From a virus (lineage: Duplodnaviria; Caudoviricetes), in IMG/VR virus record IMGVR_UViG_3300036860_000231, positions 1 to 50,870 of that record: DNA of 50,870 bases; one strand, written 5' to 3'. Shown piece after piece: positions 1 through 50,870 of this stretch (position 1 is its first letter; the number at the start of each line of letters is the position of its first letter). A program made the position numbers and the translations under genes. The notes beneath the pieces were generated by a model. That model ran no database searches. It worked only from the letters and a program-made list of their open reading frames with translations, and was not told where the DNA came from.

Positions 1-238
1 GTTGGCCGCTCGTAATGCACGGGGCCAAGGCCAAACGGTGCTGGATCCCTGGCGACTTGGCCGCCGCCGGCGCAGCGGACGTTGGCGCTCATCGGCGGGC
101 CTTGCGGTAGGTAGTGACCCACCGGCGGCGGCGTGCGCGCCGGATGGCGAGCCGGACCGCCACGGCCGGGGTGGCAAGGATCGTCAGGAGCAGGACGGCG
201 GCGGCCACCCTCATGGCCCTCTCCCCCCACCCGGGTCG
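1..238. repeat. Terminal direct repeat, copy 1 (assembly overlap of a circular genome)
   Basis: 1-238 matches 50633-50870 except 8 substitutions at 128,134,140,145,151,158,164,166. Confidence 0.95.
89..214 (-). CDS. 41-aa single-TM basic peptide (MRVAAAVLLLTILATPAVAVRLAIRRARRRRWVTTYRKARR)
   Basis: ATGA overlaps at both ends; 4 of 8 differences between the two repeat copies are synonymous third-position changes in this frame; below the ORF-track cutoff. Confidence 0.75.
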   Translation of the reverse strand: MRVAAAVLLLTILATPAVAVRLAIRRARRRRWVTTYRKARR

Positions 239-630
239 TCCTGGCCTTGGTCCCGGATCCGCTTCTCTACATCGCGGGCGGCGTCCCGGCGTTCCTGGGC
301 TTCCTCCCGCAGGTTGCGGTCCCGTTCTTCCTGGTCGCGCAGATAGTTGGCGTTCTGCCGTTCGTAGTCCTCACGGGCGCGGCGCCAGTCGCTGTCGGAC
401 CAGGCGTGCCGCTCGGTCTGCCCACCCTTACCGGGCCGGCCGTGGCGGCCGTGGCCGCCCTGGCGGGGCGCGGCCCGGGTGGGCTCCTCGACGGTGTCCT
501 CGACCTTCTTGCCCCATGACCAGCGGCCGGGGTCCTTGTCGAGGCTGCGGTCGGTCTCGGCGTCCAACGCCCGTTTTGACTCGTCGGGGTCGCCGCTCTT
601 CCACGCGTCCCACCAGGACCACGAGCCCAT
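211..630 (-). CDS. Hypothetical charged/coiled-coil protein
   Basis: ATG at 630 overlaps upstream stop (TGATG); stop coupled to next start. Confidence 0.6.
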   Translation of the reverse strand: MGSWSWWDAWKSGDPDESKRALDAETDRSLDKDPGRWSWGKKVEDTVEEPTRAAPRQGGHGRHGRPGKGGQTERHAWSDSDWRRAREDYERQNANYLRDQEERDRNLREEAQERRDAARDVEKRIRDQGQDDPGGGRGP

Positions 631-878
631 CAGGCCCACCGGCCTTTGGTTGGCAGGTCCGAATGGGGCAGGTCCGCGGTGGTGAGCCGGGGCCACCGCT
701 CGCCATCGTCCAGCGCCCGGCCGGCCCGCCAGTTCGACGACCGCATGAGCGACGCCTCAGCCTCGTTGACGAGCGCGGCACGGTACTGGTCGCCGGTGCG
801 GCGGTCCTGGCCGGGTTTCGGCTTGCGGATGCGGACACCGCTCGCGCGGGTCTCCAAGCTCGGCCGCGGCGCGGTCAT
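630..878 (-). CDS. Hypothetical protein
   Basis: ATGA coupling with upstream ORF; stop overlaps next start. Confidence 0.5.
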   Translation of the reverse strand: MTAPRPSLETRASGVRIRKPKPGQDRRTGDQYRAALVNEAEASLMRSSNWRAGRALDDGERWPRLTTADLPHSDLPTKGRWA

Positions 879-2299
879 AGCACACCCCCGACGACCTGCA
901 CGTTGGTGATCCGCTTGCGGGTCCACAGGTCGGTGTCGACCAGGATCAGCCAGAACCGGGACGGCTGGGGGTCCGGGTCAGGCGACGAGCTTGGCGGCCT
1001 TGTGGCGGGAAGTTTCGGCGTGCTGGGACACGTCGGCGAACACGCCGCCGCAGACGAGGCAGTCACTGAGCTGGATGTCGTAGTCGCCGTATTCGAAGGT
1101 GTCGCCGGTTTTCTTGTCGACCCCGGCGTGGGCGGGGACGTGGACGGTTGCCATGTGCGGTTCCTCTCTACGGGCTCGGATAGGGGGCCCGGGGGGGCCG
1201 CGGGACCGGGACCGTCGGGAGCTGTCGCCGCCATGCAGCTCGAACCAACGGTGACGCGCAGGTGCGCGTCGGGGGACGCGGCCGCCCTGGGGGTCATGGT
1301 CATGTGGTCGTTAGGGTTCGGCACCCAGGGGTCGGGCTCGCCCGGGACGGGCGGCTCACCGGGCGGCGACCAGGGATCGTCCGGCTGGTCGCCGTTCGGG
1401 CCGACGTGGGAGACCGGGGCGGGCTCGCATCCCCGACCGGGAGCGTGGGATGCAAGCACGCTGCGACCGGCGGGTGGCTGTCCCCAGCTGGAGCCCGCCC
1501 CGGGGATCACGCGGACCTCCTCGGCGGCAGCAGTAAGCTGATTGACGGTGCGGGGCGAGAACTCACGGGTCGCGAGATGGCGCTCGGCTACCTCAGCAAG
1601 CGGGAGGAAGAACGCCCACCGTTCCGGGATCGTGAACTCCCGGATCTTGGCAACTTTCGCCTTGGTGTCGGCAACGCTCCAGCTTTCCTTGACGAGATGC
1701 GCAGCCAGTGGCAGCCATGTCTCGCGCGGAGCGCCATGAACCTCGGCTAGGTGGGTGGACCGACCGAACAGTGAGCCGTCCGGAAAATCATGAGTTGATT
1801 CATGGTTTTCGTCTGCTGCAATATCTCTCAGCACAGTCCAAGTCTCGGCAGCCTGCCGGAGCTTACTGAGGCCACCTTGGTTCCGTCCAATGCTTCGCGC
1901 GTATTCGCTGAGTCCGCCATTCAGCCCGCGGCCATGGTCACCGAGAGCGACCCAGCGGAAGACATGGAGACCGATTTCCAGCGGGTCGAGTTCGGATTGC
2001 TCATTGGAGGTAACGAGGGCGAGATAGGCGGCCTCATCGTCCAACTCCCGAACCCAGCATGGCACCTCGGTAACGCCGGCTCGCCAGGCGGCCTCTGCGC
2101 GGTGGTGGCCAGCGATGATCTGATAGGGCCGATCACCTTCGACGGGCCGGACAAGCAGGGCATGCTCGGGGGGGAAGAGGCCTGCGTCACGGATGCGGGC
2201 GGCGATCCGGTCGATGACATCCTCGCGTCGCGTTATCCGGGGGTTGTCCGGATGCGGCGCGAGATCGCCCACGGGGAGCAGAACCGGCGCGTCGCTCAC
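875..2299 (-). CDS. ParB/Srx-domain protein with HTH; C-terminal ~200 aa probably read-through
   Basis: PHPDNPR, IIAGHHRAEAA, VPCWVRELDD ParB motifs; GTG overlaps cro stop. Confidence 0.75.
   Translation of the reverse strand: MSDAPVLLPVGDLAPHPDNPRITRREDVIDRIAARIRDAGLFPPEHALLVRPVEGDRPYQIIAGHHRAEAAWRAGVTEVPCWVRELDDEAAYLALVTSNEQSELDPLEIGLHVFRWVALGDHGRGLNGGLSEYARSIGRNQGGLSKLRQAAETWTVLRDIAADENHESTHDFPDGSLFGRSTHLAEVHGAPRETWLPLAAHLVKESWSVADTKAKVAKIREFTIPERWAFFLPLAEVAERHLATREFSPRTVNQLTAAAEEVRVIPGAGSSWGQPPAGRSVLASHAPGRGCEPAPVSHVGPNGDQPDDPWSPPGEPPVPGEPDPWVPNPNDHMTMTPRAAASPDAHLRVTVGSSCMAATAPDGPGPAAPPGPLSEPVERNRTWQPSTSPPTPGSTRKPATPSNTATTTSSSVTASSAAACSPTCPSTPKLPATRPPSSSPDPDPQPSRFWLILVDTDLWTRKRITNVQVVGGVL
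978..1154 (-). CDS. 58-aa C2H2-like zinc-finger protein (MATVHVPAHAG...CLVC...QHAETSRHKAAKLVA)
   Basis: RBS AGAGGA, GC3-rich codons, CxxC-x9-H-x5-H; nested in another frame of the ParB ORF tail. Confidence 0.7.
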   Translation of the reverse strand: MATVHVPAHAGVDKKTGDTFEYGDYDIQLSDCLVCGGVFADVSQHAETSRHKAAKLVA

Positions 2300-2520
2300 G
2301 AGGCCACCGGCTCCCCGTCCGGCTCCGGCTCGGTGAGGAGGTCGATGAGCGGCACGCCAAGGACGCGCGCCCAGTTCTTGAGGTCTTCGACGCCGGGGGT
2401 GACATGGCCGTTCTCCCAGCGGTTGAAGGTCCGCTCGGTGACGCCCAGCTCCTCCGCCATCTGCCGCTGGCTCTTGCGCAGCCAGCCGCGTTTGCGGGCA
2501 GCGAGGTCGAGGTTCAGCAC
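2296..2520 (-). CDS. Cro-like XRE HTH regulator
   Basis: SQRQMAEELGVTERTFNRWENG HTH_3 motif; divergent from repressor. Confidence 0.85.
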   Translation of the reverse strand: MLNLDLAARKRGWLRKSQRQMAEELGVTERTFNRWENGHVTPGVEDLKNWARVLGVPLIDLLTEPEPDGEPVAS

Positions 2521-2558
2521 TGCGACTCCTTGTCATGCGGTAGGTCGAAGGTGCGGCC

Positions 2559-2588
2559 ACCTTGACACGTCAGATGATATGAGTCAAG
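2559..2588 (-). promoter_or_regulatory. Putative leftward promoter TTGACT-17-CAAGGT within a CTTGAC...GTCAAG inverted repeat (operator)
   Basis: Spacing counted directly; inverted repeat 2561-2566/2583-2588. Confidence 0.45.
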
Positions 2589-2624
2589 ACATGGACCCCT
2601 AGCATGTGAGCGTGATACTGTCCG

Positions 2625-2653
2625 TTGACACGACAGACGGTGTCGTCTAGGGT
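2625..2653 (+). promoter_or_regulatory. Sigma70/HrdB-type promoter TTGACA-17-TAGGGT for the repressor-integrase operon
   Basis: Consensus -35, 17-bp spacer containing CGACA/TGTCG dyad, TANNNT -10. Confidence 0.7.
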
Positions 2654-2698
2654 CTTGTCGCCTAGCACTACGGAACGGGTACTAGAAGGGGGTACGAC

Positions 2699-3151
2699 AT
2701 GGACCTCGAGCGGCTGGCCCAGATGGTCGCCAAGGCCCAAGACGACAAAGGCATCAGCGACTACGCCCTAGAACACGAGATCGGACGGCCCGGCGGCAAG
2801 GCGTTCAACGCCAAGCAGCTCAAACGCTGGAAGGACGGCGAACGCATCCAAGCCATCCCGCGGCCGGTTGTCCTCCGCATCATCGAGATCCTCGACCTAC
2901 CGGCTGATGAGACTGCCGAGCTGGCGGGCGTGTGGCCACCGCGGCGCACTGCCGCGATGCTCCGCGAACTGGACCGGTCCACTAGCGAACTTACCGCTCG
3001 GTACGTCGGACAAACCGCCTTACCAGTGCCCGCCGAACTCCAGGACGCGGCCCTGCTGCGCCGGCTCGGCGTGCCCAACCTCGAGCGGCGCCGCGCCGAG
3101 CGCCGCCGGCGGCCGCGGCTGGTTCCCCAGATGGAGCAGGTGGCCGCATGA
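2699..3151 (+). CDS. Putative immunity repressor (divergent HTH) with C-terminal -VAA tag
   Basis: Divergent from cro, heads the operon ending in integrase; helical HTH-like N-terminus. Confidence 0.65.
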   Translation: MDLERLAQMVAKAQDDKGISDYALEHEIGRPGGKAFNAKQLKRWKDGERIQAIPRPVVLRIIEILDLPADETAELAGVWPPRRTAAMLRELDRSTSELTARYVGQTALPVPAELQDAALLRRLGVPNLERRRAERRRRPRLVPQMEQVAA

Positions 3152-3428
3152 ACGCTAGTCACTGGTGGACGACGACGGCATTGTGGCTGCTGCTTCTGCT
3201 GGGTCTGTGCTTCTGGCTGCTCGCCGCGTTCATCCTGCCAGTCATCCTGCACGTCGTCATGCTTGGTGGCGGCAAGACGGTTTGGCTGGAGCTATGCATC
3301 ACCGTCGCCTTCGGGACGTGGGGATGCGCCGCCTTCTGGGTCGCCATCCGCCGCCTAATTCGCAGACATGGTGGTGCCCAATGACTCGGCTGCGGCTGGT
3401 CCCCCAGGTCGAGCGGGTGGCAGCATGA
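3110..3428 (+). repeat. 42-bp direct repeats (3110-3151, 3387-3428; 36/42 identical) flanking a membrane-protein gene
   Basis: Encode RPRLVPQMEQVAA* and RLRLVPQVERVAA*. Confidence 0.85.
3148..3384 (+). CDS. Small 2-TM membrane protein (possible superinfection exclusion)
   Basis: Two hydrophobic stretches; ATGA coupling to repressor. Confidence 0.7.
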   Translation: MNASHWWTTTALWLLLLLGLCFWLLAAFILPVILHVVMLGGGKTVWLELCITVAFGTWGCAAFWVAIRRLIRRHGGAQ

Positions 3429-3628
3429 GCCGGACGCTGCGGCTGCCCTGCGCCGGATGCGGCAAGGAATACGACCGCGCCGACATGCTCGAGGCCTACA
3501 TCCCTGAGCAGGTCGTCACCATGACCGGAATCAAGGAGCCATTCAGTTTCGTGCCGATGCGGCTGGACTGGGTTGGTCCCTGTTGTGCCGAGTTGGCCAA
3601 CCAGTGGCAGCCGGGTGATGCCTGGTGA
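3425..3628 (+). CDS. Small Cys-containing hypothetical protein
   Basis: CAGC...CC; coupled on both sides. Confidence 0.6.
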   Translation: MSRTLRLPCAGCGKEYDRADMLEAYIPEQVVTMTGIKEPFSFVPMRLDWVGPCCAELANQWQPGDAW

Positions 3629-4623
3629 GTATCGCCCTACCTACAGCAACGACCGCACCGATATCCGCTGTTTGCGACTTGGAGCGGTCTGTCCCCTTGG
3701 GCCAGGATGCGACGCCCGGCGCCCTGGCACCAGCCGGTCAGTTTCGCACCAAGGGGGGACCTTTGCCATCCACCGCCGCATGGGAACGGTATGTGCTGCT
3801 GCTACGACGCCGTCGCCGCAGCCAGGAAACCATCGACCTGTACCGGGTCGTCCTCAGAGAACTGTGGGCGTTCCTGGCCGACCAGCACCATGACTGGCGG
3901 CAGGTGACCCCGGAACTGGTGGACGCCTGGCTGGACAGCCAAGTCCGGGCGGCGTGGACCCGCAACACCTACGGCCGCGTCGTCCGCCGCTTCTACGCCT
4001 GCGCCGTCAGTCGCGGCTGGCTGGACGGTCCCAACCCACTCGAGGACTGGACCCCACCCCCAGCGCCCCCACCGCGGCCCCGCGCGCTACCGCTGGACGC
4101 CATCGGCGAACTGCTGGCGGTCGTGGACCCGAGGATCCGCATGATGGTCCTCCTGGGCTACTTCCAGGCGCTGCGGGTCGGGGAGATCGTGCGCCTGTCC
4201 GTCGAGGACCTCGCGCTTGGCGCGGACCCGCCGATGATCCGGATCGACGGCAAGGGCGGCAAACAGGTGTGGATGCCGCTGTCCCCGGCGCTGGTCGGCC
4301 CGCTGCGAACCTTCCTGCTGCTCCGCCCGGCACGGGGCCCGCTCATCCCCAACCACCGCGACCCCGACCGGCACCTGCATCCCAAGTATGCGGCCCATCT
4401 GCTGGCCAGCGTGATGCGGCCCGTGGTCGGCGACAGTGGGCATGCGTTGCGGCACACCGCCGCCCGGCAGCTCCGCCGTCAGACCCACGACCCGTTCCTG
4501 GTCCGCGACGCGCTCCGCCATGCGGGCCTGGGATCGTTGGAGTTCTACACGCAGGACCCGGAGACGCTGGCGGCCGCGCTCGGCCTGCTCCCCGACCCGC
4601 TGGGCGACGGTGCCAGCCGGTGA
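3625..4623 (+). CDS. int: Tyrosine recombinase/integrase (XerC/D-like); start may be TTG 3763
   Basis: Catalytic R (LRVGE), K (GKGGK), HxxR (HALRH), H (LRH), Y (EFYT); SAM-like N-terminal domain. Confidence 0.93.
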   Translation: MSIALPTATTAPISAVCDLERSVPLGQDATPGALAPAGQFRTKGGPLPSTAAWERYVLLLRRRRRSQETIDLYRVVLRELWAFLADQHHDWRQVTPELVDAWLDSQVRAAWTRNTYGRVVRRFYACAVSRGWLDGPNPLEDWTPPPAPPPRPRALPLDAIGELLAVVDPRIRMMVLLGYFQALRVGEIVRLSVEDLALGADPPMIRIDGKGGKQVWMPLSPALVGPLRTFLLLRPARGPLIPNHRDPDRHLHPKYAAHLLASVMRPVVGDSGHALRHTAARQLRRQTHDPFLVRDALRHAGLGSLEFYTQDPETLAAALGLLPDPLGDGASR

Positions 4624-4626
4624 GGG

Positions 4627-4812
4627 CTACCACTCAGGATCAAGTCCGGCGGCCTGAAGATGTTTGACCTCGGCCCAGACCTGCTCGAGGTGGTCGGTGA
4701 GCAAGTGGACGTCCATGTCGACGAAGTACCGCTCCGACGATTTCGCGGCGGCCAGGATCTCATCCAGGGTCATTTGGGCCTTGAGCCCGATGGGTGGTGG
4801 CTGATCGTTCAT
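4627..4812 (-). CDS. Hypothetical protein
   Basis: RBS GAGGAG, typical codon usage. Confidence 0.65.
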   Translation of the reverse strand: MNDQPPPIGLKAQMTLDEILAAAKSSERYFVDMDVHLLTDHLEQVWAEVKHLQAAGLDPEW

Positions 4813-4828
4813 GGTCTACTCCTCAGCG

Positions 4829-5029
4829 TCAGGAGGTCGGCGGGTGAGGCTCCTCGACCCGGCGGTAGCGTTCCCAGGCGGACTGCACGGTTACTCCCAG
4901 CGCCCCGGCGATCCGTGTCCACGAATCGCCCTTGGCCCGCGCGATGGCTACGGCCTTGTCCAGGCTGGCTTGGGCCTGGTCGCGCTGCTGGCGGAACTCG
5001 CGGATGTCGTCTAGCTCGAATTCGGGCAT
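4829..5029 (-). CDS. Small HTH DNA-binding protein
   Basis: GDSWTRIAGALGVTVQSAWERY actinobacterial HTH motif; RBS AAGGAG. Confidence 0.8.
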   Translation of the reverse strand: MPEFELDDIREFRQQRDQAQASLDKAVAIARAKGDSWTRIAGALGVTVQSAWERYRRVEEPHPPTS

Positions 5030-5038
5030 CACACACTC

Positions 5039-5089
5039 CTTGCATCAGGGGTTCCTGACAGGGTATCCTGATGCAAGAGTTTCTGTCCA
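5039..5089 (-). promoter_or_regulatory. Promoter TGGACA-18-TACCCT overlapped by an 11-bp inverted repeat (CTTGCATCAGG-17-CCTGATGCAAG), likely an autoregulatory operator
   Basis: IR arms at 5039-5049 and 5067-5077 directly upstream of the HTH gene. Confidence 0.55.
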
Positions 5090-5172
5090 CCTAGCGCCGC
5101 GGCCGGCGCGTATCCCAGGAACAGGCCGCATCGTCCAGCCCCCGACCGCATCCGGAACGGCCGGGAGCAGCT

Positions 5173-5197
5173 GTCGAGATGATCTGATCATCTCGAC
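5173..5197. repeat. Perfect 12-1-12 palindrome GTCGAGATGATC-T-GATCATCTCGAC
   Basis: Seen directly in the divergent intergenic region. Confidence 0.85.
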
Positions 5198-5301
5198 TCG
5201 AGGTCTCTGTCCACCCACTAGAGTGCACGGCCTGCCTGCTCAAGGCAGCGGCCCGGCCGGGCCACACCCATAAGCCAATCGCCCGAACTTGGAAGGACCC
5301 C

Positions 5302-5532
5302 ATAGGAGCGGTCGGCAACATCCGCGCAGACTCATTCCCACGCCAGAGCGACCACCTCGGCCAGCGGGTCAAGGTGTGCTTCCAGTACGACACGTCGCGG
5401 ACCTGCAATGGGACCATCGTCCGCGACGATCTCGAAGATCCGTGGCAGATGATCATCCGGCTGGACGACGGCCGTCACGTGCTGGCCACGGAATGCCAGT
5501 ACCAGCTGCTACGTGCACGACCGGCCTACTGA
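5302..5532 (+). CDS. Phage hypothetical protein with ATA start codon (or start-dead pseudogene)
   Basis: RBS GGAAGGA then ATA GGA GCG...; 76 aa with FPRQ-GQRVKVCFQYDT-GTIVRDD-IIRLDDGRHVLATECQY, a pattern I recall from phage proteins. Confidence 0.7.
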   Translation: MGAVGNIRADSFPRQSDHLGQRVKVCFQYDTSRTCNGTIVRDDLEDPWQMIIRLDDGRHVLATECQYQLLRARPAY

Positions 5533-5573
5533 AGATTGGCGCCCCGGCCGGGGCAACACCCAAGGAGACTGTT

Positions 5574-5858
5574 ATGCGATGGAACGACCAAGAACTGACC
5601 ACCTATGGCCAGATCCTGGATGCGGTGACCGATATCCTCCACAACGGCACCCGTGAGCAGGCGCACGAGTTCATGGCCGCCTACCGCGCCGAGACACCGC
5701 ACGCCGCCACGAACATCGGCTACCTCGCCGGGTACTGCTCGACGGCGACCGCCACGAAGATCTTCGACTGGTTTGAGTGCGCCCATCCGATCTTCGGTAC
5801 GCATGTTCCGACCCCGGATGAGGCGTTCCATGCGGGGCAGCAGTTGGCGCAGTCATGA
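5574..5858 (+). CDS. Phage hypothetical protein
   Basis: RBS AAGGAG; NIGYLAGY...HPIFG motif. Confidence 0.75.
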   Translation: MRWNDQELTTYGQILDAVTDILHNGTREQAHEFMAAYRAETPHAATNIGYLAGYCSTATATKIFDWFECAHPIFGTHVPTPDEAFHAGQQLAQS

Positions 5859-5894
5859 GTGACCCCGGCTGGGGTCACAACCTCGGAGGAACCC

Positions 5895-6233
5895 ATGACC
5901 GACCAGCCCGATCCTGAGCGTTCACTCTTCGGGATAAAGATCCACCAGCCCAGTGATGTGCTGAGGCCGGACGAGATCCTGCTTGTGTCGCCGGGGGAGG
6001 AACCAGGAAGCATCTCCGCCACACTGCTCAAGACCAGAGGATCGATGACAGCCATGAAGACGGTATGGGCCGTGCGGTACGGCAACTACGACCCCAGCGA
6101 GGTCATCGCCCTCTACGACAACGAGCAGGCCGCCAAGGCGCACGCCGCCATGAGCGACGATCCGCTCGAGGTCGAGGAGATGGAGGTCCGCAGCAAGCCG
6201 CCGCAACTCTCCGGTGATCCGCTCTCGACCTGA
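5895..6233 (+). CDS. Hypothetical protein
   Basis: RBS GGAGGA; C-terminal VWAVRYG...VIALYDNEQAAKAH small domain. Confidence 0.6.
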   Translation: MTDQPDPERSLFGIKIHQPSDVLRPDEILLVSPGEEPGSISATLLKTRGSMTAMKTVWAVRYGNYDPSEVIALYDNEQAAKAHAAMSDDPLEVEEMEVRSKPPQLSGDPLST

Positions 6234-6244
6234 CCCCGGACGCG

Positions 6245-6296
6245 AAGAAGACCCCGACCGGGGCCTCTGCAGGCTGCTGCCGGTCGGGGTCTTCTT
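6245..6296. terminator. Bidirectional terminator hairpin (17-bp stem)
   Basis: AAGAAGACCCCGACCGG / CCGGTCGGGGTCTTCTT between convergent operons. Confidence 0.85.
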
Positions 6297-6307
6297 GTGT
6301 TGCTGGC

Positions 6308-6434
6308 GGGGAGCTGGGATTGTTCGGTGGCCGGTGCCCGCGCACAACGTCCTTCGCACTACTTGCATCCACCTTGGCCCGGCGCGTCAGCCTCTGGTGG
6401 GGCGATCCCTGGTCGGCCGACCTCCCAGCTCCCC
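6308..6434. ncRNA. Candidate structured non-coding RNA closed by a 12-bp stem
   Basis: GGGGAGCTGGGA (6308-6319) pairs with TCCCAGCTCCCC (6423-6434); no good ORF; possible minus-strand AGGACA-17-TAGAAT promoter at the holin end. Confidence 0.35.
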
Positions 6435-6466
6435 TTTTCTCTCTATGGGAATCTCTGTCCAGAATT

Positions 6467-6685
6467 CTACTTCAACGGCGTGACGATGTCCTTCTGCTCG
6501 GCCGGGGGCAGCTTCGCGGTCGGGGTCACGAGCTGTCGTGCGAACCCGCCAGCGATGAGCAGGACCACCCCGGCGATCTCGCTGGCCTGCTGCGGATCAA
6601 CCTTGATGGCGTATTTGGCGGCGACCCAGCTGATGATGGCCGCGAGCGCCGCGACCACAATTGGTTCACGTGCGATTGGATTCAT
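6467..6685 (-). CDS. Holin (2 TM)
   Basis: REPIVV...ARQLVTP pattern typical of actinophage holins. Confidence 0.75.
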   Translation of the reverse strand: MNPIAREPIVVAALAAIISWVAAKYAIKVDPQQASEIAGVVLLIAGGFARQLVTPTAKLPPAEQKDIVTPLK

Positions 6686-6927
6686 GATGGCCGGCCAGCG
6701 CCGACCGTGGCCGGCAGGTCCAGGGCCGCCCGGACGAAGCAGTCCTTAGCCTCCAGCAGCTTCCGCAGCCCGGTCGTCAGCTCCGGACCGTCCGGCAGCT
6801 CACGGACCATCGCCGCGGCTAGTTCGTAGTTGTCGGCGGAGATGGTCCGCATCGGCTCGGGCAGATGGTCGAAGGTGAAGTAGCGGACGATGTTGACGGT
6901 GGCCGGGTGGCGGCCCTCAAGGTCCAT
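6682..6927 (-). CDS. Helical-hairpin phage protein, Acb2/Tad1-hairpin-like candidate
   Basis: YFTFDHLP...LPDGPELTTGLRKLLEAKDCFVRAAL; RBS GGGGAGGA. Confidence 0.55.
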   Translation of the reverse strand: MDLEGRHPATVNIVRYFTFDHLPEPMRTISADNYELAAAMVRELPDGPELTTGLRKLLEAKDCFVRAALDLPATVGAGRPS

Positions 6928-7423
6928 TGGTGGTTCCTCCCCACTGTCGTAGGAATGCGATCTGGAGCCGCCGGGCCCCGGCGGCCGTGACGCCCGGCTT
7001 GCAGAGTGCCGCGTGCAGGCCTGTCTCCGCCCGGTCCTTGCCCTCGAACTGTCCCCGCGCCTGCGGCCACAGGTTCTCCACCTGGTTACCACCACCGCCG
7101 GACAGGGGCAGGAGATGGTCGATCTCGCCCGGGTTGTGTTGGAGGCCGTAGCGTGCGAGGACCTGGCGGCGCCGCGTCGCCCACTGCGCGCTTGACAACT
7201 CCCGGCGAATCCTGGTCGCCTGTCCACGCACGCAGATTACTGTCGGGTCGCTGGTGCGGATCATGCCGGGGGTGAGGCACGGACTCGGGCGGCCGCGGGC
7301 CAGATAGACCGCAGGCGGCGCGCAACTGGCCACCGCGGTCGTGGCCGGCGTGGCCGATCGGTCGCCTAGCTGGCAGCCCGCAAGGATCAGGACCGCGACC
7401 AGGAGCAGACCCCAGCGCCTCAT
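6917..7423 (-). CDS. Lipoprotein with HNH-type nuclease domain
   Basis: Signal peptide with lipobox LAGC; EIDHLLPLSGGG-N-NLWPQ-KD-E-LH-C. Confidence 0.75.
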   Translation of the reverse strand: MRRWGLLLVAVLILAGCQLGDRSATPATTAVASCAPPAVYLARGRPSPCLTPGMIRTSDPTVICVRGQATRIRRELSSAQWATRRRQVLARYGLQHNPGEIDHLLPLSGGGGNQVENLWPQARGQFEGKDRAETGLHAALCKPGVTAAGARRLQIAFLRQWGGTTNGP

Positions 7424-7773
7424 GACACCTTGGCGATCACGAGGTCGTGGCATTCACAGAGGCACGACGTCCCGTCGTTGCCGCACGGCTCGTGGTTGTC
7501 CCCGAACTTCTCCCAGCGGTTGCGGCAGTTGAGGCTGCGCATGGTCTCCTGCGCATGCTGCTCGCCACGTCGGCGCCCTTCCCTGATCCGCTGTTCCCGC
7601 AGCCGGGCCCGCTCGGCCACGTCGGCCGGATAGTCGATCATGCTGGCATCACCTCCATGACCAACACGAAAACAGGTGAGCTGCGTGTGGACAGCGTCAG
7701 GGTCGTCGAGGCGGCCACCGCAAGAACATGAGGTCCCTGGCGGCATCTCCCGCAGCGTCGTCGGCGGGTTCAT
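7420..7773 (-). CDS. Cys/His-rich hypothetical protein
   Basis: Coupled ATGA; CSC, CLCECH. Confidence 0.6.
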   Translation of the reverse strand: MNPPTTLREMPPGTSCSCGGRLDDPDAVHTQLTCFRVGHGGDASMIDYPADVAERARLREQRIREGRRRGEQHAQETMRSLNCRNRWEKFGDNHEPCGNDGTSCLCECHDLVIAKVS

Positions 7774-8108
7774 GCTGGTATCCACTTTCCTTCCCGGATG
7801 AATCCGTGGTCGCCGCAGGAGCACAGCAGCGACGGGCTGAGGGTGAGCGGCTCCCAAGACTCGACCGTCCACCGCGACTTGTCGGGGAAGACTCGTCGTG
7901 CGGTCTCGCTGTCGAAGAAGATCGCGCCCTCGCACAATTCGCCGTCGGCCTTGCGGTGCGCGATGATCGCGCCGATCCACTTGACGTCGGGCAGGTCGGC
8001 GTATTGCGGGTTGAGTTCCCGATCAGGTGCCCAGGTGGTATAGCGCAGCATGTGATCGTGGCCGAGGTCGAGGGAGTCGCTCACCTGCGGCGTCGTCGGC
8101 GGGTTCAT
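7770..8108 (-). CDS. DUF6527-like protein
   Basis: WTVESWEPLTLSPSLLCSCGDHGFIREGKW. Confidence 0.6.
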   Translation of the reverse strand: MNPPTTPQVSDSLDLGHDHMLRYTTWAPDRELNPQYADLPDVKWIGAIIAHRKADGELCEGAIFFDSETARRVFPDKSRWTVESWEPLTLSPSLLCSCGDHGFIREGKWIPA

Positions 8109-8157
8109 GGCACGGACCTGTGGGCTTGATGCTGGATCGGTGCGCCGAGACGTCCGA

Positions 8158-8340
8158 TCATGACGCGACCTTTGCTCGGTCAGCCAGCACCCTGAGCAGG
8201 TAGTCGGCCAAGCGCCGCAGGGCCTCATCCGAATAGCGAGTGGTGTCGATCGGTGGCGGCACAGGACAGCGGTGCTCATCTGTCCACGTCAGACCGCAGG
8301 ATGAACAGACGATGTTGAGCACTCGTTTCCCCTCACTCAT
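8158..8340 (-). CDS. Small Zn-binding hypothetical protein
   Basis: CSSC...HRC; coupled to endolysin stop. Confidence 0.6.
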   Translation of the reverse strand: MSEGKRVLNIVCSSCGLTWTDEHRCPVPPPIDTTRYSDEALRRLADYLLRVLADRAKVAS

Positions 8341-9398
8341 GGCGCAACCTTCGGCCCGAACGTGACGCTGATCACACCGCCGGTGTCGGTGGAGACCCCG
8401 ACGATCTCGAGCTGCCCGGCGACCAGCGCGGCGATCGCGGCCGGGTCAACCGTCTGCCCGACCTTGCCGGCCAGCGTGTCCAGCCGGGTGGAGATGTCGG
8501 ACAGCCCGGCGGCGAGGTCCTGACGGGTCCGCTCGATGTTGTTGGGGTGGGTGTCCGGCTGGGGAGGGTCAGTGGTGGCGTCCCCACGGATCACCGTCCC
8601 GAATCCGTTGCTCACTGTGGTAGTGAGCGCGGCGAACTTGCCATCCAGATATGTCTTGGTTTCTGCGTCCAACGTGATGTCCTCCTGTTGGCCGAGCAGC
8701 TGCGCCCGGAGCTGGTCCAGGGTGCCGTAGAAGCAGTTCGCGTCGACGTTGCCGCTCACCCCGGCCACCGTCGACGAGCTCGTGTATTGCAGCCACGCCA
8801 GCGACTTGAACCCGAACTCGAGCGGCGGCTTGTTGGCGAACAGCTTCGCCTCGGTCCACGGCGCCGACAGGTAGTGGGAGGGCGCCCAGGGGCAGTTCGC
8901 CAAGGCCCTGCCCGCGGCAGTGTAGCCGTGCTGCCGCATCCACCAGGCCGGGACGTAGGCGACCGGCCAGCGGCCGATCCGCTGATGGATCCTGATGGCG
9001 TACCGGTCGACCTGGTCGATGGTCGGGTGGCGGCCGTCGCTGTAGTTCTCGGCGTCCAGCATCACCAGCACCGAACGGGGATTGGTGACCGAAGCGATCT
9101 CGTCGATGAGGAAGTCGGCGCCCGCCTCGACCGGCTCGGCGAGGCCGACGACCCCGTACGCGCCGGGGACCGGGATCTTGCCGAGCATGTGGCTCAGGTT
9201 GGTGCGGCCGAGGTCGTCGTGGACGCCCATCCCGACGGTCATCCGCGCGAGCGCGAACCGGTAGGGGGTTTTGGCGACCGCGGTCCAGTCGATGCCGCCC
9301 TGATAGGCGCTGACGTCGATGCCGAGGGTGATCGCCACAGCTTCTCCCCAAGTGGTATCCCAGACATCCGTCCAGGTGTCGGCGAACAGGTCGCTCAT
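8337..9398 (-). CDS. Endolysin, GH25 muramidase (alternative GTG start at 9338)
   Basis: GIDVSAYQGGIDW, MLDAE, WLQYTSS...VDAN GH25 motifs. Confidence 0.9.
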   Translation of the reverse strand: MSDLFADTWTDVWDTTWGEAVAITLGIDVSAYQGGIDWTAVAKTPYRFALARMTVGMGVHDDLGRTNLSHMLGKIPVPGAYGVVGLAEPVEAGADFLIDEIASVTNPRSVLVMLDAENYSDGRHPTIDQVDRYAIRIHQRIGRWPVAYVPAWWMRQHGYTAAGRALANCPWAPSHYLSAPWTEAKLFANKPPLEFGFKSLAWLQYTSSSTVAGVSGNVDANCFYGTLDQLRAQLLGQQEDITLDAETKTYLDGKFAALTTTVSNGFGTVIRGDATTDPPQPDTHPNNIERTRQDLAAGLSDISTRLDTLAGKVGQTVDPAAIAALVAGQLEIVGVSTDTGGVISVTFGPKVAP

Positions 9399-9521
9399 CA
9401 GCCGGTCCAGGTCAGCGTGGGAGGCAGACGGGATGGCCAGGGTTGGCGGTGCTCTGCGGCACCCGACACCTCGACGCTGCCGAGCAGCTTAGATGCGTCA
9501 ACTGTCACCCATCAGGACTCC

Positions 9522-9917
9522 TCAGTGCGGCAGACAGGCCGGATGCAGGGTACTGCTCGGGTGCGTCGTGCTCTGCGGCACTCGGCACCGGGTTGTCGTG
9601 GTCACCCCGACCGTGGTGCTTGTGACCGTGGCCGGTGGCGGCCCAGTCGTGGGTGGTGGCATCACCACAACGATCCCCGACGACCCCGCTGGTCCAGGCG
9701 GCCCGGGCGGTCCCTGGGCTCCCGGCGCCCCAGTCACCGTCGGCACGGTCGAACTCGGCAGCGTGGACAATGCCCGGCCGGTCGTGGGCGGTTGGGTGCT
9801 GGCTGGCGGCCGCGTCGTCGAGGTCGGGACGGTCGGCTCGAACACCTTCGAGCTGACCGTGACAGCCGCGATAAATGCTGCGGTGGCGATCAGACCGAGG
9901 ATCACCGTCCATCTCAT
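9522..9917 (-). CDS. Membrane-anchored Pro/Thr-rich collagen-like protein (lysis cassette)
   Basis: N-terminal TM, GAPGAQGPPGPPGPAG. Confidence 0.7.
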   Translation of the reverse strand: MRWTVILGLIATAAFIAAVTVSSKVFEPTVPTSTTRPPASTQPPTTGRALSTLPSSTVPTVTGAPGAQGPPGPPGPAGSSGIVVVMPPPTTGPPPATVTSTTVGVTTTTRCRVPQSTTHPSSTLHPACLPH

Positions 9918-10249
9918 GGGGGCTCCCCATTAGGAGTCGCAATGCCCTCGCGGTGCAGCGCGTCCTCGAGCTGGCGGATCCATCGGCGCAGCGCCTGCTC
10001 ACGGGTCCGTGCGGCCTCCATGTCAGCTTCGAGGGTGGCGACCCGCCGGTTGCAGTTCTCAATCCGGCGTTGCGCCTCCGTGATGCCAGCCTGGTAGAGG
10101 TCTCTGGCCGCGTTGAACGCCTCGCGGACCTCATCTTTGCTGGCCTTGGATGCGGCCTGCCGGCGGGCCGCGCCAGCCTGTGCGTATACCAGGATGCCCG
10201 GGATGATGCCGACCATCGCGACCAGGATGCCCGGCAGCCAGGCAGGCAT
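9914..10249 (-). CDS. TM + coiled-coil protein (lysis accessory)
   Basis: N-terminal TM then heptad helix, RQLEDALHREGI. Confidence 0.75.
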   Translation of the reverse strand: MPAWLPGILVAMVGIIPGILVYAQAGAARRQAASKASKDEVREAFNAARDLYQAGITEAQRRIENCNRRVATLEADMEAARTREQALRRWIRQLEDALHREGIATPNGEPP

Positions 10250-10253
10250 GGTG

Positions 10254-10697
10254 TTAATCCTCTGGGAATGGGAGGCCAGCAGCGCACACGCTCACGATGC
10301 CCCCCAAGATCAAGAACGTCATCGTCGCGCGGATCACGGCCACGCCGACGGCCGGCCAGGTCGCCAGGGTCAGCGCGGCCCACACCAGCTTCCACGAGAT
10401 CGCCAGACCGAACGCGAGGCGGTCGTCCCGTATCCACACCTGAATCCCGCAGACCACGCCGATCCCGCCGATGACCAGTGCCCACACCCATAACGGCGCG
10501 ACCCTGATGATGATTTGGTAGGTCGGCGCGACCTTGAGCGTCTTCGCGGAAGTCGGGTCCAGCAGCGAGTACGCCCACACCAGGTCGAGGAGTGACAGCA
10601 GCCCGAGGAACGCGCCGCGGTAGCCGATCCGGCGGGCCGCCCGGTGCGCCACCATGGCGGCCCGGTGGTCGAGGTCGAGGAACCGCTCGCGGATCAT
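10254..10697 (-). CDS. 4-TM membrane protein (holin-like)
   Basis: Four hydrophobic segments; position at start of lysis cassette. Confidence 0.7.
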   Translation of the reverse strand: MIRERFLDLDHRAAMVAHRAARRIGYRGAFLGLLSLLDLVWAYSLLDPTSAKTLKVAPTYQIIIRVAPLWVWALVIGGIGVVCGIQVWIRDDRLAFGLAISWKLVWAALTLATWPAVGVAVIRATMTFLILGGIVSVCAAGLPFPED

Positions 10698-10701
10698 CGC
10701 T

Positions 10702-11256
10702 CTACTGCTTCGATGACCAGCGGATGGACAAGTAGGTCCGGTCCGCGCCGGTCGCAAGCGTCCCCGCGGTCCCACCGGTGTCAAAGTAGGCGAACAGCTC
10801 CACATAGTCCCCGCTGGTGAGCGGGAAGTCGGTGCTCCGGCCGATCGAGGTGACCAGCCCACCACCAGCGCCGTTCTGGGTGGTCAGCAGCACCCGCGTC
10901 CCCGAGGCGACGTTCCCGGCGGCGTTCTGCCGGACCTGAAGCTGGAACGCCGTGTTGCCGAGCGTGTTCGAACTGGAGACTTGGCAGTGGACCGTGTAGA
11001 TGCCGGTCTCGCGGGCGAACACGCGGCTGTTGTTGGTGACGGTATCGTGGCCGGTCACCGAGTAGGGGTCATACAGCTCGCCGCCGAGGGAGATGAGCGT
11101 CCACACCCCGTTGGTCAGGGTGGTCCCGGCGGTGTGATAGGCGTACACCCGCGGGGGGGCAAGCAGGAAGTTCCCCAGGTCGCGGATCTCCCGGTTCAGA
11201 TCAGAATCAGCGACCAGAGAAGCGGCCGCCCAAGTCTGCGGGGCAGGAACAGCCAA
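10702..11256 (-). CDS. Minor tail protein (C1q-like beta domain)
   Basis: LNREIRD, NNSRVFARETGIY, LTSGDYVEL. Confidence 0.7.
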   Translation of the reverse strand: MAVPAPQTWAAASLVADSDLNREIRDLGNFLLAPPRVYAYHTAGTTLTNGVWTLISLGGELYDPYSVTGHDTVTNNSRVFARETGIYTVHCQVSSSNTLGNTAFQLQVRQNAAGNVASGTRVLLTTQNGAGGGLVTSIGRSTDFPLTSGDYVELFAYFDTGGTAGTLATGADRTYLSIRWSSKQ

Positions 11257-11282
11257 GTCTCACCTACCAGGTAGGATCAGGA

Positions 11283-13643
11283 TTAAGCCGGCTCGTAAAG
11301 AAAGCCGCATCTTTGCCCAGTAGAAGCGGCGGCGGTCGAAAGCAAACCGATGGTCCATCCGATGCCCAAGTAGCTGGTCGCTGAGGCGGTGTAGGTCTTA
11401 CTTCCATATACCCCGGCGGCATGCGTAGCGCCGTCGTCGGTGACCACGCCGGCGACCCGGCCATCGGCGGTGCCGGTGGGGAACGCCACGGCCCGCTGTG
11501 CCTCCCCGCCCGGCAGCGTCCACGAACTCGTGAGCCCGCCCGGGTTGTCGCGGGTGAACGCGGCGGAGATGACAAGGTCGGCGGCGCCGGTGGTGGTCGC
11601 GTTCGGAGTGACAACCGTGGCCGAATCAGCGTTCTTGGTGGATGACTGGTCGATATCCACCAGGGCGAGCTGGTCGGTGCCGGAGTAGGCGACCAGCTGG
11701 ATCGACCCGTGCGCGTTCACGGGGGTGCTATCAGTTGCACTCACCACCGTGTTCAATGCAATGGTGCTGCCGGAGTCGCCGGCGGCGGCAGTCTTGCGGT
11801 ACAGGCGGCTCACCAACTCCCCAGCGCCGGCGGCGAGCAGCCTTGAGTCGACCGCGGTCCACCCGGTCGGGGCGGTCAGGACCGCGCTGGTGCCGGAAGG
11901 GCCCATCCACGTGTCGGTGGCCAGGCCCATGTCATCCAGGTACAGGTCGTAGGTTTGCGCGACCGAGCTGGCCAGCCCGAAGTTGTAGGACACCCCAGCG
12001 GCGGCCATCGTGAACGCAGTCGAATCAACCGGCCCCTCGTCAACGGTCGTCTCGGCCGCCCCGCCCGCGTTGGTGTTCTCGAAGATCTTGACCGTGACCG
12101 TGGTCGTCGACCCGTTCCAGACCGCCTTCCATTCGATCCGATTCCACACGTTGGCGGCCGGGGTGATCGTGGAGGTGTAGCGGGTCGCGCCGGCGGTCAG
12201 GTCACGGACGATCACCTTCCCGGCGGTATCCAATCCGATGCCCCAGTTACTGCCGGTGGTGGGGTTCTGCTGCATCAGCCGGGTGATCTGGGGTGGCAGC
12301 GCGGTCCGGTAGTAATACAGCCGGCCGTAGTAGGTGCTCGGCGAGCCGAATGCAGTACTCCAGGTTGTGCGTGAGGTGGACTGCGCTGTGAGGGTGTAGT
12401 GGATCGACGTGGTCCCCGAGTGAGCCTGCGTGCTCGAGTACACCGGATTGGGGGTCGTGCTCAGCGAATCCCACGGGTTCGATCCCGCCGAGTTCGAATT
12501 GCCGGTGGTCACATTGGCGAGGTTGGTGCCCTCCCCGGCGTTCTTCAAACCGACGCGAGTGCACGTGTGGAACAGCAGCATCCCGTCGCCGGCCTGCACC
12601 GTGGCCGGGATCACCAGCGTCTGGCTGGCCGAATTGCTGTACGCCTTGGTTGCGTCATCCCGGAAGGAGCCCTGGTTGACCGGCGGCGGGTTCAAGCTCA
12701 TATCCGGGTTGAAGAACGAGTCGCCCGCCAGCGCCTTGTACCCGTCCAGGGTGGTGGTGGAGCTGTTGAGGCACTCGCTGGCGTTGGCCGACCCATTGAA
12801 GTACACGGCCGCCTTGATGATGTCGTAGGGGGGGCTTTTCAGCAGCGCCCGCATATCCGCGAAGAACTGCGCCTTCGCGTTCGGCTGCCCGCTGACCTCC
12901 CGCTTGCCCCATTCGGCCATCATCATCGGCTTGGTGTGACTGCCGCTCTTGGTGACCGTCGCCCAGTTCACCATCGGATATTTGGTGCTAAGGACGTACT
13001 CGGCGGTGTCACTGGCCGAGGTGTTGCCGTAGGGGTCGAACCCGATCCAATCCACATACGCGTCGCCCGGATACAGCGCGTTCATCCGGGTTGGGAACTG
13101 GGTCTGGTATCCGGATGGCTTGAACACCCAGATGACGTTGGTGGCGCCCTGGGCCACAAAGACGTTGTGGATGTGCTGCGCCGCGCTCGCGTATTCCGCG
13201 TCGGTGCCGTAGGTGCCGCCACCCTCAGTCGAGCTGGCGTTCATCTCGTTGTGGAACGCCAGGAAGAACTTGGACCCGAAGTCCCGCATCGCCTGCGCGG
13301 TCGGGATCACATAGGACGCGTCGTAGACGCCGGCGGCGATGTCGGGCCAGCGGAACTGCGTCGTCGTCCCGAAGATCCGGGGAGTCCAGTGGATCAGCAG
13401 CAGCCGACCCTCCGCCGCCATCGTCGCCTCACCACCACTGGCCGCGAACGAGGTGGTGAAGTCGTTCCAGTCATGGTAGGCGCTGGCCACGTTGAGGATG
13501 CCGTTCGTGGCGGCGGTCCGGTCGATCAGAGTCTCGTGGTTGCGGAGCCGGGTGAGATCCGAGGTGGCGGCGTCGCAGGAGCTGGACGGGTAGCCACCGA
13601 ATAGGCAGCCGCTACTCGGAACCAAGATGCTGGACAGGCTCAC
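11283..13643 (-). CDS. Tail-associated GH26 glycoside hydrolase with beta-sandwich domains
   Basis: FHNEMN (acid/base), YPGDAYVDWIGFDPY, KPMMMAEWG (nucleophile). Confidence 0.8.
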   Translation of the reverse strand: MSLSSILVPSSGCLFGGYPSSSCDAATSDLTRLRNHETLIDRTAATNGILNVASAYHDWNDFTTSFAASGGEATMAAEGRLLLIHWTPRIFGTTTQFRWPDIAAGVYDASYVIPTAQAMRDFGSKFFLAFHNEMNASSTEGGGTYGTDAEYASAAQHIHNVFVAQGATNVIWVFKPSGYQTQFPTRMNALYPGDAYVDWIGFDPYGNTSASDTAEYVLSTKYPMVNWATVTKSGSHTKPMMMAEWGKREVSGQPNAKAQFFADMRALLKSPPYDIIKAAVYFNGSANASECLNSSTTTLDGYKALAGDSFFNPDMSLNPPPVNQGSFRDDATKAYSNSASQTLVIPATVQAGDGMLLFHTCTRVGLKNAGEGTNLANVTTGNSNSAGSNPWDSLSTTPNPVYSSTQAHSGTTSIHYTLTAQSTSRTTWSTAFGSPSTYYGRLYYYRTALPPQITRLMQQNPTTGSNWGIGLDTAGKVIVRDLTAGATRYTSTITPAANVWNRIEWKAVWNGSTTTVTVKIFENTNAGGAAETTVDEGPVDSTAFTMAAAGVSYNFGLASSVAQTYDLYLDDMGLATDTWMGPSGTSAVLTAPTGWTAVDSRLLAAGAGELVSRLYRKTAAAGDSGSTIALNTVVSATDSTPVNAHGSIQLVAYSGTDQLALVDIDQSSTKNADSATVVTPNATTTGAADLVISAAFTRDNPGGLTSSWTLPGGEAQRAVAFPTGTADGRVAGVVTDDGATHAAGVYGSKTYTASATSYLGIGWTIGLLSTAAASTGQRCGFLYEPA

Positions 13644-13664
13644 AGTCGCACTCCTCTATGATGG

Positions 13665-13728
13665 GGCGCGACACGGCGTGGCAAGGCTAGGCCGGGCGAG
13701 GCAAGGCTGGGCATGGCAGGCATGGCCT
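13665..13728 (+). repeat. GGC-NN pentamer tract; candidate gapped-code guide RNA
   Basis: GGCGC GACAC GGCGT GGCAA GGCTA GGCCG GGCGA GGCAA GGCTG GGCAT GGCA GGCAT GGCCT; TATGAT -10 box at 13657-13662. Confidence 0.8.
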
Positions 13729-14300
13729 TAATTGTCCCTATATTTCAGAACAACCAGTAATCCCGCACCGTCCGACCCTTGCGTGATCTGCGGCTTCAGG
13801 ATGTCGTCGGCGACCAGCCCGGTCGAGGTGAACACTGGCGCATTGGTGTTGATCGCCTGCCCAACCGTGATGCTCGGTTTGGTCGATAGCACCGACACGC
13901 CGTTCTTTAATAGATCCACCACACACGCCAGGCCGGTGGCGGCGACGGTGCCGAGCACCAGCCGGATCGACAGGAGCGTGCCGGCCTGCTCGACCCGCCA
14001 CGGTGTCCCATGGGTCGTTGGAGAGGTGACGGTGGCGAACTGCCACGGCACGTCATGCTGCTGGGGGAACAGCGAAACCGCCTGCCACTCCGCCGTCCCC
14101 GCGCCGGTCCCCGCTAGGTACTGGCTCGCCGCCGGCGCCAACGACGAGCCGGTCCCCAGCATCGTCTCAATGACCCGGATCGCCTGCCCGACGTTCTTCC
14201 CGAACGTGAGCAGCCCGCTGGAGCCGCCGGTGATCGGGTCGTTGGCGATCGTCGAATCGTCGTCCAGAGCGACCCGATTGATGTACTTGGAGTCAGCCAT
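13728..14300 (-). CDS. Minor tail protein
   Basis: VDLLKNGVSVLSTKPSI...DDIL small beta domain; in tail module. Confidence 0.75.
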   Translation of the reverse strand: MADSKYINRVALDDDSTIANDPITGGSSGLLTFGKNVGQAIRVIETMLGTGSSLAPAASQYLAGTGAGTAEWQAVSLFPQQHDVPWQFATVTSPTTHGTPWRVEQAGTLLSIRLVLGTVAATGLACVVDLLKNGVSVLSTKPSITVGQAINTNAPVFTSTGLVADDILKPQITQGSDGAGLLVVLKYRDN

Positions 14301-14309
14301 GCGCCATCC

Positions 14310-16289
14310 CTACGACCATGTGTCACTCCAGATGTCGGTCCAGGTTCCCTCGGTATTGGCGATCGCGCCGGCTTGGGCGAGCCGTGTCGTCACCCCAAGC
14401 TCGCTGCGACCGGTCACCCCCAGCTGCCACACGTCATAGATGTCCCCGGGGGAGGCGTTGAACGCGATCAGCCACCGCCCGAGACTGGCAGTCTCGGTGT
14501 ACCCCTCGACCATCAGGTCGAGCGTGCTGGCGGGCGCCTGGGCTGGCAGATTGGACAGGCGGAACTTGGTTGACAGGTCCGCGGCCAGTATCGACAGGGC
14601 CAGCGACGGGTTGAGCTGGTCGAGGCTGAGTATGTCGACAACCACCTGGGGGGTCCTGGTCCGGGGCGTTCCGTAGGTGTTGACCCGCCAGGACGCGGCG
14701 CTGGACAGCTCGTCGGCGGAGCTTGCGGGGATCTCAGCCGAGTCCCGGTAGAGCCCGTACTCGTCCCTCGAGGCCTCATCGACGAACCGCGCGGAGGCGC
14801 CGTCAGGGCGGGAAATGGTCAGGTCATTGACCATCCCGAAGTCATCGCCGGGGAACTGGAGTTCGTCGGCGAGGTGGCCGGCGGCCACATCCAGGGTGAA
14901 CGCAGGGGCCTGGTTGTAGCGCCGCGACCGGTTGTGGAAGGTCAGCAGCCCCGACCGGCCGAAGAATAGGATGCCTGATTCGGCGGCGGCGGCCTGGCGT
15001 GCCACCTCGACGGGCTGCTGCCCGTTGGTCGCCTGCGCCCCGACCCGCCCGTTGCCGGCATCCAGCGCGCGGTCGGCGGTGGGGAGGCCGACCCAGTCGG
15101 CGATCCGACCGATCCGCTGGTCGGTCCGCTCCCCCGCAAGCCCCGTCAGGCCAGCCTGCGCATGGGCGGCGACCCTAGCAGCAGTGAGCGCGGCAGAGTG
15201 GGCGGCCACATGCGACAGGGTGCCATTGAATAGCCGGCCGGCCTTCGGATCCCCACCGATCGACAGACGAGAGTAGGTGCTGAGCGCGGTCGTGGTGAAC
15301 GTGGTCGAGTCGGCCTGCGCGCCGTCCAGGTACAGCAGAGCAGTCACCGTCGACCCGGAGATCGACATCGTCAACGCGCCATGATGCGTGTGGCCGTCAT
15401 CGACCCGGCTCGAGGACTCGAGGTTGAAGTAGTAGCCCCCGTCCACCGCGGTCCACGCGGCCGCCGACAGCTTCCCCCCCGCGGAGATGCGGAGCTCCGC
15501 GGTCGCGCCGGCGGGGGCAGTCAGCATCCCCACGATCGCGATCGTGCTGACAGTGCCCTCGGCGCGGAAGAACCCCTCCAGCGTGACCCCGGCGGAGCCG
15601 ACCCCGGTCCGCAGGGTCGCATCCAGCAGCTTCCCCGCAGTCGACGAGACGGGGGTGAACAGCGGCGCCGACAGCTGGTCGGCGCCCGGGCCGGTGCCCT
15701 GCGCGAACTCGACCGTTCCCCCCGAACCGACCTGCCGGATGGTGGCGGGGTCCTGCGGCTGCGCGGTCACGTTGCCCGCCGAGGTGGATTCGGCCGGCTC
15801 CGACAGCGGATAGTACGCGGATCCGTGGGTCGAGTCCGGGGCGACCGCATCACGGAGGACCTCCTCCTCCACCATCGAGCGGAGCTCCCCCGGCCGGCCC
15901 AGCCGTTTCATCCGGTCCGTCGCGGTGATCGTCGCCGGCGCGAACTGGCCCTGCGGTGCCTCCCAGGTGGTCGGGAACTCGTTGATGTGCCCGTCGAAGC
16001 GGATGTAGGGGGTGGCGCCCCAGGTGCGGGTCCACCGGACCCGCCGGCCGTTGCGGACGTTGGGGTAGTACGGCGACGCGGCCCGGAAGCGGGTGAACCG
16101 TCCGTCGGTGTTGTCGAGCGTGAAGGTCATCACGGTCGGGGAGGTGTCGGAGAACTCGTCGGGGCGGCCATAGTTGGACACGGTGATCTCGGGTGGCAGC
16201 AGCCAGGCGCTCACGTCGGTCCAGGTCGGCGATGCGGCCATCGGCTGCGACACGAACGCGATTTCGAGCTTGTCCGTGACGGCGGTCAC
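14310..16289 (-). CDS. Minor tail protein (distal tail/hub with LamG domain)
   Basis: WTDVSAW, TLDNTDGRF, YYPLSE, DDGHTHH, FNGTLSHVA; follows tape measure. Confidence 0.85.
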   Translation of the reverse strand: MTAVTDKLEIAFVSQPMAASPTWTDVSAWLLPPEITVSNYGRPDEFSDTSPTVMTFTLDNTDGRFTRFRAASPYYPNVRNGRRVRWTRTWGATPYIRFDGHINEFPTTWEAPQGQFAPATITATDRMKRLGRPGELRSMVEEEVLRDAVAPDSTHGSAYYPLSEPAESTSAGNVTAQPQDPATIRQVGSGGTVEFAQGTGPGADQLSAPLFTPVSSTAGKLLDATLRTGVGSAGVTLEGFFRAEGTVSTIAIVGMLTAPAGATAELRISAGGKLSAAAWTAVDGGYYFNLESSSRVDDGHTHHGALTMSISGSTVTALLYLDGAQADSTTFTTTALSTYSRLSIGGDPKAGRLFNGTLSHVAAHSAALTAARVAAHAQAGLTGLAGERTDQRIGRIADWVGLPTADRALDAGNGRVGAQATNGQQPVEVARQAAAAESGILFFGRSGLLTFHNRSRRYNQAPAFTLDVAAGHLADELQFPGDDFGMVNDLTISRPDGASARFVDEASRDEYGLYRDSAEIPASSADELSSAASWRVNTYGTPRTRTPQVVVDILSLDQLNPSLALSILAADLSTKFRLSNLPAQAPASTLDLMVEGYTETASLGRWLIAFNASPGDIYDVWQLGVTGRSELGVTTRLAQAGAIANTEGTWTDIWSDTWS

Positions 16290-18865
16290 CGGGTGACCCC
16301 ACCGAGTCGTCGGCTGAGCGCGGCCTGGCCGGCGAGGATGTCATCAACCGCGACCCGCGGAGGCTCCTCACGGAGCGCCTTGGCGACGGCCTTGCCGAGC
16401 TTGTCGTAGTCGAAGCCGAGCGCCTCCGGCCGGCCGGTGGTGTTGAGCGCCAGCCGACCCGGGGGAAGGAAGCCACCACGGTCGTAGCCAATCGGGCGGC
16501 GTAGCGGATCGACGGCCGCCAGCGACCCGTAGCGGCCGATGGCGTAATGCCCGCCGGCATAGGAGTTGGCATATGGGTTGATGCTGACGCCGTAGAGAAA
16601 CGGGCCGACGTTGCGGAACCTGCCGGCGTTGGCTGCGAACGTCCCCCGGATGACCTGCGCGCCACCAACACTGGGGTGGCCGGCGGCCCAGTTCGAGTCC
16701 CACTTGTTGACGATCGACCAGTTCCCGCCCGACTCGAACATGATCCGCCGCGCCCACGCGGCCCACTCTGCAGCGCGACCGAGGACTGCTGCGGTCCACC
16801 GCGCGACCCGATCCACGCTGGCCGTGCCGCCAGGCACCCCGAACGCCTTCAACATCTTGGTCAGCCCACGGTCCATGCGGATGCCGGTCCCGCGAGCTTG
16901 GAGCCTGTTGACTCCGCGTGCTTCCGCGTCGATGGTGCCGACCACCCCACCGCCGGCGAACCGCATGGCGTTCAGCCGCTTCATGTTCGCCACGCCGATC
17001 TGGCGGACCGCAGCGGCGTTGACGACGAACTCGCCGGCCGACAGTAGCGCCGGCACCCGGTCGGCGGTCGGACCGCCCGGCCCGATCACCAGCCCGCCGC
17101 TGGCGCCGCGGGTGGCGACCTTCACCTGCGCCCAATCCGCCTGGGTGAACGAGGGGGAGAAGTTCAACTTCAGCGACGCGGTGACGGGGATGTCCTTGCC
17201 GGTGAGCCGGTTGACCCGCGCCTGGATCTTGCCGAGCTGGTCGTCGACGGTCCGTTTCGCGCCCTTGACTGCTTCCTCGGCCTTGCGGAACGGCGCGCCC
17301 ATCGGGCCGGGCAATTTGCCCATCACGTGGAGGATCCCAGCGACAACCGCGAACTGGACGTCCAGCCAGCCACGGATCGCCTTGATGATGAACGTGATGA
17401 CGTTGCCGACCACCGTCTTGATGCTATTGAAGACGGTAACGGCGAACTGGCCGAGCTTGCGGAGCGCCGCGCCCGTGTTGTTGGTCCCCGTGATCCATTG
17501 CAACAGTGACGCGCCGATCCGAGCGAGCCAGCGGACCGCAGTGGTGATCCAGCCGATCACCTTGGCGATGGTGCCGATGAGGAACCCGAGCACCGGGCCG
17601 GCGAGCCGCAGGATGAACGGTAAGACCTTGGCCAGCGCGACGTAGAGAACCACACCGATGACGATCCCCAACGCCTTGAGGATCGGCCACAGTTGCGTGG
17701 CGATCATGTGCCAGAGTGTCTTCAGCCCCGGCAGCAGTCCCTGCACGAACGCGGCGATGGCGGGACCGAGCGCGCGGGCGATCCCGGCGATGGCGGGGCC
17801 AAGGATGCCGGCGGCGATGCGGGCGGTCCGCATGAACCAGTCGACCACCGCGCGGGCCACCACGCCGATCCGTTCCATGATCCCGACGAACCCGGTGGAG
17901 GTGACCCCCTCGCCGCTGAATGCCGCGCCGAGCGCCCGCACGCCGACCGCGCCGGCATGCAACCAGCGGCCAACCGTCGCCAGCGCCCCAGGCAGCTTGT
18001 CGACCAGAAATCCCAGGAACCGGTTCATGATCGGCAGGAGGACCGTTCCGACCTGTTCTTTCAGGTTGCCGACGAATACGCCGAACCGCTGGCCCTGATC
18101 GGCCGCCGCGGCGGCGGCCCCGCCGAATTCGGACCGGAGCTCGGCCAGGAGGATCTTCTGCGCGCCGGCGGTGTTGCCGGCCTTCACCATCGCGGCGATC
18201 TGGTCCTTCTGCTGCTGTGTGAAGGTAACCCCCACGCGGGTCAGCGCCGTGATCCCCTTGATCGGGTCATTCAGGGCCTTGCCAACCTGAATCGTCGAGG
18301 CTTTCATGCCCTCCGCGGTGACCTTGCCGTTGTTCATCGCGGCGGTCATGTCGACGATTGCGCCGGACGCCTGGTTGAAGATGTCGTTGCCCTTGCCGGC
18401 CTCGTTGCGTACACCTTTGAAGGTCAGCAAGAGGTTCTCGGCCGATTGGATCGCCTCATCGTCGACGCCGACCTTGTTTGATAATGCGGTGGCAAGGTCG
18501 CCGATCTGCTTGGCAGACACGTGAGCGACCCCGCCGGTCGCCTTGAGGACCGCCTGGGTCTGCTTGCCGACTACCGCAGCCTCGCGGGCCTCGTCAGTGA
18601 CGCTCTTGATCCCAGCGACAATCGCGGCACCGCCAAACGCGGCGGCCAGACCCGGCCCGAATCCGCGGAGAATCCCACGGACCGGGCCAATGCCTGCGCG
18701 CAGGCCGCCGGAGAAGTGCCGGCCGAACCGGGTGCCCGAGTCCCTGCCGCCCCGCTCGGCCGTGGCCGCCATTGGCTTGAGCATCTGGCTGGTGAGCTGC
18801 CTGGAGAAGTCCCGCGAGATCCGCGGGACTACATCTAGATAGGCAGTACCAGCTGAGACGGCCAA
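16286..18865 (-). CDS. Tape measure protein with C-terminal lytic transglycosylase-like domain
   Basis: GTAYLDVVP start, QVGKALNDPIKGITALTRVGV, FESGGNWSIVNKWDSN. Confidence 0.9.
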   Translation of the reverse strand: MAVSAGTAYLDVVPRISRDFSRQLTSQMLKPMAATAERGGRDSGTRFGRHFSGGLRAGIGPVRGILRGFGPGLAAAFGGAAIVAGIKSVTDEAREAAVVGKQTQAVLKATGGVAHVSAKQIGDLATALSNKVGVDDEAIQSAENLLLTFKGVRNEAGKGNDIFNQASGAIVDMTAAMNNGKVTAEGMKASTIQVGKALNDPIKGITALTRVGVTFTQQQKDQIAAMVKAGNTAGAQKILLAELRSEFGGAAAAAADQGQRFGVFVGNLKEQVGTVLLPIMNRFLGFLVDKLPGALATVGRWLHAGAVGVRALGAAFSGEGVTSTGFVGIMERIGVVARAVVDWFMRTARIAAGILGPAIAGIARALGPAIAAFVQGLLPGLKTLWHMIATQLWPILKALGIVIGVVLYVALAKVLPFILRLAGPVLGFLIGTIAKVIGWITTAVRWLARIGASLLQWITGTNNTGAALRKLGQFAVTVFNSIKTVVGNVITFIIKAIRGWLDVQFAVVAGILHVMGKLPGPMGAPFRKAEEAVKGAKRTVDDQLGKIQARVNRLTGKDIPVTASLKLNFSPSFTQADWAQVKVATRGASGGLVIGPGGPTADRVPALLSAGEFVVNAAAVRQIGVANMKRLNAMRFAGGGVVGTIDAEARGVNRLQARGTGIRMDRGLTKMLKAFGVPGGTASVDRVARWTAAVLGRAAEWAAWARRIMFESGGNWSIVNKWDSNWAAGHPSVGGAQVIRGTFAANAGRFRNVGPFLYGVSINPYANSYAGGHYAIGRYGSLAAVDPLRRPIGYDRGGFLPPGRLALNTTGRPEALGFDYDKLGKAVAKALREEPPRVAVDDILAGQAALSRRLGGVTR

Positions 18866-18918
18866 TTGGTTCTCCAGTCGTGACCCGCCCGACCTATCGC
18901 CAGATTCGGCGTGGGGCA

Positions 18919-19000
18919 TATGCTCTGTGACATGAGAAGGCCCGGCGCGAGAAGCGCTCGCCCGGGCCCGGCCGAATCCCTAGTGGAAGGGACCGACATG
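18919..19000 (+). promoter_or_regulatory. -10 box (TATGCT) and two-hairpin RBS-sequestering leader
   Basis: GGCCCGG-C-GCGAG...CTCGC-CCGGGCC then TCCCT...AGGGA-CCGAC-ATG; same architecture as 29915-29997. Confidence 0.6.
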
Positions 19001-19204
19001 AATGAGCCTACCGCCTACCGAGGACCCGACAGACACGCCCACGGCAAAGGCTACTGGGCACTGATCGGCTGGTGGTGGGAACCACTCGCCTGGCTTGGCA
19101 GGATGCTGCTTTGGCTGACGTTCTTCCCCGCCGGGATCTGGCGATCGCTCCGCAAGAGCCGCAAGAACCGTGAGGCTAGGGAACGCCGCGGTATCCGCAG
19201 CTAG
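18998..19204 (+). CDS. Counter-oriented Trp-rich membrane protein (moron)
   Basis: RBS GGAAGGGA; one TM, basic tail; sits between chaperone and tape measure. Confidence 0.7.
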   Translation: MNEPTAYRGPDRHAHGKGYWALIGWWWEPLAWLGRMLLWLTFFPAGIWRSLRKSRKNREARERRGIRS

Positions 19205-19650
19205 CTTCTGCTGAACACCGCCTTCGTTCCTTCCCCACCAAAGAAGGCCCTGATCTCTGCTGCTGTGCTCATCTTCGGGGGTTCCACCATCTCGGCCGGC
19301 TCGGCTACATGACCGCCCTCGCCAGGGCGCGGCACCCGGATCGGCTCAGGATGCGGCTCCTTGAACCACGCCGCATGCAGCAGGCAGATGATCTGCTGGA
19401 GTTGCTCAACCGTGGTGGCCAGCAACTCCTCCCGGTCTCCCCACACTACCCCAGGGCCATGCAATGCCCGAGCGGTCCGCGACGTCGGCGGTAGGCGCTT
19501 TACGAGGGTGAGGAGCCGTCGGACCCCGATATGGCCGGGGCCGTAGCAGCACGCCGCGAGGTCGAGCCGGTAGTGTGCTTGGAAGTCGGCTTCGCAGGCG
19601 TCCCACCATTGTCCGAGGAAGCTGGAGAGCCCGAGGGCCTCCCGAAAAAA
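19201..19650 (-). CDS. Tail assembly chaperone -1 frameshift extension (gpT)
   Basis: Slippery T TTT TTC at 19644-19650; -1 frame gives EADFQAHYRLDL...RRLLTLVKRLP...W..REELLA. Confidence 0.85.
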   Translation of the reverse strand, partial: FFREALGLSSFLGQWWDACEADFQAHYRLDLAACCYGPGHIGVRRLLTLVKRLPPTSRTARALHGPGVVWGDREELLATTVEQLQQIICLLHAAWFKEPHPEPIRVPRPGEGGHVAEPAEMVEPPKMSTAAEIRAFFGGEGTKAVFSRS

Positions 19651-19910
19651 TCCCCGATCCCATACAGCTCCTCGGCGATGTCGATCAGATCATCCATCTC
19701 CGGATCCAGCACGGCGAACTTTGGCCATGCCTCCCCGAACAGCGTCCGCATCGCCCCGCCGAAGTCCATCTGTGTCAGATAGTCCAGAAACAGCAGCGGC
19801 ATCCTCGGCGGCAGTTCGAACGTCTGCCCACCGAGCACCAGCGAATGCGGCTGGTTCTCCGCCTCGCTGCGGGCGGCTCGCTTGGCGTCGAGGTCGAGCG
19901 TTCGGGCCAT
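19500..19910 (-). CDS. Tail assembly chaperone (gpG)
   Basis: LDLDAKRAAR...GGQTFELP; upstream of tape measure. Confidence 0.85.
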   Translation of the reverse strand: MARTLDLDAKRAARSEAENQPHSLVLGGQTFELPPRMPLLFLDYLTQMDFGGAMRTLFGEAWPKFAVLDPEMDDLIDIAEELYGIGDFFGRPSGSPASSDNGGTPAKPTSKHTTGSTSRRAATAPAISGSDGSSPS

Positions 19911-19919
19911 CAGAACTCC

Positions 19920-20306
19920 CTATCCGGTCGAGTTGGGGCGGCGACGTGGCGCCCGCACCCGAAGGCCGCTACGTCGACCAGCCCGCCGCAGAATATTGCG
20001 GCCCTTCACGAATCCGCCACCCGGCGTGCGGTGCCCCTTCTCGATCCATCCACCCTTAAAGTCATCGGCCTGGACGCGGCCGAGCGGCAGCCCCCTCTTG
20101 GATCGGGCGAGGCCACCATGGATGGAACCGAGATACTCGCCGGTGTCGAACGCTTCCTTGACGGCGATCTCTCTGGCCGTCAGCGCTATCTCGCTGGTGA
20201 TCGCCAGCAGCGCAGCATCCAGCACGCCAGAGCGGCGCAGTTCCTCACCGAGCTGCCAGTTGGGCGCGAAGATGATGTCCTTCGCGCGGATCAGGCCGCG
20301 GGGCAT
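19920..20306 (-). CDS. HK97 gp10-like tail completion/neck protein
   Basis: DTGEYLGSI, WIEKGH, NILRRA. Confidence 0.7.
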   Translation of the reverse strand: MPRGLIRAKDIIFAPNWQLGEELRRSGVLDAALLAITSEIALTAREIAVKEAFDTGEYLGSIHGGLARSKRGLPLGRVQADDFKGGWIEKGHRTPGGGFVKGRNILRRAGRRSGLRVRAPRRRPNSTG

Positions 20307-20450
20307 CAGGATCTCCTCTCCAGCAGCGCGGCGACCTGCTCCGGGTAGTGCTCGACCACGAACGCGACCAGATCCTCGACACGCTGACCATTGGGCTGCT
20401 TGCCCCAACCGACCCATAGCTCAAGGTTCTCAGAGCGGTTGCTGATTCTA
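20306..20450 (-). pseudogene. HNH endonuclease C-terminal remnant
   Basis: NRSENLELWVGWGKQPNGQRVEDLVAF...*, no start codon; TAGAAT -10 immediately upstream. Confidence 0.7.
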
Positions 20451-20470
20451 CCTGGTGGAGACGACAGCTC

Positions 20471-21034
20471 CTACGCGAAAGCTGCCGAATCGTTCGTAAC
20501 GATATATCCGAGCACAGAACCCGAACTGGGCGTCATGGCAGAAATGGTCAGAGGGAGTTCAATCGCTGCCGATCTTCCGATGGTCGTCTCGCCGCCCTCG
20601 GTCACCATGCACCGGCCCATCACGAACCGGTAGATCAGTGCTGCATCATTCCATTCGACGCCGAAGACCCGCTCATCGACGGTGGGGGTGGAGGAGATGT
20701 CGTAGCGGAAGCTACCGCCACCCTGGGTGGTGATCGTGCCCCCACCGAGCCACAGCGGCAGCGTGTCCTTGTTGAACTGCTCCAGGGAGAAGGCGGCTTG
20801 GAGCGAGACCCCGGTGATGATGTACCGCAGGGGGCTGATCGACTGCCAGCCCTTGACCTGCTCGGTGTCCATCGAGCGGGTGAGCTTGACCGCGTCCTCG
20901 GTGGCGAAGCCGAGCTGTGTGAAACCGGTCCAGGCGGCGCCCACGTTGGCGGGGCCGGCCGTCCCGGACGGGGCGATGTAGATGATGCCCGAGGCACCGA
21001 TACGGATCTCGGATGCGGCAAGACCACCCGGCAT
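20471..21034 (-). CDS. Major tail (tube) protein
   Basis: GIIYIAPSGT, WTGFTQLGFATEDAV, VKGWQS. Confidence 0.85.
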   Translation of the reverse strand: MPGGLAASEIRIGASGIIYIAPSGTAGPANVGAAWTGFTQLGFATEDAVKLTRSMDTEQVKGWQSISPLRYIITGVSLQAAFSLEQFNKDTLPLWLGGGTITTQGGGSFRYDISSTPTVDERVFGVEWNDAALIYRFVMGRCMVTEGGETTIGRSAAIELPLTISAMTPSSGSVLGYIVTNDSAAFA

Positions 21035-21078
21035 GGGTTTCCTCCTCTAAATGGTTGCGGCGCTTGCCGCGCGTGCTG

Positions 21079-21402
21079 TTACGGGTGGCGGATCGCCGCG
21101 ACCGTCACTGACGAGGTCACCGAGTAGCTGGTGACGGTGACGGTGGACCCGAACCTCGCGGGGTCGAAATCGCCGATGATCTCGTCACCGGTCGTCGCGG
21201 CGACCACAACAACGTTGGGGTGGTTGACACCCTGGTTGCAGTTGACCGCGGAGGCGACCGTGACAGTGCATGTGCCGGCGTTCGCGTTCTTCACGTGGAG
21301 GAACGTCTTGCCGTCGTTGGTGAACGTGTCGCCGTTGGCGGGGGTGACGTACGCCTTCGAGTCGCCGGTCAGGTCGTAGGGGTAGATCGTGTAGGCGGCC
21401 AC
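21079..21402 (-). CDS. Small virion protein
   Basis: GDTFTNDGKTFLHVKNA; all-beta; in structural operon. Confidence 0.65.
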   Translation of the reverse strand: MAAYTIYPYDLTGDSKAYVTPANGDTFTNDGKTFLHVKNANAGTCTVTVASAVNCNQGVNHPNVVVVAATTGDEIIGDFDPARFGSTVTVTSYSVTSSVTVAAIRHP

Positions 21403-21405
21403 CAG

Positions 21406-21660
21406 TTATTCCTCCCCTGCCCGCTCGGGATGGTCGCGGAGCACATCAATGATCTGTGGCTTGGTCACGCCCGAGCGGATGTCGATGCCTCGGCTGGCGG
21501 CCTCGGCGACCAGCTGCTCCCGGGTGAGACCCTCGAGCTGGTCGTCAGCGACCGGGCCGGTGTGCTCGGCTGTCTCGCCGGCTTCTTCGGCTCGACGCTG
21601 ATCCATCTCCGCCTGCCCGATGCGGTCTTTCTCGTCCTGGCCCATCGGCTGCTTCGGCAT
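21406..21660 (-). CDS. HeH/Rho_N-like domain protein
   Basis: LTREQLVAEAASRGI...TKPQIIDVL; RBS AAAGGAG. Confidence 0.7.
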   Translation of the reverse strand: MPKQPMGQDEKDRIGQAEMDQRRAEEAGETAEHTGPVADDQLEGLTREQLVAEAASRGIDIRSGVTKPQIIDVLRDHPERAGEE

Positions 21661-21671
21661 ATCGCTCCTTT

Positions 21672-22160
21672 CTAGGTGGTTCGCGCTTCCCAGACGATGG
21701 TCCAGTCGACGTTGACGCGGGCGACCGACACGCGATCCTGCTCCCCCAACCCCATCGTCCATACCGCCGACTGCATCAATGGGGGATTGCGGTGCCGTCC
21801 CGCGAGCGCCCCTGCGAAGTCGGGGTCGTCGCGGAGCTGCTGCATGATCTCCCCGAGCAGTACACCGGCCCGTCGGATCGCCGCGGCGGCCTTGGCAGTG
21901 TCCCCGCCGGGAAGCTCGACCCATACGTAGCCGGCGAGCGTGGGTGGCTCAAGGGTGGCGCGGCTGGCTTCCCCGCCACCCCAGCCGAAGAACCCGGCGC
22001 CGGCGACGGTGCAGCGGGTGAACCCGATCGCCTCCGGGTCGGTGGTGACCCCGAGGTCGACGAGATAGACGGGGACAGCTGGTGGGCCGACGAGGGCGGG
22101 GCGGGCGGCGAGCTGGGCCTGAAGGCTGATGAGGACGTCGGGGACCGAGGTGGTGGCCAT
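21672..22160 (-). CDS. Head-tail joining / tail terminator-like protein
   Basis: Position, size, LRDDPDFAGAL motif. Confidence 0.6.
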   Translation of the reverse strand: MATTSVPDVLISLQAQLAARPALVGPPAVPVYLVDLGVTTDPEAIGFTRCTVAGAGFFGWGGGEASRATLEPPTLAGYVWVELPGGDTAKAAAAIRRAGVLLGEIMQQLRDDPDFAGALAGRHRNPPLMQSAVWTMGLGEQDRVSVARVNVDWTIVWEARTT

Positions 22161-23066
22161 CTACGCGAACACCCCACCACGGCGGGCGTTGTAGGCCGGG
22201 TCACTCAATGTTGCGTCAATTTTCGGTACGCCATAAAAGGATCTGCCACCCCCGGAGAGTGACCGTCCGGCCGGATCGAATGAGTAAGAGGTGCCGTCGG
22301 GCGTGATCCATGTCGATGCGGTGGAGGAGGCCTGCGCGGGGAGCAGCAGCATCGCGGCGCGGGCGAGCGCGACCTCGCTGATCTCCGCCGGCGGCCTTGC
22401 GAAGCCGTAGACATACTCGACCACGACGTTCTGTGGTGTGGTGGCGGGGAACGTCCCACCGGTCTTGCGTTGCAGCAGGCCAGTGTCTGCGAGGGTGTAG
22501 TCGGTGGCGGTCTGGGCGGCCCCGTCGATGGTCACGGATAGGAGCCGCTGACACCGGTACTTGGACAGGATCAGCGAGGTCTGCCCGTCCCCGTCGAAGG
22601 TTTCGCGGGCGAACCTTGGGATGAAGCTGTACCCGGTGCGGGCCTCGAAGTCGTCTGTTACCTCGACACGACGGTCCAGCAGGGTCTGGTTGGGGTAGTC
22701 GGTGGTGGACTGGAACGCGAGCTGGCCGGCGACCTTCACGGCGCGGAGCGCGGCCAGGGTGTACAGGAACGCGCCGACGACTTCGACATAGGTGGTAATG
22801 GTCTGCGGCTGGGTACCGATGTTCCCGGTCCACGTGATCGCGTAGAGGGTCAGCTCGGCGGTGGCGGTGGCAGCCAGGGTGAACGTGTATGTGCCGATCG
22901 ACACGCGGGTCACCGAGCCGGAGGCGGGCCCAGCGGTGCCGTCCGGCTTGGTGATGGTGACGGCTGGGACACCGGAAGCGTCGATGTCGATGAGGGCACC
23001 GTCGGAGTAGAACAGGCCGCGGGGCTGAACACTGGTGCCCTTGAGGACTTGCAGTGTCTCAGCCAC
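22161..23066 (-). CDS. Head-tail adaptor with N-terminal Ig-like domain
   Basis: ETFDGDGQ, QNVVVEYVYGFARPPAEI. Confidence 0.75.
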   Translation of the reverse strand: MAETLQVLKGTSVQPRGLFYSDGALIDIDASGVPAVTITKPDGTAGPASGSVTRVSIGTYTFTLAATATAELTLYAITWTGNIGTQPQTITTYVEVVGAFLYTLAALRAVKVAGQLAFQSTTDYPNQTLLDRRVEVTDDFEARTGYSFIPRFARETFDGDGQTSLILSKYRCQRLLSVTIDGAAQTATDYTLADTGLLQRKTGGTFPATTPQNVVVEYVYGFARPPAEISEVALARAAMLLLPAQASSTASTWITPDGTSYSFDPAGRSLSGGGRSFYGVPKIDATLSDPAYNARRGGVFA

Positions 23067-24077
23067 TCAGATTCCTCCCGCATCATCGATGATCCCGGTG
23101 CCTTGCCCAGCGTCGTCCAGCAATCCCGTCCCGCCAGTGCTGTCATCCAAGAGCGCGGTCCCGGCAGTGGCATCGTCAAGCAGCGCCACTCCGGTGCCCG
23201 CGTCGTCCAGGAGACCCGCCCCACCACCGCCCGACTCGACCCAGCGGGGCAGCGGGGTGGTAATCGTCGGCGGTGGCGCGTCCCACCGTTGCCCCGCAAC
23301 CCGTGGAACCAGCGGTGGGCGGCGGCGGGCAACGATCCAGCCCGGCCGCCAGATCCCCGGCGCGACCGGCCCGACGAACGGTGGCGGCGGGGTGATCCGC
23401 CCGCGGCGCGGCGTGACGGTCGGTGTGCGTCGCCGTGCGCAGACGAACCGTGGTGGCGGTCCCGACGGTGCCGGTGGGACCGGCAGGAACCGGCCAGCAC
23501 GGGGCCGTAGTGTCGGTGGTGGACGGTGAGCCTGGAGCAGCCGTGGGATGAACGCGGGTGGCGCTGCTGGGATGAATGGCCATGGCGGGTCGAACCGTGC
23601 CCCGCGTGGCGGGGGTGGGCTCCACCGTGCGTGGCGGCCGACGCTGGAGACGGTCCATGGACTCGGCGTCGGTGGCGGGACTGCCGGGGGGGCGTCCCAT
23701 CGGTGGCCGCGCCGTGGCAGTGCGTAACGGGGCCGCTGCCGGGCGCTCAGCCACGTCGGCACCCACGGAGGCGGGAGCGGCGCGACAAACGGCCACGGAG
23801 GGCTCCACGAGCCGCCACGGCGTATCGCTGGGGCCGGTTGTGGGCGGTTCGCCTGCCGTTGCCATCGTGCTGGGAGTGCTGGCGGTGGCAGGGCCACAAA
23901 CGGCCAGGGCGGATCCCAGCGCTGCCCACGGCGAACCGCCGCTGCTGGCTGCCGCAGTCCCGCCTGCCGCTGCCATTCTGGCGGCTGCGCGGGGGGGACG
24001 GGTGCGGCAGTTGGCCACGGTGGGTCCCAGCGCTGGCCCTGACGGTAGGTCGCGCCACGCCAGCGCCGATGTGCCAT
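23067..24077 (-). CDS. Pro/Arg/Trp-rich repeat virion-module protein
   Basis: About 7 degenerate RRGxRWDPPWPF repeats; 4 acidic LLDDAGTG-type repeats at C-terminus. Confidence 0.6.
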   Translation of the reverse strand: MAHRRWRGATYRQGQRWDPPWPTAAPVPPAQPPEWQRQAGLRQPAAAVRRGQRWDPPWPFVALPPPALPARWQRQANRPQPAPAIRRGGSWSPPWPFVAPLPPPWVPTWLSARQRPRYALPRRGHRWDAPPAVPPPTPSPWTVSSVGRHARWSPPPPRGARFDPPWPFIPAAPPAFIPRLLQAHRPPPTLRPRAGRFLPVPPAPSGPPPRFVCARRRTPTVTPRRGRITPPPPFVGPVAPGIWRPGWIVARRRPPLVPRVAGQRWDAPPPTITTPLPRWVESGGGGAGLLDDAGTGVALLDDATAGTALLDDSTGGTGLLDDAGQGTGIIDDAGGI

Positions 24078-24088
24078 GAGCTACCCTG

Positions 24089-24559
24089 TCAGTTGGTGAC
24101 CGCGCAGGTCAGCCACCCTGTTGGCTCATAGTTCTGATTGGTCGTGTAGGCATAGCCGTTTGGTGCCTGACCAAGCGGAACCGGCTGATCATCCAAGTAC
24201 GGTCTCCAGTTGACCGCTATTGGGCCAGCCCCCGGGAACGTGAACGCAAGCGATAGGGCGGTCTCGCCCGCTGGGCAATGGATCTGGCCGGTGTAGTTCC
24301 CGTAAGGAACCTCAACAACGTGAACGCCCGCAAGCCCGGGCTCTCCCTGCGGGCCAGTCTGGTTCCAGTTCAGCGCCGTGTAACCGCTCGGGCATGACGC
24401 TGCGGAGTCGATGGCGATCAGGGCGCCCTGCGCAGGGTTCGAGGTTTTGTAACAGGCATGGATCATACCATCCGGGCCGGGGATCGTCGCGTAGGCGATG
24501 CCGGCGCCGATGCCGAGAATGAGCAAAGCCGCGACGATCGGTGCGATTCGCTTCCTCAA
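24089..24559 (-). CDS. Secreted protein with short collagen motif (moron)
   Basis: Signal peptide AGIAYA, IHACYK, WNQTGPQGEPG; lower GC3. Confidence 0.7.
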   Translation of the reverse strand: MRKRIAPIVAALLILGIGAGIAYATIPGPDGMIHACYKTSNPAQGALIAIDSAASCPSGYTALNWNQTGPQGEPGLAGVHVVEVPYGNYTGQIHCPAGETALSLAFTFPGAGPIAVNWRPYLDDQPVPLGQAPNGYAYTTNQNYEPTGWLTCAVTN

Positions 24560-24563
24560 GGGC

Positions 24564-25040
24564 TCACTCCTCGAATTCGATGAACAGTTCGAACACGTGG
24601 TTGGCGGCAAGCAGGCCGCTGCGGTTCACGAACGCGAATCCGTCAGTGGCCAGCTTGCTGATCTCGAATTCCTCTAGGAACTCTGCGGGGATGTCCACGC
24701 CGCTTTTGGCGTTGAACGGGATCGTGAAGATGTCGGTGGCTTCGGCACCCTGGGTCGGCACGCCAGTGAATGCCGTGTCGAATGCCATGCGGGCGGTGCC
24801 GTGCCGGGCGAGGTTGGCGTTGATTGTGCCAGCGACCGGGGTGGTGCCAGCGCTGGTGACGCGGTTGATGCCGACCTTGCACTGGAAGTCGTTGACTGCG
24901 GTGTTCGCGGTGGTGTTGCGGCAGCCGAGGATGACGCGCCGCAGCAGCCCGCCGCCGTTGGCGGTGCCCATCAGCCACGCGAACGCGGTGTCGTCGGCGA
25001 GCGCCGCCACGCTGGTGACCTGCGCTGTGTACCTTGCCAT
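24564..25040 (-). CDS. Virion beta protein
   Basis: RBS AAAGGA; ends IEFEE; structural operon. Confidence 0.75.
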   Translation of the reverse strand: MARYTAQVTSVAALADDTAFAWLMGTANGGGLLRRVILGCRNTTANTAVNDFQCKVGINRVTSAGTTPVAGTINANLARHGTARMAFDTAFTGVPTQGAEATDIFTIPFNAKSGVDIPAEFLEEFEISKLATDGFAFVNRSGLLAANHVFELFIEFEE

Positions 25041-25052
25041 GTAGGTTCCTTT

Positions 25053-25244
25053 CTACCAGCGTCCGCTGTACTGGCTGACGATCGGTGGTGGCGTCTGCCC
25101 GGCGCGGCGCCACAGCAGCAGGGTGAGCAGGTCGGCGAGGTCGCCGAGCCGCAGCCACGCCACGGCCGCCACAACGACAAGACCCTCGAGCAGCGTGGCG
25201 GCGAGCAGAATCATCCACATGGCTACCACGACGGGTCCTTTCAC
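25053..25244 (-). CDS. Small membrane protein ending in duplicated PP(I/F)VSQYSGRW
   Basis: Hydrophobic; 25055-25088 repeats 25243-25276 (32/34). Confidence 0.5.
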   Translation of the reverse strand: MKGPVVVAMWMILLAATLLEGLVVVAAVAWLRLGDLADLLTLLLWRRAGQTPPPIVSQYSGRW

Positions 25245-26056
25245 CAGCGGCCGCTGTACTGGCTGACGAACGGTGGGATCACCCCGGCCGCTGGGGCGGC
25301 CCCGGACGGGTTGAGCGCAAGGATCGTGCCCTGCCCGACCGCCGAGTCGGTGATCGTCACCACTTCGGAGGCCGCCGCAGCGGTGCCCTGCGGCAGGTAC
25401 TGAATGTCACCCCAGACGTTGGTGACCGCCGCGATCGAACACTGGTTGATCGCGCCAGTGTCGGTCCACCCGGACGCGACGCTGATCGTCTGGGTGACGC
25501 CGACGCCGACCTTCCCACCCCAGACCAGCACGAGCATCGCGAGGTTCTCGTCGGGGGTGAGCGTCCCCGACGTGTACGTCCCGGAAGATGCTTGGGCGGT
25601 CTGCTGGAAATCGTTGTCATTCGGGCCGAGCGGATGGGTGGTGTCGACCCCACGGAACGCGGCCGCATGGGTCGACCAGGACCGGGCGGTCGACAGGGTG
25701 AACCCTGGTGCGGTGTCCCCCGAGACGAAGAATCGGGTATAGGTCGCGGTCCGGATCGACGTGTCGCTCAGGTCCGAGATGAGCGTCATCGTCGCGCCGC
25801 TGGTCTGGCTGATCGTGGTCGGGGTGCCACCCGACCCGTAGGTCACCTCGAGGACGATCAGGTCCCCGTCGGTGAAGTCGCCGGTGGGCCATGCGGTCGT
25901 GACGGCGGTACCTTGTGCGGCCGCGGCGGTGGTCCCGTCGGTGCCGACCTTGGTGATCGGGGAGACCGCCCCGGCGGCAGACGCAGGCTTGATAATGCGG
26001 GTGCCGAGCCGCGCCCGGGGCAGCCTTGGTCGGCGGATCGGCCGGAGGACCGGCAT
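25241..26056 (-). CDS. Virion fibre/decoration-like protein
   Basis: Ser/Thr/Gly-rich beta domain (GDLIVL, AAAFRGVD). Confidence 0.7.
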   Translation of the reverse strand: MPVLRPIRRPRLPRARLGTRIIKPASAAGAVSPITKVGTDGTTAAAAQGTAVTTAWPTGDFTDGDLIVLEVTYGSGGTPTTISQTSGATMTLISDLSDTSIRTATYTRFFVSGDTAPGFTLSTARSWSTHAAAFRGVDTTHPLGPNDNDFQQTAQASSGTYTSGTLTPDENLAMLVLVWGGKVGVGVTQTISVASGWTDTGAINQCSIAAVTNVWGDIQYLPQGTAAAASEVVTITDSAVGQGTILALNPSGAAPAAGVIPPFVSQYSGRW

Positions 26057-26076
26057 CGCTCACCCCCGGCAGGCTG

Positions 26077-26520
26077 TCACTGGTCGACGCTCCAGTACAC
26101 GTCGGAGGCTTGGAAGGTCCCGTTGATGCTGATCAACCCGAGTCCGTTCGCCGTGCCGGACGGGACCAGCAGGCCACGGCCACCGAACGTCCAGATGATC
26201 CCCGACCCGATCGACGCGCCAATACTCACGCGGCGCACCTCGGCACCCAGCGGTGTACCCGCCGAGTGCGCTTGCACCGAAGCCCACTTGGCGGTCAGGT
26301 TCGTCGCGCCTTCCTCGTAGGTGATGGTGCCCGCCGCCGCGCCCTGGGTGCCGGCCGCGGTCAGCCGCGCGAGCGTCAACTCGAACGCGGTGGTCGTGGT
26401 GCTGGTGAGACCGACCTCGACAAGCCATATGTCGCCGGTGCCAAGCGAGTAGATCGATGTCGCGGGCAGCGTCGCCGACCCGGCGCCGGTGGTGCGGTAG
26501 GCCACTGCCGTACGCGCCAT
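26077..26520 (-). CDS. Virion beta protein
   Basis: Structural operon; GSGIIWTF motif. Confidence 0.7.
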   Translation of the reverse strand: MARTAVAYRTTGAGSATLPATSIYSLGTGDIWLVEVGLTSTTTTAFELTLARLTAAGTQGAAAGTITYEEGATNLTAKWASVQAHSAGTPLGAEVRRVSIGASIGSGIIWTFGGRGLLVPSGTANGLGLISINGTFQASDVYWSVDQ

Positions 26521-26523
26521 TGT

Positions 26524-27285
26524 CTAGCCTCCGATGATCGTGGACGGGCTGGGTGGTGGCGCGGCCGGGCCGACCCACTGGGGTCGCTCGGATGGACGTG
26601 GGGAACGCATCAGGATCTGCGGTGCTCCGGCGGTGGCGAGCTTGAACGCCACCGTCATCAGCGCCTTACTCGACGCGTTGGTGAGCGTCGCGGTCGACTG
26701 GCCGGTCGCGCCGGCGGTCGCCTTCGTCGCCGACACCAGGCCAATCCCGCCACCGTTCCCGGTGAGGATCCAGTTGTCCATCTGCTCGACAATGGACATG
26801 TAGGTGACGTTGGTGAGCGCGCTAAGGTTGGCGGTCGAGGCCACATCCGTGCCGGTGGAGATGATCTCCAGGATCAGCGTGTCGTCCACGGTGGTGGTGA
26901 CACCCGGCCAGGTCGCCGAGGTGTCGCTGGTTGCTTCGACCGCTGAGGCGGCGATATCCCACGGGTTGCCGGTGGTGGGGCAGCCGCGGATGGCGATCAT
27001 CCGGCCGACATTGTGATCCCCGGAGTCCCCGAGGCTGGGGGCGGTGAACACGCCGTCGTAGCGGCGCCAGATCACCCACAGGCGCGTGTTGGTGCCCTCC
27101 TGCACCGGACTGCCGGTGATGTGCGCCCACCCGGACGGGAGGGTGTACGCGCCGGGGGCGGTGACTCCTTCGCATTCGGCGATGATGACCAGGATGTCGT
27201 CGGCGACGATCGAGGCGGGGAACGCCGGGGTGATCGCCGAGGCGCTGGAGGCGACCGCGCCGACCGCAACAACGGTGGGAGGCAT
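26524..27285 (-). CDS. Virion fibre/decoration-like protein
   Basis: DDILVIIAE, PSGWAHI, AIRGC; TGATG coupling. Confidence 0.7.
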   Translation of the reverse strand: MPPTVVAVGAVASSASAITPAFPASIVADDILVIIAECEGVTAPGAYTLPSGWAHITGSPVQEGTNTRLWVIWRRYDGVFTAPSLGDSGDHNVGRMIAIRGCPTTGNPWDIAASAVEATSDTSATWPGVTTTVDDTLILEIISTGTDVASTANLSALTNVTYMSIVEQMDNWILTGNGGGIGLVSATKATAGATGQSTATLTNASSKALMTVAFKLATAGAPQILMRSPRPSERPQWVGPAAPPPSPSTIIGG

Positions 27286-29381
27286 CAGGTGGGCAAGACT
27301 GGTTCGGGGTCGGGGTACAAGGCCACGTACCCGGTGGTCGGCGCGTCGGGGGCGTCCACGATCACGATCTGCGTGGCGCCAGCGGCGACACCTGTGTCGG
27401 TCACGCTCGGGTATTCGGTGTGCAGCATCGAAGCCGCGTCGGGCGAGTTGGTGACCGTCACCGAGCGGGTCCCCAGCGTGTTGGGATTGGTCGCCACCGA
27501 TGCGAGGGCCCCGAACAGGGGTTGGGTGACGGCCTTGCGGACCGCGTATTCCAGGTACACCGCGTGGACACCCATGTCGGGGGCCGCGTCGGTGGAGAAC
27601 CCGACCCTGATCGTGGCGGCGTCCAGCTTGGCGACCGTCCACCCGTTGGTGGATGGCCAGGTCCCGCACTGCCAGCGCGGCTCGGTGGAGGACACCGCGG
27701 TTGGGCTGGCCGCATCGTAGGAGACGCCGGTGTCGACCAGGACCTGCTCGGTGGTCCCGTCAAAGCCGCGGATCCCCAGCGTGCCGGTACCCGCCCCGGT
27801 GCCACCCCAGGCGGGCGCCAACATCCGCACTCCGGTCACCACCTCGCCGGCGGCCACCGTCGGGGCGGCCATGGGGAACTCCATGTAGTCGCTTGCGGCG
27901 GTGGCGGTCTGGACCACCCCATCGGCGCTGGCGGAGATGGTCGGGGGGACCTCATCCAACGCGTTGCGCGCGTTGGTCGCATTCCATGCGGCCAGGGTGC
28001 CGTTGGCGGTGAACACGCTGAAGTTGGTGCTCGTGCCGGACACGGTGGGGGTGCCGGCGGGGTCGACGGTGAGCAGCCGGATCTCATGCGGGCCGAGCGG
28101 GTAGGCGGAGTAGTTTTGGGACAGGACCACGTCGTCATAATCGGCCGTCATCGTCTGCGACCCCGAGGCGCCAAGCTCCAGCATGACCATGGACGTCGCG
28201 GACTGCCCGCCAAGCTCCGCGGCGGTCTGATCGGTGTAGATGTCCGTGCCGGTTTCCAGCCGCCAGTCGGCATGCCACGTCGAGGTTGTCGTCTTGGCGC
28301 GCAGGTCAACCCACACCCACGTATTCGTGGCGGTGGTGCCCGACTGCCAGGAGACGGTGCCGGCGGTGCCGCAGCGGACCCCAAATTTGGCATTGGTCGC
28401 GTCATAGAGCAGCTCGGCGAGATGGGTGCCGGTGTTGGCGGTCAACGATGCGACCACGACCGTGCCGGTGGCGGAGACAACCCGGACGTTGAACCCGGCC
28501 GCTGCGGCCTTGGTGTTCATGTTCCCCGCCCGAACATACCCGGCGGCGGCGGACTGCACCACCCGCAGCCCATAGCCGGAAGTACGGGCAGAGCCAGCCT
28601 GGATGAGATAGCTGGTCCCCCAGGTGCCGCCAGTGGTGGCAAACGACGCGCCCAAAAGGCATGTGGAGCCGGTGTGCGAGTTGATACCGCCGTGGGTGCC
28701 CCACTCGAACCCGGCCAGCACGTGTAGCGGCGCGACAATGGCAGAGTCGGCAGCAGCGTAGGCGATCGTGATCGCATCAACGCTGGCCGGGCTACCAGAG
28801 GTGGTGAATACCGCCGTGGTGTTGAACTGGCCGGTCTGACCGGTGACGAACCGTCTGGCCACCGCGAGCGTCCTCGCCGTGTTCGGGTCGCTTATGTCGG
28901 CGACCTCGGCGAAGTTATCGGTCCAGTTGCTCCACGACTGCACATCGCCAGCTGTGACCGTCGCGCTGACCACGCCAAACACGACCGTATCCAGCGCAGC
29001 GGTCAGCGGGGTTGTCGGCAAGGTGGCCGTATTGCCGTTGGAGACCAAACCAGTGGAACCGGCCGAGGCGTCCACGGCGACGGCCGGTTCAATATTGGTC
29101 ATCTCGCAGGCATACCAGGAGAACAGCGTGCCGGTCGCAGTCGTGAACGTCCAAGACGACTCGCCGGCAGTGACCTCGGACTTGTGCGAGGCGATCACCG
29201 TGCCAACGGCGCGGTCGGTGACGAACCCGGCCGGGCCGACGGCCTCAAGCCCACCAGTGATGATGACCACCACGGTATTGCCGGCGGTCGTCCCTAACGG
29301 CAGGGTCACGTTGACGCTGGTGCTAGTCGTGGTCGTGAACCCGGTGTTCTCCTGGATCACGTTCGCGTCGCTCAGCGGCAT
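27285..29381 (-). CDS. Large virion fibre-like protein with LamG-like domain
   Basis: Thr/Gly-rich, GFEWG...NTWVWVD...YDDVVL. Confidence 0.7.
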   Translation of the reverse strand: MPLSDANVIQENTGFTTTTSTSVNVTLPLGTTAGNTVVVIITGGLEAVGPAGFVTDRAVGTVIASHKSEVTAGESSWTFTTATGTLFSWYACEMTNIEPAVAVDASAGSTGLVSNGNTATLPTTPLTAALDTVVFGVVSATVTAGDVQSWSNWTDNFAEVADISDPNTARTLAVARRFVTGQTGQFNTTAVFTTSGSPASVDAITIAYAAADSAIVAPLHVLAGFEWGTHGGINSHTGSTCLLGASFATTGGTWGTSYLIQAGSARTSGYGLRVVQSAAAGYVRAGNMNTKAAAAGFNVRVVSATGTVVVASLTANTGTHLAELLYDATNAKFGVRCGTAGTVSWQSGTTATNTWVWVDLRAKTTTSTWHADWRLETGTDIYTDQTAAELGGQSATSMVMLELGASGSQTMTADYDDVVLSQNYSAYPLGPHEIRLLTVDPAGTPTVSGTSTNFSVFTANGTLAAWNATNARNALDEVPPTISASADGVVQTATAASDYMEFPMAAPTVAAGEVVTGVRMLAPAWGGTGAGTGTLGIRGFDGTTEQVLVDTGVSYDAASPTAVSSTEPRWQCGTWPSTNGWTVAKLDAATIRVGFSTDAAPDMGVHAVYLEYAVRKAVTQPLFGALASVATNPNTLGTRSVTVTNSPDAASMLHTEYPSVTDTGVAAGATQIVIVDAPDAPTTGYVALYPDPEPVLPT

Positions 29382-29428
29382 GCCTGCTCCTTCGGGTCCA
29401 GAATCAGACGATCATGGTCGTGCAGCCG

Positions 29429-29917
29429 CTAGTCGGCGATCCCGTTGGTGGCAGCGAATTCTCCCCATGCTGCCACGGCGGCAACGTCATAGGCGCGGGC
29501 GGCCTCGTCCTCAGCCAAGAAGTTGCCTAGGTGGCGCATGCGGCCATCAATGGAGATCTGCGCCTTCCACCTCTGGTTGGCGCGGTCCCAGTAGACGCCC
29601 TTGTAAGAGGAAGTTCCGCCTCTCCTCCGCTGGTTGGCGTTGTTCTGGGACTGCGTTGCAGGCCGCAGGTTGGCGCGCCGGTTATCCAGTCCGTCCCCAT
29701 TCTGGTGGTCGATGCTCAGGGTGCCCATGATGAGGTTGTGCATCCTGGTCGTGGTCCGGCACCCGTCAGGCCGCGTGATGGTGGCAGCGACGTACGGGCC
29801 GTGGCGTCCCTGTTCCCAGACATGCCAGCGATGCTGCATCACGAGGTCGTAGTCCTCATCATCGACGAGGGCGAAGCGGCCAGCGGCCTTCTTGCCGTTT
29901 AGCGGTACGGTCTTCAC
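29429..29917 (-). CDS. HNH-AP2 homing endonuclease
   Basis: ALVDDEDY, DHQNGDGLDNRRANLR, SSYKGVYW...HLGNF..EDEAARAYD. Confidence 0.92.
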   Translation of the reverse strand: MKTVPLNGKKAAGRFALVDDEDYDLVMQHRWHVWEQGRHGPYVAATITRPDGCRTTTRMHNLIMGTLSIDHQNGDGLDNRRANLRPATQSQNNANQRRRGGTSSYKGVYWDRANQRWKAQISIDGRMRHLGNFLAEDEAARAYDVAAVAAWGEFAATNGIAD

Positions 29918-29997
29918 GTCTGGTCCTCTCGTCAGGATCAGGCCACGGCCCAGGGTGTTGACGCACCGCTGGGCCACTCTTGTCAGGAGCTATTTTA
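29915..29997 (-). promoter_or_regulatory. -10 box (TAAAAT) and two-hairpin leader of the HNH-AP2 gene
   Basis: GGCCCAG-C-GGTG...CACC-CTGGGCC then TCCT...AGGA-CCAGAC-GTG. Confidence 0.6.
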
Positions 29998-30011
29998 GCA
30001 GGTCAGAGCAC

Positions 30012-30425
30012 CTACAGGCTGACACTGATGCCGTTCGTCTCGTCCGTGACGACGATATCGCTGAAGGAAACCGTCATCGGAGGCGAGCAGGGCGGCTGGA
30101 ACGTGGCAGTCAAGCTCAGCTCGAAGATCGCAAAGCCTCGCTGGACAGGGAAGTCACCAGCCGCGTTCAGGCTCTCCTTGTTGGCGGCCTGCGGATGGTT
30201 GTCACCAGGGTTGATGCACGAGGCGGTCGCGCTCAGGACCACGTGGATCTGGGTCTCGTCGCCGAGGCCGGCTTCCTTCCCGCTGACGGTGAGGGTGTCG
30301 CCGGTGCGGGTGGCGGTGAGCTGGTCGTCGACGAAGTGGGGTGAGCCGGCCAGCGCGGTGCTGGCGACCCCGAGGGTGAGCGCGGCCGCAGCGGCCAGCG
30401 CGACGATGATATGTCGTGCCTTCAT
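30012..30425 (-). CDS. Secreted beta protein (moron)
   Basis: Signal peptide ending ALA; CINPG...PPC Cys pair; RBS AAGGAGG. Confidence 0.75.
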   Translation of the reverse strand: MKARHIIVALAAAAALTLGVASTALAGSPHFVDDQLTATRTGDTLTVSGKEAGLGDETQIHVVLSATASCINPGDNHPQAANKESLNAAGDFPVQRGFAIFELSLTATFQPPCSPPMTVSFSDIVVTDETNGISVSL

Positions 30426-30440
30426 GGTGTCCTCCTTGGG

Positions 30441-32390
30441 TTACTTGCTTGCAGGGACTTTCACCGGCCGGCAGACCAGCCAGTCGCACTGCCGCGGCTC
30501 GTCGGCGATCCCGTCGGGCTGCCACCGGGTCATCGCGCTGGCGGCAACCTCGAACTGGTAGCCAAGATCGGTCAGGGTCTGCTCGAGCTCAGCGCGCTCG
30601 TAGTAGCCATAGATGTCGTGGCATTCCACGAACAGGACCGGCCGCCAGCGGGCAAGCGTTTCGGCCATGCCCCGCAGCGCATGGAGGTCGGCGCCTTCCA
30701 CATCCAGCTTCACCAGGTCAAGCCGGCCAGCCTGCTCGAGTGCCTGCGCCACGTCGAAACTGTCATCCAGCGGCAAGGCTGGCACTGTCCCGTCATCACC
30801 GTTGACGCTGGGAACCGTCCGGGTCGACCCACCCTCGACCTGCCCAGTCGGATCGTCCAGCCGCAACCGGGTCTTGGAATCCCAGGCAGCCATCTGCACA
30901 ACGGTCACGTTGGTGATGTCATTCATCGCCAGATGCCGCCGCAGCGTCGCCGCGGTCGCGGGGTTCGCCTCAACCGCGACCACATGGGCGGCCTTCCGCG
31001 CGAGCCGGAGCGTCCAATGGCCAACGTGGGCGCCCACGTCCAGCAGTACTCCACCGTCGGGGAGGAGCCCTTCCAGGATGGGCCGGTTGGGCCCCTCATG
31101 GTCGGCGAACCCGATCCCATCCCCGGTGGTCGGGCCACGGTCCAGCCACAGCAGCCCATCCGCCTCAACCACGCGAGCGTTGAGCCGCTTACCATCCCGT
31201 GGACGCAGCGCCTCTGCGCGACGCGCGGCCAGCGCCTGCTCAAGCTGCTCAAGCGCCGGCACCCAGTACTGCTCGGTGACCGTGTCGGCGTCGTAGTCCT
31301 GCGCGAACGCCCATGCCCGGGCCCGGAAGCCCTCATCGCGAACATGCTCGTATGCCTGCTCGTATGCGTCGACGATCGCGCCGATCAGGGGGCGCCTGGC
31401 CCACGCCATCTGTGAGTCGTGCCAGAAACGCTCCCCGGGGACCTTCCAGCCGGCGCCGCAAAGCTCCGGCATCGCGGTCGTGTCCGTCACGATGACCGGG
31501 GTGCCGCACGCTTGCGCTTCCACGAGGGGGATGCCGAACCCCTCCCCCCATGAGGTGTTCGACAGCACGTCGGCGGCCCGGTAAATGTCGGCGACTGCGG
31601 TGGCGGGCATCCCGATCCGGTACTGGTACTGGTCGCTGAAGATGTAGCTGGACTTGGGGAGCTTCTCCAGCAGCGTGAGAACATTCACGCCATAAGAGGA
31701 CTGCACATCGGTATGCAGGGCCAGCACCGCATCGGAGTGGCGGCGACGGAACTCGCCAAACGCGGTGATCTGCTCAGCGAACGCCTTCCGGGAGGCATCT
31801 TTGCCGACGTTGGCGGCCACGACCGCAATCACGAACGCATCCTTGGGCAGACCCGCCCGCTCCCGGGCCTCCGCCTGGTCGGCGGGATGGAACACCTTCG
31901 GGTCGTAGCCGTGGGGAACGTACAGCGGCTGGAGGCCGGCTTCGGTGAGCCTGTCGCGGCCGAACTTCGACATGGCGATCGGGATCGCTCCGGACCGTTC
32001 AAACCATCCAGTGGTCATTGGGGGAACGGTCTCATGGTCGACCGGTGTCCACGCGGCCACGCTCATGTGCTCCAGCAGCGGCACCTGGAAGGTCCACACG
32101 TCCCCCAGCGTGATGACCATCCCGCGGGTGGACACCTCACTGAACGCGTCCCCGTCGCCCGCACCGAAATGGTAGACCGCGTGGGGGACGAGCACGTCGC
32201 AGCCGTAATGCTCCGCGTAGCTTGGCAGGCACAGCATCCCTTCCCAGTTCCGGCGGATGCCTTGCAGCCCGTAGTAGCAGGAGATGGCCACGTCATGGCC
32301 AAGGTCCCGGATCCGGCGGGTGAACAGGCCGGTTTGGGTGCCGTAGCCGGTGCCGATCCAGGGCGCGACCGAGTGCCACAGCACTTTCAC
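30441..32390 (-). CDS. GT4 glycosyltransferase fused to FkbM-family methyltransferase
   Basis: TGYG, EGFGIPLVEAQACGTP (GT-B); LDVGAHVG, AVEANP, VKLDVEGAD (FkbM). Confidence 0.9.
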   Translation of the reverse strand: MKVLWHSVAPWIGTGYGTQTGLFTRRIRDLGHDVAISCYYGLQGIRRNWEGMLCLPSYAEHYGCDVLVPHAVYHFGAGDGDAFSEVSTRGMVITLGDVWTFQVPLLEHMSVAAWTPVDHETVPPMTTGWFERSGAIPIAMSKFGRDRLTEAGLQPLYVPHGYDPKVFHPADQAEARERAGLPKDAFVIAVVAANVGKDASRKAFAEQITAFGEFRRRHSDAVLALHTDVQSSYGVNVLTLLEKLPKSSYIFSDQYQYRIGMPATAVADIYRAADVLSNTSWGEGFGIPLVEAQACGTPVIVTDTTAMPELCGAGWKVPGERFWHDSQMAWARRPLIGAIVDAYEQAYEHVRDEGFRARAWAFAQDYDADTVTEQYWVPALEQLEQALAARRAEALRPRDGKRLNARVVEADGLLWLDRGPTTGDGIGFADHEGPNRPILEGLLPDGGVLLDVGAHVGHWTLRLARKAAHVVAVEANPATAATLRRHLAMNDITNVTVVQMAAWDSKTRLRLDDPTGQVEGGSTRTVPSVNGDDGTVPALPLDDSFDVAQALEQAGRLDLVKLDVEGADLHALRGMAETLARWRPVLFVECHDIYGYYERAELEQTLTDLGYQFEVAASAMTRWQPDGIADEPRQCDWLVCRPVKVPASK

Positions 32391-32551
32391 TGGCCGGCAC
32401 CTCCACCGTGCACCGCACGCTGATGATCCTCCAGCCGATGCCCGGGGATCACCGCAAAGCAGGTCGGGCAGTAGATCGCCGTCACCATGCTGACCTCGGG
32501 TGGTTCATTGTCGCTATCCATCTCGAGTTGGAGCGGGATGACAAGCCGCAT
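32387..32551 (-). CDS. 54-aa C2H2 zinc-finger protein
   Basis: RBS GGAGGA; CPTC...HQRAVH; GTGA coupling to the GT gene; below ORF cutoff. Confidence 0.7.
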   Translation of the reverse strand: MRLVIPLQLEMDSDNEPPEVSMVTAIYCPTCFAVIPGHRLEDHQRAVHGGGAGQ

Positions 32552-32570
32552 AGTTGTTCCTCCGGATATA

Positions 32571-32606
32571 TGGGAGCGCCCGCTCCGGAGGGGACGGGCG
32601 CTCCCA
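32571..32606 (-). terminator. Hairpin after the capsid operon segment
   Basis: TGGGAGCGCCCG / CGGGCGCTCCCA 12-bp stem. Confidence 0.65.
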
Positions 32607-32616
32607 ACCTCGATGA

Positions 32617-32955
32617 TTAGTCTTCCGTTGCTGCGTCGAGCCGTTCCTGGAGCTGCGCCTTGGTGCCGTAGGTCGGTAGGCCCTGGGCTTCCGCCTGGGC
32701 GCGCAGATCCGCCAGGGTCGGCTCCGGCGGCTCCGGCAGTGCTGGCGGCTTCTCCTCTTCGAGGATGACTCCGCCACCGCCGGCGCAGTGTGCTCGGTAC
32801 CAGTCCACCGCCGCCTGATCACCGTCGTCGACCTCGACGACCTCATCGGCAGCCCAGGACTGGTAGCCGCTCGGGGTGTAACCCGAGTTCGGCCCGACCA
32901 GTTGCACTCGCATCGGTTGGGCTCCTGTCAGAGGAGGTACCAGTTGCACTCGCAT
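32617..32955 (-). CDS. SAP/HeH-domain protein downstream of capsid (second start at 32913)
   Basis: TLADLRAQAEAQGLPTYGTKAQLQERL. Confidence 0.8.
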   Translation of the reverse strand: MRVQLVPPLTGAQPMRVQLVGPNSGYTPSGYQSWAADEVVEVDDGDQAAVDWYRAHCAGGGGVILEEEKPPALPEPPEPTLADLRAQAEAQGLPTYGTKAQLQERLDAATED

Positions 32956-32982
32956 CGGTTGGGCTCCTGTCAGAGGAGGTAC
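32899..32982. repeat. Exact 42-bp tandem duplication of capsid stop + RBS + start
   Basis: 32899-32940 = 32941-32982. Confidence 0.95.
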
Positions 32983-34244
32983 TTGACGAACGCCTTGGGC
33001 CGGATCACGTCACCGCCAACCCGCAGCTTGAACAGGAACCCGACGACCCCGTCGGCGGCGAACAGCTCGTCGAGCCGCTGCATGGTGATTTGCTGCCGGT
33101 CGACGACCGCGTAGCCGGCGTTCAGGTTCGCGTAGATCACGCTGGCGTCGACCGCCGCGGCGCTGGTCGCCATCGCAGGAAGCGACTCCAGGATGTAGAA
33201 CGCCTTGCCCCAGAGGGTGTCGGGGTCGCCGACCCGCATGGAAGGGATCCACAGATAGTTGGAGGTGGTGTCCTTCAGCAGCGAGATCGCCTCGGCCGCG
33301 TCGGTGGAGGCGAAGTAGGCGCCCTGGGGACGGAGCCGCGCGGGCATGCGGTACTGCATCGACTTCAGGCCGTCCCCGGTCGGGGTGGCATTGGTGCCGG
33401 TGACCGCCTGGGTGATCAGTGGCGAGCCCTGGGTGGCCCGCATCGCGATGCCCCACGGTTGGCTGGTGCCGGTGCCGTTCCCGAACGCGTCGTCCTCCAG
33501 CTGAGCGAACAGCTCCCCAACGATAGTCTGGACCAGGGACACGAGGTTGAAGTCGGTGTCTTGGAGCTCGTCCACGCCGATCTTCGCCAGCCCGATCAGG
33601 TCGTGGACCGAGATCACATCGGCGGTGGTGGTGCCGGGGGTCGCGTCGCGGCCAGCGGCGGTGCCGGAGCCGGCACCGAGAACCTCCAGCTTGCCCCACG
33701 CGGCGGTGCCAGCGGTGAGTGAGCGGACATCGACCTTGTCGCTGGTGGTGGGGCGGACCAGCGGATTCGCCGACCGGAAGATCGCCAGGTGCGGCAGGTC
33801 CTTGAAGATCGGGGTGGCGATGTCGTGGGGGACCAGGATCTCACCGGTGGCGTCCTCGACGAGGGCTGCCTTCTCCTCCAGGGTGAGCGACGCCTTGCCG
33901 GCCCGCATCGCCTTGGCGAACCGCTGGACCGCCAGCCGGGAGCTGGCCTGACTCATCGGGTCAGCACCGCCGGCGGCGACCGCCTTCGACTCGGCGACCG
34001 CGGCGACCCCGGCCAGCACCCGACCGTCATCCTCGGGCTTGGACGCCCAGGTTTCCATGTCGTCCTGGGCCTTCTGCGCCTCCGCGAGCTCCCGCAGCCG
34101 CGCGGCCTCGCCGAGCAGCGACTTGCGGTGCCCGACCTCCTCCTTCGTCATCTTGGTGGGGTCTTCGTAGCGGTCATTGATCGCCCGCGCGAGATGGATG
34201 CACTGCAACGCCTTGTCCATCAGCTCCTGATGGCGCGTGGTCAT
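32970..34244 (-). CDS. Major capsid protein, HK97 family
   Basis: GEILVP, EDDAFGNGTGTSQPWGI, LKDTTSNYLW, RVGGDVIRPKAF. Confidence 0.95.
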   Translation of the reverse strand: MTTRHQELMDKALQCIHLARAINDRYEDPTKMTKEEVGHRKSLLGEAARLRELAEAQKAQDDMETWASKPEDDGRVLAGVAAVAESKAVAAGGADPMSQASSRLAVQRFAKAMRAGKASLTLEEKAALVEDATGEILVPHDIATPIFKDLPHLAIFRSANPLVRPTTSDKVDVRSLTAGTAAWGKLEVLGAGSGTAAGRDATPGTTTADVISVHDLIGLAKIGVDELQDTDFNLVSLVQTIVGELFAQLEDDAFGNGTGTSQPWGIAMRATQGSPLITQAVTGTNATPTGDGLKSMQYRMPARLRPQGAYFASTDAAEAISLLKDTTSNYLWIPSMRVGDPDTLWGKAFYILESLPAMATSAAAVDASVIYANLNAGYAVVDRQQITMQRLDELFAADGVVGFLFKLRVGGDVIRPKAFVKYLL

Positions 34245-35701
34245 CGGTCCCTCCCCAGGGCCTGGTTGATCTCGGCCTCAAGACGGTCGAGATCGCCCGA
34301 CGTGCGCAGGTTCTCGGTCTGATTGCGCGACCCGTCGAGCAGTTGCTGGGCATGGGCGAGGAGCACGTCGGTGCCACCTTCAGCGGCCGAACGTGGTTCG
34401 CCTTCGGGTGCGTCGCCACGCGGCCCTGGGTTGATGATCCCGAGCGCGTACTGCTCCGGGGTCACCATCAAGCCATCAGGTTTCGCAGTGCCCCCGGCCG
34501 GCGTGGTGCCGGTGGTGGCGGCTGCGGGGATGGTGGGCTGCCCGTCGGCAAGCCCGGCCACCTCATTGTCGGGATTGTACACACCAAGAAGCGCATGCAC
34601 AGCGGCTTTGGCGGCCGGCTCGTAGGTGAGCTCCAGCGCCTTCCGCAGCTCGGGGGCCCACACGTCATAGCCGAGGCTTGACTGGCTGGACATGCCCGCC
34701 AGCGACAGCAGACTGGGTGGGGGGTCCTCGCCGAGCTGGCTGCGATATAGGCCGACCAGCGCCCGGGCGGCCGCACGCTTCTTCTCCGGGCTGACCCCTT
34801 GCACTGCGCCGACCCCGTGCCCGCCGGCGGCGGCATGGACGCCGTTGCGGTTCAGCGTCCCTGACGGTTCCCGCACCGGCAGCTTGTAGCCGGCCTTGGT
34901 GTCGGTGGCGCCTTCCACGGCGATCAGGCAGGCGCGGCGCCACTGCTCCAGCGTGTAGTCCGCCTCGGTGAACTGCGACCATGGCGTGTCGGAAACCGCC
35001 TTGTGCTCACCCAGCGACTTCACTGACGCAAGCTGCGCCTGCGGATTGGCTGGCACCGGGGTGAGCGAGATCTCCAGCAACCGCGCCTCGCGGACCGCCC
35101 GGATCGCCTTGCCGTCCTTGACCTGTATCGACTGGTGGACCGGCAGCCACCCGACCGACACGCCGGACAGGTGCCCGTCCTTGGCGAGCTGTCGGGCCCG
35201 CTGGCCCTGCTCGTCATGGGTGAACCCAGCGCGGAACCATAGCCCCTGCGCGACCGACTTGAGCTGGGCGACCGACCCGATGATCCGGCTGATTGAGTCG
35301 CCATGCCAGTCCAGCAGCGGGACCTTCGCCTTCGACCGGGACCAGTCCTCCGCAGACTTGGAGAACGCGCCCGTCTCCAGCAGGTCGTCCTGCAAGTCGA
35401 CGTTGCCGTAGACGGCGGCCAGCCCGGTGATCTCACCACCGCCCTGGTCAGTGACGGCCTTCTGCTCGATCTGCGCGAACAGCCGCCGAAGTTCGTCCAT
35501 CTGCTCCACCTCACGGGTTGCTGCCTGCTGGCCGGCTGTCGGCTCGTTGGCATACAGGGCGCGCTGCTGCGCAAGAGCTCGTTCTCTGGTGGGATGGCAG
35601 CCCTCGATCGAGTGACGACCCTCAGCTTCAGCCCGCTGGTTGACGACTGCCCATTCACCAGCGCGGCATGCCGGATGGTTATGCTCGACGGTCCACGGCA
35701 T
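34241..35701 (-). CDS. HK97-type prohead protease with N- and C-terminal extra domains
   Basis: GLAAVYGNVD, LLDWH, SVGW, LLEISLTPVPANPQA. Confidence 0.9.
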   Translation of the reverse strand: MPWTVEHNHPACRAGEWAVVNQRAEAEGRHSIEGCHPTRERALAQQRALYANEPTAGQQAATREVEQMDELRRLFAQIEQKAVTDQGGGEITGLAAVYGNVDLQDDLLETGAFSKSAEDWSRSKAKVPLLDWHGDSISRIIGSVAQLKSVAQGLWFRAGFTHDEQGQRARQLAKDGHLSGVSVGWLPVHQSIQVKDGKAIRAVREARLLEISLTPVPANPQAQLASVKSLGEHKAVSDTPWSQFTEADYTLEQWRRACLIAVEGATDTKAGYKLPVREPSGTLNRNGVHAAAGGHGVGAVQGVSPEKKRAAARALVGLYRSQLGEDPPPSLLSLAGMSSQSSLGYDVWAPELRKALELTYEPAAKAAVHALLGVYNPDNEVAGLADGQPTIPAAATTGTTPAGGTAKPDGLMVTPEQYALGIINPGPRGDAPEGEPRSAAEGGTDVLLAHAQQLLDGSRNQTENLRTSGDLDRLEAEINQALGRDR

Positions 35702-37091
35702 GGCCGTTCCCATTCGTCGAGACAAGCTGCTTGCGTCGTTCCAGGAAGTTCACCGCGTAGCTGGCCGCCTCAAGCTGTGCCCGCTCCGACGGTGACTGCT
35801 GTGGCTGCTGGTCCTCGCCAAGACGGGAGAGCGTCACGCCTGCGGGGGTCAGGAACACGTCCCCACCGTCCACCGGATCCAGATCGACAGTGCGGCGGAA
35901 GTCGTTGATGGTGATCCCGCCGCGCGCGAGCGCGTTGGTGGCCCGCTCCCACCGGTCCGTCTCCGCCTCCCGCAACGCCGGCACCCCGGAGTTGTCCCAG
36001 TCCACCCGCACCCGGGAACGGCCCACCCCCGCGAACTGGGGCAGCAGCCGGGAGCGGACCGGCGCGGCGAAACGGCGCTGCAGGCCAAACAGGTCCTCTT
36101 GCCAGAACGACTCCCGCGCTTCCCGCATATTCGAGAAGGTCGAGCGATCCAACCCGCTTTTCGCGCCGACCAGCACCGCTGGAATCCCGATCGCCATGCA
36201 GATCCGCGTTTCTGAGATCGCCCGCAGGTCCGGGAACTCCAGTTGCTCCAATGTGAGACCGAGCGGGGTGACCTTCATCCCCTGCTGCAGGAACGCCGGC
36301 TCACCCTTCCGGTTCCCGCCGAACGCCTTACGCCACTTGGCCTTCAGCTTGCTGGTGACTTCCTCGTTGGTCGCCTCCGCCGTCTCAATCACCACGCCAG
36401 GCACCGCGTAGTTGCGGAGCAGCGTGTCGACGAAGTCGGTCGCTGCATTGTCCAGCGAGGTCGCCCGGGCGGCCGGCCGCAGCGGCGGCTGCCCGAAATA
36501 GGCATCCACCGGATTCGGGTACTTGATGTGAATCAGGTCACCGCGAGGGATCGGGATGATCTGCGCGTTCACCGTCCGCGGCTGCGACGATGGGTCAAGG
36601 ATGTACCCGTAGTCCCACACCCGCGGACTCGAGGTCGGGAAGATCCGGATCAGGTCCGGGCGCAGCGGCCACAGCTCCGCTGGCAGCCCGTCCCGGCCCC
36701 GCAGGATCAGCCAGTAGCAGTTCCCCGCAAGGTCCAGGTAGGTCACTGCCAACTCGAGGAAGCTGAACTCGTCGGTGACCGGGTTCGGCTGAGCGAGCAG
36801 CCTGCGCAGCCGATGGTCCTCCAGCGGCTCACCCTGCCCGGACGGGTACACCCGCATGATCGACTGCGGCAGGTTGCTCGCCCGCTTGAAAATGCACGCG
36901 TACACCAGCTCGTTACGGCTGTACCCACTCCGCGCCGACGACTCATATGACGAATCCGGGTACAGCGCCCCGTCCAGGTTCGGCCGGCCACCAGGCAACG
37001 CAGGGATCGTGATCACGTTCCCGCCGAAGTCGGTGTTGGTGGGGAAGCCCTGCTGCTTGGTCTCGACCCGCGGGCCGGTGATCCATCCCAC
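35679..37091 (-). CDS. Portal protein, HK97 family
   Basis: VYACI, LAGNCY, ELWPLRPD, GGITINDFR. Confidence 0.95.
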   Translation of the reverse strand: MGWITGPRVETKQQGFPTNTDFGGNVITIPALPGGRPNLDGALYPDSSYESSARSGYSRNELVYACIFKRASNLPQSIMRVYPSGQGEPLEDHRLRRLLAQPNPVTDEFSFLELAVTYLDLAGNCYWLILRGRDGLPAELWPLRPDLIRIFPTSSPRVWDYGYILDPSSQPRTVNAQIIPIPRGDLIHIKYPNPVDAYFGQPPLRPAARATSLDNAATDFVDTLLRNYAVPGVVIETAEATNEEVTSKLKAKWRKAFGGNRKGEPAFLQQGMKVTPLGLTLEQLEFPDLRAISETRICMAIGIPAVLVGAKSGLDRSTFSNMREARESFWQEDLFGLQRRFAAPVRSRLLPQFAGVGRSRVRVDWDNSGVPALREAETDRWERATNALARGGITINDFRRTVDLDPVDGGDVFLTPAGVTLSRLGEDQQPQQSPSERAQLEAASYAVNFLERRKQLVSTNGNGHAVDRRA

Positions 37092-37092
37092 G

Positions 37093-37428
37093 TCAGGCCG
37101 CCTTGTCGAGTGTGATCCCTAACCACAGCAGCAGCGCGCCTAGCACCAGCAGCGCCGCGCCCAGCCGGCCGGTCACAAGGCCCGCGCCGGTTGGCAGGAC
37201 CGCCACCCCGGCGATGACCGCGCTCGCGCCGGTCAGCTGCTGCGGCATCGCTCGGATCTTCGGCCATACCTCAAGTGCGCGACGGCGCGCTGTCTCCAGC
37301 CACTCGGAGCGGTCCCGGGGCCAGCCGATCTCGACCAGCACCCCAAGTACGAGCAGCGCCCAGCCGAGACTGGCAAGCGACCAGATCCCAGCGGTCGCCA
37401 AGGCAATCGCAGCGATTCTGCGAGGCAT
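37093..37428 (-). CDS. Membrane protein between TerL and portal
   Basis: Hydrophobic, internally repeated ALLVLG. Confidence 0.7.
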   Translation of the reverse strand: MPRRIAAIALATAGIWSLASLGWALLVLGVLVEIGWPRDRSEWLETARRRALEVWPKIRAMPQQLTGASAVIAGVAVLPTGAGLVTGRLGAALLVLGALLLWLGITLDKAA

Positions 37429-37442
37429 TACAAGCCTTTCGG

Positions 37443-38924
37443 CTAGAAAATGTCAGGAGGTGGGGCAGATTCGTCGGCCTGGTGGCCACGGGCCGTGTGG
37501 CCCCACAGCGCCTCGGTGACTGCCACCAGCGGCGAGATGTCCACCGTCACACCCTTCCGGGCCCACAACCACCCGTCACCAAGGTCGCGGCGTTGCGCCC
37601 CAGCCATCGCCGCATTCAGCTCCGGCTGGTCCAGATGCCGCAGCCACGCCGGCACATCCACCAGCGGGTTAGCGCCGGCGGCGTCATACAGCGCGCCGCA
37701 CCCGTGCGCGATATCCCGCACCGACGCCTTCAGGATCTCCAGCCCAGCCGCCTCCGCCTCCGGGAGCAGCGACCCGGCCGGCCCAGACGGGGCGATCACG
37801 ATCGTGCAGGGGGACCAGCGGTCGCGGCGGTCGACCCGCTCTTTCAGCCACGGCACCACCCAGCTTGTGCCGCGGCGATGCTCGACCAGTTCGACATGCG
37901 ACAGCCCATCAGCCCGGCAACCAGCCGCACCGATCGACGCCCACGTCCTGTCCGGGGTCACATCGACCGCCATCGCGGGCCGGTCCACGATCTGCGACCC
38001 GGAATCCGCCAGGGACTGCCATGGCTCCCGGCCGATAACCAGCCAGTCGGCGGGGGTCTCATCCAGCCACTGGTTCAGATAGGCGCGGCGAAACTCCTCC
38101 AGCGGCATCGACTGGAACTCCGACCGGACCGCATCCTCCGTCACCGTCCACCCAAGCGCCGGCATGCACGCCCACCACGTCGCCGGATCCGCCGGATCAG
38201 CATCGTTCGGCGCGGACCATTCGAAATAGGCCACCCCGCTGGTCAACCCAGCCTCCGCCGCCAGCCGGCCCGCCTCGACTTTGCTCCACAGGTACGGCGA
38301 CTTCGCCTTGCTCTTCCCTGCGGTCGACACCACGTCCAACTGCGGCTCCGGGCGGGTGATCATCGCCGGCGCCATACCCTGCTCAACCCGAGCGTCCTCC
38401 TGCGCGAACGCCTCGTCGATCACGCCCTCATCCAGGACATCGCCATGGCCGGACTCCTCCGTCGGCGCGTCCAGGCCATGCAGCGACCCGTTCCGCCAAC
38501 GGATCGCCTCCTGCCCGATCTGCCGGCGGACCGTGAACAGCGACGCGAACGGCGAGCCGTTCAAGATCGGGAGATGCTCATCCTCCCACTTCTTCCGCGC
38601 CTTCAGGCGGGTCTGCGCGGTATAGACGATCACCTGCCGCCGCCCGAACGCCTGCGCCCGGTGCACCATCTTCGCCAGCAGCAGCGTCGTCTTCCCCGAC
38701 TGCCGAGGAACCGTCAGCACCAACCGGCGATAGACCAGCAGCCCAGTGTCAGGGTCCTGTTCCAGCGCGACGTCGGCGACGTGCCGCTGCCACGGCATCA
38801 GCGGCGTCCCCAACGCCGCCGCGAACCGCGCGAGCTCCCCGCCCCTTGTCGGCCGATCCGTCCTCGGAGTCGTCCACCGAGGTGAGCAGCGAAGCGACGA
38901 AGGAAGATCCAGAATCGCTGTCAC
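37443..38924 (-). CDS. terL: Terminase large subunit
   Basis: LMPWQ, VPRQSGKT (Walker A), IDEA (Walker B), STAG, AVDVTPDR. Confidence 0.95.
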   Translation of the reverse strand: MTAILDLPSSLRCSPRWTTPRTDRPTRGGELARFAAALGTPLMPWQRHVADVALEQDPDTGLLVYRRLVLTVPRQSGKTTLLLAKMVHRAQAFGRRQVIVYTAQTRLKARKKWEDEHLPILNGSPFASLFTVRRQIGQEAIRWRNGSLHGLDAPTEESGHGDVLDEGVIDEAFAQEDARVEQGMAPAMITRPEPQLDVVSTAGKSKAKSPYLWSKVEAGRLAAEAGLTSGVAYFEWSAPNDADPADPATWWACMPALGWTVTEDAVRSEFQSMPLEEFRRAYLNQWLDETPADWLVIGREPWQSLADSGSQIVDRPAMAVDVTPDRTWASIGAAGCRADGLSHVELVEHRRGTSWVVPWLKERVDRRDRWSPCTIVIAPSGPAGSLLPEAEAAGLEILKASVRDIAHGCGALYDAAGANPLVDVPAWLRHLDQPELNAAMAGAQRRDLGDGWLWARKGVTVDISPLVAVTEALWGHTARGHQADESAPPPDIF

Positions 38925-39120
38925 CACGCCGCTCCAAGGTCTCCAAAGTCGACCGCAACTCCCGCGCAACCGCTGCCGTGGCCAGCCCGGCGCCTTCGTC
39001 GAGGGTTCGAGCCAGCGTATATGCCGTCTCTGCGAGCGACCGCTGCACCCCGCTCAGGTCACCTAGCGCCTTCACATCCCGACGAGTCGCCCGCTCGATC
39101 GAGCCACGCTTGACAGTCAT
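38749..39120 (-). CDS. terS: Terminase small subunit
   Basis: LARTLDE...AVARELRSTL; directly upstream of and overlapping terL. Confidence 0.75.
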   Translation of the reverse strand: MTVKRGSIERATRRDVKALGDLSGVQRSLAETAYTLARTLDEGAGLATAAVARELRSTLETLERRGDSDSGSSFVASLLTSVDDSEDGSADKGRGARAVRGGVGDAADAVAAARRRRRAGTGP

Positions 39121-39383
39121 CCAACCAACCGGAGTTGCTCATAGCCCCCGCGGTTGTTGCGCTGCGTATTACAACGGCGGTGGGCAAGACGAACGTTCGC
39201 CCGAGTGTCATCGCCGCCAAGGCTCAACGGCACGATGTGATCGCAGGTCGCTGCCTTGGGATGCTGATATGGAAGATCCATGTTCACCTTCCGGTGACAC
39301 AAGCCACAGGCTTGTGCACACCTATGGATTATATGTCCGACCTGCGACAGCCCCCCGGGTGGCGTACCCACTATGCTGCCCAC
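39117..39383 (-). pseudogene. HNH endonuclease, probably N-terminally deleted
   Basis: CGLC, DHIVPLSLGGDDTRANVRLAHRRCN; TATAAT box lies inside the nominal ORF just before the HNH core. Confidence 0.65.
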
Positions 39384-39434
39384 TGGCGCGGAGGCGACGG
39401 AGCCGACGGCCGAGAGATCCGAGATGGCCCCCCT

Positions 39435-39827
39435 CTACTGCCAGCCGGACCGGACGGTCACGCTCGCTGGCCGGACCACCACAACCACATTTGGGCGACT
39501 CGCGAGGACCCCAACCACCGCGTCGAGGTGTTTGGTCATCATCTCAATCGCGTCAGGATGCAAACAGTCAAGCCACACGTGTTGGCCAAGCGTATTGCGG
39601 ATCCGTTTATCGGCGAAGACTCCATCATGGCTGATCAGCGCCGCGTTCCGCGCATGGGCATAGACGGCGATGTCGTCATCGCTGGCCTTGTCGAGCCGCG
39701 CTTCGTGCGCGGTCCAGGCGGTATGCCGCTCACGGCGCAGCAGCCTAGCGACGCCAGCGTCCACGTCGTTGTCGAGGAAGAAGCGCAGCCTAGGCCGCGT
39801 CGATCGTGGCGCGGGCGCGGGCGACAT
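39435..39827 (-). CDS. DUF5615/VapC45-like PIN toxin
   Basis: RFFLDNDV, ASDDDI, LISHD. Confidence 0.8.
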   Translation of the reverse strand: MSPAPAPRSTRPRLRFFLDNDVDAGVARLLRRERHTAWTAHEARLDKASDDDIAVYAHARNAALISHDGVFADKRIRNTLGQHVWLDCLHPDAIEMMTKHLDAVVGVLASRPNVVVVVRPASVTVRSGWQ

Positions 39828-40431
39828 CGGCGGCGGTGAGCGACGGAAACGCCTTGAGGATCCGCTCGGTCGTGTAGCCCCGCGCGAGATAGTCGACGAC
39901 CGCTTGAACAGGGATCCGAGTGCCCTCGAAGACCGGCTTGCGGCCGTGGACCTTGCGGCGCCGGACGATCCGTCCCGCGGCGGCCTCCTCGCGGCGGCCA
40001 GCCCGGTCGTGGATCTCGGTGGCGATCGCGGTGAGCGGCAGCACCTTGACGATCACGAGTTGGCCCGGCTTGCGGCCGCCCTCCCATGACCCATCGGGGT
40101 GCTGGAAGTAGACCTCACTCGCATACGTCGCATAACGCAGATCACGGAGCGGCGCGGCGTAGCCTTGGGCGTGGAGGCGGGCAACGATCTTGCGAATCTC
40201 CTGCAAGCTGATGTGCTCATTGCGAAGCATCGCCACCGCCATCAGCTCGACCAGATCACCGAAGCCATACAGGCGGACGGTGCTGCGGGAGTTGAGCTGA
40301 CGCTTGATCGACGGGATGACGAGCCCGATGTCATCCCAGTACCGCACGCGGCGGACAGTGACCCGTACCAGACGTGCGGCGGATTCGATCGGGAGGGCGA
40401 GCAACTCATCGGGCAGGTCGTCGATCGGCAT
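39790..40431 (-). CDS. MerR-HTH + DUF433 antitoxin
   Basis: VRYWDDIGLVIPS...RLYGFGDL; GRKPVFEGTRIPV...ILKAFPSLTAADV. Confidence 0.85.
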   Translation of the reverse strand: MPIDDLPDELLALPIESAARLVRVTVRRVRYWDDIGLVIPSIKRQLNSRSTVRLYGFGDLVELMAVAMLRNEHISLQEIRKIVARLHAQGYAAPLRDLRYATYASEVYFQHPDGSWEGGRKPGQLVIVKVLPLTAIATEIHDRAGRREEAAAGRIVRRRKVHGRKPVFEGTRIPVQAVVDYLARGYTTERILKAFPSLTAADVARARATIDAA

Positions 40432-40546
40432 GGCGGCGATCACCCCCTTGCGGGCCAGCCTCATCTAACCACGCGACCCCGTCAATCTCTACACGACGTG
40501 GGGGCGAGGGGTGAGGTTGAACCGGAGATCGTGACCGCCCCCGGGT

Positions 40547-40861
40547 CTACCACGCTCGTGACCTGCGGGTTTGCTCGGGCATGGTGAGCCTGTTCGACCG
40601 CTGCTGGTTGCATCGGCGTGGCTGCCCGTTGCGCCGCTTGTCGGCCGAAGGGTTGGGTGGGCATTGCGGGCAGCCGTTGACACCGTGGGCTGGGCGCCAG
40701 TTGCTCGGGTCGCCTGCCAGTTCGGGGGCGACGGAGGCGGGGATGACATGGTCGAGGCTGTCACTGCCGGGGTGGCCACACAGCCAGCAGATCGGGCCGG
40801 TCGCCTGGACCTCAGCGAGCGCCTTGCGGTAGGCGCGGGAGTCGTAGGTCCACTGGCTCAC
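40547..40861 (-). CDS. Packaging-associated HNH endonuclease (HK97 gp74-like)
   Basis: CWLCG, DHVIP, NWRPAH...CN; upstream of terS. Confidence 0.85.
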   Translation of the reverse strand: MSQWTYDSRAYRKALAEVQATGPICWLCGHPGSDSLDHVIPASVAPELAGDPSNWRPAHGVNGCPQCPPNPSADKRRNGQPRRCNQQRSNRLTMPEQTRRSRAW

Positions 40862-41112
40862 CGGGGAAGGTGTGCTGCCAGCCAGTCGCGGAGCCGCAGG
40901 ACGCCAAGCTCACGGGCGACTGTCTGCCCCAGATTGCGGAGTGCCGCATCGAACTCAGCCCACTGACGGATTGGCTCCTGCCGCTTGACGATCCAGCCTC
41001 GGCGCAGGGCGATGGTCTTGCCGAGCCAGATGAAGGCGCAAAATCCGAGAGAGCCAGCGGTAAACAGGCCGAGGCCGACCAGGATCTGCGGGATGGTGGG
41101 TTCATTACTCAT
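40858..41112 (-). CDS. Small membrane protein
   Basis: One TM; coupled to HNH. Confidence 0.65.
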   Translation of the reverse strand: MSNEPTIPQILVGLGLFTAGSLGFCAFIWLGKTIALRRGWIVKRQEPIRQWAEFDAALRNLGQTVARELGVLRLRDWLAAHLPR

Positions 41113-41213
41113 GTGGACACTCCACTACCTGGGGATTTCAGCACACGACGAACGGTTCGCGCAACCATCCACCTGCACATGTCCCGATTGTCTAGTCGTA
41201 CCGGGTCGGACAT

Positions 41214-41717
41214 TCATGGCATCGCCCGGTTGGATTCCCACTGTTCCCGTTCGACCTCCAGGTTCGCCTCGTCCGCAGTCGCGAAGCTGTCGAGCTCCTT
41301 GCGGAGTCGGGTGGTAGCGTCACGAATCCGTTTGGCTTCGCGGCGGCTGCGGCCCCGGAGGATGACGGCGGCACGGTCAGCGATGTCGGGGTCCGACCAG
41401 GTGCCGTCGGCGCGCTGGGTTTGGGCGAGCCGCTCCGCGGTCGGGTCGCCGCCACGCTGCCGGGTGCGGATCTCGTCCTGCCCGTTGCCACGGGCGGCGC
41501 CGTCCATGGCCTGGTGGGTCCACCACCACAAGGTGGCGAGTTGAGTGGCATAGGCGTGGAGCAGGCCGAGCGCCTCGGGGTCGACGGCCTCTAGGGTGTC
41601 GAGCCATGCGGGGGTGACGTGCTCGGCGAGGCGATGGATCGGGTCGCCGCAGCGGGCGCACAGCCGACTGTCTCGACCTTGGTCGTGGGGTCCGCGGTAG
41701 CCGGGCGGCTGTGTCAA
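41214..41717 (-). CDS. Hypothetical protein with CxxC (last early gene; possible late regulator)
   Basis: TTG overlaps upstream stop; GDPT motif. Confidence 0.55.
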   Translation of the reverse strand: MTQPPGYRGPHDQGRDSRLCARCGDPIHRLAEHVTPAWLDTLEAVDPEALGLLHAYATQLATLWWWTHQAMDGAARGNGQDEIRTRQRGGDPTAERLAQTQRADGTWSDPDIADRAAVILRGRSRREAKRIRDATTRLRKELDSFATADEANLEVEREQWESNRAMP

Positions 41718-41953
41718 CTGCGCCTCGCCTTGGCTGGCTTGGATGCGCCGCACCAGTCGCAGTGTTGATGGCGTCGCACGTAGACCGGGTCGTCGTGGTC
41801 GACCACGCCTTGCTCTCGCCAATCGTGCAGTCCGAGCCGATGCTTGACGATCCGGATCGTCCAGTAGAGCCGGTACCAGATGCGATAGGGGATCGTGAGT
41901 CCTTCGCTGTCGCCGCCGGGGGCTTTCCAGCCGAACACGGTGGGTTGGTTCAT
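41714..41953 (-). CDS. Small Zn-binding hypothetical protein
   Basis: GLHDW...CDWCG. Confidence 0.65.
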   Translation of the reverse strand: MNQPTVFGWKAPGGDSEGLTIPYRIWYRLYWTIRIVKHRLGLHDWREQGVVDHDDPVYVRRHQHCDWCGASKPAKARRS

Positions 41954-42150
41954 GGGGTCTCCTGCGGGTCGGGGTCGGCCGGTGCTCCAAAGACACATGG
42001 TGTGCCGTTCGAATGGATCGGCCGACTGTGGTCATACCACCACGGCAACCCATGGAACGCCTCCGTGCAATGCACGCAACACAGGTCGCCTGGTGGTTCA
42101 CAGTGCACGCCGTGCAGGTCACAGCAGGTCGTGCGGACGGGCGCGCTCAT
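41950..42150 (-). CDS. Cys/His-rich microprotein
   Basis: CCDLH..HCEPP..LCC.HC; RBS AAGGAG. Confidence 0.65.
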   Translation of the reverse strand: MSAPVRTTCCDLHGVHCEPPGDLCCVHCTEAFHGLPWWYDHSRPIHSNGTPCVFGAPADPDPQETP

Positions 42151-42243
42151 GGCTGCTCCTTGGCGTTGCCAGCGCATGACCCGCACTGGTCACCTCGCCA
42201 GATGGGCCGCTGGCAGGTGGTGTAGGGGCGGCTTGAGGGAAGG

Positions 42244-42438
42244 TCAGCCATCGGCATCGCCGAGTCGGCAGTTAGGGTGGCAAGGCCAGCCCAGCGGATG
42301 CGGATGCACAACCTCCGAGACGCCGAAGTATTCGGCCGCTGACACCAAGACCGGCTCGCCGTTCGCGTTGCGAAGCGGTTCATAGATCTCGGGGGTCCAC
42401 AGCGGGTCGATCACAACTGGGGGGTCAGGGTCGGGCAT
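42244..42438 (-). CDS. Hypothetical protein
   Basis: RBS AAGGAG. Confidence 0.6.
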   Translation of the reverse strand: MPDPDPPVVIDPLWTPEIYEPLRNANGEPVLVSAAEYFGVSEVVHPHPLGWPCHPNCRLGDADG

Positions 42439-42453
42439 GGGGTGCTCCTTGGG

Positions 42454-42690
42454 TCAGCGCTCGGTGCCAGCCATTGCTGGTGTCGCCGGACCCGGCCAGC
42501 CTTCCTGCTCGGCCAGCCACCCGCGGGCAAGCCGCCACGGACAGTCCGTGGCGTGGATGTACTCGCGCAGATCGCGGACCGGGTCCCAGCGGCCTTCGCA
42601 GAGCGTGCAGTGCCCCTGGTCGTCCATCGGCTCGGCCGCTCTGGCGAGCAGCAGGACGATCTCGGCGGCGGTCGTATACGGGTCGGGCAT
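42454..42690 (-). CDS. Zn-binding hypothetical protein
   Basis: CTLC...HATDCPW. Confidence 0.65.
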   Translation of the reverse strand: MPDPYTTAAEIVLLLARAAEPMDDQGHCTLCEGRWDPVRDLREYIHATDCPWRLARGWLAEQEGWPGPATPAMAGTER

Positions 42691-42709
42691 GGGTGCTCCT
42701 TGGGGTCGG

Positions 42710-42982
42710 TCAAGGGCGTGGCAACGGGCGGTAACGGCCGTGGTGATGCACCTGATCCCACCATTTGGCCAGAACCAGACGGGTGGTCGCGCCTAGGCGA
42801 GTTCGGCTCGACCCTGCCGCCACCTCCCGACACACCCTGTGTCGCACATCCTCGGGTGTGGCGTGGTAGAGCGACCATCGGTAGGGCCCGACGCCGGCGA
42901 CTTCCGCGTCGTAGCCGGGATGGTAGTCAAGCGGCTTGGCGCCACTCCAAGTGCCGTCGGGGTTCTGCTGCATGGCGGGCAT
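42710..42982 (-). CDS. Hypothetical protein
   Basis: RBS AAGGAG; NPDGTWS motif. Confidence 0.6.
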   Translation of the reverse strand: MPAMQQNPDGTWSGAKPLDYHPGYDAEVAGVGPYRWSLYHATPEDVRHRVCREVAAGSSRTRLGATTRLVLAKWWDQVHHHGRYRPLPRP

Positions 42983-43017
42983 GGGTGCTCCTTGATCGGG
43001 GGGACGGCCGGGCGGGG

Positions 43018-43224
43018 TCACGGGGTGGCGTCGGCCGGCTCCACGTTGTCCCGGACGAACTCGGCGTCGGCGGGGCTGAGGTGGATGGCGGTGCCGAACC
43101 GGTCGGTGATGATGATGATCTGGTCGGGTCGGGTGTGGATGGTGATGTTGCCGTTGGTCGCGTACACGGGATGCTCCTCAGGGTCGGGGGGACCGGGGCC
43201 GGGTGGTAGGTGGTTCACGGCCAC
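43018..43224 (-). CDS. Hypothetical protein
   Basis: ORF track; start may be GTG near 43167. Confidence 0.5.
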   Translation of the reverse strand: MAVNHLPPGPGPPDPEEHPVYATNGNITIHTRPDQIIIITDRFGTAIHLSPADAEFVRDNVEPADATP

Positions 43225-43939
43225 GGTGCCGCTTGCCGCGTCCTGAACGTCGGGTGGGTCGAGCTGCCTGGCCGGGAGCTGCCTGCTGCGCGGTTGCTGC
43301 GGCGGCGCTCACCGGTGGCGCGTCAGACCCTGACGCCTCGGTGGGGGCGGTGCCGAAGAGGTCGGCAAGTCGTTGCCGTTCGGCTTGGCGGTCAGCGATG
43401 GTTTTGGCGGTCAGATCGGCCTTGAGGGTGGCGAGGGTGGCGGCCGCGTCCGGCGGGACACCGTTGCCACTTGCCGAGCGGCTGCCGAGCGCGTCAGCGC
43501 TCGGCTCGGCAGCCGCGGTCGATGCGCCAGCGGTTTTGATTCGATCTTCTTCAGGTCTTATTCCACCTATAGACGGACCCGCAGATCGAGTCGCTACGGG
43601 ACCCTGGATCGAGTCGCTACGGTCCGCAGATCGAGTCGCTACGGAGTCATCCACCGACTGTAGTGACTCGATAAGCGAGCCGCTACAGATGCGGTAGGTG
43701 GTCGCCTTCCGGCCGGACCCGTTCACCACGATCTCGATCTCGCCGGTCGCCAACAGTTCCCTGAGGGCGAGATGCACGGTTGAGCTGGACACGTTCGCCT
43801 CGAGTGCGAGCGTCCGACGTGACGCGTAGCTGTCGCCGGTCTTGTAGTCGGCATGGGATGCGAGGGCGATCAGGACGAGCCGAACGGCACCACTGGTGTG
43901 GCTTCGTTTCATGACGTCACGGATGGCGTCGAGGCTCAC
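43178..43939 (-). CDS. Replication initiator with winged HTH (lambda O-like)
   Basis: RLVLIALASHAD...SYASRRTLA..ANVSSSTV..ALREL; internal iterons. Confidence 0.8.
   Translation of the reverse strand: MSLDAIRDVMKRSHTSGAVRLVLIALASHADYKTGDSYASRRTLALEANVSSSTVHLALRELLATGEIEIVVNGSGRKATTYRICSGSLIESLQSVDDSVATRSADRSDSIQGPVATRSAGPSIGGIRPEEDRIKTAGASTAAAEPSADALGSRSASGNGVPPDAAATLATLKADLTAKTIADRQAERQRLADLFGTAPTEASGSDAPPVSAAAATAQQAAPGQAARPTRRSGRGKRHRGREPPTTRPRSPRP
43584..43688. repeat. Iterons / probable origin: GATCGAGTCGCTACGG x3 plus an inverted pair
   Basis: Copies at 43584, 43607, 43629 (23/22-bp period); degenerate inverted copies 43658-43672 and 43674-43688. Confidence 0.8.
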
Positions 43940-44118
43940 CGCGCTCCTTGGCGGGTCGGCTTGGACTTGGCCAGTCGGCGGAGGACCATTGCGGCTTCGA
44001 GCTCGCTGCACTCGTCGATGAGCACCGCGTTCAGCGCGCTCTTGATCGCGGTGGCGCGGACACCCGCGCGGAGTGCATCACGGATGGCGCGGTACAGTTC
44101 GAGGGTGTCGTCAGTCAT
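43936..44118 (-). CDS. Hypothetical protein
   Basis: RBS GAAGGA; coupled to the initiator. Confidence 0.6.
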   Translation of the reverse strand: MTDDTLELYRAIRDALRAGVRATAIKSALNAVLIDECSELEAAMVLRRLAKSKPTRQGAR

Positions 44119-44770
44119 GAGTGTCCTTCTTCCGCTGAGGGCCGCGATGCGGCCACGACTCGCGTGGCGATCTTGAGAAGTCGGTCTCACGCTCGAGCTC
44201 GTCGATGGCCCAGTGGAAGTCGTCAAGCGACGCCTCTTCCAACCGCTCGGCGGTGATGATGCCGGGGGCGAGCTTGCGGCGCCGCGTGGACTCGGGACTC
44301 TCCTCAAGGATGAAGTCGCCTGGGAACTCGTCCCAGCGGAAGACGAAGAACGAGCTGGACCCATCGGGGTTCTCGAACTCGCGGCCCATAGTCGGCTCGT
44401 AGACCGCGCGGAACACCTCGAGGTCAGCGAAGGTCCACAGTGGGATCTCACCATCGGCGCGGCCGAAGCCGTAGAGGAAGAAGTCGCCGGCGCCTTCCAG
44501 TGCCTTGGCGAGTTCGGTGGTTGTCCCCCAGCGTGGCCGGCTGGCGCGGACGGTGAACTCGTACCAGTGGTGCTCCCACTTCTCGTAGCGCCGCAGCCGG
44601 CAGGCGACGCTGAGGTCACCGGAGCTGTGGATGACGAGGTCGCTGTTGCGGTGGCGGTCTTCCCGCCAAGTGCCACGCCGGACGGTTCTGGGGGCGGCGG
44701 TGGCGGCGATGCTTTGGAGCTTGCGGTTGTAGCGCCGCTGCCAGTTGAAGTCGTTCTCGAAGCTAGGCAC
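44111..44770 (-). CDS. Putative restriction endonuclease-like protein
   Basis: ED...NSDL...ACRLR...EFTVR...TELAK...GDFFLYGF; overlaps MTase stop. Confidence 0.5.
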   Translation of the reverse strand: MPSFENDFNWQRRYNRKLQSIAATAAPRTVRRGTWREDRHRNSDLVIHSSGDLSVACRLRRYEKWEHHWYEFTVRASRPRWGTTTELAKALEGAGDFFLYGFGRADGEIPLWTFADLEVFRAVYEPTMGREFENPDGSSSFFVFRWDEFPGDFILEESPESTRRRKLAPGIITAERLEEASLDDFHWAIDELERETDFSRSPRESWPHRGPQRKKDTHD

Positions 44771-45926
44771 TGGCGGCCACCTCGTTCCCCCAGACCTGGA
44801 ACCCTTCGCGCTCGCCGCGCTCGAACATGGCCAGCCGTGGGCCGGGAGTGGCCTGGCAGACCCGCTCGTAGAACACGTCGGGTTTGATTGAGTGGCCGAT
44901 GGCTGGCGCCTCGAATGACAAGCGCAGCCCTTGGCGCAGCAGCGGCAGGTCACCGACGCGGCCGAACAGGACGTGCTCGGTGTCGTACATCCACGAGAAC
45001 GGCGTGGGGCCGACGTTCTTCCGCCACGTCATGACGCACTGGTAGCGGACTTCCCATGCCTCGAAGAGGGCGAGGCCAGCCGGAAGGAACTTGTGGGTCA
45101 CCCAGAGGTAGAGGTGCGCGCCCTGCTGGTCGAGCATCCCGGGGATCGGTAGTTCCTTGATCTCTTCGAGCGTCATCGTCGGGTAGTCGAGTGCTGGTCC
45201 TTGGTCCGGGCGCGCTTCGCGTTCGATCTTCGGCATGGGCCAGGGTGGGTCCAGCGTGATGCACTTGAACGGGCCTTCAGGGAACCCGGGGGTGACGGCC
45301 GGCTGGGGCGTGTTCAGCGACGCCTCGTATTGCCGCACGATCTGGCCGATGCGCTCGGCGGTGATGTGGTAGTCGGCCGCGATGCTGGACAGCAGTTCGC
45401 CGGCTTGGCGTCGCTCGAAGATGACTTGCCGGGCGTGCTTCGGGACGCTGAGACGCTGGTCGACCAAAGCTTTGGCGGATCCGCCATCGCTTTGATGCTC
45501 CCAATCGCGAGCCGTCTCACGCGCCACGCCAACCAGACCAGCCGCCTCTTCCTGCGTGCATCCGGCCTCGCGCAGGTCGAGGTAGACCTGTCGTTGGTAC
45601 TCGCGGACGGTGGCACGCTGTTCGGGCGAGAGTTGGCGCCGTGAAAGGTTCGCGGCTAGCGCGAAGGCTTCCTTGTGTGCCTCGGATGGGAACGACCGCC
45701 GCTCGATCTCTGGCGTGATGCCGAGTTCATCGCAGGCCAGCTGCCGATGATGGCCGTCCAGCACGAAGCCGGTGTCAGCGTCGATCACGATTGGGCTGTG
45801 AAGGCCGCCGCGGGCGGCGATGTCGGCCTTCAGCGCCTCGTATTCGGCGCGTGACAGCGGCGGCAGGAACTGGTACGGGTCGCGCGGGGGATGCGCGGCG
45901 GACGACGTGGGGGTAGCGTCAGGCAC
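44763..45926 (-). CDS. ParB-HTH-MT-A70 adenine methyltransferase fusion
   Basis: LDGHHR (ParB); LDPPW, YPTMTLEEI, LYLWVT, HSIKP (MT-A70). Confidence 0.9.
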   Translation of the reverse strand: MPDATPTSSAAHPPRDPYQFLPPLSRAEYEALKADIAARGGLHSPIVIDADTGFVLDGHHRQLACDELGITPEIERRSFPSEAHKEAFALAANLSRRQLSPEQRATVREYQRQVYLDLREAGCTQEEAAGLVGVARETARDWEHQSDGGSAKALVDQRLSVPKHARQVIFERRQAGELLSSIAADYHITAERIGQIVRQYEASLNTPQPAVTPGFPEGPFKCITLDPPWPMPKIEREARPDQGPALDYPTMTLEEIKELPIPGMLDQQGAHLYLWVTHKFLPAGLALFEAWEVRYQCVMTWRKNVGPTPFSWMYDTEHVLFGRVGDLPLLRQGLRLSFEAPAIGHSIKPDVFYERVCQATPGPRLAMFERGEREGFQVWGNEVAASA

Positions 45927-46006
45927 GCCCTACCTCCTCAGTAGGTGTGGGCCATGGCCCCGGCAGGTGACACTGCGCGGGGCCGCTTCTACCGCATTTT
46001 ACCAGG

Positions 46007-46201
46007 TCAGCGGCCATATCCCGAACCCCACGTCTTGGCTGTGATCTGCTCGGCGAAGTCGACGTAGCCCTGCCAGATCGTCTTGTACTGCTCGCGGTCC
46101 TCATTGGTCGTGTCGGTGAACAGCAGATCCTCGAGCGCGTCGGCCATCCGTTCGGCATGCTGGGTCAGCTCACTGATCAGGGCTTCAGTCGCGGGGCTCA
46201 T
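46007..46201 (-). CDS. Hypothetical protein
   Basis: Coupled ORF. Confidence 0.6.
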   Translation of the reverse strand: MSPATEALISELTQHAERMADALEDLLFTDTTNEDREQYKTIWQGYVDFAEQITAKTWGSGYGR

Positions 46202-46353
46202 GCGTCACCCCGCCCGCACCGGTCCCGGTGCCACTGCCGGAACGCCTCTAGGGTTTCTTCGCGCCACGTGCGGAGCTCGCCGTAGCAGTGCAGGCACACG
46301 ATCAGCGTGTCGAATCCGGGGGCGACGATGGTGGCGGTCGGGTCCGAGTTCAT
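46198..46353 (-). CDS. Zn-binding microprotein
   Basis: CLHC...WHRDRC. Confidence 0.6.
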   Translation of the reverse strand: MNSDPTATIVAPGFDTLIVCLHCYGELRTWREETLEAFRQWHRDRCGRGDA

Positions 46354-46538
46354 CGGACATCCCATGCCTCGGCCTGCCGCTTGGCGACGACCTTGTCGTA
46401 GTACGACTTCGGCACCGTCTCCCGTTCGAGCTGGTCGACGGCTTGGTGGAACCACTCCAGCGGCATCCCCTCCAGGTCGTCGCCGGTGGGGGTATGGCCG
46501 AGCCACACGGTGGTCCGCTCGACCCCGTGGTTCACCAT
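46350..46538 (-). CDS. Hypothetical protein
   Basis: Coupled ORF. Confidence 0.5.
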   Translation of the reverse strand: MVNHGVERTTVWLGHTPTGDDLEGMPLEWFHQAVDQLERETVPKSYYDKVVAKRQAEAWDVR

Positions 46539-46687
46539 GCCGGTCGCCACCAGTACTGGCCGTTGGTGGTGGCGCCGCACCATGGGCATGCCCAGCTGTC
46601 GGGGGTTCGGATGGTGGCGTACCAGCCGCACCAGGGGCACAGGGGGATGGCTGCCCACTCGACCTGGGGGTTGGGCATGCCGGTCAT
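46532..46687 (-). CDS. Zn-ribbon microprotein
   Basis: CPWCG...CPWCG. Confidence 0.6.
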   Translation of the reverse strand: MTGMPNPQVEWAAIPLCPWCGWYATIRTPDSWACPWCGATTNGQYWWRPAW

Positions 46688-46905
46688 GGCTCGACCTTCC
46701 GCGGTGCCTTGCCGCCGAAGGCGACGTCGTTGAGGAGCCAGCGGACCCATTCGGCGTCCGACTCGGCGACGTGTGATCCGTCGGTGGGTTGGACGATGAG
46801 CCGGATCGGCTGTCTGTCACCGTCACGCTCATCGGTCATCCAGACGGCCCATGGCTTGATGGTTGGGTCGTCATGCCCGTCAGGGCAATGCGGACATGCG
46901 GTCAT
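46684..46905 (-). CDS. Hypothetical protein
   Basis: CPHCPDGH; ATGA-coupled. Confidence 0.65.
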   Translation of the reverse strand: MTACPHCPDGHDDPTIKPWAVWMTDERDGDRQPIRLIVQPTDGSHVAESDAEWVRWLLNDVAFGGKAPRKVEP

Positions 46906-47084
46906 GGCTCGGCTCCCTCGTCTGGTGCGACCCAGCCGAGGTCGTACGCTTGGTTGCAGCAGCAGGTGAGGTGTGCGCCGCGGTCGTCCCAGTCGTCATC
47001 CCGGGGTTTGCTGCATCGGTGGTGATTGCCGTGCACGCATGGGGTGCAGGTGCCGTCGTCGACCATCCAGCCCTGGTCGGTCAT
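46902..47084 (-). CDS. Cys/His-rich microprotein
   Basis: CTPC..GNH..C...CCC. Confidence 0.65.
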   Translation of the reverse strand: MTDQGWMVDDGTCTPCVHGNHHRCSKPRDDDWDDRGAHLTCCCNQAYDLGWVAPDEGAEP

Positions 47085-47272
47085 CGGTCACCCCGCTTGG
47101 GGGTACACCAGGGCGCCAGCTCATCGAGGCCGGTCTTGTGGGGGACGGGCTGTTTGAGGGCGGGGATTGGGCGGCCGCGGTTGACTCTAGGGCCGCGGAC
47201 GACTCGCCATGCGATGTCGCGGCCGCAGCGGGGGCAGGGCTTTCGGTCGAGGGTCCGGCGGGTGGTGGTCAT
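47081..47272 (-). CDS. Zn-binding microprotein
   Basis: CPRCGR...PH...WC. Confidence 0.65.
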   Translation of the reverse strand: MTTTRRTLDRKPCPRCGRDIAWRVVRGPRVNRGRPIPALKQPVPHKTGLDELAPWCTPKRGDR

Positions 47273-47610
47273 GGCGCCACTCCAGGCTCATAGCCGGTCA
47301 CCGGCAAGCCGAGGTGCTTGGCGACCTGTTCGAGGTACCACTGTTTGTGGTGGGCGCCGTCGGTGTGTAGGCCATGGGAGACGATGGCGGTGATCGCGTT
47401 GCGGTGTTCATCTGTGAGCTGAATGTCGCCGTGGCCGGCTTTGCGGGCCTCGCGGGCGATCGCAGACCATGCCAATGACAGCAACGCCTCCCGGACGGTG
47501 TGGTCATGGTCGACCTGACCCATGTGGTCGCCTTCAGCCGCCTGAGCAGCGAGGTTGGCGCAGCTGACGGCCCGCTCGAGCGCGTCGGCAGCCCGGAAAT
47601 AGGGGCTCAC
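47269..47610 (-). CDS. Hypothetical protein
   Basis: C-terminal DGAHHKQWYLEQ...GVAP phage motif. Confidence 0.65.
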   Translation of the reverse strand: MSPYFRAADALERAVSCANLAAQAAEGDHMGQVDHDHTVREALLSLAWSAIAREARKAGHGDIQLTDEHRNAITAIVSHGLHTDGAHHKQWYLEQVAKHLGLPVTGYEPGVAP

Positions 47611-47795
47611 CGGTCGACCTCCCGCTGTGCCGCCTGGTCGAGGGCCTTCTCGAATAGCTCTGCCCATTCCCACGGCTCAAGAGCGCCATATTCGGCGATG
47701 TAATAGCTGATGGTCTTCTGTAGCCGCTCGACCTGGTCTTGTGCCTCGAAGGTGTTGCGGTCGGCCTGGTCGAGGGGGCGGCGGGCGGCGGTCAT
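47607..47795 (-). CDS. Hypothetical protein ending LDQAAQREVDR
   Basis: Coupled ORF. Confidence 0.65.
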   Translation of the reverse strand: MTAARRPLDQADRNTFEAQDQVERLQKTISYYIAEYGALEPWEWAELFEKALDQAAQREVDR

Positions 47796-48064
47796 GGGTG
47801 CAGGTCCTCTTCCGCCCAGTGGACCCGCAGTTCACGCATTCGCTTTCTGTCTTCGAGCGCGTCGGCGATGATGATGCGGCGGACCTGTTCGGCCGACAGG
47901 TAGTGGCAGTGGCATTGGCAACCCCACAGGCCACATTCGTCGCAGCGAGCGTCGAAGCAGGCGCGGGACAGTGGCCCGGGGTGGCCCATCTTTCGTTCGG
48001 CGATTCTCGCCGCGACCTCTTCGCCGGTCACCGGTCGACCTCCCGCTGTGCCGCCTGGTCGAGG
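47607..48064. repeat. Identical 37-bp gene-junction repeats (47607-47643, 48028-48064)
   Basis: CCTCGACCAGGCGGCACAGCGGGAGGTCGACCGGTGA on minus strand = gene end + RBS + GTGA. Confidence 0.95.
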
Positions 48065-48478
48065 TGTCCCCATCGGATGGCGGTCCGTTGCCGCTGGCAG
48101 GCAACTCGAGCATGGCTCAGAGCGGTGTCGAGATCCAGGTTGAACGGCGCATACGAGAGGGCGAGGCCGGCTGCCTGGATGGCCTGGTGGAGGTCGGGCG
48201 GGCCGGCCGGGGCGCCCGTGGGATTGGTTGCCCCGGCCGGCCCGGTCACATCGGCACCGCTCCCGCGTTGTTCGGGTACCCAAACCGGGACCTGCATGGT
48301 CATCACCTCCCTGGGGCTGCTCGACCTTGGGGTCGGCCAAGTCCTTGAACTGGTCTGTCACGTCGTACTTGGTGATGGCTTCGATGCGGCCTTTCTCAGC
48401 GTCGAGGACCTTGTAGCGCGTGACGACATAGACATGGTCGGTAAGCCCACTACGCATGAGCTGGGGATGCTGCGGCAT
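47792..48478 (-). CDS. In-frame run of two apparent genes (N-terminal ~60 aa; Cys-rich unit from GTG 48031)
   Basis: Middle of ORF is the off-frame of 48028-48306; internal RBS+GTG. Confidence 0.5.
   Translation of the reverse strand: MPQHPQLMRSGLTDHVYVVTRYKVLDAEKGRIEAITKYDVTDQFKDLADPKVEQPQGGDDHAGPGLGTRTTRERCRCDRAGRGNQSHGRPGRPARPPPGHPGSRPRPLVCAVQPGSRHRSEPCSSCLPAATDRHPMGTPRPGGTAGGRPVTGEEVAARIAERKMGHPGPLSRACFDARCDECGLWGCQCHCHYLSAEQVRRIIIADALEDRKRMRELRVHWAEEDLHP
48028..48306 (-). CDS. Hypothetical protein ending LDQAAQREVDR
   Basis: RBS GGAGG; shares the 3' repeat. Confidence 0.6.
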   Translation of the reverse strand: MMTMQVPVWVPEQRGSGADVTGPAGATNPTGAPAGPPDLHQAIQAAGLALSYAPFNLDLDTALSHARVACQRQRTAIRWGHLDQAAQREVDR

Positions 48479-49374
48479 CAGTCCTCCCCTTCGTCGAGGA
48501 GGTTCGGCGCCAGCCCGGGGTGACCCTCGGCTTCCCCGTCCTCGGGCTGGACCGGGCTGGCGGCCGCCTGGTCCGCGGCGGAGCCCCGGGGGGACTGCGG
48601 CTCCGCCGCGGACACCTTGGCACCAGCCGGCCGGCCAGGGTCGCCGTCGTCACCAGCCGGCCGGCTGGAGGAAACCTCACGCTCGATCGCACGTTCAAGC
48701 TGCCGCAGCTGCCCCTTGGCGAGCGGCCGCTCATAGCCCTTGGACTCGAGCCACGTGGCGACCCACTCCCGCAGGCCATGATCTTGGATGCGCTGGCCGA
48801 GGTCGGCGTGGGCGCGCTGCTGCTCAGCGAGGTCTTTCCAGCCCGGTGCCACGCCCTTGCCGCCCGACACGGTCTCCCCGCGGGCGGCGGCGGCCTCCAT
48901 CTCCTCAGCGGGGGTGGTGTCGTAGCCGGCGAGCTTCATCACGAACCCGAGCGGCATCCGCAGCGCCTTCGAGCTCGCACGGGTGATCGCCATGCTGCGG
49001 AGTTGGAAGCTCGGTGCGTCCCGCCATTTGGCGTTCTCGTCGCGGGTGCATTGTGCGTCTGCGCGGCCCACGATAGTGCCGGCCATGGTGCGGGCCTCGA
49101 CGGTCGCCTCGTAGCCGACCTCGATGTACTCGGGATCGAGGATGGGTCCGGATGAGACTGTGACGGCGAACACGCCGAGCATGGTCCCTGCGAGGGTCCA
49201 CCCTTCGAGGAAGACGTGCTCGGACTGGCCAATCCGCTTGGCGAGTTGGCGTTCTCGGATGAGGGGAGCGATGACATCGGCGATGGCGGTGGCGCGGGCG
49301 ACGATGGCGTGCGGGGTCGCGTCGCCGAACAGGGTCATCGCCTGCCGGTCGGGGCTGAGGTCGAGTTCGCTCAT
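48478..49374 (-). CDS. Single-strand annealing/recombination protein (Rad52/Sak-like)
   Basis: EGW, RSMAITRASSKA...AGYDTTPAEEM. Confidence 0.7.
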   Translation of the reverse strand: MSELDLSPDRQAMTLFGDATPHAIVARATAIADVIAPLIRERQLAKRIGQSEHVFLEGWTLAGTMLGVFAVTVSSGPILDPEYIEVGYEATVEARTMAGTIVGRADAQCTRDENAKWRDAPSFQLRSMAITRASSKALRMPLGFVMKLAGYDTTPAEEMEAAAARGETVSGGKGVAPGWKDLAEQQRAHADLGQRIQDHGLREWVATWLESKGYERPLAKGQLRQLERAIEREVSSSRPAGDDGDPGRPAGAKVSAAEPQSPRGSAADQAAASPVQPEDGEAEGHPGLAPNLLDEGED

Positions 49375-49568
49375 GCGTTCACCCACGCCTCGAACCAGTG
49401 GTGGATGCCGAGGTTGCTTGCCTGCGGGACCGGGTCGGGCGTGAGGTGGACTCCCAGGTTGTTTGCCTGCGGGATCGGAGCCTGGATGCCGTGCTTGGCC
49501 CCTCGGCATTGGGTACAGCGGCACCGCTTCGGGTCACTGCTTGAGTGTTCGCATTGAAGGTTGTGCAT
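49371..49568 (-). CDS. Cys-rich microprotein with internal repeat
   Basis: CRCTQCRGAKHG; PQANNLGVH/PQASNLGIH. Confidence 0.6.
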   Translation of the reverse strand: MHNLQCEHSSSDPKRCRCTQCRGAKHGIQAPIPQANNLGVHLTPDPVPQASNLGIHHWFEAWVNA

Positions 49569-49923
49569 CAGGTGCTCCTCTGCTTGGCAAAGAGGGCGAA
49601 CTGCCGCTCATGGTTGAGGCAGTGGCGTCCACCTCGCCTTTCAGCGCGTCAATCCACGGGTCATCGTCCGATGGGAGTTCCGGAGCGATATCGCCAGCGG
49701 GCTGGTCGTGCGCCTGCACCCAGTCCGGGTTGGGTTCCGGGACGGGAACGGCGGGTGGGATCCAGCCGTCCTTGATGGCCAGGGCGGTCCCGGCCTCGAG
49801 GATGGCCAGCGCCTGCTCGTCGAGGTTCCATTCGCGCTCGGGGAGGTCGGCGAGCCGCTGGAGGGTCTGGACACGGCGGCTGATGAACTGGCCAGTGCGA
49901 GGATTTCGACAGGGATTGACCAT
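49534..49923 (-). CDS. Hypothetical protein
   Basis: RNPRTGQF start; overlaps downstream gene. Confidence 0.55.
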   Translation of the reverse strand: MVNPCRNPRTGQFISRRVQTLQRLADLPEREWNLDEQALAILEAGTALAIKDGWIPPAVPVPEPNPDWVQAHDQPAGDIAPELPSDDDPWIDALKGEVDATASTMSGSSPSLPSRGAPDAQPSMRTLKQ

Positions 49924-49951
49924 CACTTTCCCCCCGTGACCTTGTCGTCGA

Positions 49952-50149
49952 TCATTCGGCGACCTTCCCTGGGCGGAGCGGCTTGGTGAGCAGGGCGGCA
50001 CGAGCCGCCGCGATGTGACCACGGATCACGTGGATCCGCGCGACGGTGAGGGGCTTGTCCAGGCCCTTGTCGGCGTAGTACAGCCGGTCCAGCGCGGTGG
50101 TGACCAGCTCGTCGCGGGTGGGCAACTCCGCCCTCGCCGGGGCGGTCAT
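49952..50149 (-). CDS. Hypothetical protein
   Basis: ATGA-coupled. Confidence 0.65.
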   Translation of the reverse strand: MTAPARAELPTRDELVTTALDRLYYADKGLDKPLTVARIHVIRGHIAAARAALLTKPLRPGKVAE

Positions 50150-50358
50150 GGAGTGCCACCGTCCGACTCGCCGATTGGGATCTCACGGGCGGCGCGGAGC
50201 ATGCGAACCGCCTGCTCCGGGAAGCGTCGCTGCCCGCCGAGGGTCCGGATGTGCGGGAGCTTGCCCTCCTTGGCCCAACGCAGGACGGTTTTCTCGCCGA
50301 CATGGAAAAGGGCTGCGACCTCGCCGGTCTTCAGGTACCGCTCTGTGGTTGGTGGCAT
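50146..50358 (-). CDS. BldC-like / excisionase-family (HTH_17) DNA-binding protein
   Basis: YLKTGEVAALFHVGEKTVLRWAKEGKLPHIRTLGGQRRF closely follows the BldC pattern. Confidence 0.85.
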   Translation of the reverse strand: MPPTTERYLKTGEVAALFHVGEKTVLRWAKEGKLPHIRTLGGQRRFPEQAVRMLRAAREIPIGESDGGTP

Positions 50359-50436
50359 CTGCTATCCTTCCGTTGTTGCGAGGGCTAGGTCGTTGGGTGG
50401 CGTCGTCTCGGGGCTTCGGGACGGCACCGCTGGCGT

Positions 50437-50724
50437 TCACGGACTCGTTGTGGGGATGAGCTCGACCCGGCCGCCACAGCGGGGGCAGGGCTTGCGGGTC
50501 ATGGCTTCCCTGTCATTCCGGTAGGTGGCTTCGAAGTCGAACCGGTAGGGGTGCTCTGCGGACCCGTCACCGGTTGACACGGCTGCCCCTCGGATGAACC
50601 GCTCGCCCTTCCAGCCGCAGGGCTCGCCATTGGTTGGCCGCTCGTAATGCACGGGGCCAAGGCCAAACGGTGCTGGATCCCTGGCGACTTGGCCGCCGCC
50701 GGCGCAGCGGACGTTGGCGCTCAT
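50437..50724 (-). CDS. Zn-ribbon hypothetical protein
   Basis: C...CGWKGER...CPRCGG; ATGA-coupled. Confidence 0.65.
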   Translation of the reverse strand: MSANVRCAGGGQVARDPAPFGLGPVHYERPTNGEPCGWKGERFIRGAAVSTGDGSAEHPYRFDFEATYRNDREAMTRKPCPRCGGRVELIPTTSP

Positions 50725-50870
50725 CGGCGGGCCTTGCGGTAGGTAGTGACCCACCGGCGTCGGCGGGCGCGGCGGACGGCGACCCGGACGGCCACCGGCG
50801 GGGTGGCAAGGATCGTCAGGAGCAGGACGGCGGCGGCCACCCTCATGGCCCTCTCCCCCCACCCGGGTCG
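50633..50870. repeat. Terminal direct repeat, copy 2 (contains variant of the 89-214 ORF at 50721-50846)
   Basis: 230/238 identical to 1-238. Confidence 0.95.

What the first reader, a model, noticed from the sequence alone, without database searches (positions are those of the whole stretch)
13657..13748. GGC-NN tract spells the neighbouring gene in a skip-every-third-base code: candidate guide RNA with a recoded self target
Seen: an intergenic plus-strand tract of GGC-NN pentamers begins just after a TATGAT -10 box, antisense to the late operon. Its NN series is GC AC GT AA TA CG GA AA TG AT. Read as NNx codons this is A-T-V-K/N-Y-R-D/E-K/N-(TGx). The abutting gene ends CTG AAA TAT AGG GAC AAT TAA (L-K-Y-R-D-N-stop; 13748-13728): 11 of 14 bases match in codon phase, and the three mismatches are Arg CGN vs AGG, stop TGA vs TAA, and Val vs Leu. 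This gene end is conspicuously AT-rich for a ~70% GC genome. Recalled knowledge (verify): VIPR-type phage systems use GGY/NN RNAs with a Cas7-like protein to read dsDNA skipping every third base. Inference: the tract targets the homologous tail-gene end (..TVKYRDN-TGA) of competing relatives regardless of wobble bases, while this phage's copy is recoded. Sitting next to its target suggests RNA-guided homing. No effector gene was recognised, so it would be an orphan or trans-acting guide, or a remnant.
Basis: partly seen in the sequence, partly recalled or inferred. Interest (0 to 1): 0.92.

Follow-up and report, generated by a model that had tools for sequence, protein, structure and literature searches.

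The report
Orphan VIPR guide aimed at sibling phages
A soil phage carries, between two tail genes, a short repeat built like a guide RNA of the recently described VIPR system but no VIPR protein; the guide spells the end of the neighbouring gene as sister phages write it, while the carrier's own copy is rewritten with rare codons.

Summary
The 84-nt gap (13644-13727) between two minus-strand tail genes of a 50.9-kb, 67% GC temperate siphovirus holds ten plus-strand GGC-NN units, a 4-nt GGCA and the start of a further block. That is the block structure of the vrRNA arrays beside vipr genes in Mycobacterium phages Quico and Donkeykong and Gordonia phages UmaThurman and ODay.

The relatives that lack the tract decide the matter. 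A fourth allele in a soil contig scores 17/20 on the ten-unit series. None of 5000 permuted guides and none of 470 decoy guides reach these scores.

The two tract carriers instead have AGG, TAA and a 36-nt patch of rare codons.

No vipr gene was found in this 95%-complete genome, so this is a solo vrRNA. That kind was described in October 2026 for enterobacterial phages. Expression, the Vipr partner and any homing remain untested.

The parts
13657..13662 (+). TATGAT, a -10-like hexamer (TANNNT) just upstream of the tract. It is a possible start signal for a plus-strand RNA.
   Evidence: Sequence. The consensus scan found no sigma-70 pair here, so promoter function is inference only.
13665..13714 (+). 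Guide block of ten 5-nt units: GGCGC GACAC GGCGT GGCAA GGCTA GGCCG GGCGA GGCAA GGCTG GGCAT. The NN series is GC AC GT AA TA CG GA AA TG AT.
   Evidence: The 50-nt block length and the last unit GGCAT match blocks in the Quico, Donkeykong and UmaThurman arrays.
13715..13718 (+). 4-nt GGCA punctuation, which shifts the register by one base.
   Evidence: The same GGCA separates blocks in the arrays next to vipr in L144, L145, L146 and L147. The legend of fig. S18 of the first preprint describes staggered arrays whose vrRNAs overlap by 1 nt.
13719..13727 (+). GGCAT GGCC, the beginning of a second block that is cut short.
13695..13714 (+). Four units (GA AA TG AT) that are missing in the relative L002 and in one soil contig.
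   Evidence: and table 4 (20 letters left out at 13695 in run X4).
13728..13763 (-). Recoded, AT-rich last 11 codons plus stop of the 190-aa gene: GGA TTA CTG GTT GTT CTG AAA TAT AGG GAC AAT TAA. This is the carrier's own, mismatched copy of the target. The footprint of the 8-unit core is 13728-13751.
   Evidence: codon table against L138, L003 and L022; rare codons; lowest GC of 63 gene ends; Fisher tests.
13728..14300 (-). 190-aa tail-fibre-like protein gene. The product is modelled as an N-terminal helix plus a jelly-roll beta sandwich and is not a RAMP.
   Evidence: pLDDT 74; best PDB match 9rkv, Agrobacterium phage 7-7-1 tail fibres, E 9e-5. There are 24 homologues.
13644..13656 (-). A separate Shine-Dalgarno sequence (GAGGAG, 13651-13656) and spacer for the 786-aa gene, lying inside the 84-nt insert. 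Tract-less relatives instead overlap or abut stop and start.
   Evidence: The 20-mer is unique in the window.
11283..13643 (-). 786-aa tail protein gene with a GH26 glycosyl-hydrolase domain. It is the first gene downstream of the target site in the late operon.
   Evidence: PF02156, E 2.6e-7. It is 97% identical in L002's contig.

Best explanation
The tract is a solo vrRNA gene: a VIPR guide with no vipr gene in the same genome. It is of the block-punctuated ('staggered') array kind found in actinobacterial phages.

How it would work. Read from the plus strand, antisense to the tail operon, its variable dinucleotides pair with every first and second codon base of the last eight codons, including the TGA stop, of the neighbouring tail-fibre-like gene as that gene reads in sibling phages that lack the tract. 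Loaded onto a Vipr protein supplied by another element in the same cell (a VIPR-positive prophage or co-infecting phage), it would sit on the sibling's late operon just upstream of the GH26 tail protein and the lysis genes and block their transcription. The carrier is spared because its own gene end has been rewritten synonymously (CGG to AGG, TGA to TAA, and a run of rare A/T-ending codons).

Shown: the repeat architecture, the code match to sibling alleles, the recoding, and the absence of a detectable vipr.

Inferred: transcription, loading in trans, silencing, and the direction of benefit.
For: (1) Architecture.
- The tract is ten GGYNN units, then GGCAT-GGCA punctuation, and it starts GGCGC GACAC.
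- Arrays beside Vipr homologues in Quico, Donkeykong, UmaThurman and ODay are built of such blocks. 5 of 17 blocks are exactly 50 nt, 7 of 17 end in GGCAT or GACAT, and one Quico block starts GGCGC GACAG.
- In 173 authentic runs from 71 of 110 VIPR loci, the last unit is GGCAA, GGCAG or GGCAT in 97, against 21% of internal units.

(2) Code match at the orthologous junction, in codon phase, on the gene strand.
- L003 scores 15/16 (16/20), L138 14/16 (15/20) and L022 14/16 (15/20). The allele in an X2 soil contig scores 17/20. The carrier's own copy scores 11/16 (12/20).
- 0 of 5000 unit permutations reach the sibling scores.
- 0 of 470 8-unit decoy guides taken from real arrays exceed 13/16 at these junctions.
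- The exact 15-base pattern occurs in only 15 stretches of all IMG/VR, and one of them is L003's junction.

(3) No self target. The best site in the carrier's own genome is 14/20, or 15/22.

(4) Recoding.
- AGG is 4.3% of Arg codons and TAA is the stop of 9 of 63 genes.
- The last 12 codons also use GGA, TTA, GTT twice, AAA, TAT and AAT, each 1-22% of its synonymous family. This gene end has the lowest GC of the 63.
- 12 of 36 nt differ from L138, against 28 of 174 further upstream (P=0.033). 10 of those 12 changes run GC to AT, against 10 of 28 upstream (P=0.014).

(5) Precedent.
- Solo vrRNAs on satellites and on 346 vipr-less enterobacterial phages, with self-match below non-self match, are described in bioRxiv 10.64898/2026.10.15.759431 (sections 7 and 8 read).
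- An actinophage parallel was found here. Mycobacterium phage Wanda has a solo vrRNA, antisense, in the gap between its tape-measure gene and a minor tail gene. A relative (L091) has a whole vipr locus at that place.

(6) Vipr genes occur in actinophages: 3 Gordonia and 3 Mycobacterium records among 130 phage records with a match.
Against: - No vipr was found. SUSP1 Vipr, a 20-sequence Vipr profile and the Donkeykong Vipr all find nothing in the window. The best of 604 six-frame fragments has E=2.1. The same profile finds the actinophage Viprs at 1e-12 to 7e-17.
- No promoter pair and no terminator were detected.
- There is no structured 3' tail like the 173 sampled tails. The 3' flank occurs nowhere else in IMG/VR except in L002's contig.
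- The tract decays. L002 and an X4 contig lack four units, and an X3 contig is 9 letters shorter.
- Only 2 of the 4 sibling alleles reach the 80% NN match that the preprints use.
- Unrelated real guides reach 0.85-0.875 somewhere in these loci. The score counts only together with its position.
- The published rule does not predict the changes at skipped (wobble) bases.
- Only two carriers are known, and they are identical apart from the deletion. Conservation of GGY against variation of NN therefore cannot be measured.
Confidence: 0.6

Rival explanations
1. Fossil. The tract is a dead remnant of a former VIPR locus or array that once sat at this junction. It is no longer transcribed or loaded. 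The code match and the recoding are leftovers of past conflict.
For: - There is no vipr, no consensus promoter and no recognisable tail.
- Deletion variants of the tract exist in L002 and in X4 and X3 contigs.
- A second block is truncated after 9 nt.
- Wanda compared with L091 shows that vipr loss can leave a lone vrRNA between tail genes.
Against: - The full 10-unit block with intact punctuation survives in a 95%-complete genome.
- The rare-codon patch is still sharp and confined to about the guide's footprint.
- Solo vrRNAs were shown to act in trans in E. coli, per section 7 of bioRxiv 10.64898/2026.10.15.759431.
Confidence: 0.25
2. Anti-VIPR sponge. The solo guide's main role is to soak up or redirect the Vipr of a resident VIPR-positive element that would otherwise silence this phage, as the F5 satellites do. 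Silencing of siblings would be secondary.
For: Satellite solo vrRNAs neutralise phage VIPR in this way. The phage has no Vipr of its own.
Against: The guide does not point to a multicopy decoy. Its pattern is rare (15 stretches in IMG/VR) and lands on one specific site in siblings. No VIPR guide aimed at this phage family was found among 123 sampled guides beyond chance-level scores.
Confidence: 0.08
3. Chance. The tract is an unrelated GGC-rich pentamer microsatellite or an unstructured spacer for the late mRNA, and its resemblance to the gene end is coincidence.
For: - The self match alone has P about 0.05.
- TRF sees periods of 5, 10, 15 and 20.
- The plus-strand RNA is less structured than shuffles, z=+1.79.
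Against: - 0 of 5000 permutations and 0 of 470 decoy guides reach the sibling scores.
- The longest run in 200 simulations is 6 units against 9 perfect units observed.
- Idiosyncratic array punctuation is shared with vipr-linked arrays.
Confidence: 0.03

Closest known systems
Solo (orphan) vrRNAs of F5 satellites and VIPR-null SUSP1-family phages (bioRxiv 10.64898/2026.10.15.759431; abstract and sections 7, 8, 17 and 26 read)
   Same: A GGYNN guide array without vipr or vap in the same genome. It is predicted to use another element's Vipr, and its self-match is lower than its match to rivals.
   Different: - Those are in Enterobacteriaceae, carry the SUSP1-type 40-nt pseudoknot tail, and on the phages sit where vipr-vap1 was deleted. 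They target REP elements, vipr genes, other vrRNAs or satellites.
- This one is in a soil actinobacterial-type siphovirus, lies inside the tail operon in antisense, has GGCA punctuation instead of a recognisable tail, and targets the sibling allele of the gene it abuts.
vrRNA arrays beside vipr in Mycobacterium phages Quico and Donkeykong and Gordonia phages UmaThurman and ODay (seen here; 'staggered arrays' are named in the fig. S18 legend of bioRxiv 10.64898/2026.04.26.720920)
   Same: All-GGC or GGY units in blocks of about 10-14 units, separated by a 4-nt GGCA. The last unit is often GGCAT, and occasional GAC units occur.
   Different: Those arrays have 4-8 blocks and lie next to a Vipr homologue (profile E 1e-12 to 7e-17) on the same strand. 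Here there is one block and a stub, with no Vipr. Whether these phages are the ones shown in the preprint's figure I could not see.
SUSP1 type II VIPR (vipr at KT454805 28474-29061; PDB 36pp)
   Same: GGY/NN guide, the one-base skip rule, targets in coding sequence with the skip base on the wobble position, and no self target at or above 80%.
   Different: SUSP1 vrRNAs use GGT, have a conserved pseudoknot tail and flank vipr-vap1.
Homing endonuclease genes and other site-specific selfish insertions (from general knowledge, not from a call)
   Same: The element sits at or next to the sequence it recognises in empty alleles, and the carrier's copy of the site is altered.
   Different: No nuclease or other effector is encoded here, and no transfer event was shown.

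Membership tests
vrRNA (VIPR guide RNA) | Tandem GGY-NN pentamers. The caller threshold is at least 4 units; 9-16 is typical. | tested here: met
   10 units in register, of which 9 in a row are perfect and one is GAC. The longest run in 200 simulations was 6.
vrRNA (VIPR guide RNA) | GGY conserved and NN hypervariable among related loci. | tested here: inconclusive
   Only two carriers are known (the window and L002's contig), and they are identical apart from a 20-nt deletion. X1 and X4 soil contigs hint at longer arrays with other NN and with GGT units, but they could not be read in full.
vrRNA (VIPR guide RNA) | Conserved 3' end: a structured tail in type II, or array punctuation in staggered arrays. 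| tested here: inconclusive
   There is no similarity to 173 sampled tails beyond the repeat itself, and the 3' flank is unique to this lineage. The GGCAT-GGCA punctuation of vipr-linked actinophage arrays is present.
vrRNA (VIPR guide RNA) | The NN series matches a natural target under the one-base skip rule, with at least 80% of NN positions matching and the skip base on the wobble position. | tested here: met
   L003 scores 16/20 and the X2 contig allele 17/20, both in codon phase. L138 and L022 score 15/20, below the threshold.
vrRNA (VIPR guide RNA) | No self target at or above the threshold. | tested here: met
   The best site in the window is 14/20, and the carrier's own junction is 12/20.
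vrRNA (VIPR guide RNA) | Expressed as a small RNA of about 100 nt and bound by Vipr. | not testable with these tools
   No RNA run holds the locus.
Complete VIPR system | A vipr (RAMP) gene next to the guide. | tested here: not met
   Searches find none in the window or in the contigs of L002, L003, L004 and L022. The neighbouring 190-aa protein is modelled as a jelly-roll fold. Vipr types too distant for the profile are not excluded.
Solo vrRNA (Lopez et al. preprint) | A vrRNA in a genome that lacks vipr and vap. | tested here: met
   The record is estimated 95% complete, and no Vipr was detected.
Solo vrRNA (Lopez et al. preprint) | Shares its tail or handle with the vrRNAs of an identifiable VIPR-positive partner. 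| tested here: inconclusive
   It shares the punctuation with the Quico, Donkeykong, UmaThurman and ODay arrays. No partner from the same host or community was identified.
RNA-guided homing element | An encoded or recruited nuclease, and evidence of copying into empty alleles. | tested here: inconclusive
   No nuclease lies at the locus. The window and L002 share a 97-100% identical block from about 14000 to below 12400 in otherwise diverged backgrounds, which ordinary recombination also explains.

The most novel reading that the evidence does not exclude
The cassette is an RNA-guided selfish allele, a natural drive-like element. It sits at the very junction that its guide recognises in empty siblings. 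With Vipr, and perhaps a nuclease-type accessory protein, supplied in trans, it disables or cuts cassette-less genomes during co-infection. Recombination with the carrier then copies the cassette together with the recoded flank. This would explain why the guide lies beside its own target site, why the insert brings its own ribosome-binding site, and why the window and L002 share a near-identical block around it. A still bolder variant is that the guide was written in place from the adjacent DNA, which would be a glimpse of how VIPR guides are made.
Probability: 0.1. Interest if true: 0.95.

Novelty: new variant of a known kind. Interest (0 to 1): 0.74.

Why it matters
VIPR was described only in 2026, and solo vrRNAs only in enterobacterial phages and satellites.

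This locus extends solo guides to soil phages of the actinobacterial type. It also shows a sharper logic than reported so far. The guide is aimed at the empty-site allele of its own insertion point in the closest competitors. The carrier's copy has both of the synonymous first- or second-position changes that I can see in the last five codons and the stop (CGG to AGG, TGA to TAA), plus a rare-codon patch about the size of the guide's footprint.

That makes three questions directly testable with cloned parts:
- whether vipr-less phages hire a resident Vipr;
- whether skipped bases matter for recognition in this array type;
- whether guides spread with their insertion site.

It also flags that vrRNA arrays in sequenced actinophages are annotated as hypothetical proteins.

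Tried and rejected
Searches and tests that led nowhere, or whose results I set aside:
- Megablast of 13000-14600 against the phage collection gave no match.
- Relatives of the 190-aa protein were not found in genome contigs, so no host could be named. An actinobacterial host is inferred only from 33%-identical terminases of Arthrobacter, Mycobacterium and Gordonia phages.
- Of the 15 IMG/VR pattern hits, 14 are in low-GC contigs (0.29-0.57). I judged these chance hits because their amino-acid pattern is dictated by the search pattern itself. I inspected only L009, where the hit lies antisense inside a tape-measure-like ORF.
- The guide core written as GGY units occurs nowhere else in IMG/VR.
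- The pattern was mis-registered by me: it ignored the 4-nt unit. Its empty result is void. One search repeated the question correctly and found only L002's contig.
- Rfam gave nothing relevant. The consensus scan found no promoter or terminator.
- No RNA holder is listed for the locus, so expression is untested.
- Candidate RAMP among the window's unannotated proteins: Pfam and PHROGs gave nothing, and by eye their sequences look like Thr/Ala/Gly-rich structural proteins. Only the 190-aa neighbour was folded, and it is a jelly roll.
- Other GGYNN tracts of 5 or more units in the contigs of L003, L004 and L022: none.
- Wanda's solo guide did not visibly match the end of its own neighbouring gene. 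I compared it by eye only.
- The 20-nt period reported by TRF looked at first like a duplication. The sibling alleles show instead that L002 has lost four units.
- I considered stop-codon readthrough of the minus strand across the tract. I rejected it because the 20-nt deletion in L002 would shift the frame.
- Supplementary tables and figures of the three preprints were not available. They may list actinophage VIPR types, staggered arrays or solo vrRNAs that bear on the novelty claim.
Full report
**What the window is.** It is a whole IMG/VR virus record of 50,870 bases, estimated 95% complete and about 67% GC.
- Most genes lie on the minus strand. They include terminase, portal, protease and capsid genes, a tail module and an endolysin, and a tyrosine integrase. 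It is therefore a temperate siphovirus.
- Its terminase is 33% identical to those of Arthrobacter, Mycobacterium and Gordonia phages. That is my only basis for calling the host actinobacterial.
- Around the finding the minus-strand order is: tape measure (16286-18919); a 659-aa protein with a lectin-like domain (14310-16289); a 190-aa protein (13728-14300); an 84-nt gap; a 786-aa protein with a GH26 domain (11283-13643); then small genes and the lysis genes.

**The observation.** The gap holds the plus-strand units GGCGC GACAC GGCGT GGCAA GGCTA GGCCG GGCGA GGCAA GGCTG GGCAT, then GGCA, GGCAT and GGCC.
- Nine units in a row are perfect GGYNN. The next best run in the window is four units, and 200 Markov simulations never exceeded six.
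- That self match alone is marginal (P=0.048 over 5000 permutations of unit order).

**The literature.** VIPR is real. The first preprint (10.64898/2026.04.26.720920; Results and four methods sections read) describes the following:
- vrRNAs of 9-16 YNNGG repeats;
- recognition of double-stranded DNA with one skipped base per unit, usually the wobble base;
- an 80% NN-match criterion for natural targets;
- no self targets at that level;
- several array architectures, including staggered arrays (fig. S18 legend).

The structural preprint (10.64898/2026.04.26.720927; first part of Results read) shows one Vipr protomer per repeat and the skipped base flipped into a pocket. A third preprint of October 2026 (10.64898/2026.10.15.759431; sections 7, 8, 17 and 26 read) describes solo vrRNAs without vipr on satellites and on 346 enterobacterial phages. 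These act through another element's Vipr, and their self-match is lower than their match to rivals.

**The decisive comparison.** Five relatives of the 190-aa gene with readable junctions were found.

| Relative | Protein identity to the window | Tract | Gene end and junction | Score, 8-unit series | Score, 10 units |
|---|---|---|---|---|---|
| L002 | 88% | Present, lacking four units | Same gene end as the window | 11/16 | 12/20 |
| L138 | 93% (the closest) | None | ..GTG ATC CTC AAG TAC CGG GAC AAC TGA, next start 1 nt away | 14/16 | 15/20 |
| L003 | 80% | None | ..GTG ACC CTG AAG TAC CGG GAC AAC TGA, overlapping the next ATG | 15/16 | 16/20 |
| L022 | 67% | None | ..ATC CTC AAC TAC CGG GAC AAC TGA | 14/16 | 15/20 |
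| Contig of soil run X2 | not compared | None | ..ACC GTC CAG TAC CGG GAC AAC TGA | not scored | 17/20 |

- The X2 allele's ending, VTVQYRDN, is that of proteins P0131 and P0137.
- The L002 scores are inferred from its gene end being identical to the window's. One search lists 12/20 at its junction.
- The carrier's own copy scores 11/16, or 12/20.
- 0 of 5000 permuted guides reach the sibling scores near the junction.
- 0 of 470 8-unit decoy guides cut from real arrays exceed 13/16 there.
- Locus-wide, L003's 16/20 exceeds all 200 shuffled guides and all 200 Markov surrogates. The 15/20 of L138 and L022 is reached in 5 and 4 of 200 shuffles and in 2 and 1 of 200 surrogates.
- The 15-base exact pattern occurs in 15 stretches of all IMG/VR, one of which is L003's junction.
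- As a caution, unrelated real guides reach 0.85-0.875 somewhere in these loci. It is the position, the phase and the recurrence across alleles that carry the weight, not the score alone.

**Is it really a vrRNA by build?** I located the SUSP1 VIPR locus. Its 195-aa protein is PDB 36pp, 'SUSP1 Vipr protein'.
- Its homologues include Gordonia, Rhodococcus and Streptomyces proteins.
- 110 Vipr loci were fetched. They contain 173 runs of six or more units in 71 loci, all on the vipr strand. The last unit is biased to GGCAA, GGCAG or GGCAT: 97 of 173, against 21% of internal units.
- A blastn of the tract against isolated phages hit 32 Mycobacterium and 5 Gordonia phage records.
- In Quico, Donkeykong, UmaThurman and ODay, the hit is an array next to a Vipr homologue (profile E 1e-12 to 7e-17). 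The array is built of blocks of about 10-14 units separated by a 4-nt GGCA. The last unit is often GGCAT, GAC units occur, and one Quico block begins GGCGC GACAG.
- The window's tract is exactly one such block: 50 nt, last unit GGCAT, then GGCA, then the first 9 nt of another block. The 4-nt 'irregular' unit is therefore a hallmark, not a defect.
- The conserved terminal AT unit also explains why that unit never matches the targets.

**The missing effector.** SUSP1 Vipr, the 20-sequence profile and the Donkeykong Vipr all find nothing in the window or in the contigs of four relatives.
- The best of 604 six-frame fragments has E=2.1.
- The adjacent 190-aa protein is the same size as Vipr, but it is modelled as a helix plus a jelly-roll sandwich (pLDDT 74). 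Its closest PDB match is a phage tail fibre.
- The element is thus a solo guide, unless a very distant Vipr type hides among the unannotated genes.

**The carrier's own allele.** Against three tract-less outgroups, the last 12 codons of both carriers read GGA TTA CTG GTT GTT CTG AAA TAT AGG GAC AAT TAA.
- AGG is 4.3% of Arg codons and TAA is the stop of 9 of 63 genes. The other changed codons are each 1-22% of their synonymous families, and this is the most AT-rich of the 63 gene ends.
- Differences from L138 are denser here (12 of 36 nt against 28 of 174, P=0.033). They run GC to AT in 10 of 12 cases, against 10 of 28 upstream (P=0.014).
- Within the last five codons and the stop, the only synonymous changes I can see at first or second codon positions are CGG to AGG and TGA to TAA. 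Both are present, and both lower the match.
- The wobble changes are not predicted by the published rule. The patch is about the size of the ten-unit footprint. I leave this unexplained, with two candidate readings: skipped bases matter in this array type, or the patch doubles as the 3' part of the RNA.

**Population and context.**
- Soil-metagenome contigs show the full tract, the 20-nt deletion, a version 9 letters shorter, tract-less alleles, and contigs whose arrays continue with other units, including GGT. All of these runs are DNA.
- The window and L002 are 97-100% identical from about 14000 through the tract to below 12400, but diverge upstream. This is a shared block that could reflect ordinary mosaicism or spread of the cassette.
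- The insert carries its own Shine-Dalgarno sequence for the 786-aa gene. Tract-less relatives instead couple stop and start.
- An independent parallel exists. A 109-kb IMG/VR contig (L091) has a whole vipr locus, antisense, between its tape-measure and minor tail genes. Mycobacterium phage Wanda has only a 222-nt gap there, holding a lone vrRNA with a tail.

**Verdict.** The tract is best read as a solo VIPR guide of the actinophage block-array kind. It is aimed at the tract-less allele of its own neighbourhood in sibling phages, and the carrier's own copy has been recoded.
- I put 0.6 on a guide that works in trans today, 0.25 on a fossil, and small odds on a sponge role or on chance.
- Homing is not shown.
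- This is a new variant of a kind first described in 2026.

Noticed in passing
L148 (Mycobacterium phage Wanda, NC_022067, record about 24.7-24.9 kb) and L091 (IMG/VR contig of 109,086 bases): Wanda has a lone GGYNN array with a hairpin tail, antisense, in the 222-nt gap between its tape-measure gene and a minor tail gene, and no Vipr within 2.5 kb. L091 has a full vipr locus with arrays at the same place. About 25 phage records of roughly 110 kb gave similar hits at about 24-26 kb.
   Followed up: partly
L147 (Gordonia phage ODay, MW534375, record 10343-11180): gp19 is a Vipr homologue (profile E 1.9e-16) followed by a GGCA-punctuated array. The locus is inserted between the tail assembly chaperones and the tape-measure gene, together with HTH genes.
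   Followed up: partly
L143 (Trine gp40), L144 (Donkeykong gp48), L145 (UmaThurman gp40): The annotated 'hypothetical protein' CDSs overlap GGYNN arrays, so these gene calls are probably not proteins.
   Followed up: no
A3, last 8 residues of the 190-aa protein family: Residues -8, -7 and -6 from the end vary (I/V/T, L/V/A, K/N/Q) within an otherwise conserved C-terminus. These are the codons under guide units AC, GT and AA, so the variation could be escape variation.
   Followed up: no
L004 4382-4562: A more distant relative has an extra ORF of about 60 aa inserted at the same gene junction, which suggests this junction is an insertion hot spot.
   Followed up: no
window 24089-29381 (minus strand): A block of Thr/Ala/Gly-rich proteins (156, 158, 271, 147, 253 and 698 aa) has no Pfam or PHROG match. 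Two neighbouring ORFs (25053-25244 and 25241-26056) end in the same SQYSGRW.
   Followed up: no
window 29429-29977 (minus strand): An HNH plus AP2-domain protein, the usual build of a free-standing homing endonuclease, lies inside the structural region.
   Followed up: no
window 32897-32982 and 43573-43645: There is a perfect 42-nt direct repeat (2 copies) upstream of the capsid gene, and a 22-nt repeat (3.2 copies, 78% matches).
   Followed up: no
window 13675 and 13689-13707, runs X1 and X4: Soil contigs join the tract to further GGYNN units with different NN and with GGT. These could be longer arrays, perhaps from a VIPR-positive element sharing units with this guide.
   Followed up: no
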